A stretch of DNA of 62,380 nucleotides from Ignavibacteriales bacterium (GTDB lineage Bacteria > Bacteroidota > Ignavibacteria > UBA10030 > BY39). A program made the translations under genes and the position numbers. The stretch lies in assembly GCA_037443685.1 (NCBI GenBank), contig JBBINX010000005.1, positions 1-62,380 on the forward strand. Direction: 5' to 3'. The notes beneath the pieces were generated by a model. It did not search any database. It saw only the letters and a list, made by a program, of their open reading frames with translations, and was not told where the DNA came from. Below are positions 1-62,380 of the stretch, piece by piece. Numbering within the stretch: position 1 is the first letter of the stretch; each line of letters begins with the position of its first letter.

Positions 1-1
1 C

Positions 2-2626
2 CTTATTGATTTCTTCCAAGGTCCGATTGCCTATATTCCCGGCGTAACTTTCATCGACAATAATAGTAACGGTGTCTATGATGAGGGGGTTGATGTAGCG
101 AACGATACTGCTCATAATGTTCAGGGACAAGTTCGCGGTATCGCTCTACATCCTGGTGCGAAGAATATGGGTTTATCTTCGTTCGTTCATTACATGCAGA
201 GCCATGCTACATTAGGCGACCCAGCAACAAGGTATGAGGCAAGAAATTATATGCTTGGAAGAGATAAGAACGGAGACCCACTTAATCCGTGTACTTGGGC
301 GTTCGGAACTGTAAAAGGTGGAATCGATTGTAATACAATTAATAATAAATTCTGGTACTCAGGCAATCCGGTACAAGATATAGGTTGGATAAATAGTGTA
401 CCTATAGACCAGAGACAGATGTCCAACACAGGACCATTTCGATTAGAAAAAGGGAAACCTGTTGATATTGTTGTTGCTTACGTGGTTGGAAGAGGTACAA
501 ATGCATTAAACAGCATTACAAAAGCAAAAGAATTCGATATAGTAGCTCAAAAAATATTCGATCTAAATTTTCCATCACCACCCCCACCCCCACCTATTGA
601 ATATTTAACAAAAACCGGAAAGAATTTTATTGATATTGTTTGGAATACTGATAAATATGTTAAATATCGTGCTGTTGATACGGTATTGGATATTGACAGA
701 AGGTTTGAAGGTTATTACGTAACTGCATATAGAACAAATACAAAACAAACTAGTATTGCGGGTGTTGTAACTGCCAAAGAAATTGCAAACTACGATATGA
801 ATAATTTTATAAATAATATTTATACAAAATTATCTAACGGAGGAGAGGATTTAATAAGATCTGAAGGTACGGAGTTGGATAAACTGTCACCAACAGTGTA
901 TGGTGATCCTAAAACAGGAAGAATCCGATTTAGAATTGATAAAGATCCTTTTACAGGGTCTCCGCTAATCAAAGGTAAAGAATATTATTTTGCGATTACT
1001 GCTTATTTCTTAAATCACAGAGTCATTGTGAATAAATCTACACGAACATATGGTCCTCCAGGTGATTATGTAGATTTGACAGGTGGTGGATTTGAAGAGT
1101 TTGAAACTCAGATCATAAGGGTTGTATTTGATAATGATATGTATGCACCATCAGCTTTACCTGGTAGTGGACAAATTGCAGGTGGTGCATCACAAGGAGA
1201 GGTTAAATTCTTGCCGGTATATAATGATTCCCTTACAGGTAACGAATATAGTGTAGAATTTTTCAAAGATGAGCAATCGGCAACATATTCTACTTTCTGG
1301 AAACTGAAAAATGTCTCTACAAATACGGTTCTGATTGATTCTAGTAAAAATTATGATTTCGATACAACAAAAATTGCCGGCTTAGTAACCGATGGCTTTG
1401 TTCTGAAAGTAAAACCAGTTTCTCCCGAGATCGGATATACAAAAACTACTTATACTCCCACAACTAATAAGTGGTATAAGAGTTTTTCAGACGCTAGTGG
1501 AACTGGTGTATTTTATGTAGGGACTGATATTCCACAAGGCAAACCTATAACTATCTTTAATAATAATTCCGCTCGCTCATCAGCCATTACTTTTGATAAG
1601 GCTCGAACAGTAGAAATACGTTTCGGAACAGGAGGGAAAGCTTACCGGTACTTAAACGGATTTATTGGAATTAATTTCTTAGCTCGTAGATCTTCGTATG
1701 TTTATGCTGCTGGTGTAACTGCTGCTGATACTTTAGGTGGTAGCTCGACAAACGGAAGAGGTTTTGTTGGTAAACTCGGAGAAGGGTTTGTAGATGTACC
1801 ATTTACAGCCTGGGTTAAAGATAATAGGTTCAAAGAAGAACGACAATTAGCTGTTGGTTTTATCGAAATGAGTCGTTTTTATGGAGGAAGACCTGATGGA
1901 GTATGGACTCCAGGAGATTCGTTAAGAAATAATGAACAAATTATCATTTTTGATGCTCCTTACGACCCAACGGGAAATCAGATTGAATATATGTATACAG
2001 ATATAACTCCTGCGGCACCAAATAAGGTATTTTCTGATGTTATTAACAGAAATCCAAATGGATACCGCCTTCCCGATTCAACCGTAATTCCAAGTTCGAA
2101 AATGGCAATAGTAAAATCACAATGGTATAATGCTATGTATGTAGTTGGATTCTTTAGACTTACTGACACATCGATGTATCAAAGTGGTGATATATTTACT
2201 ATCCCTCTAACTTCATATCCCTATACAAGTTCAGATATATTTACATTTAAAACACTTGCAAGAGGTGAATTAACAACTGAACAGAAAAAGTCGTTGTTCG
2301 ATAAAGTAAACGTATTCCCGAATCCGTTATTTGCATATAATCCAGCAACGAGTTTTGAGAATACAAACTCTGACGAACCTTTTGTAACTTTCTCAAATTT
2401 ACCTGTCGATGTAAATATAAAAATATATACATTATCTGGTATATTATTAAGAACGCTAACCAAAACTCAACCCAGTTCACCCTTCTTGCGATGGGATCTA
2501 CAAAATGAGGAAGGTTTAAGAGTTGCCTCAGGTATGTATCTTGCGATAGTAACATCGCCTGAATATGGGTCGAAAATATTGAAGTTCGCTGTAATTATGC
2601 CACAAAAACAAATTCAACGGTATTAA
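2..2626 (+). CDS. Large secreted surface protein, 5'-truncated by the window edge; FN3-like middle segment and T9SS-type C-terminal sorting domain; paralog of 10994..14515
   Basis: The frame is open from the window edge (LIDFFQGPIAYIPGVTFIDNN... precedes the first ATG at 167). It aligns by eye with roughly residues 370-1173 of the 10994..14515 product: GYDFLQGP, SGPFRL, a poly-Pro linker plus FN3-like stretch, and the C-terminus VFPNPLFAYNP...LRWDLQNEEG..ASGMYLAIV versus VYPNPYYAYNP...LRWDLNNEDN..ASGMYIVHV. Confidence 0.8.
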   Translation, partial: LIDFFQGPIAYIPGVTFIDNNSNGVYDEGVDVANDTAHNVQGQVRGIALHPGAKNMGLSSFVHYMQSHATLGDPATRYEARNYMLGRDKNGDPLNPCTWAFGTVKGGIDCNTINNKFWYSGNPVQDIGWINSVPIDQRQMSNTGPFRLEKGKPVDIVVAYVVGRGTNALNSITKAKEFDIVAQKIFDLNFPSPPPPPPIEYLTKTGKNFIDIVWNTDKYVKYRAVDTVLDIDRRFEGYYVTAYRTNTKQTSIAGVVTAKEIANYDMNNFINNIYTKLSNGGEDLIRSEGTELDKLSPTVYGDPKTGRIRFRIDKDPFTGSPLIKGKEYYFAITAYFLNHRVIVNKSTRTYGPPGDYVDLTGGGFEEFETQIIRVVFDNDMYAPSALPGSGQIAGGASQGEVKFLPVYNDSLTGNEYSVEFFKDEQSATYSTFWKLKNVSTNTVLIDSSKNYDFDTTKIAGLVTDGFVLKVKPVSPEIGYTKTTYTPTTNKWYKSFSDASGTGVFYVGTDIPQGKPITIFNNNSARSSAITFDKARTVEIRFGTGGKAYRYLNGFIGINFLARRSSYVYAAGVTAADTLGGSSTNGRGFVGKLGEGFVDVPFTAWVKDNRFKEERQLAVGFIEMSRFYGGRPDGVWTPGDSLRNNEQIIIFDAPYDPTGNQIEYMYTDITPAAPNKVFSDVINRNPNGYRLPDSTVIPSSKMAIVKSQWYNAMYVVGFFRLTDTSMYQSGDIFTIPLTSYPYTSSDIFTFKTLARGELTTEQKKSLFDKVNVFPNPLFAYNPATSFENTNSDEPFVTFSNLPVDVNIKIYTLSGILLRTLTKTQPSSPFLRWDLQNEEGLRVASGMYLAIVTSPEYGSKILKFAVIMPQKQIQRY

Positions 2627-2635
2627 TTTAATAGT

Positions 2636-2662
2636 GTGCGGCAGTGTTTTTTACTGCCGCAC
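2636..2662 (+). terminator. Hairpin between the large cargo gene and the PorV-like gene (possible attenuator or partial terminator)
   Basis: Perfect 10-bp stem gtgcggcagt / actgccgcac with loop gtttttt, followed by only ttt. It overlaps the ORF-track GTG start at 2634. Confidence 0.5.
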
Positions 2663-2690
2663 TTTAGAATATTTTAAAAATAGGAGAATA

Positions 2691-3719
2691 ATGAATATGA
2701 GAAAATTTATAACAGTCTTAATATTATCGGTAATATTCTCTACCTTGTTGATGGCAGGAGACGTATCGAGAAAAGGTACATCTGGTGCGGAACAATTGCT
2801 GATTCCCGTAGGAGCAAGGGGAATTGCAACTGGTGGAGCATTTTTATCGAATATTTCAGGAATGGAAGCAATATATTATAATCCAGCTGGTTTGGATTAC
2901 GTGAAGCGGACTGAAGGGATGTTCAGTTATATGTCATATATAGCCGACATTAATATTTCGTATATTGCAGTTGGAACGAGTATCGAAAATTTGGGGACAT
3001 TTGCTCTTAGTTTCAAGACTCTAGATTTTGGAGATATCCCCATTACCACTTTTGACAGTCCAGATGGAATTGGAGCTAATTATTCACCACAATATTATAT
3101 TGCTGGCTTATCTTATTCCAAAATGATAAATGATAGGGTTACGATCGGAATAAATACAAAATTTATTAATGAAACCATTATGAGTGTTAATGCAAACGGT
3201 TTCGCAATTGATTTTGGTGTACAATATCGATTTAGACAAAACTTCTCCCTCGGCGCTGTAGTAAAAAATATTGGAACAAATATGAGATACCAAGGCACTG
3301 ATTTACAGGTAAAAACACCTATTCCTAATAGTCAACCCGGAACAGTACCTGGTGTTTATGAAGCTGCGACTGAACCATTCCAGATTCCAAGTTATTTTTC
3401 TTTGAGCATTGCATATGATTATGCACTTAACGAACAGAACAAATTAATTATCGGTTCAACGTTCACAAATAACAATACATACGAAGACGAACTAAAACTT
3501 GGTTTAGAATACGGCTTCATGAATTCATTCTTCTTACGTGGAGGTTATAATACCATTGTAAAGAATGTTGATAAATCTATATACGGTTTAACATTTGGTG
3601 CTGGGGTTGATTATAAATTTATTGAAGGTATCGGTTTGGTTTTTGATTATGCATATAGAGATATCAAAGATTTTCCAACCCCTAATCACGTGTTCACAAT
3701 AAAGATATTTGTTGATTAA
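2691..3719 (+). CDS. PorV/PorQ-family outer-membrane beta-barrel protein (T9SS-associated), copy 1
   Basis: Signal peptide MNMRKFITVLILSVIFSTLLMA. N-terminal signature GAEQLLIPVGARGIATGG....EAIYYNPAGL, typical of PorV/PorQ. Alternating beta-strand pattern through to the C-terminal HVFTIKIFVD. About 45% identical by eye to 14553..15599. Start moved to ATG 2691 (AGGAG at 2683-2687) because 2634..2690 covers the hairpin. Confidence 0.75.
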   Translation: MNMRKFITVLILSVIFSTLLMAGDVSRKGTSGAEQLLIPVGARGIATGGAFLSNISGMEAIYYNPAGLDYVKRTEGMFSYMSYIADINISYIAVGTSIENLGTFALSFKTLDFGDIPITTFDSPDGIGANYSPQYYIAGLSYSKMINDRVTIGINTKFINETIMSVNANGFAIDFGVQYRFRQNFSLGAVVKNIGTNMRYQGTDLQVKTPIPNSQPGTVPGVYEAATEPFQIPSYFSLSIAYDYALNEQNKLIIGSTFTNNNTYEDELKLGLEYGFMNSFFLRGGYNTIVKNVDKSIYGLTFGAGVDYKFIEGIGLVFDYAYRDIKDFPTPNHVFTIKIFVD

Positions 3720-3793
3720 TAAAAGCGTGTAAATGTCTAATCTGCCGGTTTGTCGGGCAGGATGCCACGCCTCTTACGGTGTGGAGATTTATT

Positions 3794-3832
3794 GTGTAGG
3801 TTGAGTTTTTTACTCAACCTACACTTTTTTTT
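3794..3832 (+). terminator. Rho-independent terminator
   Basis: Perfect 12-bp stem gtgtaggttgag / ctcaacctacac, 7-nt loop, then a T8 run. Confidence 0.85.
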
Positions 3833-3843
3833 ATAAGAACCTT

Positions 3844-4026
3844 TATCCCGAAAAATGCATTAGAAAATGGTTACTTCCAACAATTTATTAATGCCTGATG
3901 GTTTGTAATAAAATAGTTATTCACTTTTTTGAATGTTCTTAGTAATAGTGTCCTTAATTTGTTTTGTATCAATAGCTTACGGTGAGCTAACTTTAAAATG
4001 ATTTCTCAAATATATTTTTCGGGATA
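3844..4026. repeat. Perfect 13-bp inverted repeat flanking a 157-bp AT-rich segment
   Basis: tatcccgaaaaat (3844-3856) is the exact reverse complement of atttttcgggata (4014-4026). Confidence 0.6.
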
Positions 4027-4544
4027 AACCTGACCTACCAGGGAATGTGATAGGGTGGTGCGTTTATAATGATGGCGTTCCACCAGATCAGAGGAGATAG
4101 ACTGATGTAGTGCCACAACGGATAAACAAAAAAAAACAGTATTTAATTACAGCTTCCCTGAACCACACAGTGGAAAAATTTTTATTGTAAGATACAGAAT
4201 TGTGAAAAAAGAAACTCAGCGTTTGCTTGATTCAGTGTATTTAGCATTTGGGCTGATCCTGATTTAGAATATTTTTCAGACAACTCGGCTGCCTGTTATA
4301 CATTTTCAAATTCAGGATACATATATATCAATGGAGCTGATTTTGGTATTAATCCTCTGGTTATTTTAGTAGGATTTTTCAAGGTACTTTTAAGGATAAA
4401 CCGTGTGTAACTTTTATTGATAATAACGAAAATGTTGAATATGATGAGGGCATTGATATACAATTGATGAATGCTTACAATATCAAAAGAATGATGTTAG
4501 GAATAAACATAACAGAAACTAAAAAAAAGATACCTATCCGATAA
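4023..4544 (+). pseudogene. Frameshifted remnant of a third copy of the large T9SS cargo gene family
   Basis: Three reading-frame pieces match the paralogs in order. DKPDLPGNVIGWCVYNDG matches ..PADQVIWTVINDLD. KIFIVRYRIVKKE...LDSVYLA/WADPDLEYFSDN...GYIYINGA matches NLYFKKIKFTNKG...IDSMFIAQWSDPDLGAFGDD...GFVYNGL. LVGFFKVL...VTFIDNNENVEYDEGID matches LIDFFQGPIAYIPGVTFIDNNSNGVYDEGVD at the window start. Stops and at least two frameshifts lie between the pieces. Confidence 0.65.
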
Positions 4545-4659
4545 CTGCTCTAAAAAACCTTGATTATAATATTGACTGTGATTATATTAATTATAGTAAA
4601 CTGTTGTAGAAAAATAAATCAATCGAAGAATGTATTTATAAAAAAATGAAGGTGATAAA

Positions 4660-7600
4660 ATGAAACCGTCGTCAATTCTTAGTTTAATTTTACTTTTTAT
4701 CTTTATTAGTGAATTGTCCGCAATTCAACCCCCTCGACCAGGTGTTAAACCTTCGCCTCAAGTGATCAAAGAATTTCAAGAAATACAAAAAGACTATCGT
4801 ACTGGGTATTGGGCAGACCGGATAGAGGCAAGGTATAAAATACTGCAAGAAAATCCAGAATATCTTTATACACGAAGAGAAATATTCGTTGATTCAATTT
4901 ATGCTCCTACATTACTCGGTTATTATACTGATTTACTGCCAGTTTATACTCGAGCACAATTTCAAGCTGTTTTATGGGATGGTCCAAACCCCACTGGAAC
5001 TGTTACAGATTATTATCGAGAAGTATCTTATGGTAATATGGAACTCTCTGGTTATTGTGAAAATTGGTCACCGGTGTTAGGTCCTGTTGCTAATTACAGT
5101 CCAGGTTCCTCAGCAGGAGGAAGAAAATTCGTTTGGGAACTTCTTCAATCAAGTGATATTCACGTAGATTTTAGTAAATATGTTCAAACGATTGATGCAA
5201 ATGGAAACGGACATGTCCCCTTCTTAGTGGTTATACACACCGGTGGAGGTGCAGAAGCCGGTGCTCCAAACATTTGGTCGCATCGTTCGGATTTTAGTGG
5301 AACGTATGGCAAATTTTATAGCAACGATACATTACCGAATGGAAAACGAGTTATCGTGGATGGTCCTTATGCGATTCAACCTGAAATGCTGGGGAGTAGT
5401 AATACTGGTGGTGCTATCCAAACTATAGGTGTATTTGCTCATGAGCTAGGACATATATTTAATATTCCGGATCTATATGATGTTTCGGGTCAAGGTGAAG
5501 GGATTGGCGGCTGGTGCTTAATGGCTTCAGGAAGTTATGGTGGTGACCAAAGAAACTCTGCAAAACCTTCTCACATGTCAGCGTGGTGTAAAGAACGAAT
5601 GGGTTGGGTGGTACCTACGGTAGTTACTTCAAATTTAGATAACCAAGTTTTACAACCTGTGGAGTGGACGCAGCAAATTTATAAATTATGGAGAAACGGT
5701 GTACCAGGACAACAATATTTCTTAATTGAAAATAGGCAAAAAACCGGATTCGATATTTCGTTACTCGAAAGTGGTTTATTAATCTTCCACGTTGACAACA
5801 CAATCGCATCTCAAAACAATCCGAATAGATATAAGGTTGATTTAGAACAATCAGATGGGATGAGGCATCTAAACCTTAAAACTAATAGAGGCGATACTGG
5901 CGATCCATATCCAGGGTCTGGAGGTTCTAATAATCCAAACCGAATATTTGATGGATATTCTACTCCAAATAGCAGAGATTATTCGAACTTGACCACGGGA
6001 GTTATTGTTGGAAATATCAGAAAAGTAGATACTTTAATATTGGCAAATATTTCGGTGTGGGATACTGTAACTGTAGCCCCAGCATTTACAAATGTAACGA
6101 TTACAGCTGGTGTTTCTGATTCGAGCGAAAGTTATGGTGTATCTGCAGTCGATTATGATAACGACGGCTGGACAGATATCTATGTTGCTAACCGCACAGC
6201 AAACCGCCTGTACAAAAACAATCACAACGGTACGTTCACAAATACAGCAGTTACTGCTGGAGTTGCAGACGCTGATATCAACCGCTCTGGCATTTGGGCC
6301 GACTACGATAACGACGGGTTGAACGACCTATATGTTACAACTTATAACACAATTATTTTAACAAAGAAAAACAAACTTTATAAAAATAACGGTAATGGTA
6401 CATTTACTAACCAAACGACAAACGATCTAAGTTATGCCGATAAATCGATGGGTGCCGCATTCGCCGATTATAATAACGATGGCTACATAGATGTTTTCAT
6501 CACTCATGATATAAATAAAAGTCGTCTCTATAAAAATAATGGAGATGGAACTTTTACACTTGATACAATTTGCGGTATCAATTATCAAGCCAGGGGAAAT
6601 TCTGCCACTTGGGGTGATTATAATAATGACGGTTTTCTCGATCTTTATATAGTAACCAGAGAAGAAACTAAACCGAGCGCACTGTGGAAGAACAACGGTG
6701 ATGGTACATTTATCGATATGACAGCAATCGCCGGCGTGGGTAATAATTTAGTTGGATCAGGTGCAGCATGGGGCGATTTCGATAACGATGGTTTCCTTGA
6801 CCTCGCAGTCTGTAATGAAGGTGGAGAAAACAGATTATATAAAAACAACAAAGATGGTACATTTACCAATGTTGCATTATCTGCCGATATTCAGGATGGC
6901 GGTATTAACTATTCACCAGTTTTTATAGATTATGATTTAGATGGATACTTAGATTTATATATTGCCCGCATTGGACCTAATCGACTCTATAAAAATTTAG
7001 GCAATGGAACATTCACTGAAATTGCCGGTCGAATGGGAGTATCAACAAGTGCATCTACTATAAGTGCATCGGTTTTAGATTTCAACAACGATGGCTTTCC
7101 TGACATTTATTTAGGTAGTAGTTCAGCTACAATTTCTAATGTTCTTTATCGGCATGCTGGTTCAGTAAACAGATGGTTAAAAATTTCTGTAACTGGAACT
7201 GTGTCGAATCGAAATGCTATTGGAGCTAAAATTACAGCTATCACAGGGGGATTAAAACAGATACGAGAAATCAGCGGTGGAACAGGTTGTATGTCGCAAA
7301 ACAGTTATACTCAGTTCTTTGGATTTGGAACAGTAGCGACGATTGATTCTCTAATTATAAGATTCCCTTCGGGTGGAATTTATAAATTAGCTAATGTAGC
7401 TACGAATCAGCATTTGGTAATTGATGAAAGTATGGTATCAGCAGACGAGACTGCAACAGTACCGGATAAATTTTATATATCACAAAATTTTCCCAATCCG
7501 TTTAATCCAACAACCCAAATTAACTTTCAAATTCCAGAACGGGGTTATATAACGTTATCCGTTTTAGACATTTTAGGACGTGAGGTAGATGTAATATTGA

Positions 7601-7743
7601 AAAAGGAGCTGTCCGCCGGTAAGCACACGGTGTCTTGGGATGGTAGCAAATTTTGTTCCGGCATCTATTTCTATAGAATAATGATAAAAAGTAAAAATAC
7701 GTTGGTTACGACTCATATTAAGAAGATGATTCTGCTTAAATAA
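4660..7743 (+). CDS. Secreted M6-family (InhA-like) metalloprotease fused to seven FG-GAP/VCBS repeats, an ASPIC/UnbV-like domain and a T9SS type-A C-terminal domain
   Basis: Signal peptide present. Zinc motif HELGHIFNIPDLYD. Seven D(Y/F)(D/N)NDG(F/W/Y).D(I/L)Y repeats, each followed by LYKNNG(D/N)GTF. NRWLKISVTGTVSNRNAIGAKI (UnbV/ASPIC-like). C-terminal FPNPFNPTTQINFQIP...GIYFYRI. Confidence 0.8.
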   Translation: MKPSSILSLILLFIFISELSAIQPPRPGVKPSPQVIKEFQEIQKDYRTGYWADRIEARYKILQENPEYLYTRREIFVDSIYAPTLLGYYTDLLPVYTRAQFQAVLWDGPNPTGTVTDYYREVSYGNMELSGYCENWSPVLGPVANYSPGSSAGGRKFVWELLQSSDIHVDFSKYVQTIDANGNGHVPFLVVIHTGGGAEAGAPNIWSHRSDFSGTYGKFYSNDTLPNGKRVIVDGPYAIQPEMLGSSNTGGAIQTIGVFAHELGHIFNIPDLYDVSGQGEGIGGWCLMASGSYGGDQRNSAKPSHMSAWCKERMGWVVPTVVTSNLDNQVLQPVEWTQQIYKLWRNGVPGQQYFLIENRQKTGFDISLLESGLLIFHVDNTIASQNNPNRYKVDLEQSDGMRHLNLKTNRGDTGDPYPGSGGSNNPNRIFDGYSTPNSRDYSNLTTGVIVGNIRKVDTLILANISVWDTVTVAPAFTNVTITAGVSDSSESYGVSAVDYDNDGWTDIYVANRTANRLYKNNHNGTFTNTAVTAGVADADINRSGIWADYDNDGLNDLYVTTYNTIILTKKNKLYKNNGNGTFTNQTTNDLSYADKSMGAAFADYNNDGYIDVFITHDINKSRLYKNNGDGTFTLDTICGINYQARGNSATWGDYNNDGFLDLYIVTREETKPSALWKNNGDGTFIDMTAIAGVGNNLVGSGAAWGDFDNDGFLDLAVCNEGGENRLYKNNKDGTFTNVALSADIQDGGINYSPVFIDYDLDGYLDLYIARIGPNRLYKNLGNGTFTEIAGRMGVSTSASTISASVLDFNNDGFPDIYLGSSSATISNVLYRHAGSVNRWLKISVTGTVSNRNAIGAKITAITGGLKQIREISGGTGCMSQNSYTQFFGFGTVATIDSLIIRFPSGGIYKLANVATNQHLVIDESMVSADETATVPDKFYISQNFPNPFNPTTQINFQIPERGYITLSVLDILGREVDVILKKELSAGKHTVSWDGSKFCSGIYFYRIMIKSKNTLVTTHIKKMILLK

Positions 7744-7798
7744 TGAAATATAGGGGTTAAATTATTTTAATAAATATGTTATTTTTTTAATAAAATCC

Positions 7799-7829
7799 TT
7801 GACATAATTGAAGATATTTATTATCTTTG
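7799..7829 (+). promoter_or_regulatory. Candidate sigma-70-type promoter for the receptor/cargo/PorV-like operon
   Basis: TTGACA (7799-7804), 17-nt spacer, TATCTT (7822-7827). The tatctttg stretch also fits the Bacteroidota -7 consensus TAnnTTTG. It lies about 150 nt upstream of the ATG at 7981. Confidence 0.45.
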
Positions 7830-7980
7830 CAACGGAAGTTATGAGTTTTAAACAATATAACAACAACATAGGAGAGATTTATGAGGTTTTGTTCTAACTT
7901 TTTTTAACACACATCTTATCGTATCATTTTCAAATCAAATAATTTCATTTATTAACAACCTTAAAATAGGAGGTAAAATT

Positions 7981-10956
7981 ATGAAACGTAGATTACTATT
8001 ATTGTTCACAGTTGTCTTGTTACTGCCTGCGGTTTTATTAGCACAGGACGGTAAACTGCGAGGGAAAATAACAGATATATCTACCGGTGAAGCTTTGATT
8101 GGTGCATCAATTACACTTGATGGTACAACAATAGGTGCTGCTACTGATATTGATGGTGAGTACATTATATTAAGTATTCCACCCGGAACTTACACTTTAC
8201 GGGTTACTTATATTGGTTATGCACCGTATGTCCTCTCGAATGTTCGTGTTTCATCGAACATGACAACGACACAAGATTTTCGCATTACGAGCGAAGCCGT
8301 TCAAGTCGAGGCAGTCGAAATCGTTGCTGAACGTCCTTTAGTTCAACGCAACACTACTAACACTGTTCGTTTGGCAACCCAGGAAGATATAGAGAATCTT
8401 CCTATTCGCGGGCTTGAAAACATATTAGCTCTCGAAGCTGGTGTCGTCCGCCAAGATGGTAATTTATACGTCCGCGGTGGAAGGGCAGGGGAAGTATCTT
8501 ACTTTATTGATGGTGCTGCTGTAACAAATCCAATTACAAATCGCCAAACAGTAACCGTGATACAAGAAGCTGTTGAAGAATTACAACTTCAAGCTGGTGG
8601 TTATACAGCAGAATATGGAGGTTCAAATTCCGCCATCGCAAGAACAACAATTAGAACCGGGGTCGAAAAATTTAAAGGAACATTTGATTTTCAAACTGAT
8701 AATTTTGTAACTCCTGGTACAACTTATTTTGGAGGCTCATCATTTGGATTCACAAATTCAGTATTGACGATTGGTGGTCCAGTCATGAAAAATTTAAAAT
8801 TTTTCTTAGCTGGTCAATACAACTACATAAGAAATAGAGACCAACGAGTAATTTTTCCATTTGAATTCGATAACCTAGTAACTGATATCTCCGATTCAAG
8901 AGGAGCAGGTCAATCATTACCCGGAAAGGTAGCATTCAAAAAGAATTATATACCAGGTAATTACTTACGAAGTTATATAGGTCAAGGGACTCTTTTATAT
9001 GATTTGAATCCATACAAATTCCGTTTTACTGGAAGCTATCAAGCTGATAAGAGTCCATTTGATGCTCGTTGGCCCGTTGCGCTCCAACGAACATTCAATA
9101 ATAAACGGGATAGGATCGATTATACAAATACTGGTTTTGCCAATCTCCGTTTCAACCATTTGTTGAGTCCAAAAACCTTCTACGAACTAGCTGTGAATTA
9201 TCAGAAGAGATTCTTTAAGAGAGTTGATCCTGACTTTGGAGATGATTGGCAATTATATGCAGATAGTGCAGCGAATGCCGATAAAGGTTATACTGGTTTT
9301 AGACGAAAATATCAAGGTCCTCTACCATATTCTGTAATAAAAGGATTTGAGTTCAATCATGAAAATGCTCCAAATAACATTTATACAAAAAATAAACAGT
9401 CTTCAATCGGAATTTCCGGTGATATTACATCTCAGTTAGGGACAAATTGGGAACTTAAAGCTGGTGCCCGTGCCGATATGTGGACTACAAGAAGTTATAC
9501 AATTAATAATATTTCCGGAGCAATGATATTCTTATACGGTGCCGATGGAAAAACTCCACAAGTCTTCCCGGATGAACAAACCCGGCGAGTTTTATTGGCG
9601 AAAACTGCCGCTGGCAATATTAACCACTATGGTTATGATGTCGATGGTAAAGAAACCGATGAAGGACTCGATGCACCACGCAAACCTTTATTTATATCTG
9701 CTTATGTTCAAAATAAATTTGAATACCAAGATTTAATATTGAACCTCGGTGTTCGTTTCGAACATTTTGATACAAAAACAAAAACCTTCAAAGATCCATT
9801 GAATCCAGACATGAATAATTCACTCGATGTTATCGATGAAGATAAATTGGTCGAAGCCGATCCTTTCAATTTATTATTACCACGGTTCAGCTTCTCATTC
9901 CCAGTTACAAATAATACAGTATTTTATGCAATGTACGGGAAGTATGCTCAAATGCCTTCATTAAATCAATTATACGTTGGTAATACTACACTCAGCCGTA
10001 CCGTGAGCGAAATTACACGTGGTAATGCTTTCTTAACTCCAGTCGGATTGTTAATGAAACCCGAAAGAACAACACAATACGAAATGGGATTCAGGCAATC
10101 GTTAACCGACAATTTTGCATTTACGATAAGCGGTTTCTATAAAGATTTAAAAGATCAACTTCAAGTCCGTAGCTATGTAAACGCAGCCGGAAACAAACTT
10201 TTCACAGCTTACTTAAATGAAGATTTTGGAACCGTAAAAGGATTGGAGTTAACTCTTGAATTACGAAGAACAGCTCGTTTGGCTGCAAAATTAAACTATA
10301 CTCTCTCTGATGCTCGTGGTACTGGTTCAAATTCACAATCGTCATTTGGTGCAGTCGAACAAAATATCGGACGACCAACCAATTTCATTAATCCATTAGA
10401 CTTTAATCAAACTCATCGTGGTTCTCTGTTGTTGGATTATCGATTTGGTAAAAATGATGGCGGACCAATCTTAGAAGAATTGGGAGTTAATGCCGTCCTA
10501 ACATTTAACAGTGGTCATAATTATACAAAGACAAAGGAACCAGCTGAATTAGGTCAAGCAAATCCGTGGAACGTTGGTATCCGACCATTAATAGACGCTC
10601 GGTCAAGCTTCCCAGTTGAGCCTTTGAACAGTTCAACAACACCTTGGTTCTTTAACATTGACCTTAGCATAAGTAAGATGGTTAGGGTGCAAGATTTCGG
10701 TATAGAATTTTATTTGAATGTTTTGAACCTGCTCAATACTCAAAATATAATTAATGTTTATCCTTCTACCGGAACTGCCCAAGACGATGGCTGGCTAAGC
10801 AGTACACTAGCTGCATCCTTTAAAGACATTCCAAATTATACTGAATTCTATAAGGCCATTAATTCTCAGAATCGATGGGCGTATGTAACTGCAACAGCCA
10901 ACGATATGTATACTGCTCCGCGCCAAGTTCGTGTCGGTGTTAAGGTCGAATTATAA
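7981..10956 (+). CDS. TonB-dependent outer-membrane receptor with an N-terminal carboxypeptidase-regulatory-like domain
   Basis: Signal peptide present. GKITDISTGEALIGASITLDGTTIGAATDIDGEYIILSIPPGTYTLRVTYIGYAP (CarboxypepD_reg fold). Plug-like region (NLPIRGLENILALEAGV, YVRGGRAGEVSYFIDG). Long beta-barrel with alternating-residue strands. Confidence 0.85.
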   Translation: MKRRLLLLFTVVLLLPAVLLAQDGKLRGKITDISTGEALIGASITLDGTTIGAATDIDGEYIILSIPPGTYTLRVTYIGYAPYVLSNVRVSSNMTTTQDFRITSEAVQVEAVEIVAERPLVQRNTTNTVRLATQEDIENLPIRGLENILALEAGVVRQDGNLYVRGGRAGEVSYFIDGAAVTNPITNRQTVTVIQEAVEELQLQAGGYTAEYGGSNSAIARTTIRTGVEKFKGTFDFQTDNFVTPGTTYFGGSSFGFTNSVLTIGGPVMKNLKFFLAGQYNYIRNRDQRVIFPFEFDNLVTDISDSRGAGQSLPGKVAFKKNYIPGNYLRSYIGQGTLLYDLNPYKFRFTGSYQADKSPFDARWPVALQRTFNNKRDRIDYTNTGFANLRFNHLLSPKTFYELAVNYQKRFFKRVDPDFGDDWQLYADSAANADKGYTGFRRKYQGPLPYSVIKGFEFNHENAPNNIYTKNKQSSIGISGDITSQLGTNWELKAGARADMWTTRSYTINNISGAMIFLYGADGKTPQVFPDEQTRRVLLAKTAAGNINHYGYDVDGKETDEGLDAPRKPLFISAYVQNKFEYQDLILNLGVRFEHFDTKTKTFKDPLNPDMNNSLDVIDEDKLVEADPFNLLLPRFSFSFPVTNNTVFYAMYGKYAQMPSLNQLYVGNTTLSRTVSEITRGNAFLTPVGLLMKPERTTQYEMGFRQSLTDNFAFTISGFYKDLKDQLQVRSYVNAAGNKLFTAYLNEDFGTVKGLELTLELRRTARLAAKLNYTLSDARGTGSNSQSSFGAVEQNIGRPTNFINPLDFNQTHRGSLLLDYRFGKNDGGPILEELGVNAVLTFNSGHNYTKTKEPAELGQANPWNVGIRPLIDARSSFPVEPLNSSTTPWFFNIDLSISKMVRVQDFGIEFYLNVLNLLNTQNIINVYPSTGTAQDDGWLSSTLAASFKDIPNYTEFYKAINSQNRWAYVTATANDMYTAPRQVRVGVKVEL

Positions 10957-10993
10957 TTTATTTTAACAATCAGATAATAGAAGGAATATAAAT

Positions 10994-13900
10994 ATGGAAA
11001 AATATAAATTTAAAGCATTCATATTATTAATGGCACTTGTAGTATCTATTGGGAATTTAGTCTTCAGCGCTGAGGATCCAAATAAAGCTACAAACCATTA
11101 TAATCAATCGTTCCAAAAAGGAACTGGAACTCCTGTCTGGCAAATATTAAATATCAATAATATTTGGACATGGATGCGAGCTGACGGGCAACAAAATCAC
11201 TCACCAACTGCCGACGATGGCGCTTACTTCCCAAGAGGTACAAAATGGGTAATTTATCAAGACGGCTTTGTTTGGGGGGGTAAGGCATTCTTAGATGAGG
11301 CTTTAACTCAACCTGCTCCAATTCATGCTGAACCTATAAGAATCGGTGGCCAAACCTATAATATTGGTACCCGTGCAGGTCGGATTATCGGTTCCGGTGC
11401 AACAGCAGTTGCTGCTGATCCTGCTGCTGCAGATGTTAGAATTTACAGAATTCGGAGAGACTATTTTACGATGAAAGTAGAAGAATTAAAACGAGATGCC
11501 GCCGAATCATACGAAATTCCAATAGACAATGTGTCATCTGCACAGATGGCTGCAATTACTGCTCAATACGCCCTCGATTGGAACGAATGGCCTGTAGCTT
11601 ATGGCGCACCTTATATCGAGCGAAATGGAATTGCAGGATATCAAAAACCACCTGCGTTCTCTACTAATTTTACGGTTGATTCACTTATTGCCCATAATTA
11701 CGATGAACCAGGTTTAGCTGGTGCCGACCCAAATTCTCCTGCAGATCAAGTTATCTGGACAGTAATAAATGATTTAGATAGAAGTGCAACACTCGGCTTA
11801 TTCGGTTCAGAACCTTTGGGTTTAGAAGCTCAAATTACTCTCTGGGGTTACAAACGAACCGATGCAATGGGAAATTTGTACTTTAAAAAAATTAAATTTA
11901 CAAACAAAGGTGGTGTTGATATCGGCGGCGGTACAAAGGGCTCATTCTATATCGATAGTATGTTCATCGCTCAATGGTCAGATCCCGATTTAGGTGCCTT
12001 TGGTGACGACCTCTGTGGTACTGACTCAGTATTAAGTCTTGGATTTGTCTACAATGGCTTACCAGTCGATGCAGAATTCAATAAATTCAAATTACCTCCA
12101 CCAGCGGTGGGTTACGATTTCTTACAAGGACCATTAGTTCCTGGTTTACCAAGCGATTCTGGTGTGTTTAATTTACGAAGAGTTTACGGAAAGAAGAACC
12201 TCCCATTAACATCATTTGCATATTTCTCTGCTGGTTCTGGTATCTCGGATCCACCGTTCACTCGCGAAGGTGGCTTGAGGTGGTGGAGAATGTTGCAAGG
12301 TTTTGTACCCGATGCATCTACAGCCACTTGGAGATTATATCCTCATCCGACAGGAATGACTTTAACGAAATTCCCATTGTCAGGTGAGCCCACAACAAGA
12401 TCCGGTTTTATTGATGGGTTGGGGACGGCGTGGTCATTAGCCCCTGGCGACAGACGTATTGTGTTAAATAGTGGTCCGTTCAGGTTGAATCCCGGTGATA
12501 TCCAAGAAATCGTTGTTGGTACAGTAGCTGGTCTTGGTTCAGATCGCTTATCAAGTGTATCTGTTATGAAATTTAACGATAGATTTGTACAAAACACTTA
12601 TAACGCATTATTCGTAGTTCCAAAACCGCCAAAAGCTCCAAAAGTTACGGTAGCAGAATTAGATGGTCAGGTTATATTAGAATGGGGTAGTGACCAAACT
12701 GCTGTAAATTCTACAGAAATTCCTGTAAACTTTCCGGGTGGATATAAATTTGAGGGTTACAATGTTTATCAATTACCAAGCCGCTCTTCTTCATTATCAG
12801 AAGGTAAGCGGATTGCAACATACGATTTGACAACAGATCCAACTGTAATACTTAACGAAGATTTTGATGTTGCGTCCGGTCAAATACTTTTAAAACCAAT
12901 TCAATTTGGAACAAACAGTGGAATTACCAGAAATTTCAATTTTACACGTGACTATGTTAAAGATATTGACAAGATTTATAATGGGCAAGAATATTATCTT
13001 GTAGTGACTGCATATAGTTATTCTACAGTAACAGGTTATTTACCGACTTCATTAGAGTCAGAACCAACTGTATTAACGGTGCGTCCACAATCTGGTGTTG
13101 GTGTTAAATATACCGGTGTACATGGTAAGTTAGCTCCCGCAACAAGTGTCGGTGCATTTAATGATGGTTTTGTGAATGCTTTGATTATAAATCCAAAGGT
13201 AACAACTGGTGCAGAGTACGAAGTTAGTTTTACTCCAATCCCGACGAATCCAACTAAAATGCAATGGTCACTTAAAAATTTATCGAATAATGTTGTTCAT
13301 GGTCCATTTAAAAATTTAGGTGCGGCACTTGGTGGCAACATCTATGAATATCCTATAATCGATGGTATATTCTGGGAAGTTGCCGGTCCGCCAAGTGAAG
13401 TAAAAGATTTTAAAAGGATCGGTGAAATTGCAAAAAGCGACAGTGTACGAATTCACGGAGGAATGACAACAACTTCCGGCTTAACTGGTCCTTATTGGGT
13501 TGGTGAAGGTGGTAGTGGTATATTTGGTGGTGTATCTACATCGCGTGCGAAAGCTGCGGATATGAAAAATGTAATTATCGTATTTGACGAAACAGTCTCT
13601 CCGGCACAAAGAATGGCTTATAGGTATGTCCGTGCTGGACAAAACGCTAAAGCTGATCCCCGTTATACTGATCCTCCATACGGTCGTACCACCTATACAA
13701 CCTCGTCGTGGGGTTATTGCGATACAGCAGTTGTGCCATTCAGAGCTTTTCGTTATGATCCTGAAGCTGGTATTACAACACCAGTTCAGCTCGCAGTTGG
13801 TTTCTCTGAAAATAATGTAGCTGGATGCTGGGTAGATGGCAGATTTGGCCCAACGAACGGTACAGCATCACTTGCAGAAGGTGGGCGGGAATTTTTAATC

Positions 13901-14515
13901 GTATTCAATAAACCATACGACGCAACGATGATGCAAGATGAATATAAATATAACATATTGGGTACTGCGGCAAGTCCTTATGGTGCAGAAGGTTGGCACG
14001 ACGCTACATTTGTATATTGGTTCAGAAGTACTAAGTTATACAGTATAGCAGCATTAGCAGCTGGAGACGAAGTACCAAAAATTTGGAAAAATGGAGATTC
14101 ACTACTAACTAAAGCAAATCACGTATTAAGCACAGCTGTGAAATTCATTGTAAAATCACCTAATATTATTTCGAATGACGAATTACTGAAACAAGATGTC
14201 GCTAAAATTGGTGTTTATCCAAATCCATATTATGCATACAACCCAGCAGAGACAAATAGATTCGTACGATTTGTAACATTCAATAAATTACCAACTAAAG
14301 CTACAATTAGAATATTTAATGTTGCTGGTATTTTGGTCCGAACAATACAGAAAGATGATCCTTCACAATTTCTAAGATGGGATCTGAATAACGAAGATAA
14401 CTTCCCTGTAGCAAGTGGTATGTATATTGTTCATGTTGATCTGCCAGACATTGGACAATCAAAGGTGCTCAAATTAGCAATTATACAAGAGCAAGAAGTA
14501 CCTGAGGTATTTTAA
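10994..14515 (+). CDS. 1173-aa secreted orphan surface protein with an FN3-like segment and a T9SS-type C-terminal sorting domain
   Basis: Signal peptide MEKYKFKAFILLMALVVSIGNLVFSA. I recognise no catalytic motif. FN3-like PPKAPKVTVAELDGQVILEWGSD...YKFEGYNVYQ. C-terminal domain as in feature 1. The gene starts 37 nt after the receptor gene ends. Confidence 0.8.
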   Translation: MEKYKFKAFILLMALVVSIGNLVFSAEDPNKATNHYNQSFQKGTGTPVWQILNINNIWTWMRADGQQNHSPTADDGAYFPRGTKWVIYQDGFVWGGKAFLDEALTQPAPIHAEPIRIGGQTYNIGTRAGRIIGSGATAVAADPAAADVRIYRIRRDYFTMKVEELKRDAAESYEIPIDNVSSAQMAAITAQYALDWNEWPVAYGAPYIERNGIAGYQKPPAFSTNFTVDSLIAHNYDEPGLAGADPNSPADQVIWTVINDLDRSATLGLFGSEPLGLEAQITLWGYKRTDAMGNLYFKKIKFTNKGGVDIGGGTKGSFYIDSMFIAQWSDPDLGAFGDDLCGTDSVLSLGFVYNGLPVDAEFNKFKLPPPAVGYDFLQGPLVPGLPSDSGVFNLRRVYGKKNLPLTSFAYFSAGSGISDPPFTREGGLRWWRMLQGFVPDASTATWRLYPHPTGMTLTKFPLSGEPTTRSGFIDGLGTAWSLAPGDRRIVLNSGPFRLNPGDIQEIVVGTVAGLGSDRLSSVSVMKFNDRFVQNTYNALFVVPKPPKAPKVTVAELDGQVILEWGSDQTAVNSTEIPVNFPGGYKFEGYNVYQLPSRSSSLSEGKRIATYDLTTDPTVILNEDFDVASGQILLKPIQFGTNSGITRNFNFTRDYVKDIDKIYNGQEYYLVVTAYSYSTVTGYLPTSLESEPTVLTVRPQSGVGVKYTGVHGKLAPATSVGAFNDGFVNALIINPKVTTGAEYEVSFTPIPTNPTKMQWSLKNLSNNVVHGPFKNLGAALGGNIYEYPIIDGIFWEVAGPPSEVKDFKRIGEIAKSDSVRIHGGMTTTSGLTGPYWVGEGGSGIFGGVSTSRAKAADMKNVIIVFDETVSPAQRMAYRYVRAGQNAKADPRYTDPPYGRTTYTTSSWGYCDTAVVPFRAFRYDPEAGITTPVQLAVGFSENNVAGCWVDGRFGPTNGTASLAEGGREFLIVFNKPYDATMMQDEYKYNILGTAASPYGAEGWHDATFVYWFRSTKLYSIAALAAGDEVPKIWKNGDSLLTKANHVLSTAVKFIVKSPNIISNDELLKQDVAKIGVYPNPYYAYNPAETNRFVRFVTFNKLPTKATIRIFNVAGILVRTIQKDDPSQFLRWDLNNEDNFPVASGMYIVHVDLPDIGQSKVLKLAIIQEQEVPEVF

Positions 14516-14552
14516 CCATACGGATCAATAACAAATAATAGGAGATAACAAA

Positions 14553-15599
14553 ATGAAAACAAAAACATTTATAAGTATATTGGTATTCTGTGTGGTGATG
14601 TTTGGTGTTATTGATGTCGCACACGCACAGAATAAAAGAATTGGTACTGCTGCTGCGGCTGAATTATTGATTCCTGTTGGAGCGAGAGATCTCGCTATGG
14701 GTGGCTCAACTTTAGCAAGTACAGTTGGGGCAGAAGCAATACATTGGAACCCAGCAGGCTTAAGTAAAATGAAAAATACTGCCGAAGGTATGTTCTCGAA
14801 TATGTCATACATTGGTGATATTGGAGTTAACTATGGTGCAGTCGGTGTTAATTTTGGGGATTTTGGTATAGTTGGGTTAAGTTTAAAATCGCTTAATTTT
14901 GGTGATATTCCGTTAACCACAAACGAAGACCCTGAAGGATTAACCGGAAGATTATTTTCTCCAACCTACTTTACACTCGGTTTGACATACTCAAAAGCTC
15001 TTACTGATGAAATTTCAGCCGGCACAAATATTAAGCTTATTTCTGAACAAATTGATAGAGTGTCAGCATCAGGAATTGCATTCGATTTTGGTATTCAATA
15101 CAATAATTTGGCGAATATCACAGGGTTAAACATCGGTGTAGCTATAAAAAATATTGGGCCCCAATTACAATACGATGGTCCAGGTTTATATCGTAATGCA
15201 ATATCGAGCGATGGTCGTCGACCAGAACAAAAGTATAAGAGTCAAGCTGCTACTTTTGAATTACCGTCACTCATTGAAATCGGTGTCGCTTACATCAACA
15301 AATTCAGTGATAATATGATTTCCAGTTTTAACTCATCTTTCACTAATAACAACCTATACGTTGATGAATATAAGATTGGTGCTGAGTTTGGATATTTCTT
15401 AGAATCAATAAAATTATTTGGCCGCGGGGGTATCGCATTAACACCTGACCTCGAAACCAAAGAAAATATTTTTGGTCCGACATTTGGTATCGGCATAGTA
15501 TACACGACCCCTAGTCTGGATATCACAGTCGATTATGCATACAGACAAACTGAATTCTTCGACGGAAATAATGTATTATCAGTAAAACTCGGTTTCTAA
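14553..15599 (+). CDS. PorV/PorQ-family outer-membrane beta-barrel protein, copy 2
   Basis: Signal peptide ending VAHAQ. AAAELLIPVGARDLAMGG....EAIHWNPAGL. Paralog of 2691..3719. Ends with the beta-barrel-like terminal strand VLSVKLGF. Confidence 0.75.
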   Translation: MKTKTFISILVFCVVMFGVIDVAHAQNKRIGTAAAAELLIPVGARDLAMGGSTLASTVGAEAIHWNPAGLSKMKNTAEGMFSNMSYIGDIGVNYGAVGVNFGDFGIVGLSLKSLNFGDIPLTTNEDPEGLTGRLFSPTYFTLGLTYSKALTDEISAGTNIKLISEQIDRVSASGIAFDFGIQYNNLANITGLNIGVAIKNIGPQLQYDGPGLYRNAISSDGRRPEQKYKSQAATFELPSLIEIGVAYINKFSDNMISSFNSSFTNNNLYVDEYKIGAEFGYFLESIKLFGRGGIALTPDLETKENIFGPTFGIGIVYTTPSLDITVDYAYRQTEFFDGNNVLSVKLGF

Positions 15600-15629
15600 T
15601 TCTGGTCGTAGATCCATCGTTAACTATTC

Positions 15630-15656
15630 AAAGGCTGGCCATTTGGGTCAGCCTTT
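15630..15656 (+). terminator. Terminator-like hairpin closing the receptor/cargo/PorV-like unit
   Basis: aaaggctg / cagccttt 8-bp stem, extendable by inner gcc/ggt pairs, followed by a weak T-rich tail. Confidence 0.5.
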
Positions 15657-15682
15657 GTTATATTTATTATAATTAAAGGCTA

Positions 15683-17998
15683 ATGGAAAAAATTACACTT
15701 AAATTCGTTTTATCAGTTTTATTATTATTTCAAATAGTTCAAATTACTGCATCGCAAGTAACTACATATTTTCCCGAGCTTGGGAAAACAGCACTCTATC
15801 AACATTCATTAGAATTACGCAACAATCTAAAAGTACTGAGTATAGCCATTAAACCAGGATACGAAGATTTAACCGCTTTGTCGTATCTTAGGTTAGCAAA
15901 GGGCGCAAAGATTACGAGTGTCTATGTTACCAATGGTGAAGCTGGCGAAAGTGATTTATGTTTTGAATACCCTCATCGTTTTGCTGCTCGATTGAGAGAA
16001 GAAGCGAATCAAGCAATCTCTATAATTGACGGAGAAGTTTATTTTCTATCTTTCCCTGATATAATATCCGCTAAAGATTCAGTAAAAATATTATCACTTT
16101 GGCCACGGGATAAGTTGTTTGCTCGATTGAAAGAATTAATATCAAATTTTAAACCTGATATTATACTTTTAGCTAGAGACTTGAAGTTCGGAGGGGAAAG
16201 TCCACTATTGGAATTTTTAAAAAATGAATTAATGAATGCCTGCTTTGAGATTTCTGAGAATAATTTGCAACAAATCCGACTATTTTATGATGATCCTGCA
16301 AAAAAGGGAATAGTATTACCTATCCAAGATAAATACAGGGTGGCTGCGAAATCGTATAAGCAAATTGGAGAAGAGGCTGGTCTAGCGTATAAATCTATAC
16401 AATATCAATTGACTAATTATAAAAAATCTGTCGTATCATCATATACGCTTCTTCTGCCTAAGAAATTACATGCAATAAAAGTAATTGATAAAGGTTTACC
16501 GATTATAAATTCAAAATTATTGCGCTCCCTCCATAGTCGTATTAATACTTTGACGGATGCAACTATTAAAGGTGATCGGACAATATCAATCGGCAATAAT
16601 AAATCAACAGGTGTTTTGAAATTAATTGTGGAAATAACAGATAGTTTAGATTATCTCCTTATAACCCGAGGACTTATTAATGAATATGAGAGGTCTATAG
16701 TATTAGATTGGAAAAGTGGATTAGATAAATTAAAAAATACTTTGCTTGGTGTTACGGTGAATTATTCTATAAGTGAAACAGTATTAACAGAAAGGCAATT
16801 AACTTATATAAATATTAATAATGTTTCAGGATTAAGTAATAATGGAACAACAGAAATTTATTTTCCAGCAGCCAGCGAAGGTTGGATAATCAATGAAGAT
16901 ATCCAAAAGAAATTGAGTTTAACTTTAGATCAAAATTATCGTTTAGTCTCACCTGAAAAACTCGAATATAATTATCCTCATGCTGAATATGGTATATCTA
17001 AACATACGATAGGAAATCCTTTTATATTTTTTGTTATTCATCGGGCACACAGCAAAGAAAATAGTTTTATTCATAAAACAGTGTTGAGATTGAATTATGC
17101 CCCCCGCTTCGTAACTGAGATACTTACTCCCATAGTTAAAGTATGCTCAGGTGAAAAATTAATATTTAAATTAACTAATAATTCCAGAGATGGAGTTGCT
17201 GACAAAGTTGTTATACAAGATCCAATAGTTCAATCAAGGCCATCTCAATTCAGATTAAATTACAAAGGAGCAGAACATCAGGATACTCTATTGTTGAATT
17301 GGAATATAGATATTCCCGAAAATAATTATTTAATCTCATTGAATATAGACGATACAAAGATTGCTCGTTTCGCTGCTAGAAAATTTGATTTTAAAGTCGA
17401 CACAACGAAGAAAGTAGGAATAATTAAATCGTTAGTAAATTCTCCAATCACTGAAGTCCTTAGAAGATTAAATATAAAGTATCTGGATATTTCCTCTGTA
17501 AATATTGATGAAAATAATTTTATGTTTGATGTTATTATTATCGATAGAGGAGCAATGACTAGTAACGATAAAATCATTAGAAACAAATCGGAATTATTAC
17601 GTTTTGTTGAAAATGGGGGACATTTATTAATATTATCTCAAGATTCGAAGGTCTGGAATAAAAATCCGTTAGTTGATGATTTTCAATTGAAATCCGTTTT
17701 TAATTTAGATGAAACAATACCGATCGAGATAGATTCTGGTCATAAAATAAATAATATACCTAATCAAATTAAAATTGATGATTTTGATAATTGGATATAT
17801 TTAAATAGTTACAATAGGGTTACAATTTCTTCTGATCTATCTGTCGCTGTACCGCTGCGATCATTGAATTCCCCGCTATTAGTATCGAAGTTCCAAGGAA
17901 AAGGTAAGATAACTTATGTCGATTTAGCTTTCCATCACCAATGGATCAATATCCATCCCGGGTCGTTCAGATTGCTTGCAAATTTAATCGCTTATTGA
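15683..17998 (+). CDS. Secreted 771-aa protein: N-terminal PIG-L/LmbE-like fold with degenerate metal-ligand motifs, C-terminal class-I-glutamine-amidotransferase-like/ThuA-like module
   Basis: LKVLSIAIKPGYEDL....AKGAKITSVYVTNGEAGESD parallels the LmbE pattern (vl.i.aHPDDe....G..v..v..T.G..G), but HPDD is replaced by KPGYED. C-terminal FDVIIIDRGAMTS...LLRFVENGGHLLILSQD. The domain calls are by eye only. Confidence 0.4.
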   Translation: MEKITLKFVLSVLLLFQIVQITASQVTTYFPELGKTALYQHSLELRNNLKVLSIAIKPGYEDLTALSYLRLAKGAKITSVYVTNGEAGESDLCFEYPHRFAARLREEANQAISIIDGEVYFLSFPDIISAKDSVKILSLWPRDKLFARLKELISNFKPDIILLARDLKFGGESPLLEFLKNELMNACFEISENNLQQIRLFYDDPAKKGIVLPIQDKYRVAAKSYKQIGEEAGLAYKSIQYQLTNYKKSVVSSYTLLLPKKLHAIKVIDKGLPIINSKLLRSLHSRINTLTDATIKGDRTISIGNNKSTGVLKLIVEITDSLDYLLITRGLINEYERSIVLDWKSGLDKLKNTLLGVTVNYSISETVLTERQLTYININNVSGLSNNGTTEIYFPAASEGWIINEDIQKKLSLTLDQNYRLVSPEKLEYNYPHAEYGISKHTIGNPFIFFVIHRAHSKENSFIHKTVLRLNYAPRFVTEILTPIVKVCSGEKLIFKLTNNSRDGVADKVVIQDPIVQSRPSQFRLNYKGAEHQDTLLLNWNIDIPENNYLISLNIDDTKIARFAARKFDFKVDTTKKVGIIKSLVNSPITEVLRRLNIKYLDISSVNIDENNFMFDVIIIDRGAMTSNDKIIRNKSELLRFVENGGHLLILSQDSKVWNKNPLVDDFQLKSVFNLDETIPIEIDSGHKINNIPNQIKIDDFDNWIYLNSYNRVTISSDLSVAVPLRSLNSPLLVSKFQGKGKITYVDLAFHHQWINIHPGSFRLLANLIAY

Positions 17999-18046
17999 TT
18001 AATACAAAATTAATAATATTTTATTATATTCATATTGTAAATAAAT

Positions 18047-18958
18047 ATGAAATATTTTATTAAATCAATATTTGTTTTATTACTCAATATTTATGTATCG
18101 AGTATTTGTCTATCGCAAAATGAAACATATTCTGTCTTGAGAATAGACAGTATTATTTTATCACCATCGACTTTTTCTATTGACCAAGAAAATAATATCT
18201 ATATATTAGATAGCGAAAATAATGAAATGGCAAAGATAGGTATGAGTGGTAATCTAATGAAAAAAATTGGGGGTTTAGGGTCGGGTCAACTAAATTTTGA
18301 TTCGCCTGTTTCACTTAGTACCTCGCTCGGGTTGAATGTTTTTGTAGCCGACTACTACAATAACCGGATACAGAGATTTAATAAAAACTTAGAGTACATC
18401 GGTACACTATACACTAAAGACGATGAGCGTGAAGTCAACAGATTCGGTTTTCCTTCCCTAATAATTTTAGACCGTTTCTCAAATTTGTTTATATACGATA
18501 ACGAGAATAAAAGAATATTGAAATTCAATATCAAAAATCAGGTCGAAAGAATTTTAGGCAGTTATGAATATAATGAAGCAAAAATTAATAATCCCATAAA
18601 ATTCGAAACTAATTTTAAAGATGATATTATAGTTTTAGAGGAAAGTAGATTTGTAATATTTGACAATTGGGGTACTTTCTTGCGTTCTGTGCGATTACCG
18701 CAGGGTTACAAAGCAATAAGTTTTTCTATGGATCAAAAATATATTTACTCCGTCGCGGATGATAACCTGTTATTAATAACCAACTTAGACGGTAAGAAAT
18801 TACAGTCATTTAATCTGAAAGATTATACTGTTTTTTCAGATAAAGAAAATACGAAAGATATAAAAGTTTTAGGAGAAAAAATGTTTATTCTCACTTCTCA
18901 ACGTATATTAATTTTTGAAAAAGAGGTTGTTCTAAAATCTTTAGAGTTGGAAAATTAG
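18047..18958 (+). CDS. Secreted beta-propeller protein with NHL-like repeats
   Basis: Signal peptide present. FVADYYNNRIQRFN and LFIYDNENKRILKFN are NHL-type blade motifs. Confidence 0.45.
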   Translation: MKYFIKSIFVLLLNIYVSSICLSQNETYSVLRIDSIILSPSTFSIDQENNIYILDSENNEMAKIGMSGNLMKKIGGLGSGQLNFDSPVSLSTSLGLNVFVADYYNNRIQRFNKNLEYIGTLYTKDDEREVNRFGFPSLIILDRFSNLFIYDNENKRILKFNIKNQVERILGSYEYNEAKINNPIKFETNFKDDIIVLEESRFVIFDNWGTFLRSVRLPQGYKAISFSMDQKYIYSVADDNLLLITNLDGKKLQSFNLKDYTVFSDKENTKDIKVLGEKMFILTSQRILIFEKEVVLKSLELEN

Positions 18959-19052
18959 TATAAAAACATTATTTTATGTCAGTGATTAGTAGCGGAGTAT
19001 TTTCTTGACCATTGAATATTTTAAATAATTATTTTTAAAAAAGGAGAATAAA

Positions 19053-19478
19053 ATGGCTGGTAAAAGTTTAAACAAAGTGATGTTGATTGGTAATTTAGGT
19101 AAAGATCCAGAATTGAGATATACAGCAAATGGCACCCCCGTAGCTTCATTCTCGATAGCTACTTCAGATAGTTGGAAGGATCTCGAAGGGAATTTAACAG
19201 AAAGAACCGAGTGGCACAATATCGTCGCGTGGAGAAAGCTTGCCGAGATATGTGGAGAATGGCTGAAAAAGGGTCAAAAAGTTTACATTGAAGGAAGCAT
19301 AAGAAATAGGTCATACGATGATAAAAACGGTGTAAAACGTTATGTTACAGAAATAATCGCGGATGATCTAATTATGTTAGGCGGAGGGAAAGGAAATGCG
19401 GATATAGAATCTGACCATAAATCACCGCAAGCAACTTCACCAAATACAGAAGAAAAAGAAGACGATCTTCCATTTTAA
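19053..19478 (+). CDS. ssb: Single-stranded DNA-binding protein
   Basis: [32 protein letters not shown]...[14 protein letters not shown], with the acidic tail ending DDLPF. Confidence 0.95.
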
Positions 19479-19484
19479 TCGGAT

Positions 19485-20771
19485 TTGGAACTTGAACAGT
19501 TAACATATTTTATTTTATTTTTTATACTGATAGGACTATCGGCTTTTTTTTCTGGGAGCGAGGTGGCTTTTTTTTCTTTGAGTTCTTCGGAGAGAGAAAA
19601 ATTAGCACACAAAAAATCTTACGTTGCTAAAAAAATATTGCAATTAATTAATTATCCATCTCGTTTATTAGCAACTATTCTTATTTTAAATACAGTTGTA
19701 AACGTTTCTGCCGTTGTAATTGCAGCTTTTCTTACATTACAATTAGCCGATATTTTGGGTTACAATCAGGTGATATTGATATTAGTCGAAATTGTTGTTG
19801 TAACATTGATTATCCTGATAGTCGGTGAAATTACCCCTAAACTTATTGCAAAACGTTTTGCTCTAAATTTTACTACAATAGTGGTAATTCCGATGTCTGT
19901 TTTTATGTGGTTATTATTTCCTGTCACAAAACTATTTGAATATTTGCGAACAATTATCCAAAAGAAGTTTCAAGCTGATAAAAAGAGAAACACTATTAAA
20001 ACTACAGATATCGAACAATTGGCTGATGTTGTCTCGACACGCACAAATATCGATGAGCCTTCGAAAAACTTATTTCAAATAATCAGTGGATTATCGGATA
20101 TTTCTGTAAAAGATATTTTAATCCCGCGAATGAATATTACGGCATTCGATATTAAAACATCTTATGAAAAATTAATCGATGCAGTCAAATATTCCCAACA
20201 CTCATACATACCTATATACGAAAACAATATGGATAATATTTTAGGTATAATTCGTTCAAAAGAGTTACTCGTCTATCTGACGATCGAAAAATCATCGAAA
20301 GAATTTAAAATTACAAATTACTTGCAAAAACCCTTATTCGTTCCTGAAACAAAAAAAGTTATTGAAATGATCAAACAATTTCAGGACACAAGGATTCACT
20401 GTGCAATAGTTGTTGATGAACACGGAGGTACTGTCGGTATGATTACATTGAATAGTACGCTCAAATATTTGATGGACGATTATAAGACGATATTACAGAG
20501 CGATTTAAAACGGATCAAAAAAATGACCGCAACGACTTTTCTTGTAAGTGGATCAGTACCAGTAGAAACAATAGAAATAGAATTGAATACTTCTTTAGAT
20601 ATCGGAGAAACGGATATTTCGACTATCGGAGGTTTTGTTTTTCATTTAGCAGGAAAAGTCCCCGACAAAGGAGAAAAATTCACGTACAAAAATTTGATAT
20701 TTGAACCGATTAGTATCAAACAAAATCGCATCGATGAATTAATAATCACATTAACAAATGCAGTTATATAA
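19485..20771 (+). CDS. CNNM/DUF21-CBS-CorC_HlyC family membrane protein (hemolysin/Mg-Co efflux-related)
   Basis: N-terminal four-TM DUF21 with SGSEVAFFSL, a CBS pair region, and a C-terminal CorC/HlyC-like domain (TIGGFVFHLAGKVPDKGE). TTG start. Confidence 0.8.
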   Translation: MELEQLTYFILFFILIGLSAFFSGSEVAFFSLSSSEREKLAHKKSYVAKKILQLINYPSRLLATILILNTVVNVSAVVIAAFLTLQLADILGYNQVILILVEIVVVTLIILIVGEITPKLIAKRFALNFTTIVVIPMSVFMWLLFPVTKLFEYLRTIIQKKFQADKKRNTIKTTDIEQLADVVSTRTNIDEPSKNLFQIISGLSDISVKDILIPRMNITAFDIKTSYEKLIDAVKYSQHSYIPIYENNMDNILGIIRSKELLVYLTIEKSSKEFKITNYLQKPLFVPETKKVIEMIKQFQDTRIHCAIVVDEHGGTVGMITLNSTLKYLMDDYKTILQSDLKRIKKMTATTFLVSGSVPVETIEIELNTSLDIGETDISTIGGFVFHLAGKVPDKGEKFTYKNLIFEPISIKQNRIDELIITLTNAVI

Positions 20772-20788
20772 AACCAAAAAATAATTAC

Positions 20789-20856
20789 CACGAAGAACAC
20801 CCCCAAAACAAAGTTCACAAAGTGTTGATTTTGTTGAATCCTGTGTTATCTTCGTG
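20789..20856. repeat. Structured intergenic inverted repeat (cacgaag-type element)
   Basis: cacgaagaacac (20789-20800) pairs with gtgttatcttcgtg (20843-20856) with a one-nt bulge. A second perfect 9-bp hairpin, aaactgcct / aggcagttt, lies at 20900-20934. Confidence 0.5.
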
Positions 20857-20988
20857 AAAAAATTTTGTGATCTTCGAGGTTGATAGAATTAATTTTTTAA
20901 AACTGCCTATAAATAATTAACTCAAAGGCAGTTTGCATTTAATATTCAGTTTTCGTATAATTATAAGTAAAATCAATAGGTTATAGGA

Positions 20989-21909
20989 ATGAAAAAGTCA
21001 ACGAAATGGTTTCTGGGAATATTATTCACTCTGCTAACGCTGGGTGTTGGCTTCATGCTTTTAATATATATATCTATATTTGCACCGGGAGAAAATGAAG
21101 ACACCGATGTTGTATTGGGCAGCGGTGATAAGATTGCCGTTATTGAGTTAAAAGGAGTTATAACTGAATCTGAAAGAATTGTAAAACAATTTAAAAAGTA
21201 CAGAAAAAATAATTCAATAAAAGCAATATTATTTCGTGTAGATTCTCCGGGTGGGGGTGTAGTTGCCAGTCACGAGATTTATCAGGAAGTTAAAAACACG
21301 CGAGATTATGGGAAACCCGTAATAGTTTCGATGGGATCTGTCGCTGCGAGTGGTGGTTACTACGTATCGTGCGGTGCGAATCTTATAGTTTCGAATCCCG
21401 GTACCCTTACTGGTAGCATCGGTGTGATTTCGCAATTTCTTCGCCTTGATCCGATGTTTCAAAAAATCGGTATCGAAATGAATACAATAAAGAGCGGTAA
21501 ATATAAAGATGCAGGAAATCCCTTTAGGGGCATGACAAAGGAAGATAAAAAATATTTTCAGGATTTAATGGACGATGTACATTACCAATTTATCGACATC
21601 GTTGAGAAGGAACGTAAATTAGAACATCAAAAAATTATTGAATATTCGGACGGTAGGGTTTTTACCGGAGAACAAGCCTATAAAATGAAACTTGTAGATA
21701 CATTAGGAACTTTTGAAGATGCTATTAAAATTGCAGCCGATGTAGCGGGAATTAAAGGAGAGCCCGCAATAGTAAAAGAACAAAAGCGAAAAACTTTCGT
21801 TGAAAGATTTTTGGGAGATGTGAAATTCCAAGAACTTTTTAATTTCAAAGAAGAAATTTTTAATCATCCGATTTTACAATACAAACTTACTCAAGGAGGT
21901 CTCAATTGA
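20989..21909 (+). CDS. sppA: Signal peptide peptidase SppA, 36K type (S49)
   Basis: FRVDSPGGGVVASHEIY, SMGSVAASGGYYVSCGAN, GSIGV, and GRVFTGEQA after one N-terminal TM. Confidence 0.9.
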   Translation: MKKSTKWFLGILFTLLTLGVGFMLLIYISIFAPGENEDTDVVLGSGDKIAVIELKGVITESERIVKQFKKYRKNNSIKAILFRVDSPGGGVVASHEIYQEVKNTRDYGKPVIVSMGSVAASGGYYVSCGANLIVSNPGTLTGSIGVISQFLRLDPMFQKIGIEMNTIKSGKYKDAGNPFRGMTKEDKKYFQDLMDDVHYQFIDIVEKERKLEHQKIIEYSDGRVFTGEQAYKMKLVDTLGTFEDAIKIAADVAGIKGEPAIVKEQKRKTFVERFLGDVKFQELFNFKEEIFNHPILQYKLTQGGLN

Positions 21910-22232
21910 CAAAAGCTGACATAGTTGATGTGATTGCATCTGCCACAGGGTTGACGAAAGTAGAAACCGAAGCTGTAGTTGATGGCTTTATTTCTACAGT
22001 TATTAATGCCTTAAAAGATGGTAAAAATATTGAAATACGAGGTTTTGGTAGTTACAAAGTTAAAAAAAGAAAAGGTCGGATTGCCAGAAATCCTCGCACG
22101 GGCGCTCAAGTAATGGTTGATGAGCACTTTGTACCTCTTTTTAAAGTTTCCAAAGAATTAAAAACAATTGTTAACGAAAATCTCAAAAATATTCAATTCC
22201 CAAATGTAAATATTGATCCCATCAAACAATAA
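21906..22232 (+). CDS. HU/IHF-family DNA-binding protein
   Basis: MTKADIVDVIA..TGLTKVETEAVVDGF...IEIRGFGSYKVKKRKGRIARNPRTG. TTG start overlapping the sppA stop. Confidence 0.9.
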   Translation: MTKADIVDVIASATGLTKVETEAVVDGFISTVINALKDGKNIEIRGFGSYKVKKRKGRIARNPRTGAQVMVDEHFVPLFKVSKELKTIVNENLKNIQFPNVNIDPIKQ

Positions 22233-22253
22233 AATCAATTAATTATTATTATA

Positions 22254-22970
22254 GTGAGCGACTCAAAAATATGTAAGGTATGCGGTAATATTTCCGCGTT
22301 AGAAGATATATTCTGCTCAAAATGTGGCGATCAATTTTCAGCAACACCCGAAAAACCTCCAAATTTCAAATCTCGAAACCGTCATCTTGTTCTGATTGTG
22401 TTAATAGGAGTTGCACTATTAGTAGTTTGGCTTGTGAGGAAACCAGTCACACAAGAATCTGTACAGGACGGACAAGATGGTCATGTTCATTCAGAAGCTG
22501 ACGGACATGACCACAAGATTTTAAATATGGAAACGGTTGTAGAAGAGATAGCCGCGCTTGAAAAAACAGTTGCTGCTGATCCTCAAGATTTCGAATCACT
22601 TTTAGCTTTGGCTCATCGCTACCAAGACACAGGACAACTTTTAAAATCGATTAATTATTACACAAAATATTTACAATATAATCCCACTAACGCAGATGCA
22701 CGAATTGATCTAGGAGTAAATTATTATCAACTTGCATTTGAGGATACAATACAGAGGATGAGTCATTTTAAGATGGCGATAGCTGAAATGCGCAGCGCTC
22801 TGAAGTATTCACCGGAACATCAATTGGGTCATTTTAATTTGGGTATAATTAACTTGCAGATTGGAAATATCAATGAATCTATTAATTGGTTTAATAAATG
22901 TATCGAGATAGACTCGAGAAGCGATATAGCGAAAAAAGCAAAAGATATTCTAGAGCAACACATCCAATAA
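22254..22970 (+). CDS. Zinc-ribbon / single-TM / TPR-repeat protein
   Basis: CKVCGN...CSKCG zinc ribbon, one TM (LVLIVLIGVALLVVWLV), a His-rich linker, and TPR-like helices (YYTKYLQYNPTNADARIDLGVNYY). Confidence 0.6.
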   Translation: MSDSKICKVCGNISALEDIFCSKCGDQFSATPEKPPNFKSRNRHLVLIVLIGVALLVVWLVRKPVTQESVQDGQDGHVHSEADGHDHKILNMETVVEEIAALEKTVAADPQDFESLLALAHRYQDTGQLLKSINYYTKYLQYNPTNADARIDLGVNYYQLAFEDTIQRMSHFKMAIAEMRSALKYSPEHQLGHFNLGIINLQIGNINESINWFNKCIEIDSRSDIAKKAKDILEQHIQ

Positions 22971-22995
22971 TTTTTATTTTAGAAAGGATTAATTC

Positions 22996-23091
22996 ATGCC
23001 GAGTGGTAAAAAAAGAAAACGTCATAAAATGTCAACGCACAAACGTAAAAAACGTCTCCGCAAGATGCGCCATAAAAAGAAAAACCGTTAA
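22996..23091 (+). CDS. 31-aa highly basic micro-protein, bS22 / AURKAIP1-COX24-like ribosomal protein (absent from the ORF track)
   Basis: ATG 22996 follows gaaagga. Translation is MPSGKKRKRHKMSTHKRKKRLRKMRHKKKNR, matching the MPSGKKRKRHKM.THKRKKR motif I remember from the small conserved protein of Bacteroidota and relatives. Confidence 0.7.
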   Translation: MPSGKKRKRHKMSTHKRKKRLRKMRHKKKNR

Positions 23092-23186
23092 TAGAAAGTT
23101 AAATATTTTTTAAATGTTTACTTTACCTTAGTTGATGGGGTAAAGTACATAACGTATTTCTTTCGATTTCAATCATCTAACTTCCA

Positions 23187-24707
23187 ATGGACGAAATTTA
23201 TATGAGATTCATAAAACTCAAACGATCAATATTATTTATTAATCTGCTTACGGTGTTATGGAGTGTTTCTTCATGCACTCAACCAAAGTCGATAACGATA
23301 CTACATACTAACGATATTCACTCAAACTTTATACCTCATGAAGCTTTTTGGAAACGTGAAACGCCAAAACCGTTAGTAGGCGGTTTTAACGAATTGTTTT
23401 TAATTGCAGATAGTATAAAGAAGGTAAAGACGGCACTACTATTCGATGTGGGGGACGTGATGACTGGTAACCCGATTACAGAATATTCCTACAAAGGTGC
23501 TTACGGTGGAGCTTTATTTGAAATGATGAATATGTCCGGCTATGATGCTTGGTGTCCTGGTAATCACGACCTCGACATTTCACAAGACAATTTGATAAAG
23601 TTAACGAAGATTGCAAAATTTCCCACATTGTCAGCAAACCTCGTCAATTCAAAAAATAAATTAGCATTCAATAATAAAGAATATGTTATTTTCAATAAGG
23701 GTGGCTTGAGAATTGGAGTTATCGGGATTATCTCGCAGTCGTTATATAGTCTTGTTAACAAAAATAATTTAATCGATATTAAAGTATTGTCACCCGAAGA
23801 AACGACCCAACGCTTGGTAGATTTGTTAGACCCGAAAACCGATCTAATAATTGCTCTAACTCATCAGGGTATTCAGGAAGATTCAATTTTAGCTGCGAAC
23901 GTCACTGGATTGGATGTTATTATTGGAAGTCACTCCCATACTCGTTTAGTAACTCCAAAAATTGTCAACGATGTTATAATTGTTCAAGCGGGTGCGAATT
24001 TGGAAAATTTAGGTGAGTTAGAGCTAACTGTTGAAAACGACAAAGTTGTGAAGTACGAAGGCAAGCTAATTCAACTTTGGGCACGGGAAAATTATCGAAA
24101 GAACAAACTGAGTAACTTTGTGGAATCCTTTAATAACAGGATTAACAAAGATTATAGTGAAATTATCGGTGAGTTAGTAACCGATTGGAAACGGATGAAT
24201 GGCGAAAGCGGGATTGGCAATTTTATTACTGATGCTCAACGCGAAGCAGTCCATGCTGACGTTGGGTTTATGAATAACCACGGCATTCGGAAAGATTTAT
24301 CCGCAGGTTCGATTACAAAAAAAGATTTGTTCGAAGTTTTACCCTTTAGAAATGTTCTTGCTACCTTTCAATTAACTGGGAAACAGTTGAAATCGATCGT
24401 AGAATTTTATATTCGAAGGAAGTCTCCAATCCAAACATCAGGTATAACGGCTCAATACAAGAAAATGGATAACGGTACTATAGAATTTATAAAACTCGAC
24501 ATTCAAGGGAAACTGTTGGATGAAGAGAAATTGTATATCTGCGTTGCCAATGATTATTTAGTTGGAGAAGCAAAAAGACATTTCGGTCTTGAGATAAATG
24601 ATGCTATTTATTTGAAGCTCACTTTATTCGAAGAGGTTGAAAAAGCCATTAGAAAAGCTAAAAAAATAGAATCAAAAATTGAAAATCGAATCCAAGAAAT
24701 AAAATAA
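23187..24707 (+). CDS. Bifunctional metallophosphatase / 5'-nucleotidase lipoprotein (UshA-like)
   Basis: ILHTNDIHSNF, DVGDVMTGNP, GNHDLD, HSHT, plus a C-terminal 5'-nucleotidase substrate domain (GNFITDA, FP.RN). Lipobox-like SVSSC. The true start may be ATG 23202. Confidence 0.85.
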   Translation: MDEIYMRFIKLKRSILFINLLTVLWSVSSCTQPKSITILHTNDIHSNFIPHEAFWKRETPKPLVGGFNELFLIADSIKKVKTALLFDVGDVMTGNPITEYSYKGAYGGALFEMMNMSGYDAWCPGNHDLDISQDNLIKLTKIAKFPTLSANLVNSKNKLAFNNKEYVIFNKGGLRIGVIGIISQSLYSLVNKNNLIDIKVLSPEETTQRLVDLLDPKTDLIIALTHQGIQEDSILAANVTGLDVIIGSHSHTRLVTPKIVNDVIIVQAGANLENLGELELTVENDKVVKYEGKLIQLWARENYRKNKLSNFVESFNNRINKDYSEIIGELVTDWKRMNGESGIGNFITDAQREAVHADVGFMNNHGIRKDLSAGSITKKDLFEVLPFRNVLATFQLTGKQLKSIVEFYIRRKSPIQTSGITAQYKKMDNGTIEFIKLDIQGKLLDEEKLYICVANDYLVGEAKRHFGLEINDAIYLKLTLFEEVEKAIRKAKKIESKIENRIQEIK

Positions 24708-24722
24708 AAAGGTAAAATTTAA

Positions 24723-25847
24723 ATGTGGAAGACAGTTGAAGGTAGCACGGGCAGACTTATACAATTATGTATAGGGTATTTCTTTTTTTATATAATATTT
24801 GGTGTCGCGGTAAAATATTTTACTGAATTCCTAGTTACTCAGATCGGGCCTCCGGAAATGTTCAAAACCTTACAAATTAAAATGAATATGGAGTTTTTGG
24901 TCTATAGTACAATAGGCGGAAATCTGTTTGCTCTATCTGTTGTTTTTTTGTTCAGATGGTTCAAACTAAAATCTAATAACTCTATCACTTTTTTGGGTAT
25001 TAAAATGCCTGCCGAGATTGTATATATAATCCCTTCTGGCGTCTGTACCGCGGTTGTCATTCCAACAACAACATTGATGTACACACTGCCAATTTCAGTG
25101 ATGGTTGCCATGGTTATCATGAGGGGTAGTATTATTGTAATTTCCCGAATTATCGATGCAATACAAATCAAACAAAAAATTCTAAAAAAGAAAGTCTATA
25201 TACAGGAAGAGTTTGCGGTTATTTTCGCGGTATTTGCTGTAGGTATTCACCTGTTTTATGATAGAGGAGCAGGATTCGATTTTTTAAGCTATACTCCCGC
25301 TGTTATAATATTAGTTAGTTATCTTGTTGCATATTCGATACGCCTTTATATAATGAATTATTTTAAAAATACACGAGGGAAAGGGGTTCCACAAGACAAT
25401 AAAGGGTATTTCGCCATAGAGCAACTTTCTGCCGCTGTTACAGTCATTATAGTTGCTCTTATTTTATTCTCAATCAAAGATTCATCAATATTCCAGATTA
25501 ATCTCTTTCAAGAAGTACTCAGAAGCCCTTCTGAATATTATTCGTGGGAAATAGTTGCAGGGACAACTTTCGGCGCAGTAGCATTTTTCTCGGTTTTCCT
25601 ATTTATGTTCAAGGGTAGAACAGCTACATTTGCTGCACTAGTAAATCGTTTGACTTCTCTGATAGCCGGAACCGCAGCAACACTAGCTTTTCATTACCTT
25701 CTCGGGGGTAAATTTCCAAAAACCGCTGATTGGATTTCGCTTGGTTTTATTTTAGTCGCGGTTGGATTTTTATCGGTCGCAGAGAAGAAACGTATGGTCG
25801 AGTTGAAAACAGAAGGTGTATTAGAAACCGTCCCTGTAAAAAAGTAA
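24723..25847 (+). CDS. Polytopic integral membrane protein of unknown function (about 10 TM)
   Basis: Hydrophobic segments run throughout. No recognisable family motif. Starts 15 nt after the 5'-nucleotidase gene. Confidence 0.5.
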   Translation: MWKTVEGSTGRLIQLCIGYFFFYIIFGVAVKYFTEFLVTQIGPPEMFKTLQIKMNMEFLVYSTIGGNLFALSVVFLFRWFKLKSNNSITFLGIKMPAEIVYIIPSGVCTAVVIPTTTLMYTLPISVMVAMVIMRGSIIVISRIIDAIQIKQKILKKKVYIQEEFAVIFAVFAVGIHLFYDRGAGFDFLSYTPAVIILVSYLVAYSIRLYIMNYFKNTRGKGVPQDNKGYFAIEQLSAAVTVIIVALILFSIKDSSIFQINLFQEVLRSPSEYYSWEIVAGTTFGAVAFFSVFLFMFKGRTATFAALVNRLTSLIAGTAATLAFHYLLGGKFPKTADWISLGFILVAVGFLSVAEKKRMVELKTEGVLETVPVKK

Positions 25848-25858
25848 TAATCTACGAT

Positions 25859-25896
25859 ATAGATAGCCGTCATATCTAAATATAACGGCTATCTAT
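25859..25896. terminator. Bidirectional terminator hairpin between convergent genes
   Basis: Perfect 12-bp stem atagatagccgt / acggctatctat with a 14-nt loop. Confidence 0.7.
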
Positions 25897-25904
25897 CCAA
25901 GCGA

Positions 25905-26621
25905 TTATTTCATTGCTAAAACTTTCAACTTAGCTACGACTTTTTCTAATTCATCAGCGATCAATTTGGTGTCGAGTGTCTTCTCCGGTTCATTTTGAAA
26001 CACAGCGTAAGGAATTTTTATTCCTTTAACTTCGATATAGTTAGGGTCTTTTGCTTCTAATTTATCCCAATCATTTATTTTGTAATAAAATTCCATCTTT
26101 TCATCGGGAAGCGAGTGATACAGTATTGAGTCTTCTAATCCTTTTTTTGCGCGTCTTCTATTTTTTCGCACCGATTCTTCGTAAGAAACTTTAATGTAAA
26201 CCAAAACAGCTTTCTTTAAAATATCCTCATCTAAAAAGTTTAATGCTTCGTATATTCCGTTTTCACCACCTCGAGCGAATTCGATTAAAGTAGTCATTTT
26301 CGAGTGATAGTCTTTATCTTTTGCTAATCTCTTTTTATACTCTAAATTTATTCTTTCGATGTATAGATTCCAGATGAAATGTTCTTTGAACCAATACTTT
26401 TCATCGGTCCATAATCGTGGTTTTCCGTGTTTTGTTAAAATATCATCAATCTCGAAAGTTTCCCACACGTACAGAAAGTCGTCTAACTCTTCAAAATTAG
26501 AGATAGAAAATCGTTTTGATCTTTCATCAGGTTTCAGATGTTTTAGAAAGTCGATCAATTCTGATTTCCCAGCGGCGGGTCTACCTGTAATAATCATAAC
26601 AGGGAAGTTTTTATTTTCCAT
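25905..26621 (-). CDS. P-loop kinase-like ATP-binding protein
   Basis: Walker A in VMIITGRPAAGKSELIDFL. Size and layout resemble small nucleotide/sugar-phosphate kinases. Function unassigned. Confidence 0.55.
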   Translation of the reverse strand: MENKNFPVMIITGRPAAGKSELIDFLKHLKPDERSKRFSISNFEELDDFLYVWETFEIDDILTKHGKPRLWTDEKYWFKEHFIWNLYIERINLEYKKRLAKDKDYHSKMTTLIEFARGGENGIYEALNFLDEDILKKAVLVYIKVSYEESVRKNRRRAKKGLEDSILYHSLPDEKMEFYYKINDWDKLEAKDPNYIEVKGIKIPYAVFQNEPEKTLDTKLIADELEKVVAKLKVLAMK

Positions 26622-26786
26622 TATTAATCCTTGCAGTTAAGTTAATTATATGTTTATTAGTTTTATAAAAGTGGTTTAATGATAATATATATATCGATAA
26701 AAATCAAATGTTTGCTTTTTAAGCATTTAGTTTGTAATTTTTAGCTGCAAATAACATATATTCACATAAAAACCATAGGAGACAAC

Positions 26787-27170
26787 ATGGCAAACGAAAA
26801 TAACAAAACAGCCAAAGGCTTACTGATTGGATTTTTAGCTGGTACAGTCGTAGGTGCAGTGGTAGCGTTGCTATATGCCCCAAAACCTGGCAAAGAACTG
26901 CGTGCAGATATTAAACAAAAAGCAGGTGATCTCAAACACGACGCAGAAGAATATTTGAAAATTGCCAAACAAAAAGCCATCGATATCATTCACGAAGGGA
27001 AGCGTCAATCGGAGACATTAATAACTGACGCTAAAAATAAAGCCGCCACAATTTTAGCGGATGCAGAAAAATTGATAACGAACGTCCGAGATAAAACATC
27101 TGAAGAAGGGAAAAAGATTAAGGAAGCTGTTCAAGCTGGGGTAGAGGCATATAAAAAAGAAAAATCTTAA
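26787..27170 (+). CDS. YtxH-domain protein
   Basis: GLLIGFLAGTVVGAVVALLYAPKPGKELRADIKQKA followed by a long Lys/Glu-rich helix. Confidence 0.75.
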   Translation: MANENNKTAKGLLIGFLAGTVVGAVVALLYAPKPGKELRADIKQKAGDLKHDAEEYLKIAKQKAIDIIHEGKRQSETLITDAKNKAATILADAEKLITNVRDKTSEEGKKIKEAVQAGVEAYKKEKS

Positions 27171-27210
27171 AAAAGAGGTTTCCGGTTAAAAAAAACAAGG
27201 AGAAAATAGT

Positions 27211-27597
27211 GTGGGAACAGTATTAATAGTCGTTCAGATTGTTGCCTTTTTAGGTATTGCAATTTTAGCAGTAGCTTTAATCATCTTAATTAAACAGATT
27301 TTGGTGTCAGCTCGGTCCATCGAAAAAGACATCAATACAATAATAACAAAAGCATCACCTGTATTCGATAATCTAGCTGAGACTAGTAAAAGAATAAATG
27401 GTGTTACCGAAAATATCGAAAAACATATCGACGGAGTTCTTTATTCTATTAATTCTGTAAAAACAATTTCAGATGATATAGTCGATTTTGAAAAACGACT
27501 AAAACAAAAAATCGAAGAACCGGTTTTTGAAGCTGTCAGTTTTATTACTGCAATTGTAAAAGGGATTACCGCTTTTCTAGAGCGCCTTCGCAGATAA
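27211..27597 (+). CDS. DUF948-like membrane-anchored coiled-coil protein
   Basis: One N-terminal TM then a helical region. The usual partner of YtxH genes. GTG start. Confidence 0.5.
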   Translation: MGTVLIVVQIVAFLGIAILAVALIILIKQILVSARSIEKDINTIITKASPVFDNLAETSKRINGVTENIEKHIDGVLYSINSVKTISDDIVDFEKRLKQKIEEPVFEAVSFITAIVKGITAFLERLRR

Positions 27598-27670
27598 ATT
27601 AGAATTATTGTACTTTCAAATATATTTATTTACTCATAACCATTATCAATAAAGGAGATTTTATTATTAT

Positions 27671-29767
27671 ATGAAGGAATATACTCCGGACGTTATTCGG
27701 AATGTGGCTCTAATCGGGCACGGAAATTCTGGTAAGACGTCGTTTGCAGAAGCTATGTTGTTCACTGCAGGAACAACAAACAGATTAGGAAAAATAGAAG
27801 ATTCAAATACCGTCTCGGATTTCCAGCCTGACGAGATCGAAAGAAAAATTTCTATCAGCACATCCTTGCTGCACGTCGATTGGAAAAGTGTTAAAATCAA
27901 TGTTTTAGATACACCCGGTTATTCTGATTTTACCGGTGAGGTTAAATGTGGATTGAAAGTTGTTGATACAGCTTTAATATTTTTAAAAGCAGTGGAAGGA
28001 CTCGAAGTCGGTACTGAAACCGTGTGGGGGTACACTAAAGAATTTAATAATCCGGCAGTTTTTCTCGTAAATAAATTAGACAACGAAAACGCCAATTTCG
28101 AAAAGACAGTTCGAGCCGCTCAAGAACGATTCGGACAAGATGTTATTCCCATACAATTTCCGGCAAAACAAGGGCTTGGCTTCGAAGAAATTGTAGATGT
28201 GTTACGAATGAAGCTGTTGAAATATAACCGCGACGGTAAAGGAAAATACATCGAAGCCGAAATTCCTTCTGAATTAAAATCGAAAGCTGATGAATATCGT
28301 TCCTTATTGATCGAAAAAATAGCTGAGACGGATGAAAGTTTACTGAATTTATTTTTTGAAAACGGCTCACTAAACGAGAAAGAAATTAATATCGGACTAA
28401 AGGTTGCGGTTCGTGATCGTAAGATATTTCCATTACTTTGTTGTTCGGCTACACATTTAATTGGGATTGCATCCGTAATGGATTTTATAGCGGAAGTTTG
28501 CCCAAATCCAAAAGATATGGGTGATGTTGCTGGTTTAGTCTCAGGAACAACAAATAGTCAAGTTATTAAACCCGATCCAAATGGGCCACCTGTAATGTTC
28601 GTGTTTAAAACTTTATCAGAATCACATTTAGGAGAATTATCGTTCTTCCGTGTTTATTCCGGAATTGTATCACCCGGTCTCGATATGATTAATCAATCCA
28701 ATGGAAAATTTGAAAGGTTGAGTCAGCTTTATATTCTAAACGGACGTGAAAGGAAAGAGGTTACAAAGCTCTATTGTTGTGATATCGGTGCTGCTGTGAA
28801 GTTGAAAGATACTCATACTAACAACACGTTGACTGCAAAAACATTTCCGGTTGTAATACCCGAAATTAAATTTCCAGAACCGGTAATTAGTATGGCAATC
28901 GTATCTAAAGCAAAAGGGGATGAAGATAAAATAGCGAATGGGTTGCACACATTTCATGCTGAAGACCTAACTTTCTTAGTTAAGGTTGACCCAGAATTGC
29001 GCCAGACAGTAGCTAGCGGACAAGGAGAATTGCATCTTACAATAATTTCAAAAAGATTAAAAGCACGTTATGGGGTAGATGTCGAATTAACCGAACCCAA
29101 AATTCCGTATCGTGAAACTATAAAAGGTGTATGTAAAGAGTCCGAATACAAGCATAAAAAGCAAAGTGGAGGTAGAGGACAATTCGGTCATGTTTTACTG
29201 AAAATTGAACCAAAGCCGCGTGGAGAAGGGTTTGAATTTGAAGATGCCATTGTTGGTGGTGTTGTCCCTGGCAGATTTATCCCCGCAGTCGAAAAGGGTA
29301 TTATCGAGGCAATGGAAAACGGTGTGGTCGCTGGTTACAAGGTAGTTGACGTAAAAGTAACTTTATTCTACGGTTCTTATCATACTGTTGATTCTGATGA
29401 ACATTCGTTTAAAATTGCCGGACGTATGGGCTTCAAAAAAGGTTTTAAAGAGGCAAAACCTACAATATTAGAACCGATTTACGAAATAGAAGTTACTGTC
29501 CCCGAAGACTATATGGGCGATGTTATGGGTGATATCTCCAGCAGAAGAGGTAAGATCCTCGGGATGGAATCAGAAGGACATAATCAAATTATTAAAGCTT
29601 TGGTTCCCCTGAAAGAATTATATCGCTATTCTACAACTCTGAGATCAATGACGCAGGGTCGCGGTATTCACAAACAAAAATTTTCTTACTACGAAGAAGT
29701 ACCCAGAGAAATTCAAGATAAGATTATTTCAGACTACGAAAAGAGCAAAATAGGAGAAGAGGAATAA
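27671..29767 (+). CDS. Elongation factor G paralog (EF-G2-like translational GTPase)
   Basis: G1 as IRNVALIGHGNSGKTSF (EF-G2-type rather than AHVDAGKT), DTPGYSDF, NKLD. Domains III-V are conserved (GELHL, HKKQSGGRGQFG, GSYHTVDS). Confidence 0.9.
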   Translation: MKEYTPDVIRNVALIGHGNSGKTSFAEAMLFTAGTTNRLGKIEDSNTVSDFQPDEIERKISISTSLLHVDWKSVKINVLDTPGYSDFTGEVKCGLKVVDTALIFLKAVEGLEVGTETVWGYTKEFNNPAVFLVNKLDNENANFEKTVRAAQERFGQDVIPIQFPAKQGLGFEEIVDVLRMKLLKYNRDGKGKYIEAEIPSELKSKADEYRSLLIEKIAETDESLLNLFFENGSLNEKEINIGLKVAVRDRKIFPLLCCSATHLIGIASVMDFIAEVCPNPKDMGDVAGLVSGTTNSQVIKPDPNGPPVMFVFKTLSESHLGELSFFRVYSGIVSPGLDMINQSNGKFERLSQLYILNGRERKEVTKLYCCDIGAAVKLKDTHTNNTLTAKTFPVVIPEIKFPEPVISMAIVSKAKGDEDKIANGLHTFHAEDLTFLVKVDPELRQTVASGQGELHLTIISKRLKARYGVDVELTEPKIPYRETIKGVCKESEYKHKKQSGGRGQFGHVLLKIEPKPRGEGFEFEDAIVGGVVPGRFIPAVEKGIIEAMENGVVAGYKVVDVKVTLFYGSYHTVDSDEHSFKIAGRMGFKKGFKEAKPTILEPIYEIEVTVPEDYMGDVMGDISSRRGKILGMESEGHNQIIKALVPLKELYRYSTTLRSMTQGRGIHKQKFSYYEEVPREIQDKIISDYEKSKIGEEE

Positions 29768-29773
29768 CGTATT

Positions 29774-30265
29774 ATGCAAAGGATGTTTTCACCCTGGCGC
29801 TCTAAATATATAGCATCATTTTCAGAAGAACCGTCTAGTGAATGCATCCTTTGTAAAGCATATCAACAAATTTCTGAGAATGAAGACTATGTTGTTACAA
29901 GAGGAAAATGTTGCTATGTAGTTATGAATCTGTATCCATATAATAGCGGACACTTAATGGTAGTCCCTTATCGACATTTCTCAAATTTTACAGACCTAAC
30001 CGATGAGGAGTCTCTGGAAATAATGTCTTTACTTAAAAAGATGTCGTGGGCGTTGGACGAGATATTAAAACCTGACGGATACAATATCGGGTCGAACATC
30101 GGTAGGAGTGCAGGGGCTGGGATAGACGATCATATACATTTTCATATCCTACCGCGGTGGAACGGCGATACTAATTTCATGCCCATACTAGCAGATACTA
30201 AATTGATTTCAGAAGATATCCGGGATACATTGATGAAGTTACGAAAGTTATTAGCTGCTGAATAA
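29774..30265 (+). CDS. HIT-family nucleotide hydrolase/transferase
   Basis: FSPWRSKYI N-terminus, NLYPYNSGHLMVVP, histidine triad DDHIHFHILPRW. Confidence 0.85.
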   Translation: MQRMFSPWRSKYIASFSEEPSSECILCKAYQQISENEDYVVTRGKCCYVVMNLYPYNSGHLMVVPYRHFSNFTDLTDEESLEIMSLLKKMSWALDEILKPDGYNIGSNIGRSAGAGIDDHIHFHILPRWNGDTNFMPILADTKLISEDIRDTLMKLRKLLAAE

Positions 30266-30273
30266 ATCGTTTT

Positions 30274-31410
30274 ATGAATTCCCATCAAATATCATCAAAT
30301 CTATCGTTCGGAAAAGTAGATGCTGAAACTGACGATAAACTATCGGATTGCTTTATTGGAACCGATTTATTGAAGCAAGCTCTGCAACCTCATCATACAT
30401 TGCTTTTAGTGGGGAAGGGTTCTGGTTAACGTGCTATTTTTCGTTTACTATCTCGAGACACTTTTCGCTTGAATAATCTTCTTCAAAATCGATTTGAAGA
30501 AATTTATAGTATTCCAGCATATGGCATCGACAGTGACGAATATCTAACATATGCTGAGATCCAAGAAAGAAATCCACAAACGATTGACGATTTTAAATAT
30601 CTGTGGCAACTTTATTTCGGATTAAAAGTAGCAACCATCATCGCAAATTGTCCGCGTGTGCGTAGTAGGGTTTCCCAAAATAAATCGGATAATACTAAAG
30701 CGTACTTCAAAAGTTTATTAAATATTTTAGGAGATGCCGGACTATATAACACAAGCGAATATTCATCTAAGGTTCAAAAAAAGATAAATGATATATTATC
30801 ATTCTCCAAGCACACAACTGTTACAACAACTGCTGAAAAAGGTAGAATTCTTTCAACAAGTTATTCGGGTAAGTCTGCCTTAAATATTATTTCGTTGATT
30901 GATTTAGTAGATAAAATACTGAAAGAAACTAAGGCTTAACTTGGATATTGGTCGATTAAATCGATCTACTATATTAAGATAATCTTGTTCGAAGAAAAAA
31001 TGCAATCACTGATTTAGTGCAATTATTGATTGACTACAATCCTAGATTTACAAAGATCAACATAAAAGTATTTATGCGAATTGATATTTATAAACAATTG
31101 CAGATTGTTAATAAATCGCACTTTATCAGTTTAACAATAGAGTTAAGATGGAGTGAAAATTTGTTAATAAAAATGTTGGTAATGAGGGCAGCGCCTGAGC
31201 GCATCTTCAAATTATTCTGCTAAGAAATTTCCCCCCAAAAATCTAGATGTTACTCGTACCATTTCTGCGCTCGATGAATTTATATTCCGAATCTTTTATA
31301 CGATTTATGAACAGAATATGAGCAGTAGATTTAATAATGTATCACCAACTCACACGTGGATTACAAATCATATAATTGAAGGCTTAGGAATGCTCTACCC
31401 TGCGAAATAA
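30274..31410 (+). pseudogene. Decayed P-loop NTPase gene (STAND/KAP/defence-ATPase-like) with several in-frame stops and at least two frameshifts
   Basis: MNSHQISSNLSFGKVDAETDDKLSDCFIGTDLLKQALQPHHTLLLVGKGSG*RAIFRLL: a TAA at 30427-30429 sits where the Walker-A Lys is expected. The same frame continues into ORF 30469..30939. Frame 0 then reads WILVD*IDLLY*DNLVRRKNAITDLVQLLIDYN...IKVFMRIDIY...ELRWSE (Walker-B-like). Another frame change at the C6 run (about 31231) leads to a tail ending at 31410. Confidence 0.7.
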
Positions 31411-31788
31411 TACACTTGGGTAACCAGGTGGGTCCAAAAACAAAAATTCGTCAAAAGCATGTTACTCCCCAAACCTTTCCAATACAATTTTAACTAAAGT
31501 TATATCCAGTCACTCGTCTATCTCGACAAAGGAATATCAGGCTTTCAAAAAAGTACGAAATTATGTTGAGTGAAGCATTGTATTTAAAATGTTTAATTGA
31601 CAAATCAATATATAAATTCAAAATATCAATTGAATACCCCAAAGCAGCAGAGAGAGTCTAACATATATATTATTCTAGAAATAATTTCATCACCCAAATT
31701 TTAATAAAAGGGTCTGAACTATCTATGCAAAAATAATTGGCATTTCTTTATCAATATTTATATATTTTTATTAGCAAACGAGTTAAAT

Positions 31789-33462
31789 ATGAAAAGGAAA
31801 ATAATCTACATTTTAATTTTAGTGGCCATCTTATCAATGGTCGTTTATCACATCTTCATAACCGATAGAAAGGTACATATGTTATTGATTAACGGAAACA
31901 TATACACAGGCAACAATACTAATCAGGTTGTGCAAGCGATAGCGATAAAGGGGGGAGAAATAATCGGATTAGGAAGTACGCAGGAGGTTGTACAAAAATA
32001 TAAAAGCGATAACCTTATAGATTTAAAAGGCAAAACAGTCATTCCCGGATTAATAGATTCTCATGCACACATGTTTGGTTTTGGTCAGATGCTAAATTCA
32101 ATTATGTTAGTCGGAATAACTTCGGTCGAAGATATAGCAGAAAAAATTCAAGCTAAAGCAGCAAACACTCCTGCGGGTGAATGGATTTACGGACGCGGCT
32201 GGGATCAAACACTTTGGATTGATAAAAGCTTTCCGACTAAAGATATTCTCGACAAAGCATCTCCAAATAACCCTGTGATATTAGGTAGAATTGACGGACA
32301 CGCTATCTGGGTTAATCAGAAAGCAATGGATGTTGCTGGAATTTCGGACGCAACACCCGATCCTGATGGTGGTAAAATCTTGAAAGACGAAAAAGGTAAC
32401 CCGATAGGCATTTTTATAGATAACGCAACTGACTTGATAAAAAAAGTATTCCCACAACCTTCGGATATTGAAACGGAAAATTGTATTCTTTTAGCACAAA
32501 AAGAATGTATAGAAGCTGGTTTGACAGAAGTCCACGATATGGGATTGAATTCTCAAACCATACGTGTATATAAAAAATTGGCAGACGAAAAGAAACTCCG
32601 ACTTCGTATCTACGGAGCTATCGATGCTCCAAGTGAAACGTGGGCAGAGATGTATCAGAATGGACCGATTATCGGTTATAGCGATGATATGCTAACAATT
32701 CGAGCTGTGAAAATGTACGTAGATGGAGCGCTTGGTTCGAGAGGTGCAGCTCTCATTGAAGATTATTCGGACGATGCAGGTAATCGCGGATTAACAATAT
32801 TGAGTGATAGTGAAATGGAAAAAATTGGTATGCAAGCAATTGATCACGGTTTCCAAGTTTGTACACATGCGATAGGCGACAGGGCGAATCATATTGTTTT
32901 AAATTTGTATGAAAAGCTACTCAATAAAAGTAAAAAAACTGATTTACGTTTACGTATCGAACACGCTCAAGTTCTTACTCTTACCGACATCCCCAGATTC
33001 AAATCCTTAGGTATAATCCCGAGTATGCAACCAATTCACGCTACCTCAGATATGGATTGGGCGGAATCTCGTTTAGGTCCAGATCGGATTAAAGGGGCTT
33101 ATGCTTGGAAATCTTTGATTCAAACGGGAGTAGTCATACCTGCCGGGTCTGATTTTCCGAATGATATTATGCAGCCATTATGGGGATTTTATGCAGAAAT
33201 CACTCGCACCGATCAAAATGGTTACCCCAAGGGTGGTTGGTATTCGCAAGAATGTTTGAGTCGAGATGAAGCTTTAAAATCGTACACTTTGTGGGCTGCT
33301 TATTCATCTTTCCGAGAGAACAAAAAGGGAACTATCGAAATTGGAAAGTATGCCGACCTTACAATCTTATCTAAAGATATATTGAAAATCCCTCCTGAAG
33401 AAATTTTAACAACTGAAATCGAGTTGACAATCATCGATGGCAACATAGTTTTCTCAAAATAA
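31789..33462 (+). CDS. Amidohydrolase-family (YtcJ-like, Amidohydro_3) metal-dependent hydrolase
   Basis: N-terminal TM, PGLIDSHAHM, VKMYVDGALGSRGA, HAIGD, EHAQ, GSDFP. Confidence 0.85.
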   Translation: MKRKIIYILILVAILSMVVYHIFITDRKVHMLLINGNIYTGNNTNQVVQAIAIKGGEIIGLGSTQEVVQKYKSDNLIDLKGKTVIPGLIDSHAHMFGFGQMLNSIMLVGITSVEDIAEKIQAKAANTPAGEWIYGRGWDQTLWIDKSFPTKDILDKASPNNPVILGRIDGHAIWVNQKAMDVAGISDATPDPDGGKILKDEKGNPIGIFIDNATDLIKKVFPQPSDIETENCILLAQKECIEAGLTEVHDMGLNSQTIRVYKKLADEKKLRLRIYGAIDAPSETWAEMYQNGPIIGYSDDMLTIRAVKMYVDGALGSRGAALIEDYSDDAGNRGLTILSDSEMEKIGMQAIDHGFQVCTHAIGDRANHIVLNLYEKLLNKSKKTDLRLRIEHAQVLTLTDIPRFKSLGIIPSMQPIHATSDMDWAESRLGPDRIKGAYAWKSLIQTGVVIPAGSDFPNDIMQPLWGFYAEITRTDQNGYPKGGWYSQECLSRDEALKSYTLWAAYSSFRENKKGTIEIGKYADLTILSKDILKIPPEEILTTEIELTIIDGNIVFSK

Positions 33463-33552
33463 TTTTACTCAATATCGATTATTTGATTATTCGATGTGAA
33501 TTCATTAATTTATCCCATCTATTGTGAATAAAATTTTTAATTTAGAGAAAGT

Positions 33553-36075
33553 ATGTATTATCCATTTAAGGAAATTGAGAAGAAGTGGCAAAAATATTGG
33601 GATGAAAACGAAACATTTAAAGTTAATGAAGATCGACATAAACCCAAGTATTATATCTTAGATATGTTCCCATATCCATCTGGGTCTGGTTTGCACGTCG
33701 GACATCCAGAAGGTTACACTGCTACGGATATCATCACGCGTTACAAAAGAATGAACGGCTTCAACGTATTGCATCCTATGGGGTGGGATGCATTCGGTTT
33801 ACCGGCTGAACGCTATGCGATGCAGACCGGAATACATCCAAGTATCACTACGCAACAAAACATTTCAACATTTAAACGCCAGATAAAAATGTTAGGGTTA
33901 TCTTACGATTGGACGCGCGAAGTTAATACAACTGACCCCCAATATTACAAATGGACGCAATGGATATTTTTACAAATCTATAATTCGTGGTTCGATAGGA
34001 AAAGTAACACAGCACGAAACATTTCAGAGCTTCCAATTCCCGTGGGATTATCCGAAAAACAGAAATACGAATTCATATCAAAACATCGCCTTGCATATTT
34101 AGCAGAAATGCCTGTAAACTGGTGTGCGGAGTTAGGAACGGTTTTGGCAAACGAGGAAGTTGGTGAATGGGTGGAAAAAGGATATACCGTCGAACGAAAA
34201 ATGATGCGTCAATGGATGCTTAGAATTACTGAATATGCTGACCGGTTATTACAAGACCTTGATGATTTAGATTGGTCGCACAGTATCAAAGAGATGCAGC
34301 GAAACTGGATTGGGAAATCGGAAGGTGCGGAGATCCAATTTTTTCTAAAAGATTCTCAGGAGGCAATCAGAGTTTATACAACCAGGCCCGATACACTTTT
34401 TGGTGCAACCTACATGGTATTGGCTCCAGAACACAAACTCATAGATAAAATTACAACTATTGAATATATCGAAGATGTCGAAGAATATCGGAATCAAGCA
34501 AAGTTTAAAAGCGATATGGATCGTACGACATTAGAAAAAACAAAAACGGGTGTATTTACAGGTGCATATGCAATCAATCCTGCTACAAAGAATGAAATCC
34601 CCATCTGGGTCGCTGATTATGTATTGATTTCTTACGGTTCTGGAGCAATCATGGCTGTTCCAGGGCATGACCAACGCGATTACGAATATGCTAAAACTTT
34701 TAACTTACCGATTGTTGAAGTAGTATCGGGTGGCGATGTTAGTATCAAAGCTTACGAGGAAGAAGGAATAGCAGTCAACTCTGCAAATGATGAAGTCTCA
34801 ATTAATGGGCTTCCGACGAAGGAAGCAAAAGAAAAGATGGCTTGTTGGTTGGAAGATAAAAAGATTGGCAAGCGGATGATAAATTATAAATTACGCGACT
34901 GGCTTTTTTCGCGTCAACGTTATTGGGGTGAACCTTTCCCGCTCGTTTATGATGAAAATGGAACAGCATTTGCGTTATCCGAAGAAGAGTTACCGGTAGT
35001 TTTACCCGATGCATCATCGTACCAACCGAGCGGGACAGGAGAGTCACCGCTTGCGACCATAGAATCGTGGTTAAATTACTTTGACCCGAAGACTGGAAAA
35101 TGTTACCGGCGTGAGACACATACAATGCCACAATGGGCTGGTTCGTGCTGGTATTACCTTAGGTATATTGATCCCAAAAATGAACAAAATTTTTGTTCAA
35201 AGGAAAAAGAAAAATATTGGATGCCGGTGGATTTATACGTAGGCGGGGCAGAACACGCGGTACTTCACTTGCTCTATTCTCGATTTTGGCACAAAGTTCT
35301 TTACGATTTAGGACATGTAACCACAAAAGAACCGTTTAAACGTCTCGTGAATCAAGGGTTGATTTTAGGTGAAAACGGACAGAAGATGTCAAAATCTTTA
35401 GGGAATGTTGTAAATCCGGATGACGTGGTTAATAGCTATGGCGCCGATTCTCTACGGCTTTTCGAAATGTTCATTGGTCCATTGGAAGATGTAAAACCGT
35501 GGTCAACAAAAGGTGTGGAAGGAGTTTTCAGGTTCTTGAATCGTGTTTGGCGAATGTTTGTTGAGGAAGACGGTTCTTTGAGTAGGTCTATCAAAAATAT
35601 TCCGCTAACTGTTGAACAAGAACGAATTCTTAATCAAACGATTAAAAAAGTAAGTAATGATATAGAGACTTTGAATTTTAACACAGCAATTTCACAGATG
35701 ATGATCTTTGTAAACGAATTTTCAGGTTTAGCTGAAAGACCAAAATCAGCACTCGAAATTTTTATTAAGTTATTATCACCTTTCGCACCGCATATCGCAG
35801 AGGAGATCTGGCAGAAATTTGGAAACAATCGAACGCTTGCATTTGAAAATTGGCCCCAATATAATGAAGAAAAAACCAAAGATACTACTATCGAGATGGT
35901 AGTGCAAGTTAACGGAAAAATAAGAGCTCGTTTACAAATCCCAACGGATATGGAAGTGGAGTTCGTAAAAAACTTGGTGTTTGAAAATGAATCTGTTAAA
36001 AAATATCTTGAAGGTAAATACATCGCAAAGACGATTTTTGTAAAAAATAAGCTTTTTAATATCGTAGTTAAATAG
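33553..36075 (+). CDS. leuS: Leucine--tRNA ligase
   Basis: [20 protein letters not shown] (HIGH), KMSKSLGN (KMSKS), typical length. Confidence 0.97.
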
Positions 36076-36888
36076 ATGAAACCCGATGCTACGTTAATAA
36101 TATCGGTCTATAATAAAGTACGTGAACTCGAATTAGTTTTAGCAGGTGTAAACCGGCAAACGTATAAAAATTTCGATATAATAATTGCTGACGATGGATC
36201 AGGGTTCGAAATGAAGCATTTTATCGAAAATTACAAAAATAAATTTCAAAATGAATTCAAGCATATTTGGCACGAAGATAAAGGTTTCCGGAAAAATAGA
36301 ATCTTGAATGAAGCTATAAAATCATCAGATTCCGATTATTTAATTTTTATAGATGGCGATTGTATTCCACATAAAAGTTTTATTCAGGCACATACTGAGG
36401 AGAGAGAAAATAAATGTGTTCTTTGTGGAAGCCGGGTTATGTTAAGTGAAAGTTATTCAACGGCGATTTCAACTGATTTTGTTCAAATGGGAAAATTGGA
36501 ACGAATAGATTTCAGATTGTTAGCTGATGCGATTCGGGGAAAAGCATCAAGATTGGAAGAGAGCATTAAAAGCGGTTTTCTAAAAAAAATTAATCAAAGA
36601 AAAATTAGTAGAATATTAGGTTCAAATTATTCTATCGAAAAGTCGTTGTTAAAAGAGATTAATGGTCTCGATGAAAGATACGAGGGACCCGGATTAGGAG
36701 AGGACTCTGATATTGAATTTAGGTTGGGTTTGCTCGGGGTAAAATTCAAATCGGTAAGGAATTATGCAATCTTATATCATTTATACCATCAAAAAACAGT
36801 AGAATTAGCTGAAAATTGGAAAATTTTTAACGAAACAAAACGTGCTAATTTACCAGTATGTACTAATGGTTTAGAAAAAATTACCTGA
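36076..36888 (+). CDS. Family-2 glycosyltransferase
   Basis: LIISVYNK...NFDIIIADDGS...FIDGDCIP. The ATG abuts the leuS stop. Confidence 0.8.
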   Translation: MKPDATLIISVYNKVRELELVLAGVNRQTYKNFDIIIADDGSGFEMKHFIENYKNKFQNEFKHIWHEDKGFRKNRILNEAIKSSDSDYLIFIDGDCIPHKSFIQAHTEERENKCVLCGSRVMLSESYSTAISTDFVQMGKLERIDFRLLADAIRGKASRLEESIKSGFLKKINQRKISRILGSNYSIEKSLLKEINGLDERYEGPGLGEDSDIEFRLGLLGVKFKSVRNYAILYHLYHQKTVELAENWKIFNETKRANLPVCTNGLEKIT

Positions 36889-36896
36889 TCAATTGA

Positions 36897-38123
36897 ATGA
36901 AAATTTTCTCATTAATAACAAGCAACTTCAGTCAAACTGAAAACAGGTTCGATAAATTAATACTTACTTTTATCTTACTCTTTATTCTGAGTTCCAACTA
37001 TTCTATTGCGATTTCACAAATAACATACTTTTCGGGTTTAGCATTGTGGCTCGGTAAAATGTTGTATGAAAAAAAATCGAACTTAAAATCCACTCCATAT
37101 GATTGGTACTTTTTAGCTTTCATCGGTGCTGAGCTAATATCAACTTTACTTTCGCACGACCCAATGCAGTCTTTGTATTATCTTCACAAGCGGGTTGTAA
37201 TAATTCCGATAATCTACTTGATGGCAGTTTGGTTAAATTCACGCAACCGGTTGACTATTGGAGTTTTTATGCTAATTTTTGGGGCATTCGTTTTATCTAT
37301 ATACGGAGTTGTAAAAGTATTTGTCTATTTCGATGAATTCATCCATTACAAACGTCGTCTTGATTTATTCCAGTTTTCAATGACCACCAGCGAATTGTTT
37401 ATGATTGCTGCCGCATTAGTTCTTCCATTTATTTTGCATAAAAACACCCCAAAGAACTACCGCATATTAGGAATGATTGCACTAATTCCTATCTTTATCA
37501 GTTTTCTATTTACATTTCAACGTGGTCCTTGGATAGGACTATTTTTTGCGATTTTAGTAATTACATTAAAAAGATCAAATCTATTTCTTTATATTATTAT
37601 CGGTCTGGCAATTTTGATTATAAGCATTTCGCCGGCAGAACTTCAGAACCGGGTTTTCAGTATATTCGATTCGACTGAAGAGTCAAACCAACATAGGTTA
37701 AATCAGTGGCAAACCGGCTGGCGAATATTTTTAGATAATCCGGTTTTTGGAGTGGGGGATATTGGAACGGAGGAGTTCTTTCCCAAATACGGAAAGCCGG
37801 GAGAAAGCTCTTTTGGTCATCTGCACAGTAATGTAATAACCATAGGTGTAAAACTTGGTGTAGTAGGTTTGTTTATTTTCTTAATTTTATTTATAAAAAT
37901 ATTTCTTGTCTTTTGGAAAATCGTCAATAAACTCAAAGATGACTGGTTAATAAATTCCACTGCGTTGGGTGGTGCAGCAGCGCTGATTGCTTTTCACGTC
38001 AGTGGATTATTTGAATTTAGTTTTGGCGATACAGAAGTAATAATGTATTTGTGGATAGTTTGTGGGTTCGCAACGGCTGCCAAAATTATATCTGACAAAG
38101 AGAATAAAATTGTCAAGGATTAA
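36897..38123 (+). CDS. O-antigen ligase / Wzy_C-family polytopic membrane protein
   Basis: About 10 TM, a FTFQRGPWIG loop, a periplasmic loop with GVGDIG..., and a GH.HSN motif. Confidence 0.7.
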   Translation: MKIFSLITSNFSQTENRFDKLILTFILLFILSSNYSIAISQITYFSGLALWLGKMLYEKKSNLKSTPYDWYFLAFIGAELISTLLSHDPMQSLYYLHKRVVIIPIIYLMAVWLNSRNRLTIGVFMLIFGAFVLSIYGVVKVFVYFDEFIHYKRRLDLFQFSMTTSELFMIAAALVLPFILHKNTPKNYRILGMIALIPIFISFLFTFQRGPWIGLFFAILVITLKRSNLFLYIIIGLAILIISISPAELQNRVFSIFDSTEESNQHRLNQWQTGWRIFLDNPVFGVGDIGTEEFFPKYGKPGESSFGHLHSNVITIGVKLGVVGLFIFLILFIKIFLVFWKIVNKLKDDWLINSTALGGAAALIAFHVSGLFEFSFGDTEVIMYLWIVCGFATAAKIISDKENKIVKD

Positions 38124-38127
38124 TATA

Positions 38128-38892
38128 TTGTCTCAAAAACTTACTGTCATAATTATTACTCTTAACGAGGAACAGAATATATCAGAATGCCTTAGCGGTG
38201 TAATGTGGGCAGATGAGATTATCGTGGCGGATTCATTCAGCACGGATAAAACCGTTGAAATAGCTAAAACTTTTACTGACAAAGTTATTCAATTTGAATG
38301 GAAAGGTTATTCAGCTGCGAAAAATTATGCGTTACAGCTTGCCCAAAACAATTGGGTTTTATCATTAGATGCAGATGAGCGGGTTACGCCGGAATTATCT
38401 ATTGAAATTCAATCTATTCTCGAATCAGCCGGCGGAAGTTTTGATGGATACGAAATTGCCCGTCGTGCATATTTTCTTGGGAAATGGATAAAACACTGTG
38501 GGTGGTATCCGGGGTATACAACACGACTTTTCAAAAAAAATATGGGCAGTTTTAACAGTTCACTTGTTCACGAACGCTTGGATCTCAAAGGTAAACTGGG
38601 CAGGTTAAAGAATGATCTGCTTCATTATACGGATCGAAATATTTTTCAATATTTTGAGAAATTTAACAGATACACAACACTCGCAGCAGGTGAAATGGCG
38701 GGAAAAGGAAAAAAGTTCAGAATTACAGATCTAATATTTAGACCACTTTTTACGTTTGGCAAGATGTATTTTATTCGTAGCGGTTGGTTAGATGGATTAC
38801 ACGGTTTAATTTTATCGGTGTTCTCAGCGACATATGTTTTTACTAAATACGCTAAATTATGGGAATTGAAAATTAATAAAAAACAGGATTAA
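38128..38892 (+). CDS. Family-2 glycosyltransferase (LPS-core type)
   Basis: LTVIIITLNEEQNISECL....ADEIIVADSFSTDKT...SLDADERV. The ORF-track start at 38062 overlaps the previous gene by 62 nt. An in-frame TTG at 38128 follows that gene's stop directly. Confidence 0.75.
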   Translation: MSQKLTVIIITLNEEQNISECLSGVMWADEIIVADSFSTDKTVEIAKTFTDKVIQFEWKGYSAAKNYALQLAQNNWVLSLDADERVTPELSIEIQSILESAGGSFDGYEIARRAYFLGKWIKHCGWYPGYTTRLFKKNMGSFNSSLVHERLDLKGKLGRLKNDLLHYTDRNIFQYFEKFNRYTTLAAGEMAGKGKKFRITDLIFRPLFTFGKMYFIRSGWLDGLHGLILSVFSATYVFTKYAKLWELKINKKQD

Positions 38893-38913
38893 TATTTAAT
38901 AGTAGAGGTAAAT

Positions 38914-39198
38914 ATGGACCAATTAGAAAAAAACGAATTATTATTAACTCATATTGTGCTAATGTTTCAAACCGCAGCTTTGCAACAAATGGGAAAATTA
39001 AAAAATCCTCTCACTGACAAAGTTGAACGAAACCTGGAGCAAGCCCAAGTATCTATAGACATTTTGGAAATACTACACAAAAAGATGAAAGGTAACCTTA
39101 CCGACAACGAAGAGAGAATGTTTGTCGAAGTATTAAAGGACTTAAGACTCAATTATGTTGATGAAGTAACAAAAGCACAGAACGACAAACCCCAATAA
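38914..39198 (+). CDS. DUF1844-like small protein
   Basis: LLLTHIVLMFQTAALQQMGKLKNPLTDKVERNLEQAQVSIDILEIL matches my recollection of DUF1844. Confidence 0.5.
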   Translation: MDQLEKNELLLTHIVLMFQTAALQQMGKLKNPLTDKVERNLEQAQVSIDILEILHKKMKGNLTDNEERMFVEVLKDLRLNYVDEVTKAQNDKPQ

Positions 39199-39212
39199 CA
39201 TTCGGAGGATTT

Positions 39213-40088
39213 ATGACATTCGGTATAATGGGTAACATACGGAAACCCATGATTTACTCGGTAGCTAAAGAATTAATTGATTACCTAAAAAGTAAAAAAA
39301 TAGAATTTGTTTTGAGTCAAGAGTTGGTTTCCGTATTTAATAATGTAAACAAGAGGGATGGTGATACCAATATTTATCCATTGAAAAATTTAGCAGACCA
39401 TTGCGATATTATCATCGTATTAGGAGGCGACGGTACGATGCTAACTGCCGCAAGGTCAGTCGGCAGAAATTCGACTCCTATCCTCGGTATCAATTTAGGT
39501 AAATTAGGATTTTTAGCAGAGGTTCCAGTAAGTGCTATCCGAACGACAATAAATTCAATATTGAAAAATAACTATACTATTGAAGAAAGAATGGTTATTG
39601 AGGCATATTCACCACAAAAGAATAAAAGATTCTATGGAATGAACGAAATAGTAATTGATAGGGGAGCATCTAAGCGTGTGGTAGCATTAGAAACTTACGT
39701 CAACGATAAGTATTTACTTACATATTCAGCCGACGGTTTGATAATAACAACACCTACAGGTTCAACGGCTTATTCTCTTGCTGCGGGTGGACCTATTATC
39801 GCCCCTGAGAGTAACGTTATCATGCTAAATCCGATAGCAGCCCATACTCTAACTGCTAGACCTTTGGTAGTTCCGGATACAAGTACAATACGCGTGGTTG
39901 TAAATATGGAATTGCCCGTGCACGTTACAGCCGATGGACAGATTGAAACTTTCTATAAACCACCCGTAGAAATTATTATCAAGAAAGCTGATTATCCGAT
40001 AAAACTGATTAAACAAAAAGATCACTCATTCTTTGAGTTATTGCGAACAAAACTATTGTGGGGTAAAGACGTAAGAGTAGGGAGCTAA
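39213..40088 (+). CDS. nadK: NAD(+) kinase
   Basis: VLGGDGTML, GINLGKLGFL, NEIVI, ADGLIITTPTGSTAYSLAAGGPI. Confidence 0.95.
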   Translation: MTFGIMGNIRKPMIYSVAKELIDYLKSKKIEFVLSQELVSVFNNVNKRDGDTNIYPLKNLADHCDIIIVLGGDGTMLTAARSVGRNSTPILGINLGKLGFLAEVPVSAIRTTINSILKNNYTIEERMVIEAYSPQKNKRFYGMNEIVIDRGASKRVVALETYVNDKYLLTYSADGLIITTPTGSTAYSLAAGGPIIAPESNVIMLNPIAAHTLTARPLVVPDTSTIRVVVNMELPVHVTADGQIETFYKPPVEIIIKKADYPIKLIKQKDHSFFELLRTKLLWGKDVRVGS

Positions 40089-40090
40089 CA

Positions 40091-41452
40091 ATGAGGAAAA
40101 CGATAACAAAATATATCTGTCAATCTTGCGCTTATGAATCGCCGAGGTGGATTGGTAAATGTCCGAATTGTGAATCGTGGAATTCATTTGTTGAGGAAAC
40201 AATAACACTGAATAAACATTCGAAATCAAAAGGAAAAATTAGAACACACGAACTTATCACGTTAGAAAATATTAAAACTCGTGAAGAACCGCGCTTAAAA
40301 TCGATGATAAACGAGTTTAACAGAGTTCTCGGTGGTGGAATTGTGAAAGGATCAGTCACATTAATCGGCGGCGACCCAGGCATAGGTAAATCGACGTTGA
40401 TGCTGCAGATGGCTGATAGTTTGCGCGATAAGATAACACTGTATATCACAGGTGAGGAATCTCTTGAGCAATTAAAGTTAAGGTCGGAAAGGTTGAAAAT
40501 AAAATCCGGCGATAAAATTTTTCCAGTATCTGAAACGGAATTAGAAACAATTGGTAATTTAATTCACTCGACCAAACCAGATATTGTTATTGTGGATTCT
40601 ATACAAACGATGTATAGGTCTGAGTTAGAAAGTTCAGCAGGAAGTGTGGGGCAGGTTCGTGAATGTACAGCATATTTAATGAGGTTGGCAAAAGAAACTG
40701 GCATACCTGTTTTTCTGGTCGGACACGTTACAAAAGAAGGAATCATCGCAGGTCCGAAAGTGATCGAACATATCGTTGATACCGTAATACAATTCGAAGG
40801 GGAGAGGCATCACGCGTTTCGGATACTGAGATGTGTGAAAAACAGGTTCGGTTCGACGAATGAGATAGGAATTTTTGAGATGCACGATACGGGCTTACAG
40901 GAAGTAAAAAATCCTTCGGAAGTATTTTTGTCGGAAAGGATTTTGGGAGCGACAGGGTCAACTGTCGTATCCAGTATTGAGGGGTCGCGCCCGATATTAA
41001 TCGAGGTACAGGCTCTTGTGTCGCCGTCGAGTTATGGTATGCCTCAACGGAATACGACTGGTTTCGATTATAGACGCTTGACTTTATTAATCGCAGTTCT
41101 CGAAAAACGTATAGGCATCCAATTATCCGCTCACGATGTTTTTGTTAATATTGCGGGGGGAATAAAAATAGAAGAACCGGCAATCGACTTAGGTATCACT
41201 GCTTCTATACTCTCGAGTTTAAGAGATATTGCTATAGATCCACTTACAGTAGCAATCGGTGAAGTCGGATTGGGCGGCGAAATCAGAACAGTAAATCAAC
41301 CCGAACGAAGGATTCAAGAAGCTGAAAAATTGGGTTTCAAAAAAATTATCCTACCTAAAAATAATCTTAAAAACTTACACAAAGGTTTCTCACTTCAACT
41401 AATCGGAGCAGAAACACTTGATGAGGGGCTTGATGCGTTATTGATAAAATAA
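40091..41452 (+). CDS. radA: DNA repair protein RadA/Sms
   Basis: Zinc finger CQSCAYESPRWIGKCPNCESWNSF, Walker A GDPGIGKST, VKNRFGSTNE (KNRFG), Lon-like C-terminal domain. Confidence 0.97.
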   Translation: MRKTITKYICQSCAYESPRWIGKCPNCESWNSFVEETITLNKHSKSKGKIRTHELITLENIKTREEPRLKSMINEFNRVLGGGIVKGSVTLIGGDPGIGKSTLMLQMADSLRDKITLYITGEESLEQLKLRSERLKIKSGDKIFPVSETELETIGNLIHSTKPDIVIVDSIQTMYRSELESSAGSVGQVRECTAYLMRLAKETGIPVFLVGHVTKEGIIAGPKVIEHIVDTVIQFEGERHHAFRILRCVKNRFGSTNEIGIFEMHDTGLQEVKNPSEVFLSERILGATGSTVVSSIEGSRPILIEVQALVSPSSYGMPQRNTTGFDYRRLTLLIAVLEKRIGIQLSAHDVFVNIAGGIKIEEPAIDLGITASILSSLRDIAIDPLTVAIGEVGLGGEIRTVNQPERRIQEAEKLGFKKIILPKNNLKNLHKGFSLQLIGAETLDEGLDALLIK

Positions 41453-42054
41453 TGAATATAAAGACGATAATATTCGCTACAAAAAATATTGGCAAAGTTA
41501 AAGAAGTATTAGAAATTTTAAAAGACTTGAATCTCAATATAAAAACCTTAGCAGACTATCCTGAAATTCGAGATATCGTTGAGGACGGCGAAACTTTCGA
41601 GACGAATGCATTGATTAAAGCTCGTGAAGTTTTTCAGAAAACAGGTATTGCTACCTTAAGCGATGATTCGGGCTTAGAGGTTTTCGCACTCGATATGAAG
41701 CCCGGAGTTTTTTCTGCACGTTATGCTGGGAAAGATGTTAATTATTTAAAAAATAATAAAAAGTTGTTAGTCGAATTGAAATCTGTCCCAGTGAACAATA
41801 GACAAGCAAGGTTCAGATGTGTAACCGTTTTCAAAACATCGAATGCCGAAATTATAACAGAAGGAATATGTGAGGGCAGTATTATAACTGAGCAAAAAGG
41901 GAGTGGAGGTTTCGGATATGATCCGTTGTTTGTTCCCAAAGGATACAATCAAACATTTGCTGAATTACCTCAAAACGTTAAAAATTTAATAAGTCATCGG
42001 GCAACCGCTCTTCATAAAATAAAGCCAGCAATCATGAATTATTTAAAAAATTAA
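41452..42054 (+). CDS. rdgB: RdgB/HAM1 non-canonical purine NTP pyrophosphatase
   Basis: IIFATKNIGKVKE, DDSGLEV, GGFGYDP.F, SHRA. Confidence 0.92.
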   Translation: MNIKTIIFATKNIGKVKEVLEILKDLNLNIKTLADYPEIRDIVEDGETFETNALIKAREVFQKTGIATLSDDSGLEVFALDMKPGVFSARYAGKDVNYLKNNKKLLVELKSVPVNNRQARFRCVTVFKTSNAEIITEGICEGSIITEQKGSGGFGYDPLFVPKGYNQTFAELPQNVKNLISHRATALHKIKPAIMNYLKN

Positions 42055-42130
42055 AAATCTTTCCTGCATTATGCTTGATATTGTGTATCGAGATTGTTAT
42101 CTTATACTCAAAATTTAGCGAATAAAATTA

Positions 42131-42967
42131 ATGGTGGGAATATTTGATAAAAAACCTGAAATAATTTGGAATTACAAAGTTAAAAATATTATTTGGCGCG
42201 TCCTACCTTTTCACGATTCGCTAATTGTTGGCGAAGTCAGGGATACTACGAATAAAGATTCATCTTTCTTTTGTCTTGAATCAGCCAGCGGCAAAATCCT
42301 TTGGTCGGATATTAAATTCGAAGAACCTTGGTGGATTGGTATAGATGATATTTCAAGTGATGTAATTATTTTTCACAAATTTGCACAACCCGACCTCCCG
42401 CTTCATAAACAGATTATTGCAGTTGATATAAGAAGTGGAAATGTATTGTGGACTAATTACGAGGTTAGTTTTATCTGCACGAGTGCAGAATATTTGTTTG
42501 GCAACAAAGAAGAATTTGATCGTAAAATCAATTTTCAAATTAACATATTAACAGGTGAAATAGTTAAAGAATTAACACCTGATGATATCAAAAGTGTCAT
42601 CGAAAAAAGCAAGATTGCCAAGCATAAGTATTTTCAATCTCCGGATATTTTCTCCATAGATAGGATAGCTAATCCGGTCGTAATCTCCTTCATTCAGAAA
42701 CAAAAGAACACGAAACTGATAGACTCAATCGAATATCTAAAAGTGAAAAGTTACTTCATTATCGGTTTATGTGAGAATATAAGCAGTAACGACGGACAGA
42801 ATAAGATAATCGAACGTGTAATCATTTTAGATGAGAATGGGGAAAAGCTATTTACTGATACTATTATTGAGAGTGGAAACTTGCCTATGCTTCCAAATTA
42901 TTTTGTAAAAGACAACATACTCTATTATGTAAAAAACAAAAACAAATTGAATGCAATAAGAATATGA
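42131..42967 (+). CDS. Hypothetical protein (possibly DUF4905-like, Trp-rich beta-propeller-like)
   Basis: Repeated ..ILW.. / ..VLW.. strand motifs. No catalytic motif recognised. Confidence 0.4.
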   Translation: MVGIFDKKPEIIWNYKVKNIIWRVLPFHDSLIVGEVRDTTNKDSSFFCLESASGKILWSDIKFEEPWWIGIDDISSDVIIFHKFAQPDLPLHKQIIAVDIRSGNVLWTNYEVSFICTSAEYLFGNKEEFDRKINFQINILTGEIVKELTPDDIKSVIEKSKIAKHKYFQSPDIFSIDRIANPVVISFIQKQKNTKLIDSIEYLKVKSYFIIGLCENISSNDGQNKIIERVIILDENGEKLFTDTIIESGNLPMLPNYFVKDNILYYVKNKNKLNAIRI

Positions 42968-43383
42968 AAACATTTTCCGAAAATATTTTTATATCTACAC
43001 GCGGTAATAATGAGATTATAAATATTACAACAGATGTAGAGAAAGTTGTAAAAAAATCAGGTATCCGAGACGGAATTGTTACCGTATTCATAGTTGGCTC
43101 GACCGCAGGTATTACAACGATAGAGTATGAACCTGGTCTGATGAAGGACTTACCCGAATCGCTTGAAAACATAGCACCGATGAAAAAAAGATATCATCAC
43201 GACGATGCGTGGGGTGACGGAAATGGTTATGCACATATAAGGTCGGCTATTGTCGGGACTTCATTAACTATACCAATAGGTAATGCAATGCTGGAATCAG
43301 GAACTTGGCAACAAATAGTCTTCATAGATTTTGATAACCGAGCTCGTCAACGTTCCATAATATGTAAAATTATAGGAGAATAA
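42964..43383 (+). CDS. yjbQ: YjbQ/UPF0047 family (secondary thiamine-phosphate synthase) protein
   Basis: GIVTVFIVGSTAGITTIEYEPGL..DL, YAHIRSAIVGTSLTIPI, GTWQQIVFIDFD. Confidence 0.85.
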   Translation: MKTFSENIFISTRGNNEIINITTDVEKVVKKSGIRDGIVTVFIVGSTAGITTIEYEPGLMKDLPESLENIAPMKKRYHHDDAWGDGNGYAHIRSAIVGTSLTIPIGNAMLESGTWQQIVFIDFDNRARQRSIICKIIGE

Positions 43384-43387
43384 TTAG

Positions 43388-44293
43388 ATGCGATCAATAA
43401 AGATTAAACAAATTGATGCATTTACCGACGTACCATTCGAAGGTAATCCTGCCGCTATCGTAAACGACGCAACCGGTTTAAGCGACGAACAGATGCAGAA
43501 TATCGCAAAAGAGATGAACTTGTCCGAAACCGCCTTCGTCCTTCAACCAACTACCAAGGATGCTGATTTACGCTTACGATGGTTTACTCCGTCGCAAGAA
43601 GTTTCGTTGTGCGGGCATGCGACAATCGCAGCTTTCCATTCGCTCGCAGAAGACGGTTTGTACGGTATTAAGAACGATGGGAATTATAAATTTAATATTG
43701 AAACTTCTTCTGGTATATTACCCGTCGAGGTTATAAAATCAAGTACTAATATAGAAGTATCTCTTGGTTTAGTCGTTCCTCAAAAGTTTGAACGCTTCTC
43801 ACAATATAAATTAGATATCATACGGATTTTAAATATTAATTTAAGTGATATAGAACCCAAAATGTTAATCCTTAAAACGAATTATCTTTTTGTGCCTCTC
43901 AGAAGATTATTTGTAGTATATGGATTACGTCCGAATTTTTTTACCTTGACTAATTTTATGAACCAGCGGAATCTGAAAGGGATATGTGTTTTTTCTACGG
44001 AGACAATCGAACGGGATTCATTAGTTCACATTAGGTTTTTTGCTCCAAATCAAGGTATTACGGAAGATCCTGTAACAGGGTCAGTTCATGGTGGTTTAGC
44101 TGTTTACCTCCTTGAAAACGGTATTTTAACGCTGGAAAAAGGCATCGGAACATACAAAGCAGAGCAAGGTGACAAAGTCGGCCGGAAAGGAAGGGTAATG
44201 GTTACACTTGCTGTTAATGATGAAGGTGAAAAATCGGTGAAAATTACAGGAAGAGCAATTACTATATTTAGCACCGATATGAGAATTTCTTAA
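43388..44293 (+). CDS. PhzF-family isomerase
   Basis: IDAFTDVPFEGNPAAIV, NLSETAFV, RWFTP..EV.LCGHATIA, EDPVTGS. Confidence 0.88.
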   Translation: MRSIKIKQIDAFTDVPFEGNPAAIVNDATGLSDEQMQNIAKEMNLSETAFVLQPTTKDADLRLRWFTPSQEVSLCGHATIAAFHSLAEDGLYGIKNDGNYKFNIETSSGILPVEVIKSSTNIEVSLGLVVPQKFERFSQYKLDIIRILNINLSDIEPKMLILKTNYLFVPLRRLFVVYGLRPNFFTLTNFMNQRNLKGICVFSTETIERDSLVHIRFFAPNQGITEDPVTGSVHGGLAVYLLENGILTLEKGIGTYKAEQGDKVGRKGRVMVTLAVNDEGEKSVKITGRAITIFSTDMRIS

Positions 44294-44315
44294 AAAATAA
44301 ATAACACGGGACAGT

Positions 44316-46289
44316 ATGACCTACAACAATATAATTTTTATCATTGTACTGATTATAGCTATTAGCTATTTTTTATCTAACTTCGTTCGCTTGATTTCAT
44401 TCCTCAAATTAGGTAAGGCTGAAAACAGAACAGACCAGCCCTTCGTTCGATTTAAAAAAGTATTAGTGGTTGCTTTCGGACAAACAAAGTTATTAAGAGA
44501 GCCGTTCGCAGGACTTATACACTTTTTTATCTTTTGGGGATTCGTGATTTTGCTTTCAGCAATTTTAGAATCGATAGGTGAAGGAATATATTCAAATTTT
44601 TCCCTATCGTTCATTGGCTGGTTATACTCACCACTGATATTCACACAGGAGGTGATTGCGTTTCTTGTAGTTATATCTGTCTTATTTGCATTTAGCAGAA
44701 GGTTATTCAATCCACCGAAACGATTCGAAGGACATTCTACTGCAGAAGCATATTTTATCCTCGGGATGATTTTGTTTATTATGTTGTCTATGTTCGGTCA
44801 AAATTCTACAAAGATGTTGCTCGATGAATCGCACTTTTCTAATTTAAGATTTATCTCGGTATTAATTTCGCCTGTTTTTAACCAGCTCTCAAACCAATCG
44901 CTTGAGATATGGTATCATATATTTTGGTGGATTCATATCGGATTTGTCCTTCTGTTTTTAAATTATTTACCGTTTTCGAAACATCTCCACGTTTTAACTT
45001 CTATCCCAAATGTATATTTATCAAAGCTAACTCCAAAAGGGGCGCTCAAATCGATAAACCTGAGCGATGAGACGTTAACAAAATTCGGAGCATCGGATAT
45101 CGAAGATTTTACGTGGAAGCAATTATTGGACGGTTGCACCTGTACCGAATGCGGTAGATGTACCGCTTCGTGCCCGGCGAACATTACCGGAAAACCATTA
45201 TCGCCGAGAAAAATTATGGAGGATTTACGAAGTCGTTTGATGGAAAAGGGACTTCTATTGACAAAGAAAAAAGATGTTAGTCAACTCCAAAAACAATTCG
45301 TTGGTGGATATGTAACAGAAGATGAAATTTGGGCATGCACAACCTGTTCGGCTTGTGTGCAGGAATGCCCAGTTATGATAGAGCATTTGGATACAATTGT
45401 AGATATGCGCCGTTATCTTGTTCTGAATGAATCTCGTTTTCCTAAAGAACTTCAAACCACATTTCTAAATTTAGAACGTAATTTCACTCCATGGGCTTTT
45501 GGTCATTCAACTCGTGCCGATTGGGCTGAAGGATTGAATGTACCACAAATGTCAAATACGAAAGATATTGATATACTATTTTGGGTTGGCTGTGCAGGTG
45601 CCTACGATGATAGGGCAAAAAAAGTATCAAGAGCTTTTGTTAAAATCTTACAAATGGCAGAAATTAAATTTGCAATATTGGGGATAGAAGAAAAATGCAG
45701 TGGCGATTCAGCAAGGCGAGCCGGAAATGAATACTTAGCGCAAATGTTGATGAACGAAAATATTTCAACGCTCAACAACTACAATATTAAAAAAATTGTA
45801 ACAACCTGTCCGCATTGCTTCAATACTCTAAAGAACGAGTATCCACAATTCGGCGGGAATTATGAAGTAGTTCACCACACTGATTATATACTCAACTTGA
45901 TAGAGGATGGAAAGATTCGACTGTCAAAAAAAATAAATGCAAAAATTACTTTTCACGATTCTTGTTATTTGGGAAGATATAACGACATCTATGAATCGCC
46001 CCGACAGATTATGAGTAGTATCCCAGGGACTAAAACCATCGAGATGGAACGGTCAAAAGATAAAGGATTTTGCTGTGGTGCTGGCGGTGCAAGGATGTTT
46101 ATGGAAGAGACAATCGGAAAAAGAGTTAATCACGACCGCACCGAAGAAGCTTTGGCGCTCAACATCAATGTAATTGGTACTGCTTGTCCGTTTTGCTTAA
46201 CGATGTTATCCGATGGGGTGAAGGATAAAGAAGCAACGGAAAAAGTCGTTGTGAAAGATATTGCAGAATTGGTTGCAGAGGCAATATAA
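44316..46289 (+). CDS. Membrane-anchored (Fe-S)-binding oxidoreductase, HdrD/GlpC/DsrMK-like (N-terminal polytopic domain + 2x[4Fe-4S] + two CCG domains)
   Basis: About six TM, CTECGRCTASCP and CTTCSACVQECP ferredoxin motifs, then CCG-type motifs (WVGCAG, CPHC / DSCY, CCGAGG, CPFC). Confidence 0.8.
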   Translation: MTYNNIIFIIVLIIAISYFLSNFVRLISFLKLGKAENRTDQPFVRFKKVLVVAFGQTKLLREPFAGLIHFFIFWGFVILLSAILESIGEGIYSNFSLSFIGWLYSPLIFTQEVIAFLVVISVLFAFSRRLFNPPKRFEGHSTAEAYFILGMILFIMLSMFGQNSTKMLLDESHFSNLRFISVLISPVFNQLSNQSLEIWYHIFWWIHIGFVLLFLNYLPFSKHLHVLTSIPNVYLSKLTPKGALKSINLSDETLTKFGASDIEDFTWKQLLDGCTCTECGRCTASCPANITGKPLSPRKIMEDLRSRLMEKGLLLTKKKDVSQLQKQFVGGYVTEDEIWACTTCSACVQECPVMIEHLDTIVDMRRYLVLNESRFPKELQTTFLNLERNFTPWAFGHSTRADWAEGLNVPQMSNTKDIDILFWVGCAGAYDDRAKKVSRAFVKILQMAEIKFAILGIEEKCSGDSARRAGNEYLAQMLMNENISTLNNYNIKKIVTTCPHCFNTLKNEYPQFGGNYEVVHHTDYILNLIEDGKIRLSKKINAKITFHDSCYLGRYNDIYESPRQIMSSIPGTKTIEMERSKDKGFCCGAGGARMFMEETIGKRVNHDRTEEALALNINVIGTACPFCLTMLSDGVKDKEATEKVVVKDIAELVAEAI

Positions 46290-46597
46290 CATTATTTTTT
46301 GGGAACAATTTTAATAAAAAAAAGTAAAAAATTTCTAAGCGATTGATTGTAATAAAGGAGTTTAAACCTGCACGTCTAATAGTTACTATATAGCAGGCTC
46401 ATCAAAACTCAGCGAGTCGGGGGGATATCTATAAGCGTATTTTGACTTAATCGCTTTTCTCTTTCGCCAGTGTAACAATTGTAAAGGATTCTTCTAATCC
46501 TGTTTATTTGAGATGGGGAACTCAACACCAATTATTGTTTGAGCTAAGACCCCTTTTTATTGTCTGTCAAATTCTGGAATAGAAGGGGGAAATGTGT

Positions 46598-46861
46598 TCA
46601 ATCTGTGTTTGCACGAGATTTTGATAGTATTTGTAATTTACTGCGTAATGTACTTCTTGGTAATTTTAGTAAATTAGCAGCCGATGAGATGTTATTATTA
46701 GTTGTTTTTAAAGCCCATTCGAGGATTTCTTTTTCTTTTTTGTACATATATTCTTCATAAGGAGGAAATTGTTCTTGCTTATTGAAAATGTTATTATCTT
46801 TTTCTGTTATTTGCCGTGAATCACTCAGAATTAAATTATCAAGGGTGCCTGATTCAGACAT
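46598..46861 (-). CDS. C-terminal fragment of the sigma-54 activator: linker plus Fis-type HTH (HTH_8)
   Basis: ILEWALKTTNNNISSAANLLKLPRSTLRSKLQ. In frame with 46904..47962, separated from it by a TGA and 14 sense codons. Confidence 0.8.
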   Translation of the reverse strand: MSESGTLDNLILSDSRQITEKDNNIFNKQEQFPPYEEYMYKKEKEILEWALKTTNNNISSAANLLKLPRSTLRSKLQILSKSRANTD

Positions 46862-46903
46862 GATTATAATTCGTTCTGCAACGTTTTCTAACTCTCGGAT
46901 ATT

Positions 46904-47962
46904 TCAGGGCCAATTGTATTGAATAAGTTGGGACTGTATTTCGGGGGTAAGAAATTTTATTTTTTCTTCTGCACCACGTCGTTGGAAGAAATGAGTCAAC
47001 AACGGAATAATGTCTTCTTTTCGTTCACGTAAGGGAGGTAATTTGATGGGTATAATATTTAGCCGATAATAGAGGTCATCTCGAAATCGATTCGATTTTA
47101 CCCGATTATAAAGGTCAACTTTTGTAGCACATAGAACACGAACATTAATCGATATGTTTTCATCTCCACCTAATCTAACAAATTCTCTTTCTTGTAGTAC
47201 TCTGAGTAATTTTACCTGCAATGTCATTGGCAGATCATCGACATCATCAATAAAAATCGTTCCTCCGTTAGCTCTTTCGAAATAACCGATGTGGCGTTTG
47301 ATTGCACCAGTGAATGACCCCTTTTCATGTCCGAAAAGTTCGCTTTCGAGCAAAGATTCTGGTATAGCAGCACAGTTCATCGGAATAAACGGAGAAGCTT
47401 TTCTTGAGCTGTAAGAATGTAAAGCACGCGCAACTAATTCTTTGCCAGTTCCACTTTCACCTTCGATAAGTACTGTATAGTCATGTGCTGCAACTGCTTT
47501 AATGGTTTCTACAAGTTGCTTGGTTTGAGCGGAAATTCCTACAATAATTTTATCCTCAATACTTTTTAATTTCTTCCTTAATTTAGCATTTTCTTCCAAT
47601 GCATCGCGGAGTTGTTTGATGTGCTTCAACATGCTTATCAAGCGATCAGGTGAAAATGGCTTAGTCAAATAATCATAAGCACCCAATTTTATTGCTTCGA
47701 CTGCAGTGTCAATTGTAGCGAAAGCTGTTATTACAATAACGTAACAATTAGTATTTTTGGTTTTTACAGCTTTCAAAATATCCATTCCCGAAACGTGTGG
47801 AAGACGGAGGTCCGTTATTACTACATCAAAGTTGTTCTCAAAAAATTTATTTAAACCATCACGTCCGCTTTCTGTGCTGGTAATATCATAACCTTCTTTT
47901 TGTAATGTTTCGTCGAGTGTTATTCGAGTGATTTTTTCGTCTTCAATTAATAATATTTTCAT
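46904..47962 (-). CDS. NtrC-family sigma-54-dependent response regulator (receiver + AAA+ domain), terminated prematurely by an in-frame TGA
   Basis: Receiver domain (DVVITDLRLP, K in LTKPF). GESGTGKELVARALH, ESELFGHEKGSFTGA (GAFTGA-type loop), GTIFIDDVDD, RVLCAT, FRDDLYYRL. Ends ...LIQYNWP*. Confidence 0.9.
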   Translation of the reverse strand: MKILLIEDEKITRITLDETLQKEGYDITSTESGRDGLNKFFENNFDVVITDLRLPHVSGMDILKAVKTKNTNCYVIVITAFATIDTAVEAIKLGAYDYLTKPFSPDRLISMLKHIKQLRDALEENAKLRKKLKSIEDKIIVGISAQTKQLVETIKAVAAHDYTVLIEGESGTGKELVARALHSYSSRKASPFIPMNCAAIPESLLESELFGHEKGSFTGAIKRHIGYFERANGGTIFIDDVDDLPMTLQVKLLRVLQEREFVRLGGDENISINVRVLCATKVDLYNRVKSNRFRDDLYYRLNIIPIKLPPLRERKEDIIPLLTHFFQRRGAEEKIKFLTPEIQSQLIQYNWP

Positions 47963-49428
47963 TGTTCCATTTTAATCGGTAGGATTACTTTAAATTCAGT
48001 CTCTTTATTTGGAATACTTTTTACTTCTATATTTCCTCTGTGTGCTTCTACAATTCCTAAACTTACTGACAAGCCAAGCCCGGTTCCTTCTTTCGGTCCT
48101 TTTGTTGTGTAAAACGGTTCGAAAATATTTTGAAGATTATCTTCATTTATACCGATTCCATTATCTATCACCGAGACATATAATTGTTTAGGATCCAACA
48201 AACGGCTTTTTATAATAATAGAACCTGCTTCATTCACTGCGTCAATGCTGTTTAGTAGAATGTTCATAAAAACTTCGGTTATCAATTGCTCATCTGCTTG
48301 AATGTTTGGTAGTTTAAGATCCAAATCTAATTGAAACTGAATTTGTTTATTTTTAATTCTAAAATCTAATAGCCGTGATACCTTTTGTATCACCTCATTG
48401 ATATTTAAATAGACCATTGCTTTTTCCTGTTGGCGTGCAAAGGAAAGAAGCTTTTGTACCACAGTTTCAATATAGTTAATACCTTCTTCCACTAACTTTA
48501 AATATTCTTTTGTTTGTTGTTGGTTAGCTGGCTCTTTATATATAGCGTATAAACAATTTTTTATACCGTTCAATGGATTATTTATTTCGTGAGCGACTCC
48601 AGAAGCTAACCTCCCTATCGAGGCGAGTTTTTCTGCATTATAAATTTGTTTCTGTGCCTCTACGAGTTGCTTTTTCGAATGCGAAAGTCTTTTAAGTAAC
48701 AACCCGAACCGATAGTTTAAAAAGCCGATTTCATCGTTACGTTGGGGGAGAGAAATTTCAGTATCGGAGTCTATATCGGTTTTATCCATCGCATTGACGA
48801 GTATACGAAGCGAGTTTGTTAATCGTCCGATCGTTATATAAAGCACAACAAGAGTAACAATAATCACACAGGTTGTGATAAAAAATAAAAGAAAGAATAA
48901 TTTTTGAATTTCTGTACGCATTGATTCAGCATCAAAACCAATAATTAATACACCCCAGCGTTTGCTGGCTACACGCAATGGCAGAACTGTTTCGATTATC
49001 CATCCATAGTCTTCGGAGTTATGAATTGCGGTTATTAAAGAATCAGATTCCATCACCGCTACCTTTATTGGTTCTTTTATTCCTTGGTCATACTTGGTGA
49101 AATCGCTATGAGCGAGTATTTGACGGGAGTTATTATACACTGCTATATATTTTATCCCTTCTATTGAATTCATAAAATTATTGATATAACGTTCGAGCAG
49201 ATCCTCGACTTGTGTGTTTTCTTTCTGCCCATAAATAAAAGCATCCGTTAGCGAAGTCGAAATAGCTTTTGTTACTGACGAAGCATTTTTTTCTTGGTTA
49301 GCAACTATTAGAGTTCGCCATTGAAAAAGTATGGTTATAGAGATAACTATCATCAGCAGAATAGTTATCCCTCCGATAACAACCATTAACTTAGTAACTA
49401 AGCCAACTTTGTATGGATTTTTATCCAA
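47959..49428 (-). CDS. Membrane sensor histidine kinase
   Basis: Two TM flanking a roughly 150-aa periplasmic domain, a HAMP-like linker, H-box SGVAHEINNPLNGI, N-box NILLNSIDA, G-boxes DNGIGI and GTGLGLSVS. 4-nt overlap with the regulator gene. Confidence 0.9.
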   Translation of the reverse strand: MDKNPYKVGLVTKLMVVIGGITILLMIVISITILFQWRTLIVANQEKNASSVTKAISTSLTDAFIYGQKENTQVEDLLERYINNFMNSIEGIKYIAVYNNSRQILAHSDFTKYDQGIKEPIKVAVMESDSLITAIHNSEDYGWIIETVLPLRVASKRWGVLIIGFDAESMRTEIQKLFFLLFFITTCVIIVTLVVLYITIGRLTNSLRILVNAMDKTDIDSDTEISLPQRNDEIGFLNYRFGLLLKRLSHSKKQLVEAQKQIYNAEKLASIGRLASGVAHEINNPLNGIKNCLYAIYKEPANQQQTKEYLKLVEEGINYIETVVQKLLSFARQQEKAMVYLNINEVIQKVSRLLDFRIKNKQIQFQLDLDLKLPNIQADEQLITEVFMNILLNSIDAVNEAGSIIIKSRLLDPKQLYVSVIDNGIGINEDNLQNIFEPFYTTKGPKEGTGLGLSVSLGIVEAHRGNIEVKSIPNKETEFKVILPIKMEQ

Positions 49429-49430
49429 TA

Positions 49431-50351
49431 TTACTTAACCTTTCTGCTTTGGATTAGTTTTCTTATGTGATGATAATCGCTGTCGGTAGCTTCCACGAAT
49501 CCGAAGGAAAATTCTTTGTCCCACGATTCTACTTTTTTTCTATTCTCGGGTTTACGAACGTCTAGATTCAATAGGGCTGTTTTTATTGCATCGACAACTT
49601 TGGGGTTAAAATCTTTCGGAACAACAATTGGAGAACCTGCCATAGGATAGGATTTAGCGATAATCCTAATCCCAAATTTAGCGTAATCTTTTGCAATTTG
49701 TTCTCTTACTACTCCCGCATCAAAATTTCCTTTTAAAACCTGGGATATCACCGTTTGATGATGTGAAAAATTAAAAATTGAATCCAGTTCATTTTGTTTA
49801 ATATTCTGTTTTTTTAATTCATAAAATAAAAACCAGTTTGTAGTAAATGATTGTTCAGATGGCAGTGCTATTCGCTTTCTACGGATATCATCGATACTGT
49901 GTATTCCACTGCCACTTTTTGTAATAAGTACGGAATGGAAAAAGGGTTCTGAATTTTCATTTAAAGGTTTTAAAATACATTTAACGCCAAATTTATCATG
50001 CGCTCCCACATACACATAAGACCCAAGAAATGCCGCCTCAACTTTGTGATTTACAAGCTGCTGAACTGTTTCATCATAATTTGAGCTAAGTTTGAGTTCG
50101 AACTTAAAATCAGAGTTTTCACTTAAGTAATCCATCAATGGTTGATAACCCTGAAAAATAACCGGCGGCGGATAACGTGAAACAACGCCAATAAATATTG
50201 TATCTTTTTTTAATGTAACAGCTCTGTTATTCAAATTTTCTTGAAAATTTGGAAAGGGTTTTTGAATATCGAGGACAGACAAATATATCAAAGTGGTGGC
50301 TGAAGCTAAAACAATAATTATTAACACAATTAGACAAACTTCTTTTTTCAT
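49431..50351 (-). CDS. PhnD-like (phosphate/phosphite/phosphonate-type) periplasmic substrate-binding protein
   Basis: Signal anchor MKKEVCLIVLIIIVLASA. IGVVSRYPPPVIFQGYQPLMDYLSE...YDETVQQLVNHKVEAAFLGSYVY resembles the Phosphonate-bd fold. The ORF-track start at 50387 is probably too long. Confidence 0.65.
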   Translation of the reverse strand: MKKEVCLIVLIIIVLASATTLIYLSVLDIQKPFPNFQENLNNRAVTLKKDTIFIGVVSRYPPPVIFQGYQPLMDYLSENSDFKFELKLSSNYDETVQQLVNHKVEAAFLGSYVYVGAHDKFGVKCILKPLNENSEPFFHSVLITKSGSGIHSIDDIRRKRIALPSEQSFTTNWFLFYELKKQNIKQNELDSIFNFSHHQTVISQVLKGNFDAGVVREQIAKDYAKFGIRIIAKSYPMAGSPIVVPKDFNPKVVDAIKTALLNLDVRKPENRKKVESWDKEFSFGFVEATDSDYHHIRKLIQSRKVK

Positions 50352-50394
50352 AATGAAAAATATAGTATTTAGATGATGAAAAAGCAAACATTGA

Positions 50395-50440
50395 GGCGAT
50401 TTATCGCCACTTTATCGGTGTCTATTCGCCACAAAGGCGA
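50395..50440. promoter_or_regulatory. Two palindromic operator/UAS-like sites built from GGCGAT/ATCGCC half-sites
   Basis: GGCGAT-TT-ATCGCC (50395-50408) and TTCGCC-ACAAA-GGCGAT (50425-50441 region), in the divergent intergenic region about 110-155 nt upstream of the sigma-54-like promoter. Confidence 0.5.
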
Positions 50441-50550
50441 TATTTCGTTCTAATAAAAAATAAATAATTATTTTCTCTGTAAAAAACCTCTATATGATCA
50501 ATAATTTCAAGAATTTTATCTGCTGAGCGACTTGAAAAATCGTTTTAAAA

Positions 50551-50565
50551 TGGCACTTTTTTTGA
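50551..50565 (+). promoter_or_regulatory. Sigma-54 (-24/-12)-like promoter
   Basis: TGGCAC-ttttt-TTGA versus the consensus TGGCAC-N5-TTGC(A/T). Correct GG-to-G spacing (12 nt), one mismatch at the -12 C. It lies 59 nt upstream of ATG 50624. Confidence 0.55.
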
Positions 50566-50623
50566 CTTTATTTAATTGGTTTTAACTATAATTTTTTTAT
50601 CTTAAGAAAAAAAAGGAACAATT

Positions 50624-51208
50624 ATGGAAAATATTATACCTCGATGGGAGTGGCGTACTTTTTCTAACGATCTTGGTAAAGCAGAAGAAAACATAAGAAA
50701 ACACTCGGAAGGAAAGACACGGGAGAGTAATGAAGTTTATATACTTTCTGAAGTTAGCAATGATAACACAAAAGTGCGTGATGATCTTATGGATATTAAA
50801 ACTCTGCAGCAAGTTAATGAAGATCGCTTGGAACAATGGTTACCGATTATGAAGGGAGCTTTTCCGCTTCCTGTTTCTGAAATTGAGAAAGTATTTAAAT
50901 GTTTTAAAGTTGCTCTCCCTAAGTTTAAGCGAACTGAATATACATTCCAACAATATCTTGATGAGCTTATTCGTCCTTCTAAATTGTTAAAAGCAGTTAA
51001 TGTACATAAAAAAAGAACAGGTTTTACAATAAACAATACGATTGTAGAAATTGCAGAAGTAACTGTCGAAGGTAAAGTTATAAAGACCGCCGCAGTTGAA
51101 ATGGAAGACCCTGAACTTGTAATTAAAACCGTAAGAGAGCTTGGACTAGATACTTTTCCGAATATTAATTATCTTCGCGGGTTAAAAAACTTAATCGGAA
51201 TGAAATAG
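50624..51208 (+). CDS. CYTH-like domain protein with a degenerate N-terminal ExExK strand
   Basis: The strand pattern resembles CYTH (EWRTF in place of EIERKF; TKVRDD; MDIKTL; KKRTGFTINNTIVEIAEV). Assignment is by eye only. Confidence 0.4.
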   Translation: MENIIPRWEWRTFSNDLGKAEENIRKHSEGKTRESNEVYILSEVSNDNTKVRDDLMDIKTLQQVNEDRLEQWLPIMKGAFPLPVSEIEKVFKCFKVALPKFKRTEYTFQQYLDELIRPSKLLKAVNVHKKRTGFTINNTIVEIAEVTVEGKVIKTAAVEMEDPELVIKTVRELGLDTFPNINYLRGLKNLIGMK

Positions 51209-51217
51209 GAGAACGAA

Positions 51218-51685
51218 ATGGCAAATGAAATTGAACGAAAATTTTTAGTAAAAGGTGAGTTCAAAAAATTTGTAAGTAAGGAAACGCGAATCGTTCAGGG
51301 GTATCTTTCATCGGTACCCGAACGGACGGTGAGAGTTCGCATTAAGGGCGACAAAGGTTATATAACCATCAAAGGAATTGGTAATACTTCAGGTGCCAGC
51401 CGATATGAATGGGAGAAGGAAATTTCAATAAACGAAGTTGAAGAATTATTAAAAATATGTGAACCCGGTGTCATTGATAAAACCCGTTTTTTGGTAAAAG
51501 TCGGTAATCATACTTTCGAAGTAGATGAATTCCATGGTGAGAATAAAGGACTTGTTCTCGCAGAAATTGAATTAGCTTCAGAAAGTGAAACTTTTCAAAA
51601 ACCAGATTGGCTCGGTGAAGAAGTTACGGGCGACATAAAATATTATAACTCAATGTTGATGAAAATTCCTTATACAAAATGGTAA
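51218..51685 (+). CDS. CYTH-domain protein (CyaB/ThTPase-type triphosphate tunnel metalloenzyme)
   Basis: MANEIERKFLV (ExExK), RVRIKGDKGYITIKG, KTRF.V..G..FEVDEF.GEN.GLVLAEIEL. Confidence 0.85.
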   Translation: MANEIERKFLVKGEFKKFVSKETRIVQGYLSSVPERTVRVRIKGDKGYITIKGIGNTSGASRYEWEKEISINEVEELLKICEPGVIDKTRFLVKVGNHTFEVDEFHGENKGLVLAEIELASESETFQKPDWLGEEVTGDIKYYNSMLMKIPYTKW

Positions 51686-51732
51686 GAACAAATGCTTAAT
51701 AACAACATTCATTTTCATTTATTAAATTTGAT

Positions 51733-53328
51733 ATGAGTAAATTTGACCCACTCGATATGCATAACTACCGCATCGAGAAACTACCAAAACGTGATAAATC
51801 AAAAATTGAAAAGTGGCTTGCAATACTTGGGCCTATATTAGCAATTGCCGCTTTTGTTTTATTCGCTTTTATTATAAAACTACCTTTTCTTAATTCCATC
51901 GATTCAACTCAATTGGTAACAGATGCAGCGAAGGAAGTTTATAATAAATTAGGTCACGATGCATTTGTAAAAAACAACGAATTCATGCTTGCAATTTTTG
52001 TTGCATCCATTATTCTTTGGATGACACAGTCAATTCCAAATTATTTGACATCTCTTTTGCTGATTATAAGTCTAGTGCTAACGGGTGTACTATCGGAAAA
52101 AGTCGCTTATGCTCAACTCGGTCATCCTGTTATGTGGTTGAACATAATGTCGTTCGTGCTTGCAAGTATGTTAGTCGTTACCGGACTTGCAAAACGATTT
52201 GCTCTTTGGCTGATTATCAAATTTGGTAAAAATGCGAGCACAATATTTATAAGTTTTATTGTTATTAATCTCGTCATGTCTGCATTTATATCCGCAACAA
52301 CTGCAAAAGCGGCAATACTGCTACCTATCTTTATGGTGATAGCGGCTATCTATGGAGCGCAAAGCGGAGTAAATAGGAATAATTTTGGGCGGAGTATAGT
52401 CCTTCAAAATCTTTTAAACATTAATCTTGGTGCTGGCGCTTTTGTAACAGGTTCAGGAGCCAATCTGTTAGCTGCTGCACTTATAGGTGGAGCTATTGGT
52501 GGAAAAATTTTCTTCTCCGATTGGATGATCGCGATGTTTCCTGTGATGCTTTGTTTGATGTTTATTGGTTACTTACTTGCTATGAAGATATTTTTCCCTC
52601 TAAAACTTGAAGAACGGTTACCGTTAATTGAGGGGGGCATGGAGAGGTTAAAAGAAGAATACGATAAACTCGGTTCAATAAGTTTTCTCGAGATTAAATC
52701 GGCAATTATTTTTATTGCCATCCTTGCCCTTTGGGCTACAGATAGTATTCACGGGATTAGTGCGACTGCGGTAGCATTTTTCGGAGCGATTGTAGCGCTG
52801 CTACCAAGAATTGGAATTGTAAAATGGAATGATGTTGACATCCCATGGCATCTCATGTTATTCTCTGCTGGTGCTTATACTCTTGGTGCCGGTTTGGATG
52901 CCACAGACCTCCCATCGATTAGTGTAAATGCTTTTTTCGACCATCTGGGAATTGGTAAAAATACAAGTTTTTGGCTGCTGTATTTATTATTAACTGGAGT
53001 TATGGTTTTTAGCGCACTTATTTTCCAATCTAAAACTATGCGTGCTATGATATTCATACCAATTGCGATTGGTGTAGCTAACAGATTCGGTTTTAATGTT
53101 GTAAGCCTCGCATTACCAGTTGCTTTTATGATTGAGCACGTTTATGTATTACCTTTTAACAGTAAGCCAGCCGCTTTGCTTTATGAAACCGACCATTATA
53201 GTTTAACCGATACGTTCAAATATGGATTCACAATGATGGTGATTGCCTGGCTGCTCATAATTGTTGCAGGTGAAACTTGGTTCAGATATTTAGGAATAAC
53301 TCCAAACGGAATTTTCGGAATATTTTGA
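51733..53328 (+). CDS. SLC13/DASS-family anion permease
   Basis: Polytopic, with a duplicated hairpin motif (WMTQSIPNYLTSLLL and MIEHVYVLPFNSKPAAL) typical of DASS/ArsB-NhaD superfamily permeases. Confidence 0.7.
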   Translation: MSKFDPLDMHNYRIEKLPKRDKSKIEKWLAILGPILAIAAFVLFAFIIKLPFLNSIDSTQLVTDAAKEVYNKLGHDAFVKNNEFMLAIFVASIILWMTQSIPNYLTSLLLIISLVLTGVLSEKVAYAQLGHPVMWLNIMSFVLASMLVVTGLAKRFALWLIIKFGKNASTIFISFIVINLVMSAFISATTAKAAILLPIFMVIAAIYGAQSGVNRNNFGRSIVLQNLLNINLGAGAFVTGSGANLLAAALIGGAIGGKIFFSDWMIAMFPVMLCLMFIGYLLAMKIFFPLKLEERLPLIEGGMERLKEEYDKLGSISFLEIKSAIIFIAILALWATDSIHGISATAVAFFGAIVALLPRIGIVKWNDVDIPWHLMLFSAGAYTLGAGLDATDLPSISVNAFFDHLGIGKNTSFWLLYLLLTGVMVFSALIFQSKTMRAMIFIPIAIGVANRFGFNVVSLALPVAFMIEHVYVLPFNSKPAALLYETDHYSLTDTFKYGFTMMVIAWLLIIVAGETWFRYLGITPNGIFGIF

Positions 53329-53405
53329 TATGTTCGTTACACATTTTTTGATATATTTTATAGACGTTCTAAAGGAAAAATAAAAACAATTAATTGGATA
53401 CACCG

Positions 53406-54050
53406 ATGGATTTATTATTACGAAAAACAAAAGAACTTGAGATGCAGATAGACGAATATCTTGATATGGCAGTAAAAGGAGCCTTAATTTTTCGACAGGG
53501 GATAAAACACTATTTGAATAATCAGGTTGAAGAATTTACAGAGGATAGGCATAGGATTGATGAAATGGAAAGCAAGGGGGATGCTCTTAGGCGTTCGATT
53601 GAAACAAGGTTGTATTTAGAAACTCTTATACCTGAATTTCGAGGCGATGTATTGGGTTTGCTCGAGAGCACTGACAAAGTTTTAAATATGACAGCCGATA
53701 CACTCGCTCAATTTGAAGTTGAAAAACCTAAAATTTTAGATGAATTAAAACCATTATTCTTAGAGTTAGCAGATGCTGCAACTTCAGCTATTGAATCAAT
53801 GGCTTTAGCTATCCGGTCCTATTTCAAAGAATTGAATAAAGTTCGGGATAATATCAACAAGGTGATGTTTTATGAAAAGGAGACAGATAAGATCAGCGAT
53901 AGGATAAAAAGAACAGTTTTTCAGACAGACTTAGATTTAAGTTTAAAAATACACACGCGTTATTTTGCTTATCACATCGAATTAATTGCTGATGAAGCTG
54001 AAGATGTATGCGACCGTTTATCTATTGCTGCAATTAAAAGGCATTTATGA
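53406..54050 (+). CDS. DUF47/TIGR00153 PhoU-like phosphate-transport regulator
   Basis: Helical-bundle sequence with E.E.D..RR and YFAYHIELIADEAEDVCDRL. The ATGA overlap with the PiT gene is the canonical DUF47-PiT pair. The ORF-track TTG at 53394 is an alternative start. Confidence 0.8.
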   Translation: MDLLLRKTKELEMQIDEYLDMAVKGALIFRQGIKHYLNNQVEEFTEDRHRIDEMESKGDALRRSIETRLYLETLIPEFRGDVLGLLESTDKVLNMTADTLAQFEVEKPKILDELKPLFLELADAATSAIESMALAIRSYFKELNKVRDNINKVMFYEKETDKISDRIKRTVFQTDLDLSLKIHTRYFAYHIELIADEAEDVCDRLSIAAIKRHL

Positions 54051-55537
54051 TTTGGTTTTTTCTAACAAGCGGTTTATTCCTTGGATGGTCATTAGGCGCT
54101 AACGATGGGGTAAATGTTTTCGGGACGGCGGTTTCTTCACGGATGGTGAAGTTTAAATTGGCTGCCTTAATCGCCGGTACATTCATTATTTTAGGTGCAG
54201 TTATCAGTGGTGGTGGAACGACACGTACACTTACCGACTTAGGTGCAGTGAACGCTCTCGCAGGTAGTTTTACAGTGGCTTTAGCTGCAGGTATTGCAGT
54301 AGCATCCATGACGCGACTCAAACTTCCGGTATCAACCTCTCAAGCGATTGTTGGTGGAATTATTGGTTGGAATTTATTTACGGGTTCACCAACAGATACT
54401 TCAGTTTTGTCAAAAATAGTAATGACGTGGGTAGTATCTTTGGTTTTATCCGCTGTATTTGCCTTTATCCTTTTTAAATTCACAACTATCATTTTAAAAA
54501 AAATTAAAATCCATATTCTTCACCTGGATTATTTTACTCGGATGGGTTTAATAGTCGTTGGTGCATTTGCGTCTTATTCATTAGGAGCAAGCAATATCGC
54601 CAATGTTATGGGTATGTTCGTCAATGCTTCTCCTTTCGAAAGCATAAATGTATTTGATCTTTTCCATTTTTCGGGAACTCAACAACTCTTTTTGATAGGT
54701 GGAATAGCGATTGCAGTCGGCATTTATACATATGGCTATAAAGTGATGGTTACTGTCGGTAATCAGTTGTTCAAAATAACACCTATTACTGGTCTAATTG
54801 TGGTATTAGCTGAATCGTTAGTACTGTTTTTATTCGCATCGGAAGGACTTGAAACCCTACTTATAAACAACGGCTTACCACCAATTCCGCTGGTTCCGTT
54901 ATCAAGTACCCAAGTAGTCATTGGGGCAGTCGTCGGAGTTGGCCTTGCAAAAGGTGGCGGCGGAATCAATTACAAAATTTTAGGTAAAATATCTATCGGC
55001 TGGGTAGCAGTGCCGATAATTGCCGCGTTAATAAGTTTTGTAACTCTTTTCTTCGTTCAAAATGTTTTCGAGCAAAAAGTTGTGCAACAGATTCCTTACA
55101 AGTTATCCGAAGACGTTATCGATGCGCTCGGTGAACAAAATATTCAAAAAGAACCGTTATTAAAATTGAAAAATTCATACTATCTCGGTTCGGCTAATTT
55201 CCGTTATGCTTTGAGTAAACAACAAAGATGGAATGAAGATCAACTCTTTTTAATTTTTTCTTATGCAGCACTTGACAGCTTCCTCATCGATTCGTCATTT
55301 GTAAAAGAAACTCTCAAAGATGATTTAATAATGCCTGAACGATTAGAAGTATTAAAAAAATTGCACGGACAAATCTTTGTCCATAAATGGCAACTCGAAA
55401 AAGCTCTTGCTGACTCAGGCAACGCTTGGAAAACTCAATCTGGAAAAGGAGCAAAATTGTATAATAAAATACTTAAACGTGAAAAATATTTAGTATTCGA
55501 TACATTTAGGATTAAATCAAAAATAATTATTAATTAA
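54047..55537 (+). CDS. pit: PiT-family inorganic phosphate transporter with a roughly 150-aa C-terminal soluble extension
   Basis: Duplicated signature GANDGVNVFGTAVSSR and GASNIANVMG. Polytopic. Confidence 0.88.
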   Translation: MIWFFLTSGLFLGWSLGANDGVNVFGTAVSSRMVKFKLAALIAGTFIILGAVISGGGTTRTLTDLGAVNALAGSFTVALAAGIAVASMTRLKLPVSTSQAIVGGIIGWNLFTGSPTDTSVLSKIVMTWVVSLVLSAVFAFILFKFTTIILKKIKIHILHLDYFTRMGLIVVGAFASYSLGASNIANVMGMFVNASPFESINVFDLFHFSGTQQLFLIGGIAIAVGIYTYGYKVMVTVGNQLFKITPITGLIVVLAESLVLFLFASEGLETLLINNGLPPIPLVPLSSTQVVIGAVVGVGLAKGGGGINYKILGKISIGWVAVPIIAALISFVTLFFVQNVFEQKVVQQIPYKLSEDVIDALGEQNIQKEPLLKLKNSYYLGSANFRYALSKQQRWNEDQLFLIFSYAALDSFLIDSSFVKETLKDDLIMPERLEVLKKLHGQIFVHKWQLEKALADSGNAWKTQSGKGAKLYNKILKREKYLVFDTFRIKSKIIIN

Positions 55538-55558
55538 TAATAATAATGAGGTGAACTA

Positions 55559-56842
55559 ATGAATAACAAAAAAAATATTATTTTAGTAATAGCATCAGTG
55601 ATGCTAACTGTTTTCGGTTTTAGCGGATTGATGGCGCAAGATTCGAAAAGCCCCGGGGAAGAATATAAAGCCCCATTAGCCGCCGAGGTTCGTAACGGAA
55701 AACTTTTCTTCGCTTCTGAAGACGGAAATTTTAGCTGGTGGTTCGATTCCCGGCTTCAAATTGATGGAGCTATGTATTTCGAGAACAAGAATCTGATGAG
55801 TAATGGTGTTACATTAAGAAGACTCACCTTTGCACTCAAGGCAATTCTCTGGAAGGATTGGGCGGCTGAACTTGACGTTGATTTTGGCGAGGCAGTTTCG
55901 ACCAAATCTCAAATATCTTTAAGAGATATGTGGATAAAATATACTTTCCCTTCTTTTAATTTTGCCCTTCAAGTAGGACATTTTAAAGAACCTTTTGGAA
56001 TGGAAAGATTAAATAGTTCCCGACTATTGACTTTCTTAGAACGGTCTGCAGTATCTAATGCTATAGCCCTTGGAAGACGAATAGGGGGGGCTGCCAGATA
56101 TTGGAACAACTATGGTCAAGTTACAGCAGCAATCATGGGACACGAAGCTGGGACCAGAGTAGATAAAGGACAACGAGACGAAGGCTTTTCTACAAACCTT
56201 CGTACATCCGTAGCACCAATAAATAAAGATGGACATAACTTGCACATAGGATTTGCTGGTTCCTACAAAATTCCAGACGTTGTCGCTGACCTAAGCCGCA
56301 ACACAATTGAGGTTAACGCCCGCACAGAAACTTATGTATTCAATCCGAAGTTTTTACATACCGGCGATATTAATGATGTAAATTATTATAATCGTTATGG
56401 TACCGAGTTAATGTACATAAATGGACCGTTCTATTTTCAGTCCGAATTTATGGGGATGTCAATTAAACGCTGGAAAACTAAACCGACTGTTAATTTAAGG
56501 GGTGGCTATGCGATGGCGTCCTATATGCTAACGGGTGAAACACGTTATTATCACATTGATGAAGGCGAGGTTGGAGCAATCGAACCGCCAAAAAATAGCT
56601 GGGGTGCATTAGAATTAGCGGCTCGTTACAGTGTTACAAATCTGAACCACTTTAATGCCGGGATAAGGGGTGGACAGTCGAACCAATTAATGCTCGGAAT
56701 AAATTATTACCCCAATATGAATATCAAACTCCAATTCAATTATTCATTCGTTAACTTAGACCAGTATGCTACAAGAAAAGGTAACTTAATTGGAGATGAT
56801 GACCATTCATTCATTCAAATGCGCCTTCAAGCATCATTATAA
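55559..56842 (+). CDS. Phosphate-selective porin O/P family outer-membrane protein
   Basis: Signal peptide present. FSWWFDSRLQIDGAMYFE, LRRLTFALKAILWKDWAAELDVDF, FKEPFGMERLNSSR. C-terminal aromatic-rich strand. Confidence 0.8.
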   Translation: MNNKKNIILVIASVMLTVFGFSGLMAQDSKSPGEEYKAPLAAEVRNGKLFFASEDGNFSWWFDSRLQIDGAMYFENKNLMSNGVTLRRLTFALKAILWKDWAAELDVDFGEAVSTKSQISLRDMWIKYTFPSFNFALQVGHFKEPFGMERLNSSRLLTFLERSAVSNAIALGRRIGGAARYWNNYGQVTAAIMGHEAGTRVDKGQRDEGFSTNLRTSVAPINKDGHNLHIGFAGSYKIPDVVADLSRNTIEVNARTETYVFNPKFLHTGDINDVNYYNRYGTELMYINGPFYFQSEFMGMSIKRWKTKPTVNLRGGYAMASYMLTGETRYYHIDEGEVGAIEPPKNSWGALELAARYSVTNLNHFNAGIRGGQSNQLMLGINYYPNMNIKLQFNYSFVNLDQYATRKGNLIGDDDHSFIQMRLQASL

Positions 56843-56861
56843 AAATAAGGAGATAAAAAAA

Positions 56862-58193
56862 ATGAAAAAAATATTATTAGCTCTTGCATACATTATTCCA
56901 TTATTGTTCACATCTTGTTCACGAGAAGATCCAAATCCTTTAATACCACCACCTCCACCTCAAGTTGCATTTAAGATTAATGAAATTTACTCAAGAGGTG
57001 ATACTATTAATCCTGATTGGATCGAAATTTTCAATCCATCAAGTAGTCAGTTGGATATTAGCGGTTATAAAATCTACGATATCGGCGGACAAAGTGGTTC
57101 AAAACCCAAAAAATTATTCCCGAGTGGAACAAAAATTCCAGCGAAAGGATTTTTTGTTGTTATTGTTGATGATACAACTTCGAGCGGATTTGGTTTATCA
57201 AGTTCGGGTGAACAGGTTTGGTTGGAAAATGCTTTAGGAAGTGTAATAGATAATGTTACTTTCCCAGCGCTTGATGTTAATCAATCGTACATTAGATACC
57301 CGGATGGTTCATCTACTTGGTTGAAGACCGATAGTGTAACAAGTGGGGCATCGAATGTACTAAAAACTAATTTTCTAATTAAAATAAATGAAATTTACTC
57401 AAGTGGGACTGTATCTAATCCAGACTGGATTGAAGTTTATAATTTATTGGGTTCTCAAATTGAACTCAGTGGATTTATGCTTTATAACAATGACGGAAAA
57501 AGTGGTTCGAAGCCAAAAAAATTATTTCCGAATGGCACAATAATTCCAGCTAATGGATTTATTGTTATGGTTGTTGATGATACAACTTCAAGTGGATTCG
57601 GATTATCGAGTTCGGGTGAAAAGGTTTGGTTAGAAAATAATTCTGGTGTTGTTATAGATAGTGTAACTTTTCCCGCCCTTGGAATTGATACCTCTTATGC
57701 CAGACAACCCGATGGCACGGATAATTGGATTAAACTCTTTCCAGCAACGAAAGGTGCTTCTAATATTTCAACAGTAACTGTAAATCTAGTCATGAATGAG
57801 ATTTATTCGAGAGGCACAGCTGGAAATTTAGACTGGATTGAAGTTTATAATCCGAATACTGTTCAGGTTAATCTTAATGGGTATAAGATTTATGATATTG
57901 GTGGGCAAAGTGGAACAAAGCCGAAGAAATCGTTTCCGGCGACTGCTGTTATTCCAGCGAAGGGATTTTATGTTATCATCACTGATACAGCAGATTATTC
58001 GGGTGATTTGAGTGGTTTTGGACTCTCCAGTAGTGGAGAAGAAGTTTGGTTAGAAAATTCCAGCGGTACGGTGATAGATAATGTTACATTTACTGCGATG
58101 AGTACTACACAAACTTACGGAAGGTATCCAGATGGCAGCACAAACTGGCAATTACTAAACACTATTACACGCGGCGGTCCTAATCAACCGTAA
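56862..58193 (+). CDS. Lipoprotein made of three tandem lamin-tail-domain (LTD) repeats
   Basis: MKKILLALAYIIPLLFTSC lipobox after AAGGAGA. Three roughly 137-aa repeats, each with INEIYS.G...NPDWIE(I/V)(F/Y)N, GYKIYD.GGQSG.KPKK.FP, GFGLSSSGE.VWLEN..G.VID.VTF, and YxR(Y/Q)PDG. ORF-track start 56790 rejected because it overlaps the porin gene. Confidence 0.75.
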   Translation: MKKILLALAYIIPLLFTSCSREDPNPLIPPPPPQVAFKINEIYSRGDTINPDWIEIFNPSSSQLDISGYKIYDIGGQSGSKPKKLFPSGTKIPAKGFFVVIVDDTTSSGFGLSSSGEQVWLENALGSVIDNVTFPALDVNQSYIRYPDGSSTWLKTDSVTSGASNVLKTNFLIKINEIYSSGTVSNPDWIEVYNLLGSQIELSGFMLYNNDGKSGSKPKKLFPNGTIIPANGFIVMVVDDTTSSGFGLSSSGEKVWLENNSGVVIDSVTFPALGIDTSYARQPDGTDNWIKLFPATKGASNISTVTVNLVMNEIYSRGTAGNLDWIEVYNPNTVQVNLNGYKIYDIGGQSGTKPKKSFPATAVIPAKGFYVIITDTADYSGDLSGFGLSSSGEEVWLENSSGTVIDNVTFTAMSTTQTYGRYPDGSTNWQLLNTITRGGPNQP

Positions 58194-58207
58194 ATATAAT
58201 AACACTC

Positions 58208-58224
58208 ACCTGCTTGCCGCAGGT
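58208..58224 (+). terminator. Short hairpin after the LTD gene
   Basis: acctgc / gcaggt 6-bp stem with a 5-nt loop and a weak T tail. Confidence 0.35.
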
Positions 58225-58229
58225 AGGGT

Positions 58230-58413
58230 TTACACAGATATGACTGATTAACTGATGTTGCGCAAAGTTCAACTTTAAAAAAATAAAAAAACGATTTAAA
58301 GAATAATAGAACACGGATGACGCTGATTTTGACTGATTTTCACGGATTTAAATCTGTGTACATCAGTTTAATCTGTGTCATCAGTGGTCTATTTTGTGTT
58401 TTGCGTAACATCA
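58230..58413. repeat. Structured MITE-like intergenic repeat (cacggat/atctgtg family), copy A
   Basis: Outer IR tgatgttgcgcaaa (58253-58266) / tttgcgtaacatca (58400-58413), 13/14. Inner IR tacacagat / atctgtgta. Near-palindrome cacggatttaaatctgtg. Shares the 13-mer agaacacggatga with copy B. Confidence 0.6.
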
Positions 58414-58439
58414 ACTATTTAATAATAAAAAAAATTACT

Positions 58440-59195
58440 TTGTCTATTCGACTTCAACAAATATTGATTCTACTCCAGTTAATTATACTGAGTAATTTGA
58501 ACTGTGGTAGAAATGACCCTGGAGATACACCTACTATTCAGTCGATTAGTCCGATTGCAGTTTATAATTTGAATATTCCGGAACCATCCGGCTTAGTTTT
58601 TAACACAAAAGATTCCACTTTTTACACCGTTTCCGATGGAGTGGGCGGCGCTATTTATCAAATATCAATCGACGGGCAAATTGTAAATACTTATTCAGTA
58701 AACGGTAATGATATGGAGGGGATAACATTCTCAGATAATTACGACACCCTGTATGTTGCCGAAGAAGGTTCCCGCCAGATTATTAAATATAGTACGACCG
58801 GGATAAAGATTTCTCCTATTAATGTTTCAGGCACAAATTCATACAATAACGGTTTAGAAGGGATTGCAGTTAAAGGCAATTCCTTTTTTGTTGTAAACGA
58901 GAAAAGCCCCGCAGCATTCATCGAGCTTAATTTGCAGGGTGAAAAACTGTATGAAGTTAATATCTCCTATGCTCTAGATTTATCCGATATATGTTATGAC
59001 CCTGTAGAAGATATTATATGGCTTGTGAGCCACGAGTCGCAATCGCTTTTTAAGATTAGCTTAGCAGGTCAACTGATTAAGCAATGGAAAATCCCTGTCG
59101 TTCAACCCGAAGGTGTTACGATAGTGAATGGTCGTTTTGTATATATTGTTTGTGATAAAGAAGCAAAGTTATATGTTTTTAATAAACCAATATAG
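58440..59195 (+). CDS. SdiA-regulated/YjiK-like six-bladed beta-propeller lipoprotein
   Basis: EPSGLVFNTKDSTFYTVSDG...NGNDMEGITF...LYVAEEGSRQIIKY...NNGLEGIAV..F.VVNEKSP...DLSDICYDP....IWLVSHESQ.LFK....QPEGVT. Proposed TTG start gives MSIRLQQILILLQLIILSNLNCG. The ORF-track N-terminus (58317-58439) is translated repeat element. Confidence 0.65.
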   Translation: MSIRLQQILILLQLIILSNLNCGRNDPGDTPTIQSISPIAVYNLNIPEPSGLVFNTKDSTFYTVSDGVGGAIYQISIDGQIVNTYSVNGNDMEGITFSDNYDTLYVAEEGSRQIIKYSTTGIKISPINVSGTNSYNNGLEGIAVKGNSFFVVNEKSPAAFIELNLQGEKLYEVNISYALDLSDICYDPVEDIIWLVSHESQSLFKISLAGQLIKQWKIPVVQPEGVTIVNGRFVYIVCDKEAKLYVFNKPI

Positions 59196-59211
59196 CGCTC
59201 ATATTAAATCC

Positions 59212-59300
59212 CCCGAAGGCTATCATTACTTCATCTCAGAAAACCTTCGGGAGGTTGCCAACTTCTTCGCGCTCTTTGCGATATCTCAGCGCACTTTGCG
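59212..59300. repeat. Hairpin plus direct-repeat element (ctttgcg family)
   Basis: cccgaagg (59212-59219) / ccttcggg (59244-59251) 8-bp stem, then direct 12-mers gcgctctttgcg (59269-59280) and gcgcactttgcg (59289-59300). Confidence 0.5.
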
Positions 59301-60858
59301 GTTATATCATTATAAAAAATTACAAAAAATTTCAATAGTGTTTTTAATAACATCATCGGTTGTATTTAACCAGAACAACCCAACGGCTTTCGATTTATCA
59401 GGCGGAAATTATTCATTCACTTACTGGGATAGTTTAGCCCCTGCAGGCACTTATCCCGCCAATATGATTTTTCATTTAACCGATACACAAGATCCGGGAT
59501 TAACTGTTCAGATGACCGATAATTATACAGCCGCTTATAACTTGACAAGCCAATCGAGGATTAACGGACTCAGAGACGATGGTGTTTCTTTCATTAACAC
59601 TAGCTCGAATGGTTACCTCGGCGCCGCAGTGGTTGCTTTGAATTCTTTGGGCAGGTCTAACATTCAAATAACTTGGACAGCCGGAACTATTACGCCAGCC
59701 GGTGTTGACCGTGTTTATAGATTTCGGTTACAATATCGCGTTGGAACTTCTGCATCATGGATCGATGTACCGGGTCCTGTTGAATACACGGCGAACAGCA
59801 CTGCGGGTCATTCGCAGACATTCGGGCCCACGACTTTACCTTCTGATGCAAACAACAGTCCTATAGTTCAGGTGCGCTGGAAGTATTATAACGTATCAGG
59901 AACCACGGGAACAAGACCCCGACTAAGATTAGATGATATTTCAATTACGAGTTCACAGATAATAGGAGCTACAAAGTTAGCGGTGATAAGCATAAACGGT
60001 GGACAGAGTCCGACTGCTGGTGTACCTTTTAATGTTGTAGTTCAATCGCAGGACGACAGCGGCGTTCCTCAAAACGTTTCTCAGAATACCGGTATTCAAT
60101 TGTCGCTTGAAACCGGTAACGGAGTACTTGGCGGTACTCTCAGCGGAACAATCCTCGCTGGCACAAACAGCGTTACAGTTTCCGGCATAACATACACAAC
60201 ACCGCTGAACGCAATAAATGTTTACAATACCGCTGTGCGCGAACCCTCGGGTTTAGCTTTTAATCCTTCCGATAATACGCTTTATACTGTCTCCGATGGC
60301 TCGAACGGTTCGGTATCTCAGATTTCATTAACAGGGTCAGTCATTCGCACCGTTAATGTGAATGGAAACGATATGGAAGGAATTACAATGCAGACACCTT
60401 TTGATACACTGTTTGTAGTGGAAGAGGGACTGCGGCAAATTGTAAAGTATAGTTTGACGGGCGTAAAATTAGGAACAATTAATGTAAATGTTACAGGACC
60501 CGACAACAACGGATTAGAAGGAATAGCAATTAACCCGACAAGCAAGAATTATTATGTAATAAAGCAAAAAGACCCTCGGTTATTGATTGAGCTTAACTCT
60601 TCTGGAACAGAAATAAAAAGAACCGAAATAACGTTTGCGCCCGATTTATCCGATATTTGTTTCGATTCTGAGCTAAATGTTTTATGGCTTGTAAGCGGCG
60701 AAGCGCAAATGCTTTATAAGATTACGACAGACGGCGTTCTGCTTACTAAATGGAAGCTACCTGTTCAAAAACCCGAAGGTATAGCGGTTGTGCAAAATAA
60801 TTATTTATATATTACTTGCGACTCCACCTGGAAATTATATGTTTTTAATAAGCCGTAA
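59296..60858 (+). CDS. Secreted two-part protein: about 300-aa unknown N-terminal domain(s) + Ig-like segment + SdiA-regulated/YjiK-like propeller
   Basis: The C-terminal 250 aa are paralogous to 58440..59195 (EPSGLAFNPSDNTLYTVSDG, NGNDMEGIT, LFVVEEGLRQIVKY, NNGLEGIAI, DLSDICFDS, LWLVSGEAQ, KPEGIAV). The start is uncertain: ORF-track 59128 overlaps the previous gene and the repeat, and TTG 59296 would give MRLYHYKKLQKISIVFLITSSVVF. Confidence 0.6.
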   Translation: MRLYHYKKLQKISIVFLITSSVVFNQNNPTAFDLSGGNYSFTYWDSLAPAGTYPANMIFHLTDTQDPGLTVQMTDNYTAAYNLTSQSRINGLRDDGVSFINTSSNGYLGAAVVALNSLGRSNIQITWTAGTITPAGVDRVYRFRLQYRVGTSASWIDVPGPVEYTANSTAGHSQTFGPTTLPSDANNSPIVQVRWKYYNVSGTTGTRPRLRLDDISITSSQIIGATKLAVISINGGQSPTAGVPFNVVVQSQDDSGVPQNVSQNTGIQLSLETGNGVLGGTLSGTILAGTNSVTVSGITYTTPLNAINVYNTAVREPSGLAFNPSDNTLYTVSDGSNGSVSQISLTGSVIRTVNVNGNDMEGITMQTPFDTLFVVEEGLRQIVKYSLTGVKLGTINVNVTGPDNNGLEGIAINPTSKNYYVIKQKDPRLLIELNSSGTEIKRTEITFAPDLSDICFDSELNVLWLVSGEAQMLYKITTDGVLLTKWKLPVQKPEGIAVVQNNYLYITCDSTWKLYVFNKP

Positions 60859-60972
60859 AAGATTGCATTTGATTTGGAGATGTTATAAATTAAATACACA
60901 ACTAATGTCAAAATAATGGACTAAATAGTTCCGCCAATTTTTATAATTTGAAACCTCTGAAAAATAGAAAGC

Positions 60973-61056
60973 AGAACACGGATGAACACTGATTCAGCGG
61001 ATCAGCACAGATAATAATCCGTGTATATCCGTCAAATTCGCGTTTTTCTGTGTTCT
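60973..61056. repeat. Structured MITE-like intergenic repeat, copy B
   Basis: agaacacgg / ctgtgttct outer IR, cacggat / atccgtg inner IR, ctgat..atcag hairpin. The 13-mer agaacacggatga is identical to 58308-58320. Confidence 0.6.
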
Positions 61057-61214
61057 ATTAAAATTATTCATTTCTTACAGATTTAATTTTTTAGAAGTCT
61101 CAATTTTTTAATTTTGAATTGTTTCAGTATTAAGCAGACTAATTAACCAATAACTAATTAACAATAAACAACTAACAAAAAATATCCGCCTCAGGCGGAA
61201 AAAGGAGTAATGTT

Positions 61215-62380
61215 ATGAAAAACTTATATTATCTTTTTATTATCATAGTTGTTGGCTTAGCACTAAGCACAACGACTCTGAGCGACGACTTCACGATTTA
61301 CAATCTTGTTGTTTTACGAGTTGGCGATGGTTCTGCGGCTCTTTCCAGTGCAGCAACCCAAACATTTATCGATGAGTACACAAAGGCTGGAACGCTTGTA
61401 CGATCATTACCTAATCCGCTTAATATGACTAACTCAGGGACTGCTACAAGTGAAGGCGGACTTTTACGTTCTGTTGACGGAAAACATATCTCTTGGGCTT
61501 GCTATAGGGCTTATGTAGGTACTTTATCAGTAGCAGGTACAGCATCTTCAACAGTTAATAGAGTAGCTGCATTAATGAATTATAAAACTGTTATAGACAC
61601 CTCAACAAAGTTAACCGATGCATATAGTACTAACAATATTCGTAGCGCCATATACGATGGTGGAGATTCAATTTGGTTAGCAGGTACTGGTACAAATCCA
61701 GGTGTTAGATATGCTGCAAAAGGAGCTACAACATCAACCCAACTATCAACCAGTGTAACTAATATCAGAACGGTTGGAATATATAACGGACAACTTTATT
61801 GTGGATCGGCTTCAGGAGCTTTCCAGGGTGTAAGCTCTGTAGGCACAGGACTTCCAACTACAAGTGGTCAAACAATAACTATTCTGCCTGGCTTTCCAAC
61901 TACATCAGGTCCTAGTCCTTATGGTTTTGTGATGAATGCTGCTGGAAATGTAATTTATGTTGCAGATGATCGTACAACTGCCAGCGGAGGTGGGATACAA
62001 AAATGGACATTAAGTGCAGGTACTTGGAGTTTGACATATACTTTAAATAGTGGTCTTACTGCTGGTTGCCGTGCTTTAACAGTTGATTGGTTTGGCACAT
62101 ATCCGATTATATATGCTATTCAAGCTAGTTCTCCAACGACAATAGTAAAAGTAACTGATCAAGGTGCCTCTTCAGCATTTACTGTACTGGCAACTTCGCC
62201 GGAAAACACTGCATTTCGTGGTATAGCATGGACGCCCACTTTAAGTGGTGCAGTGCCTGTCCAGCTCGCATCGTTTGTAGGTAATTTTATAAGTAATAAC
62301 CAAGCTAAATTAGATTGGTCAACAATCAGTGAAATCAACAACTTCGGCTTTTATGTCCAGAAGTACAACGGAACAGATTA
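61215..62380 (+). CDS. Secreted hypothetical protein, 3'-truncated by the window edge (not in the ORF track)
   Basis: AAAGGAG at 61201-61207, ATG 61215, signal peptide MKNLYYLFIIIVVGLALSTTTLS. The frame is open for 388 codons to the window end. Ser/Thr/Gly-rich beta-propeller-like repeats. Ends in VPVQLASFVGNFISNNQAKLDWSTISEINNFGFYVQK, a module commonly seen upstream of C-terminal sorting domains in this group. Confidence 0.7.
   Translation, partial: MKNLYYLFIIIVVGLALSTTTLSDDFTIYNLVVLRVGDGSAALSSAATQTFIDEYTKAGTLVRSLPNPLNMTNSGTATSEGGLLRSVDGKHISWACYRAYVGTLSVAGTASSTVNRVAALMNYKTVIDTSTKLTDAYSTNNIRSAIYDGGDSIWLAGTGTNPGVRYAAKGATTSTQLSTSVTNIRTVGIYNGQLYCGSASGAFQGVSSVGTGLPTTSGQTITILPGFPTTSGPSPYGFVMNAAGNVIYVADDRTTASGGGIQKWTLSAGTWSLTYTLNSGLTAGCRALTVDWFGTYPIIYAIQASSPTTIVKVTDQGASSAFTVLATSPENTAFRGIAWTPTLSGAVPVQLASFVGNFISNNQAKLDWSTISEINNFGFYVQKYNGTD

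Follow-up and report, generated by a model that had tools for sequence, protein, structure and literature searches.

Known outer-membrane systems and the locus compared

In the P. gingivalis attachment complex, PorZ and PorU keep their C-terminal domains (CTDs), which are bound at the cell surface by PorQ and PorV (PMC10202324). Cognate PorV-like barrels have been proposed to shield CTDs from cleavage (PMC10202324). For SprB and other type B CTD cargo in Flavobacterium, the gene for a dedicated PorP/SprF-like barrel, believed to serve as the anchor, adjoins the cargo gene (PMC9143113, PMC10202324). In the Bacteroidota BAM complex, BamG, a FadL/PorV-like 14-strand barrel, is the attachment platform for the surface-exposed protein BamH (PMC12578637). 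Two Rhodothermus marinus loci contain related gene orders that their authors left uninterpreted (PMC9530828, PMC6987092). The alginate PUL encodes a TonB receptor (2,805 nt), a "T9SS type A sorting domain protein" (2,181 nt) and a "PorV/PorQ family protein" (1,056 nt) beside alginate lyases (PMC9530828), and the xylan locus encodes the receptor Rmar_1070 and the CTD protein Rmar_1071, followed by Rmar_1072 (PMC6987092).

We analyzed a 62,380-nucleotide stretch from an Ignavibacteriales bacterium (GCA_037443685.1, JBBINX010000005.1:1-62380), referred to here as the window. It contains an operon for a TonB-dependent receptor, a 1173-aa protein with a type IX secretion system (T9SS) CTD, designated B, and a PorV/PorQ-family barrel, designated barrelB (Table 1). 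We put at roughly 0.5 the probability that these genes encode an outer-membrane nutrient-uptake unit of three proteins, in which a T9SS-exported partner is tethered via its retained CTD. If true, this would be a hitherto undescribed architecture for a surface nutrient-capture machine; the operon itself occurs in several bacterial phyla.

The operon resembles the SusC/SusD and RagA/RagB loci in that a receptor gene precedes the gene for a surface partner, a CarboxypepD_reg-like extension is present at the receptor N terminus, and the loci have multiplied into paralogues. Unlike SusD and RagB, B is predicted to be an all-beta protein of ~125 kDa rather than a SusD-fold lipoprotein; its route to the surface would be the T9SS instead of lipoprotein export, and a barrel forms the third gene of the unit. 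The first-pass annotation called the system SusD-less, which is true of the operon but not of the phylum, since Ignavibacteria can also have SusC/D (PMC3534657). Compared by gene order and annotation, the R. marinus alginate locus has the same arrangement and the xylan locus a similar one. The middle protein of the alginate locus is shorter (~727 aa), and CAZymes surround the R. marinus loci, whereas the module in the window lies among housekeeping genes.

Table 1. Positions of the features discussed, counted from the first nucleotide of the window
Feature	Position	Strand	Description
cargoA, paralogue of B, cut by contig end	2-2626	+	same CTD subclass as B; tail ending ...QKQIQRY
barrelA, paralogous PorV/PorQ-family barrel	2634-3719	+	7 nt after cargoA; NF033709, 170 bits
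Promoter	7799-7827	+	TTGACA, 17-nt spacer, TATCTT, A-rich stretch upstream; from pattern and conservation
TonB-dependent receptor gene	7981-10956	+	991 aa
Receptor parts			signal peptide; CarboxypepD_reg-like N-terminal extension, residues 26-112; TonB-box-like xIVAERP, residues ~113-119; plug; 22-strand-type barrel
Gene of B (1173-aa T9SS-CTD protein)	10994-14515	+	open reading frame and translation
B, conserved N-terminal domain, residues 45-545	11126-12628	+	predicted beta-supersandwich; acidic loop DxDxG..DDxxGxD; many invariant D/E/R/W/Y
B, FN3-like beta-sandwich, residues 546-700	12629-13093	+	AF2 strands at 552-700
B, fast-evolving middle region, residues 701-1070	13094-14203	+	mean pairwise identity 37-40%
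B, T9SS type A CTD, residues 1071-1173	14204-14512	+	TIGR04183; conserved extra tail ...LKLAIIQEQEVPEVF, residues ~1159-1173
Gene of barrelB (PorV/PorQ-family barrel)	14553-15599	+	348 aa
Intrinsic-terminator-like hairpin closing the unit	15629-15657	+	12-bp stem, 7 GC pairs, then T-run
PIG-L/LmbE-like secreted 771-aa protein	15683-17998	+	beyond the terminator; weak GATase1-like C-terminal domain

A three-gene operon with conserved boundaries

The first-pass annotation had described three co-directional genes between a sigma-70-like promoter and a terminator-like hairpin. Our open reading frame coordinates match that layout exactly. The bare promoter pattern occurs in the region at chance level (63 sites observed vs 56 expected), but conservation bears the promoter out: TTGACA, the 17-nt spacing, TATCTT and the A-rich upstream stretch are kept at the same place in four related loci (L002, L003, L004 and L033), whose remaining intergenic sequence and flanks have diverged. 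Equivalent hairpins were found 3' of the barrel gene in L002 and L011. With a conserved promoter at one end and a conserved terminator at the other, the operon is real. The two intergenic gaps each measure 37 nt, as first reported, and each holds its own Shine-Dalgarno-like AGGA/GGAG. Because gap lengths vary among related loci (medians ~98 and ~53 nt), we consider their equality a coincidence.

The receptor

Pfam models for CarbopepD_reg_2 (66 bits), Plug (30.3) and TonB_dep_Rec_b-barrel (102) all matched the first protein above their cut-offs, confirming its annotation as a CarboxypepD_reg-type TonB-dependent receptor. A116, R118, P119 and plug residues are invariant among 21 orthologues. 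Since the plug and barrel exceed their cut-offs, and since xIVAERP and plug residues are invariant, the receptor looks like a functional importer. The SusC/RagA model TIGR04056 scored 64.8 against a cut-off of 368, and we rejected an assignment to SusC. A search for close relatives among solved structures found none.

The receptor could conceivably work outward, as an Oar-type TonB-dependent exporter that assists B or some other protein in crossing the outer membrane or assembling there. The N-terminal CarboxypepD_reg-like domain of Oar is of the type found in our receptor, and no solved importer matches the receptor closely. Myxococcus cannot secrete the protease PopC without Oar, a TonB-dependent transporter (PMC6434023). 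We regard this direction of transport as highly improbable: B bears a bona fide T9SS signal and thus already has an export route, no Oar-specific model matched, and the adjacency of a receptor and a partner is the normal importer pattern.

Domain architecture of B

B begins with a signal peptide (residues 1-25) and belongs to a family of 2,477 clusters at 50% identity (E<=1e-30). Pfam profile searches left its body without any model, and the only Pfam or NCBIfam domain matches were to the CTD. Pfam, NCBIfam, PDB sequence-profile and Foldseek searches connected B to no characterised enzyme or adhesin family, and the earlier statement that it lacks a recognisable catalytic family stands. B has no invariant Cys or His. 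We rejected a PorU-type sortase because the conserved Cys/His dyad is absent; Peptidase_C25 and PorU models also gave no match.

The N-terminal domain, with a mean pairwise identity of 59-67%, was modeled by AF2 with a pLDDT of 91 and a pTM of 0.91 (m9334dab1b4ce). In the PDB it is best matched, at a TM of only ~0.25 (E 5e-6), by N-terminal beta-sandwich domains from GH94, GH15 and dextran dextrinase. The model confidently predicts a novel beta-supersandwich. The FN3-like segment proposed by the first-pass annotation is borne out at the level of structure only: AF2 builds a beta-sandwich and FN3 arrays are among the Foldseek matches, while Pfam detects no FN3-like domain. The motifs EGYNVYQ and VTAY within it are invariant.

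The middle region can hardly be aligned even where close relatives share 79% identity in the flanks, and its evolutionary distances are decoupled from the rest of the operon (r 0.08-0.16, vs 0.7-0.9 elsewhere). This rapid evolution, decoupled from the phylogeny of the remaining operon, makes B look surface-exposed. Many charged residues of B are invariant; the protein may act as an enzyme instead of a binder.

The C-terminal domain and the adjacent barrel

TIGR04183, the model for T9SS type A sorting domains, matched B with 28.1 bits (cut-off 23), in agreement with the annotated T9SS-type CTD; the Pfam CTD model stayed under its cut-off. The C-terminal part of the PorZ model scored 37.3 bits on this domain, above the generic CTD model. 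The cut-off of the PorZ model is 260, and its match of 37 bits to B comes through the CTD only. The CTD is the best-conserved segment of B, with 71% mean pairwise identity. Its extra tail is absent from the ordinary CTD of an M6 protease in the same window (4660-7743), and residues 1168-1173 have pLDDT <50 in the monomer AF2 model. A tail resembling ...IIQEQE(V/I)Lx(F/Y) terminates each of the 68 barrel-linked B homologues. In the two or three barrel-less lineages, the PVASG motif is changed and the tail is altered or lost.

The PorV/PorQ-like identity given to the third gene product was confirmed by NF033709 (149 bits, cut-off 90). Among PDB entries, F. johnsoniae PorV (6h3i_F, E 8e-9) is its sole relative. 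At the equivalog level barrelB falls below the cut-offs for both PorQ (86.6 vs 220) and PorV (67.3 vs 250), with PorQ as the best match. The high conservation of the CTD, its PorZ-like match, the PorQ-like barrel and the link between tail and barrel together suggest that the CTD of B behaves like a retained anchor. The distance matrices of barrel and CTD carry no signal beyond shared descent (partial r 0.14).

These features recall PorZ-PorQ and PorU-PorV, but B lacks the beta-propellers of PorZ and the Cys/His peptidase of PorU, its CTD has the extra tail ending in Phe/Tyr, and B and its barrel are encoded together, after a TonB-dependent receptor, in several paralogous copies. A dedicated barrel gene beside a cargo gene is shared with SprB-SprF. 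The CTD here is of type A rather than type B, however, the barrel is PorV/PorQ rather than PorP/SprF, and the known cases involve no receptor.

In a related locus (L008) that encodes no T9SS cargo, a PorV-family barrel comes after a receptor and two small lipoproteins. The role of the barrel may for this reason not be CTD-specific, and the arrangement hints at a general platform role similar to that of BamG. BamG itself differs in that it holds a lipoprotein N-terminus, sits on BamA, and involves neither a T9SS CTD nor a TonB receptor; barrelB reached only 21.7 bits on the BamG model (cut-off 250).

Conservation of the gene order

We counted gene neighbors in 89 related loci, where 69 B homologues were scored for the receptor link and 64 for the barrel link. 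A receptor lies directly 5' of B in 64/69 cases; the five exceptions are second genes of B-B tandems and one B without a receptor detected upstream (L051). The barrel lies directly 3' of B in 53 of the 64 loci. Both links persist at identities as low as 35% and in several phyla; the named members belong to Ignavibacteria, KSB1, Kryptonia, Calditrichaeota and Latescibacterota. In some lineages B has no barrel next to it, yet the receptor is kept. The synteny on which the first-pass proposal depended therefore extends well beyond this genome.

B might alternatively be a T9SS-delivered adhesin, surface-layer-like coat or exo-enzyme anchored by its own barrel, with the receptor merely a co-transcribed importer that makes no contact with it. 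Pairing a cargo with a dedicated barrel has established precedents in PorZ/PorQ and in the type B cargo served by PorP/SprF (PMC10202324, PMC9143113). Foldseek matches to B, a protein composed of beta-sandwich domains, include S-layer, FN3 and MG-domain arrays. The rapid evolution of its middle region is consistent with an exposed coat under pressure from phages or predators, and the Ca-like loop, together with the numerous invariant acidic and basic residues, could be the signature of a new enzyme. We nonetheless think this unlikely, as the receptor-B adjacency is tighter than the B-barrel adjacency, the receptor paralogue duplicates along with B, and the receptor is retained where the barrel is missing.

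Paralogous modules

The same pair of cargo and barrel recurs at the start of the window (2-3719), as first noted. cargoA is 26% identical to B over residues 399-1173 of B (~800 residues, E 7e-38), and barrelA is 40% identical to barrelB. Hairpins lie 3' of barrelA at 3765-3784 and 3794-3824. In L002, L004 and L007 the cargoA-type gene is preceded by its own receptor paralogue, and a second receptor paralogue followed by a cargoA-type or B-type gene is present in these loci and in L012. Genomes carry two to three paralogous modules. The receptor-cargo-barrel triad multiplies as a unit, which is what substrate-specific uptake loci typically do, unlike a single-copy machine. barrelB is unlikely to be the sole general PorV of this organism because the two paralogous barrels adjoin their own paralogous cargos and both score far below the NCBI PorV and PorQ equivalog cut-offs. 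BarrelB would be a barrel dedicated to B.

The genes might alternatively be lineage-specific parts of the T9SS or of outer-membrane biogenesis, with B corresponding to PorZ/PorU, the barrel to PorQ/PorV and the receptor to PG0534. The PorZ-like CTD and PorQ-like barrel are consistent with this assignment, and adjacency of a ~1150-aa CTD protein and a barrel is familiar from porU-porV. The TonB-dependent-receptor-like PG0534 is essential for T9SS function in P. gingivalis (PMC5445135), and the module is highly conserved across phyla in a conserved housekeeping neighborhood, with ssb and a GldE-like CNNM/CBS gene nearby. Against this, B has neither a PorU-type dyad nor more than a CTD-level resemblance to PorZ, its middle domain evolves rapidly, the modules are multiple, and the same triad occurs inside substrate-specific loci of R. 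marinus (PMC9530828). We consider a role as secretion or biogenesis machinery improbable.

A proposed model for substrate capture

The nutrient-uptake reading that we prefer would work as follows. The receptor would act as a TonB-energised importer. B would be exported in two steps, by the Sec pathway followed by the T9SS, and, unlike ordinary cargo, would keep its CTD. The CTD and its extra tail would dock onto the barrel encoded next to it, as PorZ does on PorQ and PorU on PorV. B would thereby be held beside the receptor, with the N-terminal supersandwich and FN3-like domain as a framework and the fast-evolving middle region facing outward. There it could capture, and possibly process, a substrate and pass it to the receptor, functionally taking the place of SusD and other surface glycan-binding lipoproteins of Bacteroidota. 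The first-pass annotation had proposed such a capture and import complex with the cargo anchored or presented by the barrel, and our results support it in part. CTD conservation, the PorZ-like CTD and the tail-barrel link argue for anchoring by the barrel, and duplication of the triad and the R. marinus gene order for an import role; we infer the complex and import themselves, including retention of the CTD, its docking onto the barrel, contact between B and the receptor, and the direction of transport.

Genomic neighborhood

Unlike a classical PUL, the main subfamily has housekeeping genes (GTPase, serA/serC, SppA, ssb) rather than catabolic genes as its neighbors. The downstream 771-aa protein matches PIG-L with 36.4 bits (cut-off 28.2). 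Of 46 loci, 23 have a PIG-L-like gene after the barrel; in each of these, B is at least 44% identical to that of the window, which places them in the closer half of the family. In 25/25 aligned orthologues, (K/Q/R)PGxED, without any His, stands in place of the HPDD and HxDH His/Asp motifs, and the protein is probably not a canonical zinc deacetylase.

A receptor, a T9SS cargo protein and a PorV-family barrel are encoded as one unit

The three-gene unit that the first-pass annotation had read from the sequence is confirmed: open reading frames for a TonB-dependent receptor, a large T9SS cargo protein (B) and a PorV/PorQ-family barrel (barrelB) lie where it placed them, all on the forward strand. 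Both 37-nt intergenic gaps are present, and each holds one ribosome-binding-like sequence. Gap sizes differ among related loci, so the equal length carries no meaning here. The proposed sigma-70-like promoter stands on its conserved position in four related loci, where the surrounding spacer has diverged, but not on the bare pattern, which is at chance level in the region (63 found, 56 expected). The terminator-like hairpin after the barrel gene has equivalents in two related loci. Because promoter and hairpin are both conserved, we conclude that the three genes form one transcription unit. No riboswitch or other known RNA was found in the 150-nt leader or elsewhere, and the GC content of 0.31-0.39 gave no island signature.

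Features of the receptor-B-barrel region and conserved segments of B
Feature	Position	Strand	Description
cargoA (paralogue of B)	2-2626		cut by contig end
barrelA (paralogous barrel)	2634-3719		
M6 metalloprotease	4660-7743		1027 aa
Promoter	7799-7827	+	TTGACA-17-TATCTT; A-rich stretch upstream; both conserved in four related loci
Receptor	7981-10956	+	ORF, 991 aa
Receptor signal peptide	7981-8050		predicted cleavage ..LLA/QDGK
B	10994-14515	+	ORF, 1173 aa
B N-domain			mean pairwise identity 59-67%
B FN3-like domain			mean pairwise identity 62%
B middle region	residues 701-1070		mean pairwise identity 37-40%
B CTD			mean pairwise identity 71%, highest of all segments
Barrel (barrelB)	14553-15599	+	ORF, 348 aa
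Barrel signal peptide	14553-14630		predicted cleavage ..AHA/QNK
Terminator-like hairpin	15629-15657	+	counterparts directly 3' of the barrel gene in L002 and L011
PIG-L-like protein	15683-17998	+	771 aa, downstream of barrel
ssb and CNNM/CBS/CorC_HlyC genes	19053-20771		directly adjacent, ssb first

The receptor is a TonB-dependent transporter outside the SusC/RagA family

The N-terminal domain, plug and barrel of the receptor all exceed their Pfam cut-offs (Plug PF07715, 30.3 bits against 23.9; TonB_dep_Rec_b-barrel PF00593, 102.3 bits against 27), in agreement with its first description as a CarboxypepD_reg-type TonB-dependent receptor. It has the N-terminal plug inside a C-terminal 22-strand barrel that marks TonB-dependent transporters. 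A candidate TonB box upstream of the plug is the conserved motif VEIVAERP (residues 112-119), whose A116, R118 and P119 do not vary among 21 orthologues and which resembles the TonB box of SusC-type receptors. The receptor does not belong to SusC/RagA: it scores 64.8 bits with TIGR04056 against a cut-off of 368, the N-terminal extension alone matching, and a Pfam search found no SusD-like domain in the gene that follows it, B. Solved receptors matched in the N-terminal extension only, apart from a weak match of the barrel to PhuR. By analogy with Oar, a receptor of this kind could act in export (PMC6434023), a role we consider highly improbable. The predicted cleavage sites of the receptor and barrel signal peptides both leave an N-terminal Gln, identical in all receptor orthologues, which recalls the "Q-rule" described for Bacteroidetes (PMC5837995).

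B combines a conserved N-domain, a fast-evolving middle region and a PorZ-like CTD

B was initially described as T9SS cargo. Its place among type A cargo is borne out by a signal peptide, read from the translation (MEKYKFKAFILLMALVVSIGNLVFS/AE), and by a score of 28.1 bits with TIGR04183 (cut-off 23). PF18962 gives 14.9 bits on B, below its cut-off of 27, and matches 27 of 40 homologues weakly and also below cut-off (best E 0.0017). The initial reading had recognised no catalytic motif in B, and outside the CTD we likewise matched no known enzyme or adhesin family: Pfam found no domain in the window protein, its sub-segments or 40 homologues, and neither NCBIfam nor a profile search against PDB sequences gave a match. 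No Cys or His is invariant in the 40 or 50 homologues aligned (C343, 72%; H69, 65%; and H1147, 75%, are the best conserved). The alignment of 40 sequences does contain many invariant Asp, Glu, Arg, Trp and Tyr residues and a DxDxG..DDxxGxD loop. B may belong to a new enzyme family. A divergent PorU-PorV pair was ruled out by the lack of conserved Cys/His and of any Peptidase_C25 or PorU match.

The AF2 model of full-length B is all-beta and multi-domain (pLDDT 73). A whole-chain Foldseek search against the PDB returned PorZ as the top match (E 1e-7, TM ~0.1), followed by FN3 and MG-domain arrays, with nothing beyond CTD, FN3 and MG folds. The PorZ match probably runs through the CTD, because this domain is PorZ-like in profile searches: the PorZ equivalog NF052228 scores 37.3 bits on B, at model positions 669-757 (the CTD) alone, and the C-terminal end of the PorZ model outscores the generic CTD model (37 against 28 bits). 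B as a whole is not PorZ, since NF052228 stays below its cut-off of 260 and the domains in the AF2 models are sandwiches, with propellers absent. A separate model of the N-terminal 500 residues is confident (pLDDT 91, pTM 0.91). The solved folds nearest to it, weakly similar (TM ~0.25, E 5e-6), are beta-supersandwich domains at the N-termini of GH94 phosphorylases, GH15 glucodextranase and dextran dextrinase. As modelled, the N-domain adds a new variant to a kind of accessory fold known from carbohydrate enzymes; the fold by itself assigns no function.

The middle region behaves differently from the rest of the operon. Its distances correlate with the others at r ~0.1, against 0.7-0.9 elsewhere, and about 200 of its residues are unalignable between close relatives whose flanks are 79% identical. 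Single-linkage clustering yielded one chain-linked cluster and no discrete swapped cassettes, and we therefore describe the region as fast-evolving, not cassette-like. A CHRD domain (PF07452) lies in the middle region of four homologues (P0078, P0089, P0105 and P0116). The N-domain also occurs in other architectures (P0256, 730 aa; P0162, 1972 aa; P0220; P0225; P0254), including a short form with a small domain and a canonical CTD without a tail, as well as much longer forms. P0256, P0248 and P0162, listed as short-form members of the family, come from short contigs on which gene context is not visible.

The barrel belongs to the PorV/PorQ family and co-occurs with a CTD tail

Both barrels exceed the PorV/PorQ family cut-off of 90 bits with NF033709 (barrelB, 149.1; barrelA, 170.4), so the third gene was correctly read as a PorV/PorQ-like barrel. 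BarrelB is neither PorV proper, the SprA-associated shuttle (NF033710, 67.3 bits against 250), nor PorQ proper (NF033711, 86.6 bits, with 103.3 for barrelA, against 220). PorQ is nevertheless the best specific model for both barrels, though far under its cut-off. A search with the barrel matched orthologues only, and its sole relative in the PDB is F. johnsoniae PorV (6h3i_F, E 8e-9).

All 68 barrel-linked B homologues carry a conserved extension after the last CTD strand, ...K.LK.A(I/V)IQEQE(V/I)Lx(F/Y). Where no barrel gene follows B (L051/L055 and L056/L058/L062/L071/L075/L085), the NFPVASG motif is altered (NWQIGSG or NDFVASG), and the tail is lost or replaced. This correlation between tail and barrel gene, read from sequence, is suggestive only, because the barrel-less lineages are few and may represent two or three independent events. 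Within the window, cargoA has its own version of the tail, ending ...QKQIQRY, and the M6-like protease, an ordinary T9SS cargo, ends ...KKMILLK and has none. The last six tail residues are modelled with low confidence in the B monomer, as would be expected if they fold on a partner. CTD retention is known for two T9SS substrates, PorZ, whose CTD is bound by PorQ, and PorU, whose CTD is bound by PorV; a role for cognate PorV-like barrels in shielding CTDs from cleavage has been proposed (PMC10202324). Two features of B indirectly support a CTD that is retained and bound by the cognate barrel in the PorZ-PorQ manner: the CTD is its most conserved segment, and the tail co-occurs with a barrel gene. 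In the barrel-less lineages, two B genes stand in tandem after the receptor (L051, L055, L056, L058, L062 and L085) or B is single (L071 and L075).

A third kind of module occurs at L008 (14932-19408) and L013. At L008, an 855-aa CarboxypepD_reg-type TonB receptor is followed by two small paralogous lipoproteins (lipobox ..LSC/KEPLP) and a PorV-family barrel 49% identical to barrelB. PorV-family barrels are thus linked to receptors even without T9SS cargo, and by analogy they may be general platforms for receptor partners, much as BamG is a platform for BamH (PMC12578637).

The gene order recurs as a unit in a large family

The B family, which has no Pfam model, gave 817 matches in a word-indexed search and 2,477 cluster representatives (50% identity) with E<=1e-30 in a profile search. 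Named members come from Ignavibacteria, KSB1, Candidatus Kryptonia, Calditrichaeota, Latescibacterota and MAGs labelled Bacteroidota. Synteny was scored in 89 loci from genome, metagenome and assembly collections. A homologous receptor lies directly 5' of B in 64 of the 69 near-full-length B genes with room upstream; in four of the five remaining cases B is the downstream copy of a B-B tandem, and no receptor was detected upstream in the fifth (L051). A PorV-family barrel lies directly 3' in 53 of 64 with room downstream. Synteny therefore extends well past this genome, with the order kept down to 35% identity, and the receptor-B(-barrel) order recurs as a unit.

Whole modules also multiply. 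The cargo and barrel pair noted at the contig start is a true paralogue by sequence (cargoA and B, 26% identity, E 7e-38; barrelA and barrelB, 40%), and the contig end truncates this module. In L002, L004 and L007 a cargoA-type gene stands after an additional, divergent receptor, and in L012 a full triad is followed by another receptor and another B, both of the same type as the first. In a mirror-tree test of barrel-CTD and receptor-B distances, the conserved parts all correlated at 0.7-0.9 because of shared descent, and partial correlations were small. That B is a separate anchored surface protein and the receptor merely co-transcribed with it is unlikely; the receptor is found next to B in nearly all loci.

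A candidate TonB-dependent uptake unit with a T9SS-delivered partner

We favor the reading that the triad is a TonB-dependent uptake unit, at a probability of about one half. The T9SS would deliver B as the surface partner, and the retained CTD of B would hold it on the dedicated barrel. Another reading makes the three proteins parts of the secretion machine, in which B would correspond to PorZ/PorU, the barrel to PorQ/PorV and the receptor to PG0534 (PMC5445135). The PorZ-like CTD fits this analogy, yet we judge it improbable: B is almost always linked to a receptor, triads multiply as wholes and the exposed region evolves fast, all of which favor an uptake unit. The SusD-less surface capture/import complex of the first-pass annotation has survived every test we ran, and it is still something we infer.

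The current picture of TonB-dependent uptake in Bacteroidota comes from SusC/SusD-type pairs, in which the partner is a surface lipoprotein, and the T9SS is seen as a pathway for enzymes, adhesins and the components of its own attachment complex. The operon joins the two: in thousands of sequence clusters from at least five phylum-level lineages, a TonB-dependent receptor is syntenic with a T9SS substrate that has a conserved CTD and a PorV-family barrel of its own. The parts are of known kinds; the combination is new. We tentatively suggest, at somewhat less than even odds, that outer-membrane uptake machines of this kind form a widespread class, so far unrecognised, in the Fibrobacterota-Chlorobiota-Bacteroidota group. 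In that case the T9SS and a dedicated barrel, not lipoprotein export, would put the substrate-capturing partner on a TonB-dependent transporter, PorV paralogues would gain a role in nutrient import, and the 500-residue N-domain would be a new conserved fold at the core of the partner. A single complex of the three proteins would explain the purpose of many "extra" PorV/PorQ paralogues, assign a role to a very large family without a Pfam model, and account for unexplained "hypothetical" genes in published R. marinus polysaccharide-utilisation loci. It would also mean that the superphylum has two independent ways of equipping its transporters with surface capture devices.

Published gene maps of a cultivated organism offer independent precedent. 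The alginate locus of Rhodothermus marinus has a TonB receptor, a T9SS type A sorting-domain protein and a PorV/PorQ family protein beside alginate lyases (PMC9530828, Figure 2). Its xylan locus has the receptor Rmar_1070, the CTD protein Rmar_1071, Rmar_1072 and the CTD protein Rmar_1073 (PMC6987092, Table 1). The figure legend for Porphyromonas hmu clusters also lists "T9SS" and "porV/Q" genes (PMC12106395). None of the three papers interprets these genes, and our literature search found no interpretation. The R. marinus loci resemble our triad in published annotation and gene order. R. marinus is cultivated and genetically tractable, and by annotation its alginate locus carries the triad.

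Neighboring genes

A PIG-L-like protein gene follows the barrel in 23 of 46 loci, all in the closer half of the B family. The protein has a signal peptide, a PIG-L domain (36.4 bits, cut-off 28.2) and a weak GATase1-like C-terminal domain. Taking the canonical PIG-L/LmbE motif positions to be those of MshB, we found (A/P)HPDD and HxDH replaced by (K/Q/R)PGxED and RD(W), with no His, in 25 of 25 orthologues. The fold is thus detected without the metal and catalytic His/Asp motifs of a PIG-L/LmbE zinc deacetylase, and its sequence suggests a secreted protein that is either a pseudo-enzyme or a fold put to a new use. Genes for an NHL-repeat protein and ssb often come after this gene (L011, L020, L027, L033, L050, L078 and L079), as they do in the window. 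The window ssb directly precedes a CNNM/CBS/CorC_HlyC gene, a pairing of ssb with a GldE-like gene that is also known from Flavobacterium gliding-motility loci.

Between the two modules of the window lies an M6 (immune inhibitor A-like) metalloprotease. It carries FG-GAP/ASPIC repeats and a T9SS CTD of the canonical type (PF18962, 34 bits), and it matches the NCBI model for a "T9SS-dependent M6-like inactivated metalloprotease" partially (94 bits, cut-off 600). The main subfamily sits among housekeeping genes, and its only recurrent extra neighbors are GWxTD, TPR and DUF4397 proteins. GWxTD-domain proteins are the commonest non-housekeeping neighbor (10 of 130 flanking ORFs scanned); the downstream observations on the GWxTD/DUF4249 side come from L009, L086, L091 and L092. 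In Kryptonia-type loci (L088, L091, L092 and L093), a DUF4397 protein of ~230 aa lies directly 5' of the receptor, and L091 and L092 have a DUF4249 and TonB receptor pair in between.

A few distant loci adjoin genes for proline catabolism, an S9 peptidase or OppBC. These neighbors hint at peptides as the substrate and are too sparse to rely on. In one distant lineage (L070, 11441-17609; L074, 12693-18747), a LuxR-type response regulator precedes the triad, which is followed by genes for proline dehydrogenase, an aldehyde (P5C-type) dehydrogenase, a PD40 protein, ornithine cyclodeaminase and two MR/MLE enolase-superfamily members. Judged by these annotations, the region looks like a catabolic cluster for proline or hydroxyproline peptides.

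Follow-up and report, generated by a model that had tools for sequence, protein, structure and literature searches.

What do lipoproteins built of lamin-tail-domain (LTD) repeats and propellers of the YjiK type do beside genes for phosphate uptake, and which phosphorus source would such a locus serve? We consider these questions for a locus within a window (the whole stretch of DNA analysed) of 62,380 nt.

Gene content of the locus

A sequence-only reading had placed the locus at 49431-60858. The gene set it named is present in full, with order and strands as it described, ORF calls and Pfam matches being in agreement; the kinase and activator genes (46598-49428) fall outside that interval, the remaining named genes inside it, and the whole locus spans 46598-60858. 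A divergent part encodes an ArrX/PtxB-like binding protein, a histidine kinase and a sigma-54 activator, and the opposite strand carries, in order, the genes from CYTH-like to the two YjiK propellers:

46598-47962, minus: sigma-54 enhancer-binding response regulator, REC + AAA+ + HTH (Pfam Response_reg and Sigma54_activat, 4e-70)
47959-49428, minus: sensor histidine kinase with periplasmic sCache_3_2 (Pfam HisKA, HATPase_c, sCache_3_2)
49431-50351, minus: membrane-anchored PhnD-family (ArrX/PtxB-like) periplasmic binding protein (Pfam Phosphonate-bd, 1e-51; TIGR01098, 113.6 bits)
50395-50440, no strand: two palindromes, GGCGAT-TT-ATCGCC (50395-50408) and TCGCC-N5-GGCGA (50426-50440), read from the sequence
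50551-50565, plus: sigma-54-type -24/-12 promoter, TGGCAC-N5-TTGA, 72 nt upstream of the first gene
50624-51208, plus: divergent TTM-fold ("CYTH-like") cytoplasmic protein, RxExR replacing ExExK (AF2 fold)
51218-51685, plus: CYTH, predicted NeuTTM-like inorganic triphosphatase (Pfam CYTH, 2e-14)
51733-53328, plus: DASS/SLC13 sodium-coupled anion symporter (Pfam Na_sulph_symp, 3e-53; TIGR00785, 200 bits)
53394-54050, plus: PhoU_div (DUF47), regulator partner of PiT (Pfam PhoU_div, 8e-22)
54047-55537, plus: PiT-family inorganic phosphate transporter with a C-terminal extension of ~150 aa (Pfam PHO4, 7e-53)
55559-56842, plus: OprO/OprP-family anion-selective outer-membrane porin (Pfam Porin_O_P, 4e-56; 191 bits against a cut-off of 20.9)
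56862-58193, plus: lipoprotein with three LTD repeats (Pfam LTD x3, 3e-44)
58304-58378, no strand: MITE-like palindromic element, copy 1, upstream of YjiK-1, inverted-repeat partner of copy 2
58440-59195, plus: YjiK-1, YjiK/SdiA-regulated five-bladed beta-propeller lipoprotein (Pfam SdiA-regulated, 5e-20)
59296-60858, plus: YjiK-2, second YjiK-type propeller in the C-terminal 220 aa (Pfam SdiA-regulated, 6e-24, residues 366-563 of the long ORF)
60986-61060, no strand: MITE-like palindromic element, copy 2, downstream of YjiK-2, inverted-repeat partner of copy 1

The 4-nt ATGA overlap reported between PhoU_div and PiT is found at 54047-54050. The longest ORF of the binding protein reaches 50387, and PhoU_div has an alternative start at ATG 53406. 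For the YjiK genes, the longest-ORF starts run into repeat or hairpin sequence, and the true starts are likely TTG 58440 and TTG 59296.

Conservation across phyla

This cluster of about 12 genes is real and is conserved in several bacterial phyla. Phosphate genes are present in 57 of 80 LTD-anchored loci taken from species-representative genomes: the porin in 54, PiT, CYTH and CYTH-like in 47 each, DASS in 45 and YjiK in 29, with porin and LTD directly adjacent in 44. The carriers are Ignavibacteriota, Melioribacteraceae, KSB1 and many Bacteroidota. Because dozens of species share the gene set, each with different flanks, its co-occurrence is more than chance. Which of the blocks [PhoU_div-PiT-Porin-LTD] and [CYTH-like-CYTH-DASS] comes first differs by phylum, and look-ups anchored on YjiK (L088-L091, L093-L096) or on CYTH-like (L097-L099, with unrelated flanks) recover the same cluster. 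Phosphate genes are absent from all LTD loci of Firmicutes, Actinobacteria and Akkermansia, which makes the phosphate link specific to this LTD subfamily.

The cluster usually ends in Porin-LTD-YjiK-LTD(T9SS), the LTD lipoprotein almost always coming next after the porin; LTD-YjiK-LTD(T9SS) directly follows the porin in Ignavibacteriota, Melioribacteraceae, KSB1 and some Bacteroidota. In one Bacteroidota locus (L073) a single fused protein reads LTD-LTD-SdiA-regulated(YjiK)-LTD-Por_Secre_tail (T9SS). The coupling of LTD and YjiK to porin and PiT genes, which the sequence-only reading had proposed, is borne out by this conserved order, by the porin-LTD adjacency and by the fusion. Bacteroidales-type loci, about half of the phosphate-linked ones, have no clear YjiK propeller, and their T9SS protein gives no more than a weak match (hhalign probability 42%). 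In the present genome a second, larger YjiK protein takes the place of the LTD-T9SS gene that usually comes third among the surface genes.

Transport and cytoplasmic proteins

OprO is selective for pyrophosphate and polyphosphate, and OprP for phosphate. The DASS carrier is no more than a remote relative of solved carriers for dicarboxylates, citrate and sulfate, and homology does not reveal its substrate; its orthologues share 68-89% identity in most relatives across phyla and 38-44% in six loci. The Na+-phosphate carrier Pho90 belongs to the same family (PMC13394699).

The CYTH protein has its closest solved relatives in NeuTTM (3typ and 2fbl, 5e-18), and its alignment keeps all positions of the NeuTTM catalytic residues (EIERKF, QGYL, RxR, K, ExE, KTR, ExD, ExE). 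NeuTTM is a specific tripolyphosphatase (PMC3440374). The neighbouring gene, which had been called CYTH-like, does exist and has a predicted fold of TTM type, but Pfam, NCBIfam and PDB sequence searches return no match, and its profile-level similarity to CYTH is not significant. Most matches of its AF2 model (pLDDT 83) are to TTM/CYTH structures (best 5a64, 1.3e-6), the Mediator Med18/20 fold being the sole other recurring match; the label is one of predicted fold only, and the TM-scores to TTM structures (~0.45) are modest. The family numbers 1384 representative relatives, with R7, E9, R11, K50, R52, K129, R131, E142 and E159 invariant, and five of ten long relatives are fused to Ppx-GppA. 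Neither ppk nor ppx is conserved in the cluster itself.

Surface proteins

The LTD gene has a Shine-Dalgarno sequence and an ATG, starting 19 nt past the porin stop. Its product carries the lipobox LFTSC followed by SREDP, and each repeat bears a GGQSGxKPKK loop. In all 48 porin-adjacent LTD proteins the lipobox Cys is followed by SR(D/E)EP or VKDE, an acidic, LES-like (surface-export-like) motif, and the second LTD protein of relatives carries the T9SS sorting domain PF18962; both features agree with the surface location proposed earlier.

The AF2 model of YjiK-1 (pLDDT 91.9, 21 strands) has five blades, not the six that the sequence-only reading had assumed, which leaves its phytase-like link weak. 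The best structural match is YjiK itself (3qqz, 1.5e-11); NHL RNA binders, YncE and glutaminyl cyclase are among the model's other neighbours. The fold is generic, so that a hydrolase role can only be surmised. In the model, conserved Glu/Ser residues form a ring where the first strand of every blade is predicted to begin, an arrangement compatible with a metal site. YjiK-2 has an N-terminal region of ~300 aa that belongs to no known family and includes an Ig-like segment; a Pfam search of its N-terminal 301 aa gave no match. In locus L091, too, a second YjiK gene is present and encodes an N-terminally extended protein.

Orthologs of YjiK-1 sit between two LTD genes of the same cluster in relatives. 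The gene order given earlier holds here too, but a gap of 246 nt with a hairpin and a MITE-like element precedes YjiK-1, against 44-59 nt in relatives, so that the YjiK genes are less tightly packed in this genome. The MITE-like copies are 75-nt inverted repeats, 72% complementary, that bracket the YjiK pair, with no third copy in the window.

Substrate and proposed mechanism

The sequence-only reading held that the LTD and YjiK proteins capture or process polymeric organophosphate (eDNA, phytate or polyP) and feed the porin and PiT. Its linkage to phosphate genes and its surface location stand, as described above; its substrate is so far not supported. None of the clusters showed a recognisable gene for a nuclease, nucleotidase or phosphatase or for handling nucleosides or inositol, although several recurring ORFs in or beside them lack a Pfam assignment. 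The LTD and YjiK proteins are moreover acidic (pI 4.5-4.9), which is unfavourable for direct, simple capture of a polyanion. The conserved cytoplasmic partners, one a NeuTTM-like tripolyphosphatase, the other a TTM-fold protein with Ppx/GppA-fused relatives, point to inorganic condensed phosphate and not to DNA or phytate.

We suggest instead, with a probability of roughly 0.55, that the locus is a substrate-sensed operon by which inorganic phosphate, probably in condensed form, is taken up with the help of a surface module for capture or processing. That the cluster forms a single inducible system acquiring inorganic phosphate species we put at slightly better than even odds. In such a system a phosphate-like oxyanion, sensed in the periplasm by the binding protein, would switch the operon on by way of the kinase and activator. 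At the mouth of the OprO/P-type channel, LTD proteins on the surface would retain phosphate in condensed or bound form, most likely polyphosphate attached by Ca2+/Mg2+ bridges or by the KPKK loops, and the YjiK propeller may cleave or release short units from it. The porin would pass Pi, PPi and PPPi; PiT, under PhoU_div regulation, would import Pi, and the DASS carrier multivalent species, e.g. PPi or PPPi. Once in the cytoplasm, imported triphosphate would be turned into Pi by the NeuTTM-like triphosphatase together with the divergent TTM-fold protein. The LTD and YjiK orphan surface families would thereby gain a first testable role, in phosphorus scavenging.

Control and comparison with known systems

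Of 18 orthologous intergenic regions, 17 contain the sigma-54 motif GGCA[CT]-N5-WWG[CAT], once each and 48-94 nt 5' of the ATG; shuffled sequences gave 0.05 on average and at most 2. TCGTCA/TGACGA-type repeats, similar to the palindromes at 50395-50440, are found in orthologous intergenic regions, and we infer that the palindromes are candidate activator binding sites. In the present genome the activator gene is disrupted: its ORF is cut in two by a TGA lying in frame (46904-46906), reads WP*NIRELENV there and then continues to the HTH. The premature stop amounts to one G->T substitution when compared with L001; in a strain of 99.66% identity the codon is GGA, and the ortholog in the sister strain is intact (454 aa, with HTH_8).

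The closest solved structure to the binding protein is ArrX (6x6b, 1.3e-19), followed by PtxB and HtxB. There are no ABC transporter genes beside its gene, which the histidine kinase gene adjoins in relatives too, and the protein is probably a sensor. ArrX is the sensor of a three-component system (PMC5908839). The trio of binding protein, kinase and sigma-54 activator makes up a three-component set of the ArrX/AioX type, and its genes argue for control of the cluster by a sigma-54 system of that type rather than for an obvious Pho regulon.

Composition and extent of the cluster

Our analysis shows that the phosphate genes of the window form part of a conserved, co-oriented unit with a predicted sigma-54 promoter, in which an anion porin and a pair of inner-membrane carriers for anions occur together with a cytoplasmic protein of the triphosphate tunnel (TTM) fold of the CYTH superfamily, a second cytoplasmic protein for which this fold is predicted, and a surface module of lamin-tail-domain (LTD) and YjiK proteins. 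The ORF listing and the Pfam/NCBIfam scans bear out the genes, the gene order and the strands that had been read from the sequence alone, as follows.

49431-50387, minus strand: PhnD-family binding protein (Phosphonate-bd at 1e-51)
47959-49428, minus strand: histidine kinase with an sCache_3_2 sensor domain
From 47962 downwards, minus strand: response regulator/sigma-54 activator (ORF listing and Pfam/NCBIfam scans)
50624-51208, plus strand: CYTH-like protein, 194 aa, no family match
51218-51685, plus strand: CYTH protein, 155 aa (PF01928, 54 bits against a cut-off of 23.2)
51733-53328, plus strand: DASS/SLC13 symporter (Pfam/NCBIfam scans)
53394-54050, plus strand: PhoU_div protein (PF01865 at 8e-22)
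54047-55537, plus strand: PiT (PF01384, PHO4, at 7e-53)
55559-56842, plus strand: Porin_O_P (PF07396)
56862-58193, plus strand: lipoprotein with three LTD repeats (Shine-Dalgarno sequence, 19 nt past the porin stop)
58440-59195 and 59296-60858, plus strand: two SdiA-regulated/YjiK proteins, YjiK-1 and YjiK-2 (probable starts TTG 58440 and TTG 59296, a signal peptide after each)

The ATGA overlap noted earlier between the PhoU_div and PiT genes is present and measures 4 nt, the PhoU_div gene directly preceding the PHO4 gene. The longest ORFs of YjiK-1 and YjiK-2 start within repeat or hairpin sequence. The porin scores 191.2 bits against PF07396 (cut-off 20.9) over profile positions 5-367 of 370, and its sequence is too distant from OprP/OprO for specificity residues to be transferred. 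In the NCBIfam scan, PiT weakly resembles the model of the sulfate permease CysP, and the porin weakly resembles ExtI. A sequence search of solved structures returned nothing for the LTD protein or the CYTH-like protein, and distant carriers only for the DASS protein.

Since the genes further upstream are of the housekeeping kind (e.g. LeuRS, glycosyltransferases, NAD kinase, RadA and Ham1), we delimit the unit to approximately 46598-60858. An Rfam scan of the window found no RNA family, and a terminator scan found no clean intrinsic terminator within the operon. Past the unit, a terminator-like hairpin (61185-61199) lies ahead of a partial gene in the last stretch of the window, 61215-62380; this gene (61215-62378) encodes a secreted protein of no Pfam family that seems rich in repeats and beta strands, and which may be another surface protein.

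Conservation across genomes

An LTD-anchored scan of species-representative genomes yielded 80 loci with 10-kb flanks, in which homologues of every window protein were located by tblastn. At least one phosphate gene is present in 57 of these loci, with porin genes in 54, PiT, CYTH and CYTH-like genes in 47 each, DASS genes in 45 and YjiK genes in 29; the PhoU_div-PiT pair is kept in 47, and in 44 the porin and LTD genes are no more than 700 nt apart. The 23 loci from which phosphate genes are absent include all LTD loci of Firmicutes, Actinobacteria and Akkermansia (28-31% identity), as well as some second LTD copies in genomes that have a phosphate-linked copy elsewhere (e.g. the locus pairs L012/L020 and L013/L035).

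The cluster occurs in three arrangements. In Ignavibacteriota, Melioribacteraceae, KSB1 and some Bacteroidota, activator, kinase and binding-protein genes stand divergent from CYTH-like-CYTH-DASS-PhoU_div-PiT-Porin-LTD-YjiK-LTD(T9SS); in Lentimicrobiaceae and Bacteroidales the order is PhoU_div-PiT-Porin-LTD-CYTH-like-CYTH-DASS; and two loci (L064 and L073) have PhoU_div-PiT-Porin-LTD-YjiK-CYTH-like-CYTH-DASS. The blocks PhoU_div-PiT-Porin-LTD and CYTH-like-CYTH-DASS have therefore been reshuffled as units and yet remain together. Searches anchored on YjiK recovered full clusters (L093-L096) along with loci reading Porin-LTD-YjiK-LTD-YjiK (L088 and L091), CYTH-YjiK (L089) and YjiK-PhoU_div (L090), and each of three look-ups anchored on the CYTH-like protein gave a complete 12-gene cluster whose flanking genes were different and unrelated. 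Locus L073 further encodes a single 903-aa protein with the architecture LTD-LTD-SdiA-regulated-LTD-Por_Secre_tail, so that three surface proteins normally encoded by separate genes are here naturally joined in the usual order. The porin-LTD-YjiK adjacency, for which a synteny check had been proposed, recurs across phyla, and three independent anchors lead to the same cluster.

A metagenome scan was run with a reduced YjiK alignment, the full alignment having no usable conserved stretch, and gave five loci only. Exact-sequence look-ups of the LTD protein and of YjiK-1 (P0241) returned no match; that of the porin returned only the contig of the sister strain (L001, 99.66% identical), which ends shortly past the LTD gene.

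Several further observations concern the make-up of related loci. Between the window (51218-53328) and the Bacteroidales/Lentimicrobiaceae-type loci (L005-L031 and others), CYTH and DASS are 62-80% identical, whereas porin and CYTH-like identities are 31-37% and 35-43%; this contrast suggests that the CYTH-DASS block was transferred horizontally or is under exceptionally strong constraint. Another gene, at L005:15081-16538 and in 19 other loci (cluster 9 of the ORF clustering), encodes 485 aa with predicted membrane segments and no Pfam match; in 19 loci of the Bacteroidales/Lentimicrobiaceae type it comes directly after the DASS gene, and a homologue also lies near an LTD gene in Clostridia (L063). 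The gene after it in L005-L007 encodes a 391-aa protein with a T9SS tail, which may be a distant propeller: it looks propeller-like by eye, and we left it out of the YjiK count because its match to the YjiK profile is weak (probability 42%). Also left out were the apparent YjiK-2 matches in L013, L019 and L042, which fall in an Ig-like middle segment and not in a propeller.

Some Ignavibacteria/Melioribacteraceae clusters have an extra gene of 226-262 aa, with no Pfam match, between DASS and PhoU_div (L093:4743-5531, L098:12644-13324). Approximately 3 kb downstream of one cluster (L093:15496-20756, and L094) are an ECF sigma factor, a FecR homologue and a TonB-dependent receptor, together with a protein that has a weak LTD match and DUF4876, so that LTD is again paired with an outer-membrane transporter. 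An Ignavibacteriaceae genome (L002:7891-11593, and L003) has a reduced module, Metallophos-CYTH-YjiK-LTD(T9SS), and the 10-kb flanks that were examined contain no porin, PiT or DASS gene, so that CYTH, YjiK and LTD stay linked even where transport genes are not close by.

The cytoplasmic CYTH and CYTH-like proteins

Across its full 155 aa, the CYTH protein can be aligned with NeuTTM (3typ, 2fbl; 5e-18), and the ExExK motif (EIERKF), the Tyr/Lys pair and the charged tunnel positions RxR, K, ExE, KxR, ExD and ExE are all conserved between the two. The literature treats NeuTTM as a specific tripolyphosphatase acting on the inorganic substrate, and regards what such enzymes do in the cell as unclear (PMC3440374).

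Its neighbour, the CYTH-like protein, has no Pfam, NCBIfam or PDB sequence match and carries RWEWR in place of ExExK. Its AlphaFold (AF2) model (pLDDT 83.4) nonetheless gives 32 structural matches at E <= 1e-3, nearly all of them TTM/CYTH proteins, among them ThTPase, SaTTM, AtTTM3, CyaB, 1yem and 2dc4 (E from 1e-6 to 1e-3, with TM-scores of only ~0.45); the one other fold that recurs among the matches is that of Mediator Med18/20 (3 of 32). A profile of 91 CYTH-like sequences weakly finds the archaeal CYTH proteins 1yem (E = 0.095) and 2dc4 (E = 0.46). Assignment to CYTH by sequence was rejected, the hhalign profile-profile comparison being insignificant (E = 0.88), and a blastp bridge from CYTH-like to CYTH in the ORF clustering proved to be due to a chimeric ORF in L040, not to homology.

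The CYTH-like family comprises 1384 representatives at 50% clustering, for which there is no Pfam or NCBIfam model. Its near-invariant positions are occupied by alternating charged residues (R7, E9, R11, K50, R52, K129, R131, E142 and E159), and half of its long members (5/10) are fused to a Ppx/GppA exopolyphosphatase. At 81-91% identity in most Ignavibacteria-type loci, it is the best-conserved gene of the cluster there. We note in addition that one relative (among proteins P0259-P0408) is fused to a Sulfate_transp domain, and that several family members bear the JGI label "exopolyphosphatase".

The surface module

All 48 porin-adjacent LTD proteins have a lipoprotein signal; the residues after the lipid Cys read SR(D/E)EP in proteins of the Ignavibacteria type and VKDE in those of the Bacteroidales type. 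The export signal of Bacteroidota lipoproteins is K-(D/E)2 shortly past the Cys, and the resemblance of the LTD motif to this signal predicts surface exposure. Most relatives have a second LTD protein that carries the T9SS sorting domain PF18962, as does the L073 fusion; this Por_Secre_tail is absent from all three surface proteins of the window. The mature proteins are acidic (pI 4.6 for LTD, 4.5 for YjiK-1 and 4.9 for YjiK-2), and a GGQSGxKPKK loop is conserved in each LTD repeat. The role of the bacterial LTD domain is unresolved in the literature (PMC6085458).

Both YjiK propellers match PF06977 (72 and 85 bits, cut-off 21). The sequence-only reading had linked this family to the six-bladed clan that includes phytase-like proteins; the model of YjiK-1 (pLDDT 91.9) does not support that link, as its 21 strands form five blades. 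The best Foldseek match is E. coli YjiK (3qqz, E = 1.5e-11), the highest TM-score is to the five-bladed glutaminyl cyclase 3nol (0.70/0.75), and the remaining matches are generic propellers. Five motifs are invariant (EPSG, D-MEGI, LEG, LSD and PEG), one per blade, at the predicted start of the first strand; if these strands line the channel, they would place a ring of Glu/Ser at its centre, like that of Ca2+-dependent propeller hydrolases. The N-terminal 301 aa of YjiK-2 have no Pfam match. In YjiK-2, whose N-terminal region lies at 59296-60198, residues 211-332 resemble a domain encoded ~5 kb downstream of DASS in L013, L019 and L042, and an Ig-like module therefore recurs near the clusters.

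Regulation

Ahead of the CYTH-like gene, the intergenic region has the sequence TGGCAC-N5-TTGA at 50551-50565. In 17 of 18 orthologous intergenic regions there is a single copy of GGCA[CT]-N5-WWG[CAT], and it stands 48-94 nt ahead of the start codon; the shuffled-sequence control averaged 0.05 and never exceeded 2. Two palindromes upstream (50395-50408 and 50426-50440) are candidate activator sites.

The closest solved relatives of the binding protein are ArrX (1.3e-19), followed by PtxB, HtxB and PhnD. ArrX, AioX and ArxX act as sensors, each being a binding protein whose signal passes through a kinase to a regulator (PMC5908839). No ABC transporter gene is present in the locus; the binding protein is adjoined instead by the kinase and the sigma-54 activator, a trio kept in relatives. 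This argues for control of the cluster by an ArrX/AioX-like three-component system, which would sense a periplasmic oxyanion.

Possible disruptions in the window strain

The activator of the window has an in-frame TGA (46904-46906, minus strand) within the conserved WPGN(V/I)RELEN motif, which reads WP*NIRELENV, and its frame runs on beyond this codon to the HTH. At the same codon the sister strain (L001) has GGA, and its activator is intact at 454 aa. We rejected recoding of the TGA in view of the sister-strain GGA and of the lack of any other sign of an alternative code. Either the regulator has been inactivated by a nonsense mutation or the assembly is in error at this codon.

The surface genes differ from those of relatives as well. 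The LTD lipoprotein has three repeats, compared with one or two in most Ignavibacteria-type relatives, and the usual LTD-T9SS gene is replaced by the second YjiK gene, with its 300-aa N-terminal region of no known family. A palindromic MITE-like element of ~85 nt, AGAACACGGATGA...TGTGTTCT, is present in only two copies in the window (58304-58378 and 60986-61060), which bracket the YjiK-1/YjiK-2 pair. The sister-strain contig ends at this element, ~200 nt past the LTD gene, which suggests a rearrangement hotspot or an assembly breakpoint. Given the MITE-like repeats, the swapped surface gene and the nonsense codon, the system may be rearranged, and perhaps also not inducible, in the window strain.

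Proposed function and alternative explanations

We propose that the cluster is a sensed phosphate-acquisition operon with a surface module, for which condensed phosphate is the best-fitting substrate, and we put the probability of this overall model at about 0.55. The sensor would detect a phosphate-like anion; the surface proteins would concentrate or process an outside phosphate source at the porin; Pi would be taken up by PiT and multivalent species by the DASS carrier; and imported triphosphate would be hydrolysed by the TTM enzymes. Condensed inorganic phosphate fits best because it alone accounts for the position of a predicted specific tripolyphosphatase and a Ppx-linked TTM protein at the front of a transport operon, and because Porin_O_P channels include a pyrophosphate/polyphosphate-selective member. 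It is also favored by the membership of a Na+-phosphate carrier, Pho90, in the DASS family (PMC13394699), and by the fact that no nuclease, phosphatase, nucleoside or inositol gene is recognised among the conserved genes. Counting against condensed phosphate are the acidity of the surface proteins and the lack of any conserved ppk or ppx gene in the cluster. A bolder version, which we advance tentatively and hold to be rather doubtful, is that the porin, the LTD lipoproteins, the T9SS-anchored LTD protein and a five-bladed YjiK metallo-propeller constitute a Sus-like machine that captures and processes extracellular polyphosphate, with its short products PPi and PPPi entering via a new DASS class and being hydrolysed by the TTM pair under an ArrX-like sensor of condensed phosphate.

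Other substrates must be weighed, and each of these rival explanations leaves part of the conserved gene set unexplained. The surface module might scavenge extracellular DNA or RNA, with LTD tethering the nucleic acid, YjiK serving as a Ca2+-dependent phosphodiesterase or binder, and Pi entering via porin and PiT. LTD domains do occur in extracellular nucleases such as ExeM, where LTD removal lowers in-vitro DNA degradation (PMC6085458), and in a nuclease-containing protein of DNA-degradation loci (PMC8289736). The weak NCBIfam match to ExeM and the Metallophos gene that adjoins CYTH-YjiK-LTD in L002 are consistent with such a role, and so is the likeness of the YjiK model to RNA-binding NHL domains and DNA-binding YncE, although the latter is generic propeller similarity. 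However, a nuclease, nucleotidase, phosphatase or nucleoside transporter is recognised in none of the surveyed clusters, in which several recurring ORFs have no Pfam match; the LTD and YjiK proteins are acidic; and the two TTM proteins and the DASS carrier are left without a task. We consider nucleic-acid scavenging unlikely.

The same acidity would suit a system for mineral- or metal-bound phosphate, in which LTD and YjiK bind Ca/Mg/Fe-phosphate and hand metal-phosphate to the porin and PiT. PiT transports MeHPO4, the predicted Glu ring is typical of Ca2+-binding propellers, and the carriers of the cluster come from sediments, sludge and groundwater, according to their record titles. Yet this proposal is purely inferential, it explains neither the tripolyphosphatase nor the Ppx-linked TTM protein nor DASS, and genes for solubilisation of the organic-acid or siderophore type are recognised in no cluster, which makes it quite improbable.

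We attach a low probability to phytate use, whereby YjiK would be a phytase-like esterase freeing Pi from LTD-held inositol phosphates. The Pfam model Phytase-like (PF13449) does match ~100 residues of both propellers (38-39 bits, cut-off 27.6), but beta-propeller phytases have six blades and the YjiK model has five, for which reason we do not class it among them. Moreover, the best family is SdiA-regulated and the best structure YjiK, no phytase is among the top 50 structural matches listed, inositol transport or catabolism genes are recognised in no cluster, and the TTM pair is again unaccounted for.

Similarly small is the chance that the cluster serves a different oxyanion (arsenate, sulfate, selenate or phosphite), for which an ArrX-like sensor would switch on the porin, the PiT-family carrier and DASS. 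The best solved relatives of the sensor are arsenate-binding ArrX and phosphite-binding PtxB and HtxB, sulfate is transported by DASS carriers, and PiT and the porin have their weak likenesses to CysP and ExtI. Against this, the NeuTTM-type site of the CYTH protein is complete, the second TTM family is Ppx-linked, both the PhoU_div-PiT pair and the Porin_O_P family are associated with phosphate, and ars, ptxD, sulfate-assimilation and selenate-reduction genes were detected in no cluster. Finally, that LTD and YjiK are passengers of unrelated function (adhesion, surface layer) that merely sit beside a phosphate operon is highly improbable: they are marked off in the window by a hairpin, the MITE-like repeats and a gap of 246 nt, and some LTD paralogues elsewhere lack phosphate genes (e.g. 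L020, L023, L024 and L035), but in relatives the genes are on the same strand with gaps of 7-60 nt, the adjacency is kept across phyla despite rearrangement of the remaining cluster, and the same cluster is recovered by three independent anchors.

Implications

In sediments, groundwater and wastewater sludge, all of them rich in Ignavibacteriota and Lentimicrobiaceae/Bacteroidales, microbial communities are shaped by phosphorus acquisition, and polyphosphate is turned over on a large scale. Textbook phosphate uptake consists of PhoBR, Pst, PiT and OprP; the cluster suggests a different and widespread design, induced via sigma-54 by a sensed substrate and equipped with a surface module and a possible import route for condensed phosphate. 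If the polyphosphate machine is real, it would provide the first function for bacterial LTD-only proteins, for the YjiK/SdiA-regulated family and for a large TTM-like family, and a physiological role for NeuTTM-type tripolyphosphatases. The cluster offers experimental handles on LTD-only proteins, YjiK/SdiA-regulated propellers, the TTM-like family (~1400 clusters) and specific tripolyphosphatases, and should the polyphosphate reading prove wrong, its tight conservation would still identify it as a functional unit that merits study.

Comparison with known systems

The cluster shares with the Pseudomonas OprO/OprP and Pst/PiT system of the Pho regulon an anion-selective Porin_O_P channel upstream of inner-membrane phosphate uptake, as well as the PhoU_div-PiT gene pair. 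Unlike the Pho regulon, it relies on sigma-54 and a binding-protein sensor, and no PhoB/PhoR or PstSCAB gene is annotated in the window or in related loci, so that by membership it does not belong to that regulon. The porin is moreover paired here with LTD lipoproteins, YjiK, DASS and two TTM proteins, none of which are part of the known OprO/OprP systems. In its control the cluster is closest to AioXSR, ArxXSR and ArrXSR, which likewise have a PhnD-family binding protein without an ABC partner, an adjoining kinase and sigma-54 activator, and a target operon with a -24/-12 promoter, ArrX being the closest solved relative (PMC5908839). It differs from them in that the targets are phosphate channels and transporters and not arsenic redox enzymes (no aio, arx or arr gene was detected in any locus), and in that the kinase has sCache_3_2.

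The individual proteins invite narrower comparisons. The CYTH protein resembles the NeuTTM/YgiF triphosphatases in its end-to-end alignment with NeuTTM and its retained tunnel residues, but it is encoded inside a transport operon, beside a divergent protein of predicted TTM fold (RxExR) that has no Pfam model. Like ExeM and NucH, the LTD proteins are secreted or surface proteins that contain LTD; unlike them, they consist of LTD repeats only, with or without a T9SS tail, and have no EEP or YhcR nuclease domain. The window protein scores 24 bits against the ExeM model, whose cut-off is 1300, and it is not an ExeM-type nuclease, because the nuclease domain is absent. E. coli YjiK (3qqz) shares with the window propellers the family PF06977, the rank of best structural match and a Glu-containing motif in several blades; the identity is however only ~20%, the window proteins are lipoproteins within a phosphate cluster, and YjiK itself has no known function.

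By analogy only, the cluster may be likened to the Sus-like loci of Bacteroidota, in which an outer-membrane channel gene is followed by surface lipoproteins and secreted accessory proteins, and which have a substrate-sensing regulator, LES-like lipoprotein signals and T9SS cargo. The channel here is, however, a passive porin and not a TonB-dependent SusC, and the presumed substrate is inorganic phosphate and not a glycan; as Pfam recognises no Plug, TonB_dep_Rec or SusD domain at the locus, and SusC and SusD are thus missing, it is not a Sus locus. All the single families are known except the CYTH-like one; our literature searches, which covered LTD together with porins, the Pho regulon or Ignavibacteria, turned up no description of their combination. 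We class it as an operon for phosphate acquisition that has a surface module not described hitherto and that may include a branch importing condensed phosphate.

What the first reader, a model, noticed from the sequence alone, without database searches (positions are those of the whole stretch)
50388..50623. Divergent control region: four GGCGAT half-sites plus a TGGCAC-N5-TTGA sigma-54-like promoter facing the CYTH-PiT-porin operon
- The region lies between the minus-strand PhnD-like/kinase/activator operon and the plus-strand operon.
- It contains GGCGAT-TT-ATCGCC (50395-50408) and TTCGCC-ACAAA-GGCGAT (about 50425-50441).
- At 50551-50565 there is a -24/-12 element with correct spacing and one mismatch (TTGA for TTGC), 59 nt before ATG 50624.
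- Established knowledge: bacterial enhancer-binding proteins bind palindromic upstream activating sequences about 80-150 bp upstream of sigma-54 promoters. The geometry here, about 110-155 nt, fits.
- Inference: the neighbouring two-component system drives the downstream phosphorus operon through sigma-54. That differs from the classical PhoBR/sigma-70 Pho box.
Basis: partly seen in the sequence, partly recalled or inferred. Interest (0 to 1): 0.6.

Follow-up and report, generated by a model that had tools for sequence, protein, structure and literature searches.

The report
Sigma-54 switch for phosphate-uptake operon
This 270-base gap between two gene sets holds a sigma-54 promoter and three binding sites for the neighbouring sensor-kinase-activator trio, which together switch on a phosphate-uptake operon; the mechanism is ordinary, but wiring it to phosphate is uncharacterised.

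Summary

**Promoter.**
- TGGCAC-N5-TTGA (50551-50565) ranks about 7th of 4.25 million genome positions under a matrix built only from orthologous promoters.
- The same GGCAY-N5-TTG core lies 47-92 nt (one at 192 nt) before the first gene in 47 of 50 loci that carry the regulators. Shuffles give 2.9%.
- It is absent from all 15 loci that have neither regulators nor transporters.
- A at the -12 position is the commonest variant in this genome, so it is not a defect.

**Activator sites.**
- The GGCGAT half-sites are real, but the unit is a 14-bp palindrome, G[GA]CGA-N4-TCG[CT]C.
- Three copies sit at 50395-50408, 50417-50430 and 50436-50449, with centres 22 and 19 bp apart.
- Orthologues keep two or three such sites at fixed distances. 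The sites stay with the target promoter when the regulator genes lie elsewhere.

**Context.**
- rpoN is intact.
- The closest known system is the AioXSR/ArxXSR arsenic sensor.
- Here the activator gene has an in-frame TGA before its DNA-binding domain, so the switch may be dead in this genome.
- This scan already described the same system in three other genomes.

The parts
50395..50408 (.). Activator site 1, GGCGATTTATCGCC. It is a perfect 14-bp palindrome (10/10 half-site positions). Its centre is 151 bp upstream of the promoter GG, about -176 from the predicted start.
   Evidence: It is the only GGCGAT-N2-ATCGCC in the genome.
50417..50430 (.). Activator site 2, GGTGTCTATTCGCC. The left half is degenerate and the right half perfect (8/10). 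Its centre is 22 bp from site 1.
   Evidence: The same 22-bp spacing is seen in L065, L067, L069, L078 and the Ignavibacteriaceae loci.
50436..50449 (.). Activator site 3, GGCGATATTTCGTT (9/10). Its centre is 19 bp from site 2 and 110 bp upstream of the promoter GG.
   Evidence: A spacing of 18-19 bp is the commonest between sites in orthologues.
50551..50565 (+). Sigma-54 promoter, TGGCAC-TTTTT-TTGA. GG is at 50552-50553 (-25/-24) and TG at 50563-50564, with A in place of the consensus C at -12.
50577..50577 (+). Predicted transcription start (plus or minus 2 nt), giving a 5' UTR of about 47 nt. This is an inference from the usual -24/-12 geometry and has not been mapped.
   Evidence: Inference and established sigma-54 promoter geometry.
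50613..50617 (+). Shine-Dalgarno sequence AAGGA, 6 nt before the ATG at 50624.
50624..56842 (+). Target operon: a 194-aa CYTH-like protein (50624-51208), CYTH (51218-51685), a DASS symporter (51733-53328), DUF47/PhoU_div (53394-54050), PiT (54047-55537) and porin O/P (55559-56842). The gaps between genes run from -4 to 65 nt. No convincing intergenic plus-strand terminator was found.
   Evidence: The gene order is conserved.
49431..50351 (-). PhnD-family periplasmic binding protein with an N-terminal membrane anchor, the presumed ligand sensor. The likely start is the ATG at 50351; the longest ORF runs to the TTG at 50387.
   Evidence: PF12974, 1e-51; best solved relative is ArrX at 1e-19, then PtxB.
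47959..49428 (-). Sensor histidine kinase with sCache_3_2, HisKA and HATPase_c domains.
46598..47962 (-). Sigma-54 enhancer-binding protein with a receiver domain, an AAA+ domain carrying GSFTGA, and a Fis-type HTH. An in-frame TGA at 46904-46906 replaces the Gly of WPGN(I/V)RELEN and interrupts it.
   Evidence: All 38 orthologues have Gly there and a single ORF of about 450-550 aa, one longer. TGA is an ordinary stop codon in this genome.

Best explanation
The 272-bp gap (50352-50623) is a divergent control region whose main element is a sigma-54 (-24/-12) promoter at 50551-50565.

**Proposed mechanism.**
1. The promoter fires into the CYTH-like, CYTH, DASS, DUF47, PiT and porin O/P operon from about 50577.
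2. It is activated from three 14-bp palindromes, G[GA]CGA-N4-TCG[CT]C, at 50395-50449.
3. Dimers of the neighbouring NtrC-type activator bind these palindromes through its Fis-type HTH.
4. The membrane-anchored PhnD-family binding protein senses a phosphorus oxyanion in the periplasm. Phosphate is the most likely ligand, but the ligand is not established.
5. The binding protein modulates the Cache-domain kinase, which phosphorylates the activator's receiver domain.
6. The activator oligomerises on the clustered sites, reaches the sigma-54 holoenzyme by DNA looping across about 100 bp of 26%-GC spacer, and uses ATP to open the promoter.

**Shown here.**
- The motifs, their non-random placement and their conservation.
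- The co-occurrence of the motifs with the regulators.
- Intact rpoN.

**Inferred.**
- Binding, looping, the ligand, the polarity of the signal (induced by low or by high phosphate) and the transcription start.

In this genome the activator gene carries an in-frame TGA between the AAA+ and HTH parts. The cis-elements are intact, but the switch may be recently disabled, unless the TGA is an assembly error or the DNA-binding-less AAA+ part still activates from solution.
For: **The promoter motif is specific to gene fronts.**
- GGCA[CT]-N5-TTG has 21 of 53 copies outside ORFs and 14 with an ORF 15-150 nt downstream. Spacings N4, N6 and N7 give 0, 0 and 1.
- This number matches the roughly 15 sigma-54 activators in the genome.
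- The window's site ranks about 7th on a matrix built from orthologues only.

**Conservation.**
- 47 of 50 regulator-linked loci have the core on the forward strand, 47-92 nt (one at 192 nt) before the ATG.
- 1 of 50 has it on the reverse strand, shuffles give 2.9%, and 0 of 15 loci without regulators or transporters have it.

**Activator sites.**
- Orthologues have two or three palindromes, mostly centred 60-125 bp upstream of the GG, with centre spacings of 18-19 or 22 bp.
- The window has the three-site 22+19 arrangement, seen as 22+18 in L067, L069 and L078.
- In this genome the cluster is unique.

**Link to this activator.**
- Half-site position 2 tracks the HTH recognition helix:
  - PRTTL[N/S/T]SK goes with GACGA/TCGTC.
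  - PRTTLRSK goes with mixed half-sites.
  - PRSTLRSK (window, L069, L065) goes with GGCGA/TCGCC.
- Five operons without adjacent regulators keep both the sites and the promoter. Their genomes encode the binding-protein orthologue elsewhere, with no site cluster within 1.5 kb of it (one isolated 9/10 match in L101).

**Machinery.**
- RpoN is 484 aa with an RpoN box.
- The activator matches PF00158 at 4e-70 and has GSFTGA.

**Exclusions.**
- No sigma-70-type promoter match in 50250-50700, where shuffles give 2.2.
- No Rfam family at or above its threshold.
Against: - There is no transcript or binding data.
- The activator gene is interrupted by TGA before the HTH. As assembled, no single protein here has both the ATPase and the DNA-binding domain.
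- The covariation between helix and half-site rests on about three clade-level changes, so it is suggestive only.
- The ortholog promoter set was picked with a regular expression, so the invariant columns of the matrix are partly circular.
- Site 2 is weak (8/10).
- The sites lie further from the promoter (110-151 bp) than in most orthologues (60-125 bp).
Confidence: 0.85

Rival explanations
1. The cis-elements are a relic. The promoter and sites were functional, but in this genome the activator is a pseudogene (GGA to TGA). The operon is then silent or runs only from another, unseen promoter.
For: - There is an in-frame TGA at the invariant Gly. All 38 orthologues are intact there.
- TGA ends 381 of 1539 long ORFs, so it is a normal stop codon here.
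- The window's activator has a long terminal branch, 0.85 against a median of 0.16.
- The locus was not found in 10 same-family genomes, which suggests it is dispensable.
Against: - Site 1 is perfect, the promoter scores high, and all other genes of the locus are open. Any inactivation would therefore be recent.
- A single-base error in a 131-contig MAG cannot be excluded. I could not check reads, and no second copy was found in other collections.
- From my own knowledge, activators without a DNA-binding domain, such as FlgR of Helicobacter, can still activate.
- The long branch may only reflect sparse sampling.
Confidence: 0.3
2. The palindromes are operators for the divergent regulator operon, acting in autoregulation or bound by another factor. 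They are not enhancer sites for the plus-strand promoter.
For: Site 1 lies only about 50 bp upstream of the binding-protein ATG at 50351. Binding there could well affect that operon's promoter. From my own knowledge, NtrC-type activators often autoregulate.
Against: - Where the regulator genes are encoded elsewhere, the palindromes remain in front of the sigma-54 promoter. Within 1.5 kb of the relocated binding-protein gene there is no site cluster, only one isolated 9/10 match in L101.
- Their distance to the promoter GG is constrained.
- A dual role remains possible.
Confidence: 0.07
3. The -24/-12 match is chance, or TCGCC-ACAAA-GGCGA (50426-50440) followed by T-rich sequence is a hairpin or terminator. 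On this reading the operon uses a housekeeping-sigma promoter.
For: - The simple scan flags 50426-50440 as terminator-like.
- By composition, TGGCAC-N5-TTG is expected about 9 times in the genome and occurs 14 times (my arithmetic).
Against: - No plus-strand gene ends upstream that would need terminating.
- The hairpin is a by-product of two adjacent palindromes. It is not kept where the inner halves differ, for example CCGCC/GACCA in L004.
- The motif is conserved in 47 of 50 loci and is strand-specific.
- The exact-spacing control argues against chance.
- No sigma-70-like site was found.
Confidence: 0.04

Closest known systems
AioXSR / ArxXSR three-component arsenite-sensing systems (Badilla et al. 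2018, PMC5908839)
   Same: - A PhnD-family periplasmic binding protein with no ABC transporter partner is encoded beside a sensor kinase and an AtoC/NtrC-type sigma-54 activator.
- The activator binds a conserved sequence upstream of an RpoN promoter in front of the target operon.
- The best solved relative of the binding protein here is the sister sensor ArrX (1e-19). ArrX binds arsenate, and also phosphate more weakly.
   Different: - The target is a phosphate-transport operon (PiT, DASS, porin O/P, DUF47, CYTH), not arsenite oxidase.
- The binding motif G[GA]CGA-N4-TCG[CT]C is unlike the reported ArxR site gtaacaattcaagc.
- AioX itself is not among the sequence hits.
- The ligand is unknown.
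- The host phyla are Ignavibacteriota and Calditrichota rather than Proteobacteria.
NtrBC at glnAp2, and ZraSR / AtoSC (classical two-component sigma-54 activation)
   Same: - The activator has a receiver, an AAA+ domain and a Fis-type HTH, and scores best against the NtrC and AtoC models (1.5e-111 and 3.6e-111, below their cut-offs).
- Clustered dyad sites lie roughly 100-150 bp upstream of a GG-N10-GC promoter. That dimers on adjacent sites nucleate the active oligomer is from my own knowledge.
   Different: - An extra periplasmic binding-protein component is present.
- The site sequence is different.
- There are three sites at 22 and 19 bp rather than two about 32 bp apart.
- The regulon appears to be a single operon.
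PhoR-PhoB with the Pho box (sigma-70) and Pst signalling
   Same: It controls phosphate-acquisition genes, including a porin O/P homologue. From my own knowledge, OprO and OprP are Pho-regulated in Pseudomonas.
   Different: - It uses a different sigma factor, a different activator family and a different sensor.
- No PhoB or PstB scores over the model cut-off in this 94%-complete genome.
- Pst co-exists with the system in four of five other carriers checked.
PgtABC-PgtP of Salmonella (phosphoglycerate transport). This comparison is from my own knowledge and was not tested here.
   Same: A periplasmic protein (PgtC), a kinase (PgtB) and an NtrC-family regulator (PgtA) control a transporter gene. 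The PgtA and PgtB models give weak hits to the activator and kinase here.
   Different: The scores are far below the cut-offs: 146 against 650 and 103 against 1000. The binding-protein family, the substrate and the target are all different.

Membership tests
Sigma-54 (-24/-12) promoter | GG and GC (or TGC) elements exactly 10 bp apart, of the form YTGGCACG-N4-TTGCW | tested here: met
   TGGCAC-N5-TTGA at 50551-50565. The -12 C is replaced by A. A is found in 14 of 52 ortholog promoters and in 6 of 14 likely promoters of this genome.
Sigma-54 (-24/-12) promoter | rpoN present in the genome | tested here: met
   PF04552 match at 2.9e-55 on C73. The ORF is 484 aa, with region I and the RpoN box ARRTIAKYRE.
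Sigma-54 (-24/-12) promoter | A cognate enhancer-binding protein with an AAA+ sigma-54 interaction domain and a GAFTGA loop | tested here: inconclusive
   PF00158 at 4.3e-70 and a GSFTGA loop are present. However, the gene has an in-frame TGA before the HTH, and I could not check the reads.
Sigma-54 (-24/-12) promoter | Upstream activator sites about 80-150 bp (or more) from the promoter | tested here: met
   Three 14-bp palindromes are centred 110, 129 and 151 bp upstream of the GG, and are conserved in orthologues.
Sigma-54 (-24/-12) promoter | Transcription starts about 12 nt after the -12 element and depends on RpoN and the activator | not testable with these tools
AioXSR/ArxXSR-type three-component system | A PhnD-family binding protein encoded with a kinase and a sigma-54 activator, without ABC permease or ATPase genes | tested here: met
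   PF12974 at 1e-51 is followed by the kinase and then the activator. No ABC genes are in the locus. The layout is conserved in about 50 loci.
AioXSR/ArxXSR-type three-component system | The binding protein belongs to the sensor subfamily (AioX/ArxX/ArrX) rather than to transport PhnD | tested here: inconclusive
   ArrX is the best solved relative (1e-19), ahead of PtxB (1e-14) and E. coli PhnD (1.8e-5). AioX was not hit and no tree was built. The ArrX pocket stretch PYYQA reads PFFHS here.
AioXSR/ArxXSR-type three-component system | Senses an arsenic oxyanion and controls aio, arx or arr genes | tested here: not met
   The target genes are PiT, DASS, porin O/P, DUF47 and CYTH, with no arsenic genes. 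The ligand was not tested.
PhoBR / Pho box regulon | An OmpR-family PhoB regulator acting at a sigma-70 promoter | tested here: not met
   The adjacent regulator is NtrC-type. The best PhoB-model hit in the genome is 90 bits against a 296-bit cut-off and covers the receiver domain only. No sigma-70-like promoter lies in the gap. I did not scan systematically for a Pho box.

The most novel reading that the evidence does not exclude
The binding protein, kinase and sigma-54 activator form a dedicated phosphate (or short condensed-phosphate) sensing system of the FCB-group phyla. It takes the place of PhoR-PhoB/Pst signalling in lineages where neither was detected, such as this genome, or where PstB was not detected, such as the IGN3 chromosome. 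Its ligand specificity evolved from the same sensor stock as the arsenic sensors AioX and ArrX. The residue at the R/N position of the HTH recognition helix sets the G or A preference at half-site position 2.
Probability: 0.3. Interest if true: 0.6.

Novelty: new variant of a known kind. Interest (0 to 1): 0.45.

Why it matters
**Why it matters.**
- Phosphate acquisition is almost always described as PhoR-PhoB/sigma-70 controlled. Here a conserved module in Ignavibacteriota, Calditrichota and allied uncultured lineages puts secondary phosphate transporters, an outer-membrane phosphate porin and triphosphate-tunnel enzymes under sigma-54. Control runs through a periplasmic co-sensor of the arsenic-sensor type.
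- No paper in the searched library describes this wiring.

**What this report adds.**
- A base-level map of the switch: three 14-bp sites, their spacing, the promoter and the predicted start.
- A candidate protein-DNA recognition rule.
- These make the system directly testable by gel shift and reporter assays.

**Limits.**
- The mechanism itself is textbook sigma-54 activation.
- The same system has already been reported by this scan in three other genomes.

Tried and rejected
- **Sequencing runs.** I wanted them to map the start and to check the TGA.
- **Second copy of the activator allele.** An exact-pattern scan of metagenome contigs around the TGA, with N at the variable base, gave 0 hits. 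An identity look-up of the 352-aa product found nothing on record.
- **Structured RNA.** An Rfam scan of 50250-50750 gave only sub-threshold noise, 22-25 bits against gathering scores of 70-78. A riboswitch or leader is rejected.
- **Sigma-70 promoter.** The scan of the gap gave 0 sites.
- **Terminator or everted-repeat reading of TCGCC-ACAAA-GGCGA.** Rejected as a by-product of adjacent palindromes.
- **Alternative genetic code (TGA = Gly).** Rejected. ORFs of 150 aa or more under table 11 add up to 1.82 Mb, about 86% of the genome's length, and TGA ends 25% of them.
- **A wider regulon for the palindrome.** Rejected. Genome-wide counts equal the shuffled expectation and there is no second cluster.
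- **Regulator-module swap.** The idea was that the regulators are Calditrichota-like while the structural genes are Ignavibacteriaceae-like. I did not pursue it, because the activator's placement rests on a near-zero internal branch with 96/76 support.
- **Literature.** Searches for sigma-54 with phosphate transport, PhnD-like sensors, porin O/P or Ignavibacterium found no description of this system.

Full report
**1. What is in the sequence**

- GGCGAT-TT-ATCGCC at 50395-50408
- TTCGCC-ACAAA-GGCGAT at 50425-50441
- TGGCAC-TTTTT-TTGA at 50551-50565
- AAGGA at 50613-50617
- ATG at 50624

Genes on the minus strand:
- A PhnD-family binding protein (PF12974, 1e-51). Its likely start is the ATG at 50351, which gives an N-terminal membrane anchor MKKEVCLIVLIIIVLASA.
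- A kinase with sCache_3_2, HisKA and HATPase_c domains.
- An NtrC-type activator with a receiver domain and PF00158 (4e-70).

Genes on the plus strand, with gaps of -4 to 65 nt and no convincing internal terminator:
- a 194-aa protein with no family match
- CYTH
- a DASS symporter
- DUF47/PhoU_div
- PiT
- porin O/P

The true intergenic gap is therefore 50352-50623.

**2. Is the sigma-54 motif more than chance?**

- The genome is 2.13 Mb, 37% GC, in 131 contigs and 94% complete. It has an intact rpoN of 484 aa with region I and the RpoN box. It has about 15 sigma-54 activators.
- GGCA[CT]-N5-TTG occurs 53 times. 21 copies lie wholly outside ORFs of 90 aa or more, although only 11.5% of the genome does (binomial 1.5e-7). 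14 of these have a same-strand ORF start 15-150 nt downstream.
- The same halves spaced by N4, N6 or N7 give 0, 0 and 1 such cases. A sigma-54 regulon of about 14 promoters is therefore visible, and the window's site is one of them.
- On a matrix built from 52 distinct orthologous promoters that excludes the window, the site scores 16.8 bits, about 7th of 4.25 million positions. Eight of the top ten are intergenic; seven of these lie 35-95 nt before an ORF start and the eighth overlaps one.
- The 'mismatch' (A for C at -12) is not one by local standards. After TTG the orthologues have C 21, A 14, T 13 and G 4. TTGA is also the commonest form among this genome's own likely promoters.

**3. Conservation of the promoter**

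- The 194-aa protein is highly conserved: 66-84% identical to three relatives' copies and up to 93% elsewhere. I used it to fetch 79 loci.
- About 50 of these loci have the same divergent layout. They come from MAGs labelled Ignavibacteriota, Melioribacteraceae, 'Chitinophagaceae'/Bacteroidota and Calditrichota.
- In 47 of 50 such loci a GG[CT]A[CT]-N5-[TAC][TC]G core lies on the forward strand, 47-92 nt (one at 192 nt) before the ATG. This compares with 1 of 50 on the reverse strand and 2.9% in shuffles.
- The three exceptions have GGCA[CT] with a degenerate -12 element: TAGA, TAGC and GTGA.
- None of 15 loci where the 194-aa gene stands without regulators or transporters has the core (Acidobacteriota, Clostridia). 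The two WOR-3 loci, which carry DUF47 and PiT upstream of the gene, also lack it.
- The leading T of TGGCAC is not conserved; GGGCAC and CGGCAT are frequent.
- Caveat: the promoter set was selected by a regular expression, so the invariance of the core columns is partly circular. The frequency, strand and spacing tests are not.

**4. The upstream sites and the correct register**

- Scoring every 14-mer for G[GA]CGA-N4-TCG[CT]C shows two or three such palindromes in almost every orthologue. They sit at constrained distances from the promoter GG. Typical centres are -71/-90, -81/-100 or -100/-122, with 18-19 or 22 bp between centres.
- The window has three:

| Site | Coordinates | Sequence | Score |
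|---|---|---|---|
| 1 | 50395-50408 | GGCGATTTATCGCC | 10/10 |
| 2 | 50417-50430 | GGTGTCTATTCGCC | 8/10 |
| 3 | 50436-50449 | GGCGATATTTCGTT | 9/10 |

- Their centres lie 151, 129 and 110 bp upstream of the GG. That is about -176, -154 and -135 from a predicted start near 50577.
- The same three-site pattern, with 22 bp then 18-19 bp between centres, is seen in Calditrichota loci L067, L069 and L078.
Its hairpin potential, flagged as terminator-like, is a by-product of two adjacent dyads. It is lost where the inner halves differ, as in L004.
- In the window's genome, single matches occur at chance frequency: 1015, 80 and 3 observed against 1007, 73 and 2 shuffled. This is the only triple cluster. 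The regulon therefore looks like this one operon.

**5. Do the sites belong to this activator and this promoter?**

Two tests bear on this.

First, the sequence of the Fis-type recognition helix tracks half-site position 2:

| Recognition helix | Half-sites |
|---|---|
| PRTTL(N/S/T)SK | GACGA/TCGTC |
| PRTTLRSK | mixed GACGA...TCGCC |
| PRSTLRSK (window, L069, L065) | GGCGA/TCGCC |

An Arg-to-guanine and Asn-to-adenine reading is chemically plausible, on my own knowledge. However, the activator tree shows the states are largely clade-wide, with about three changes plus the L069/L073 contrast. This is suggestive, not proof.

Second, five operons lack adjacent regulators (L036, L042, L043, L055, L058). 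They keep both the palindromes and the promoter. Each of their genomes encodes one binding-protein orthologue elsewhere (44-48% identity). Within 1.5 kb of those genes there is no site cluster, only one isolated 9/10 match in L101.

The sites therefore travel with the target promoter, not with the regulator genes. This argues against an 'autoregulatory operator only' reading. A secondary effect on the divergent operon remains possible, because site 1 is only about 50 bp from the binding protein's ATG.

**6. The flaw in this copy**

- The activator reads ...YNWP-TGA-NIRELEN....
- All 38 orthologues have Gly there, within one ORF of about 450-550 aa (one longer).
- TGA is a normal stop codon in this genome, ending 381 of 1539 long ORFs. 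Table-11 ORFs of 150 aa or more add up to about 86% of the genome's length.
- As assembled, the receiver-AAA+ part (352 aa) and the HTH (an 87-aa ORF) are therefore separate.
- I could not check reads and found no second copy of the allele.
- The cis-elements show no decay. The options are an assembly error, a recent nonsense mutation that leaves the switch dead or weakened, or residual activation from solution by the part that lacks the DNA-binding domain.

**7. Comparison with known systems**

- The best solved relative of the binding protein is ArrX (1e-19), followed by the phosphite binders PtxB and HtxB. E. coli PhnD follows at only 1.8e-5.
- Badilla et al. 2018 (PMC5908839) describe AioX, ArxX and ArrX as sensor binding proteins. 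In the Aio and Arx systems they feed a kinase and an AtoC-type sigma-54 activator, which binds upstream of an RpoN promoter. ArrX binds arsenate at 1 uM and phosphate at 150 uM.
- The system here works like AioXSR/ArxXSR. It fails membership on the defining point: its targets are phosphate transporters, not arsenic enzymes. Its DNA motif also differs.
- It is not PhoBR. The regulator family and the sigma factor differ, and this genome shows no PhoB or PstB over the model cut-offs.
- Pst is present in four of five other carrier genomes and not detected in the complete IGN3 chromosome. In general the module therefore supplements the classical system rather than replacing it.
- Literature searches found no description of sigma-54 control of such an operon.

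**8. Verdict**

- The ligand, the signal polarity, the start site and activity in this particular genome remain open.
- The mechanism is ordinary sigma-54 enhancer activation. Wiring it to phosphate uptake through an arsenic-sensor-like co-sensor is an uncharacterised variant.
- The same system has already been reported by this scan in three other genomes (e1-2945995, e1-3999421, e1-2858960). The system-level novelty is therefore not new to the scan. This report adds the base-level anatomy of the switch and the tests in sections 2-5.

Noticed in passing
window 46904-46906 (minus strand), within 46598-47962: An in-frame TGA replaces the invariant Gly of WPGN(I/V)RELEN in the sigma-54 activator. 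It splits the receiver-AAA+ part (352 aa) from the HTH (87-aa ORF). All 38 orthologues are intact there. The activator also has a long terminal branch in its tree (0.85 against a median of 0.16).
   Followed up: partly
whole genome G000 (for example C7:50173, C29:9636, C42:3836, C14:28123, C16:15427, C16:20942, C36:2154, C33:16566): About 14 likely sigma-54 promoters (GGCA[CT]-N5-TTG, intergenic, 15-150 nt before an ORF) match about 15 sigma-54 activators. Several lie directly beside activator genes. The -12 element is most often TTGA rather than TTGC.
   Followed up: partly
whole genome G000; also G061 (the IGN3 chromosome holding L068): No PstB or PhoB over the model cut-offs was found in this 94%-complete genome, and no PstB in the complete IGN3 chromosome. 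Four other carriers of the locus do have Pst. The PhoB model's cut-off is too strict outside Proteobacteria; only 2 of 14 control genomes pass it.
   Followed up: partly
relatives G001-G010 (same family as the window's genome): Neither the binding protein nor the 194-aa first gene was found in 10 same-family genomes, including the same-genus one. The 194-aa protein is nevertheless 92-93% identical to copies in Ignavibacteriaceae-labelled MAGs. The distribution is patchy, from gain, loss or mis-binning of the 62-kb contig.
   Followed up: no
L036, L042, L043, L055, L058 and L099-L103: In a Melioribacteraceae-type subgroup the regulator genes are not adjacent to the operon; they are, for example, about 60 kb away in G063. 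The operon still keeps its two palindromes and its sigma-54 promoter.
   Followed up: yes
window 50624-51208: The 194-aa first gene has no Pfam or NCBIfam match. It is far more conserved (83-93% identity across families) than any other gene of the locus: the regulators are 41-65% identical and PiT 50-58% in the Ignavibacteriota-type loci. It also occurs alone in Acidobacteriota and Clostridia MAGs, without the promoter.
   Followed up: no
window 50497-50509: ATCAA-TAAT-TT, a partial match to the IHF consensus WATCAANNNNTTR, lies midway between the sites and the promoter in a 26%-GC spacer. Its conservation was not examined.
   Followed up: no
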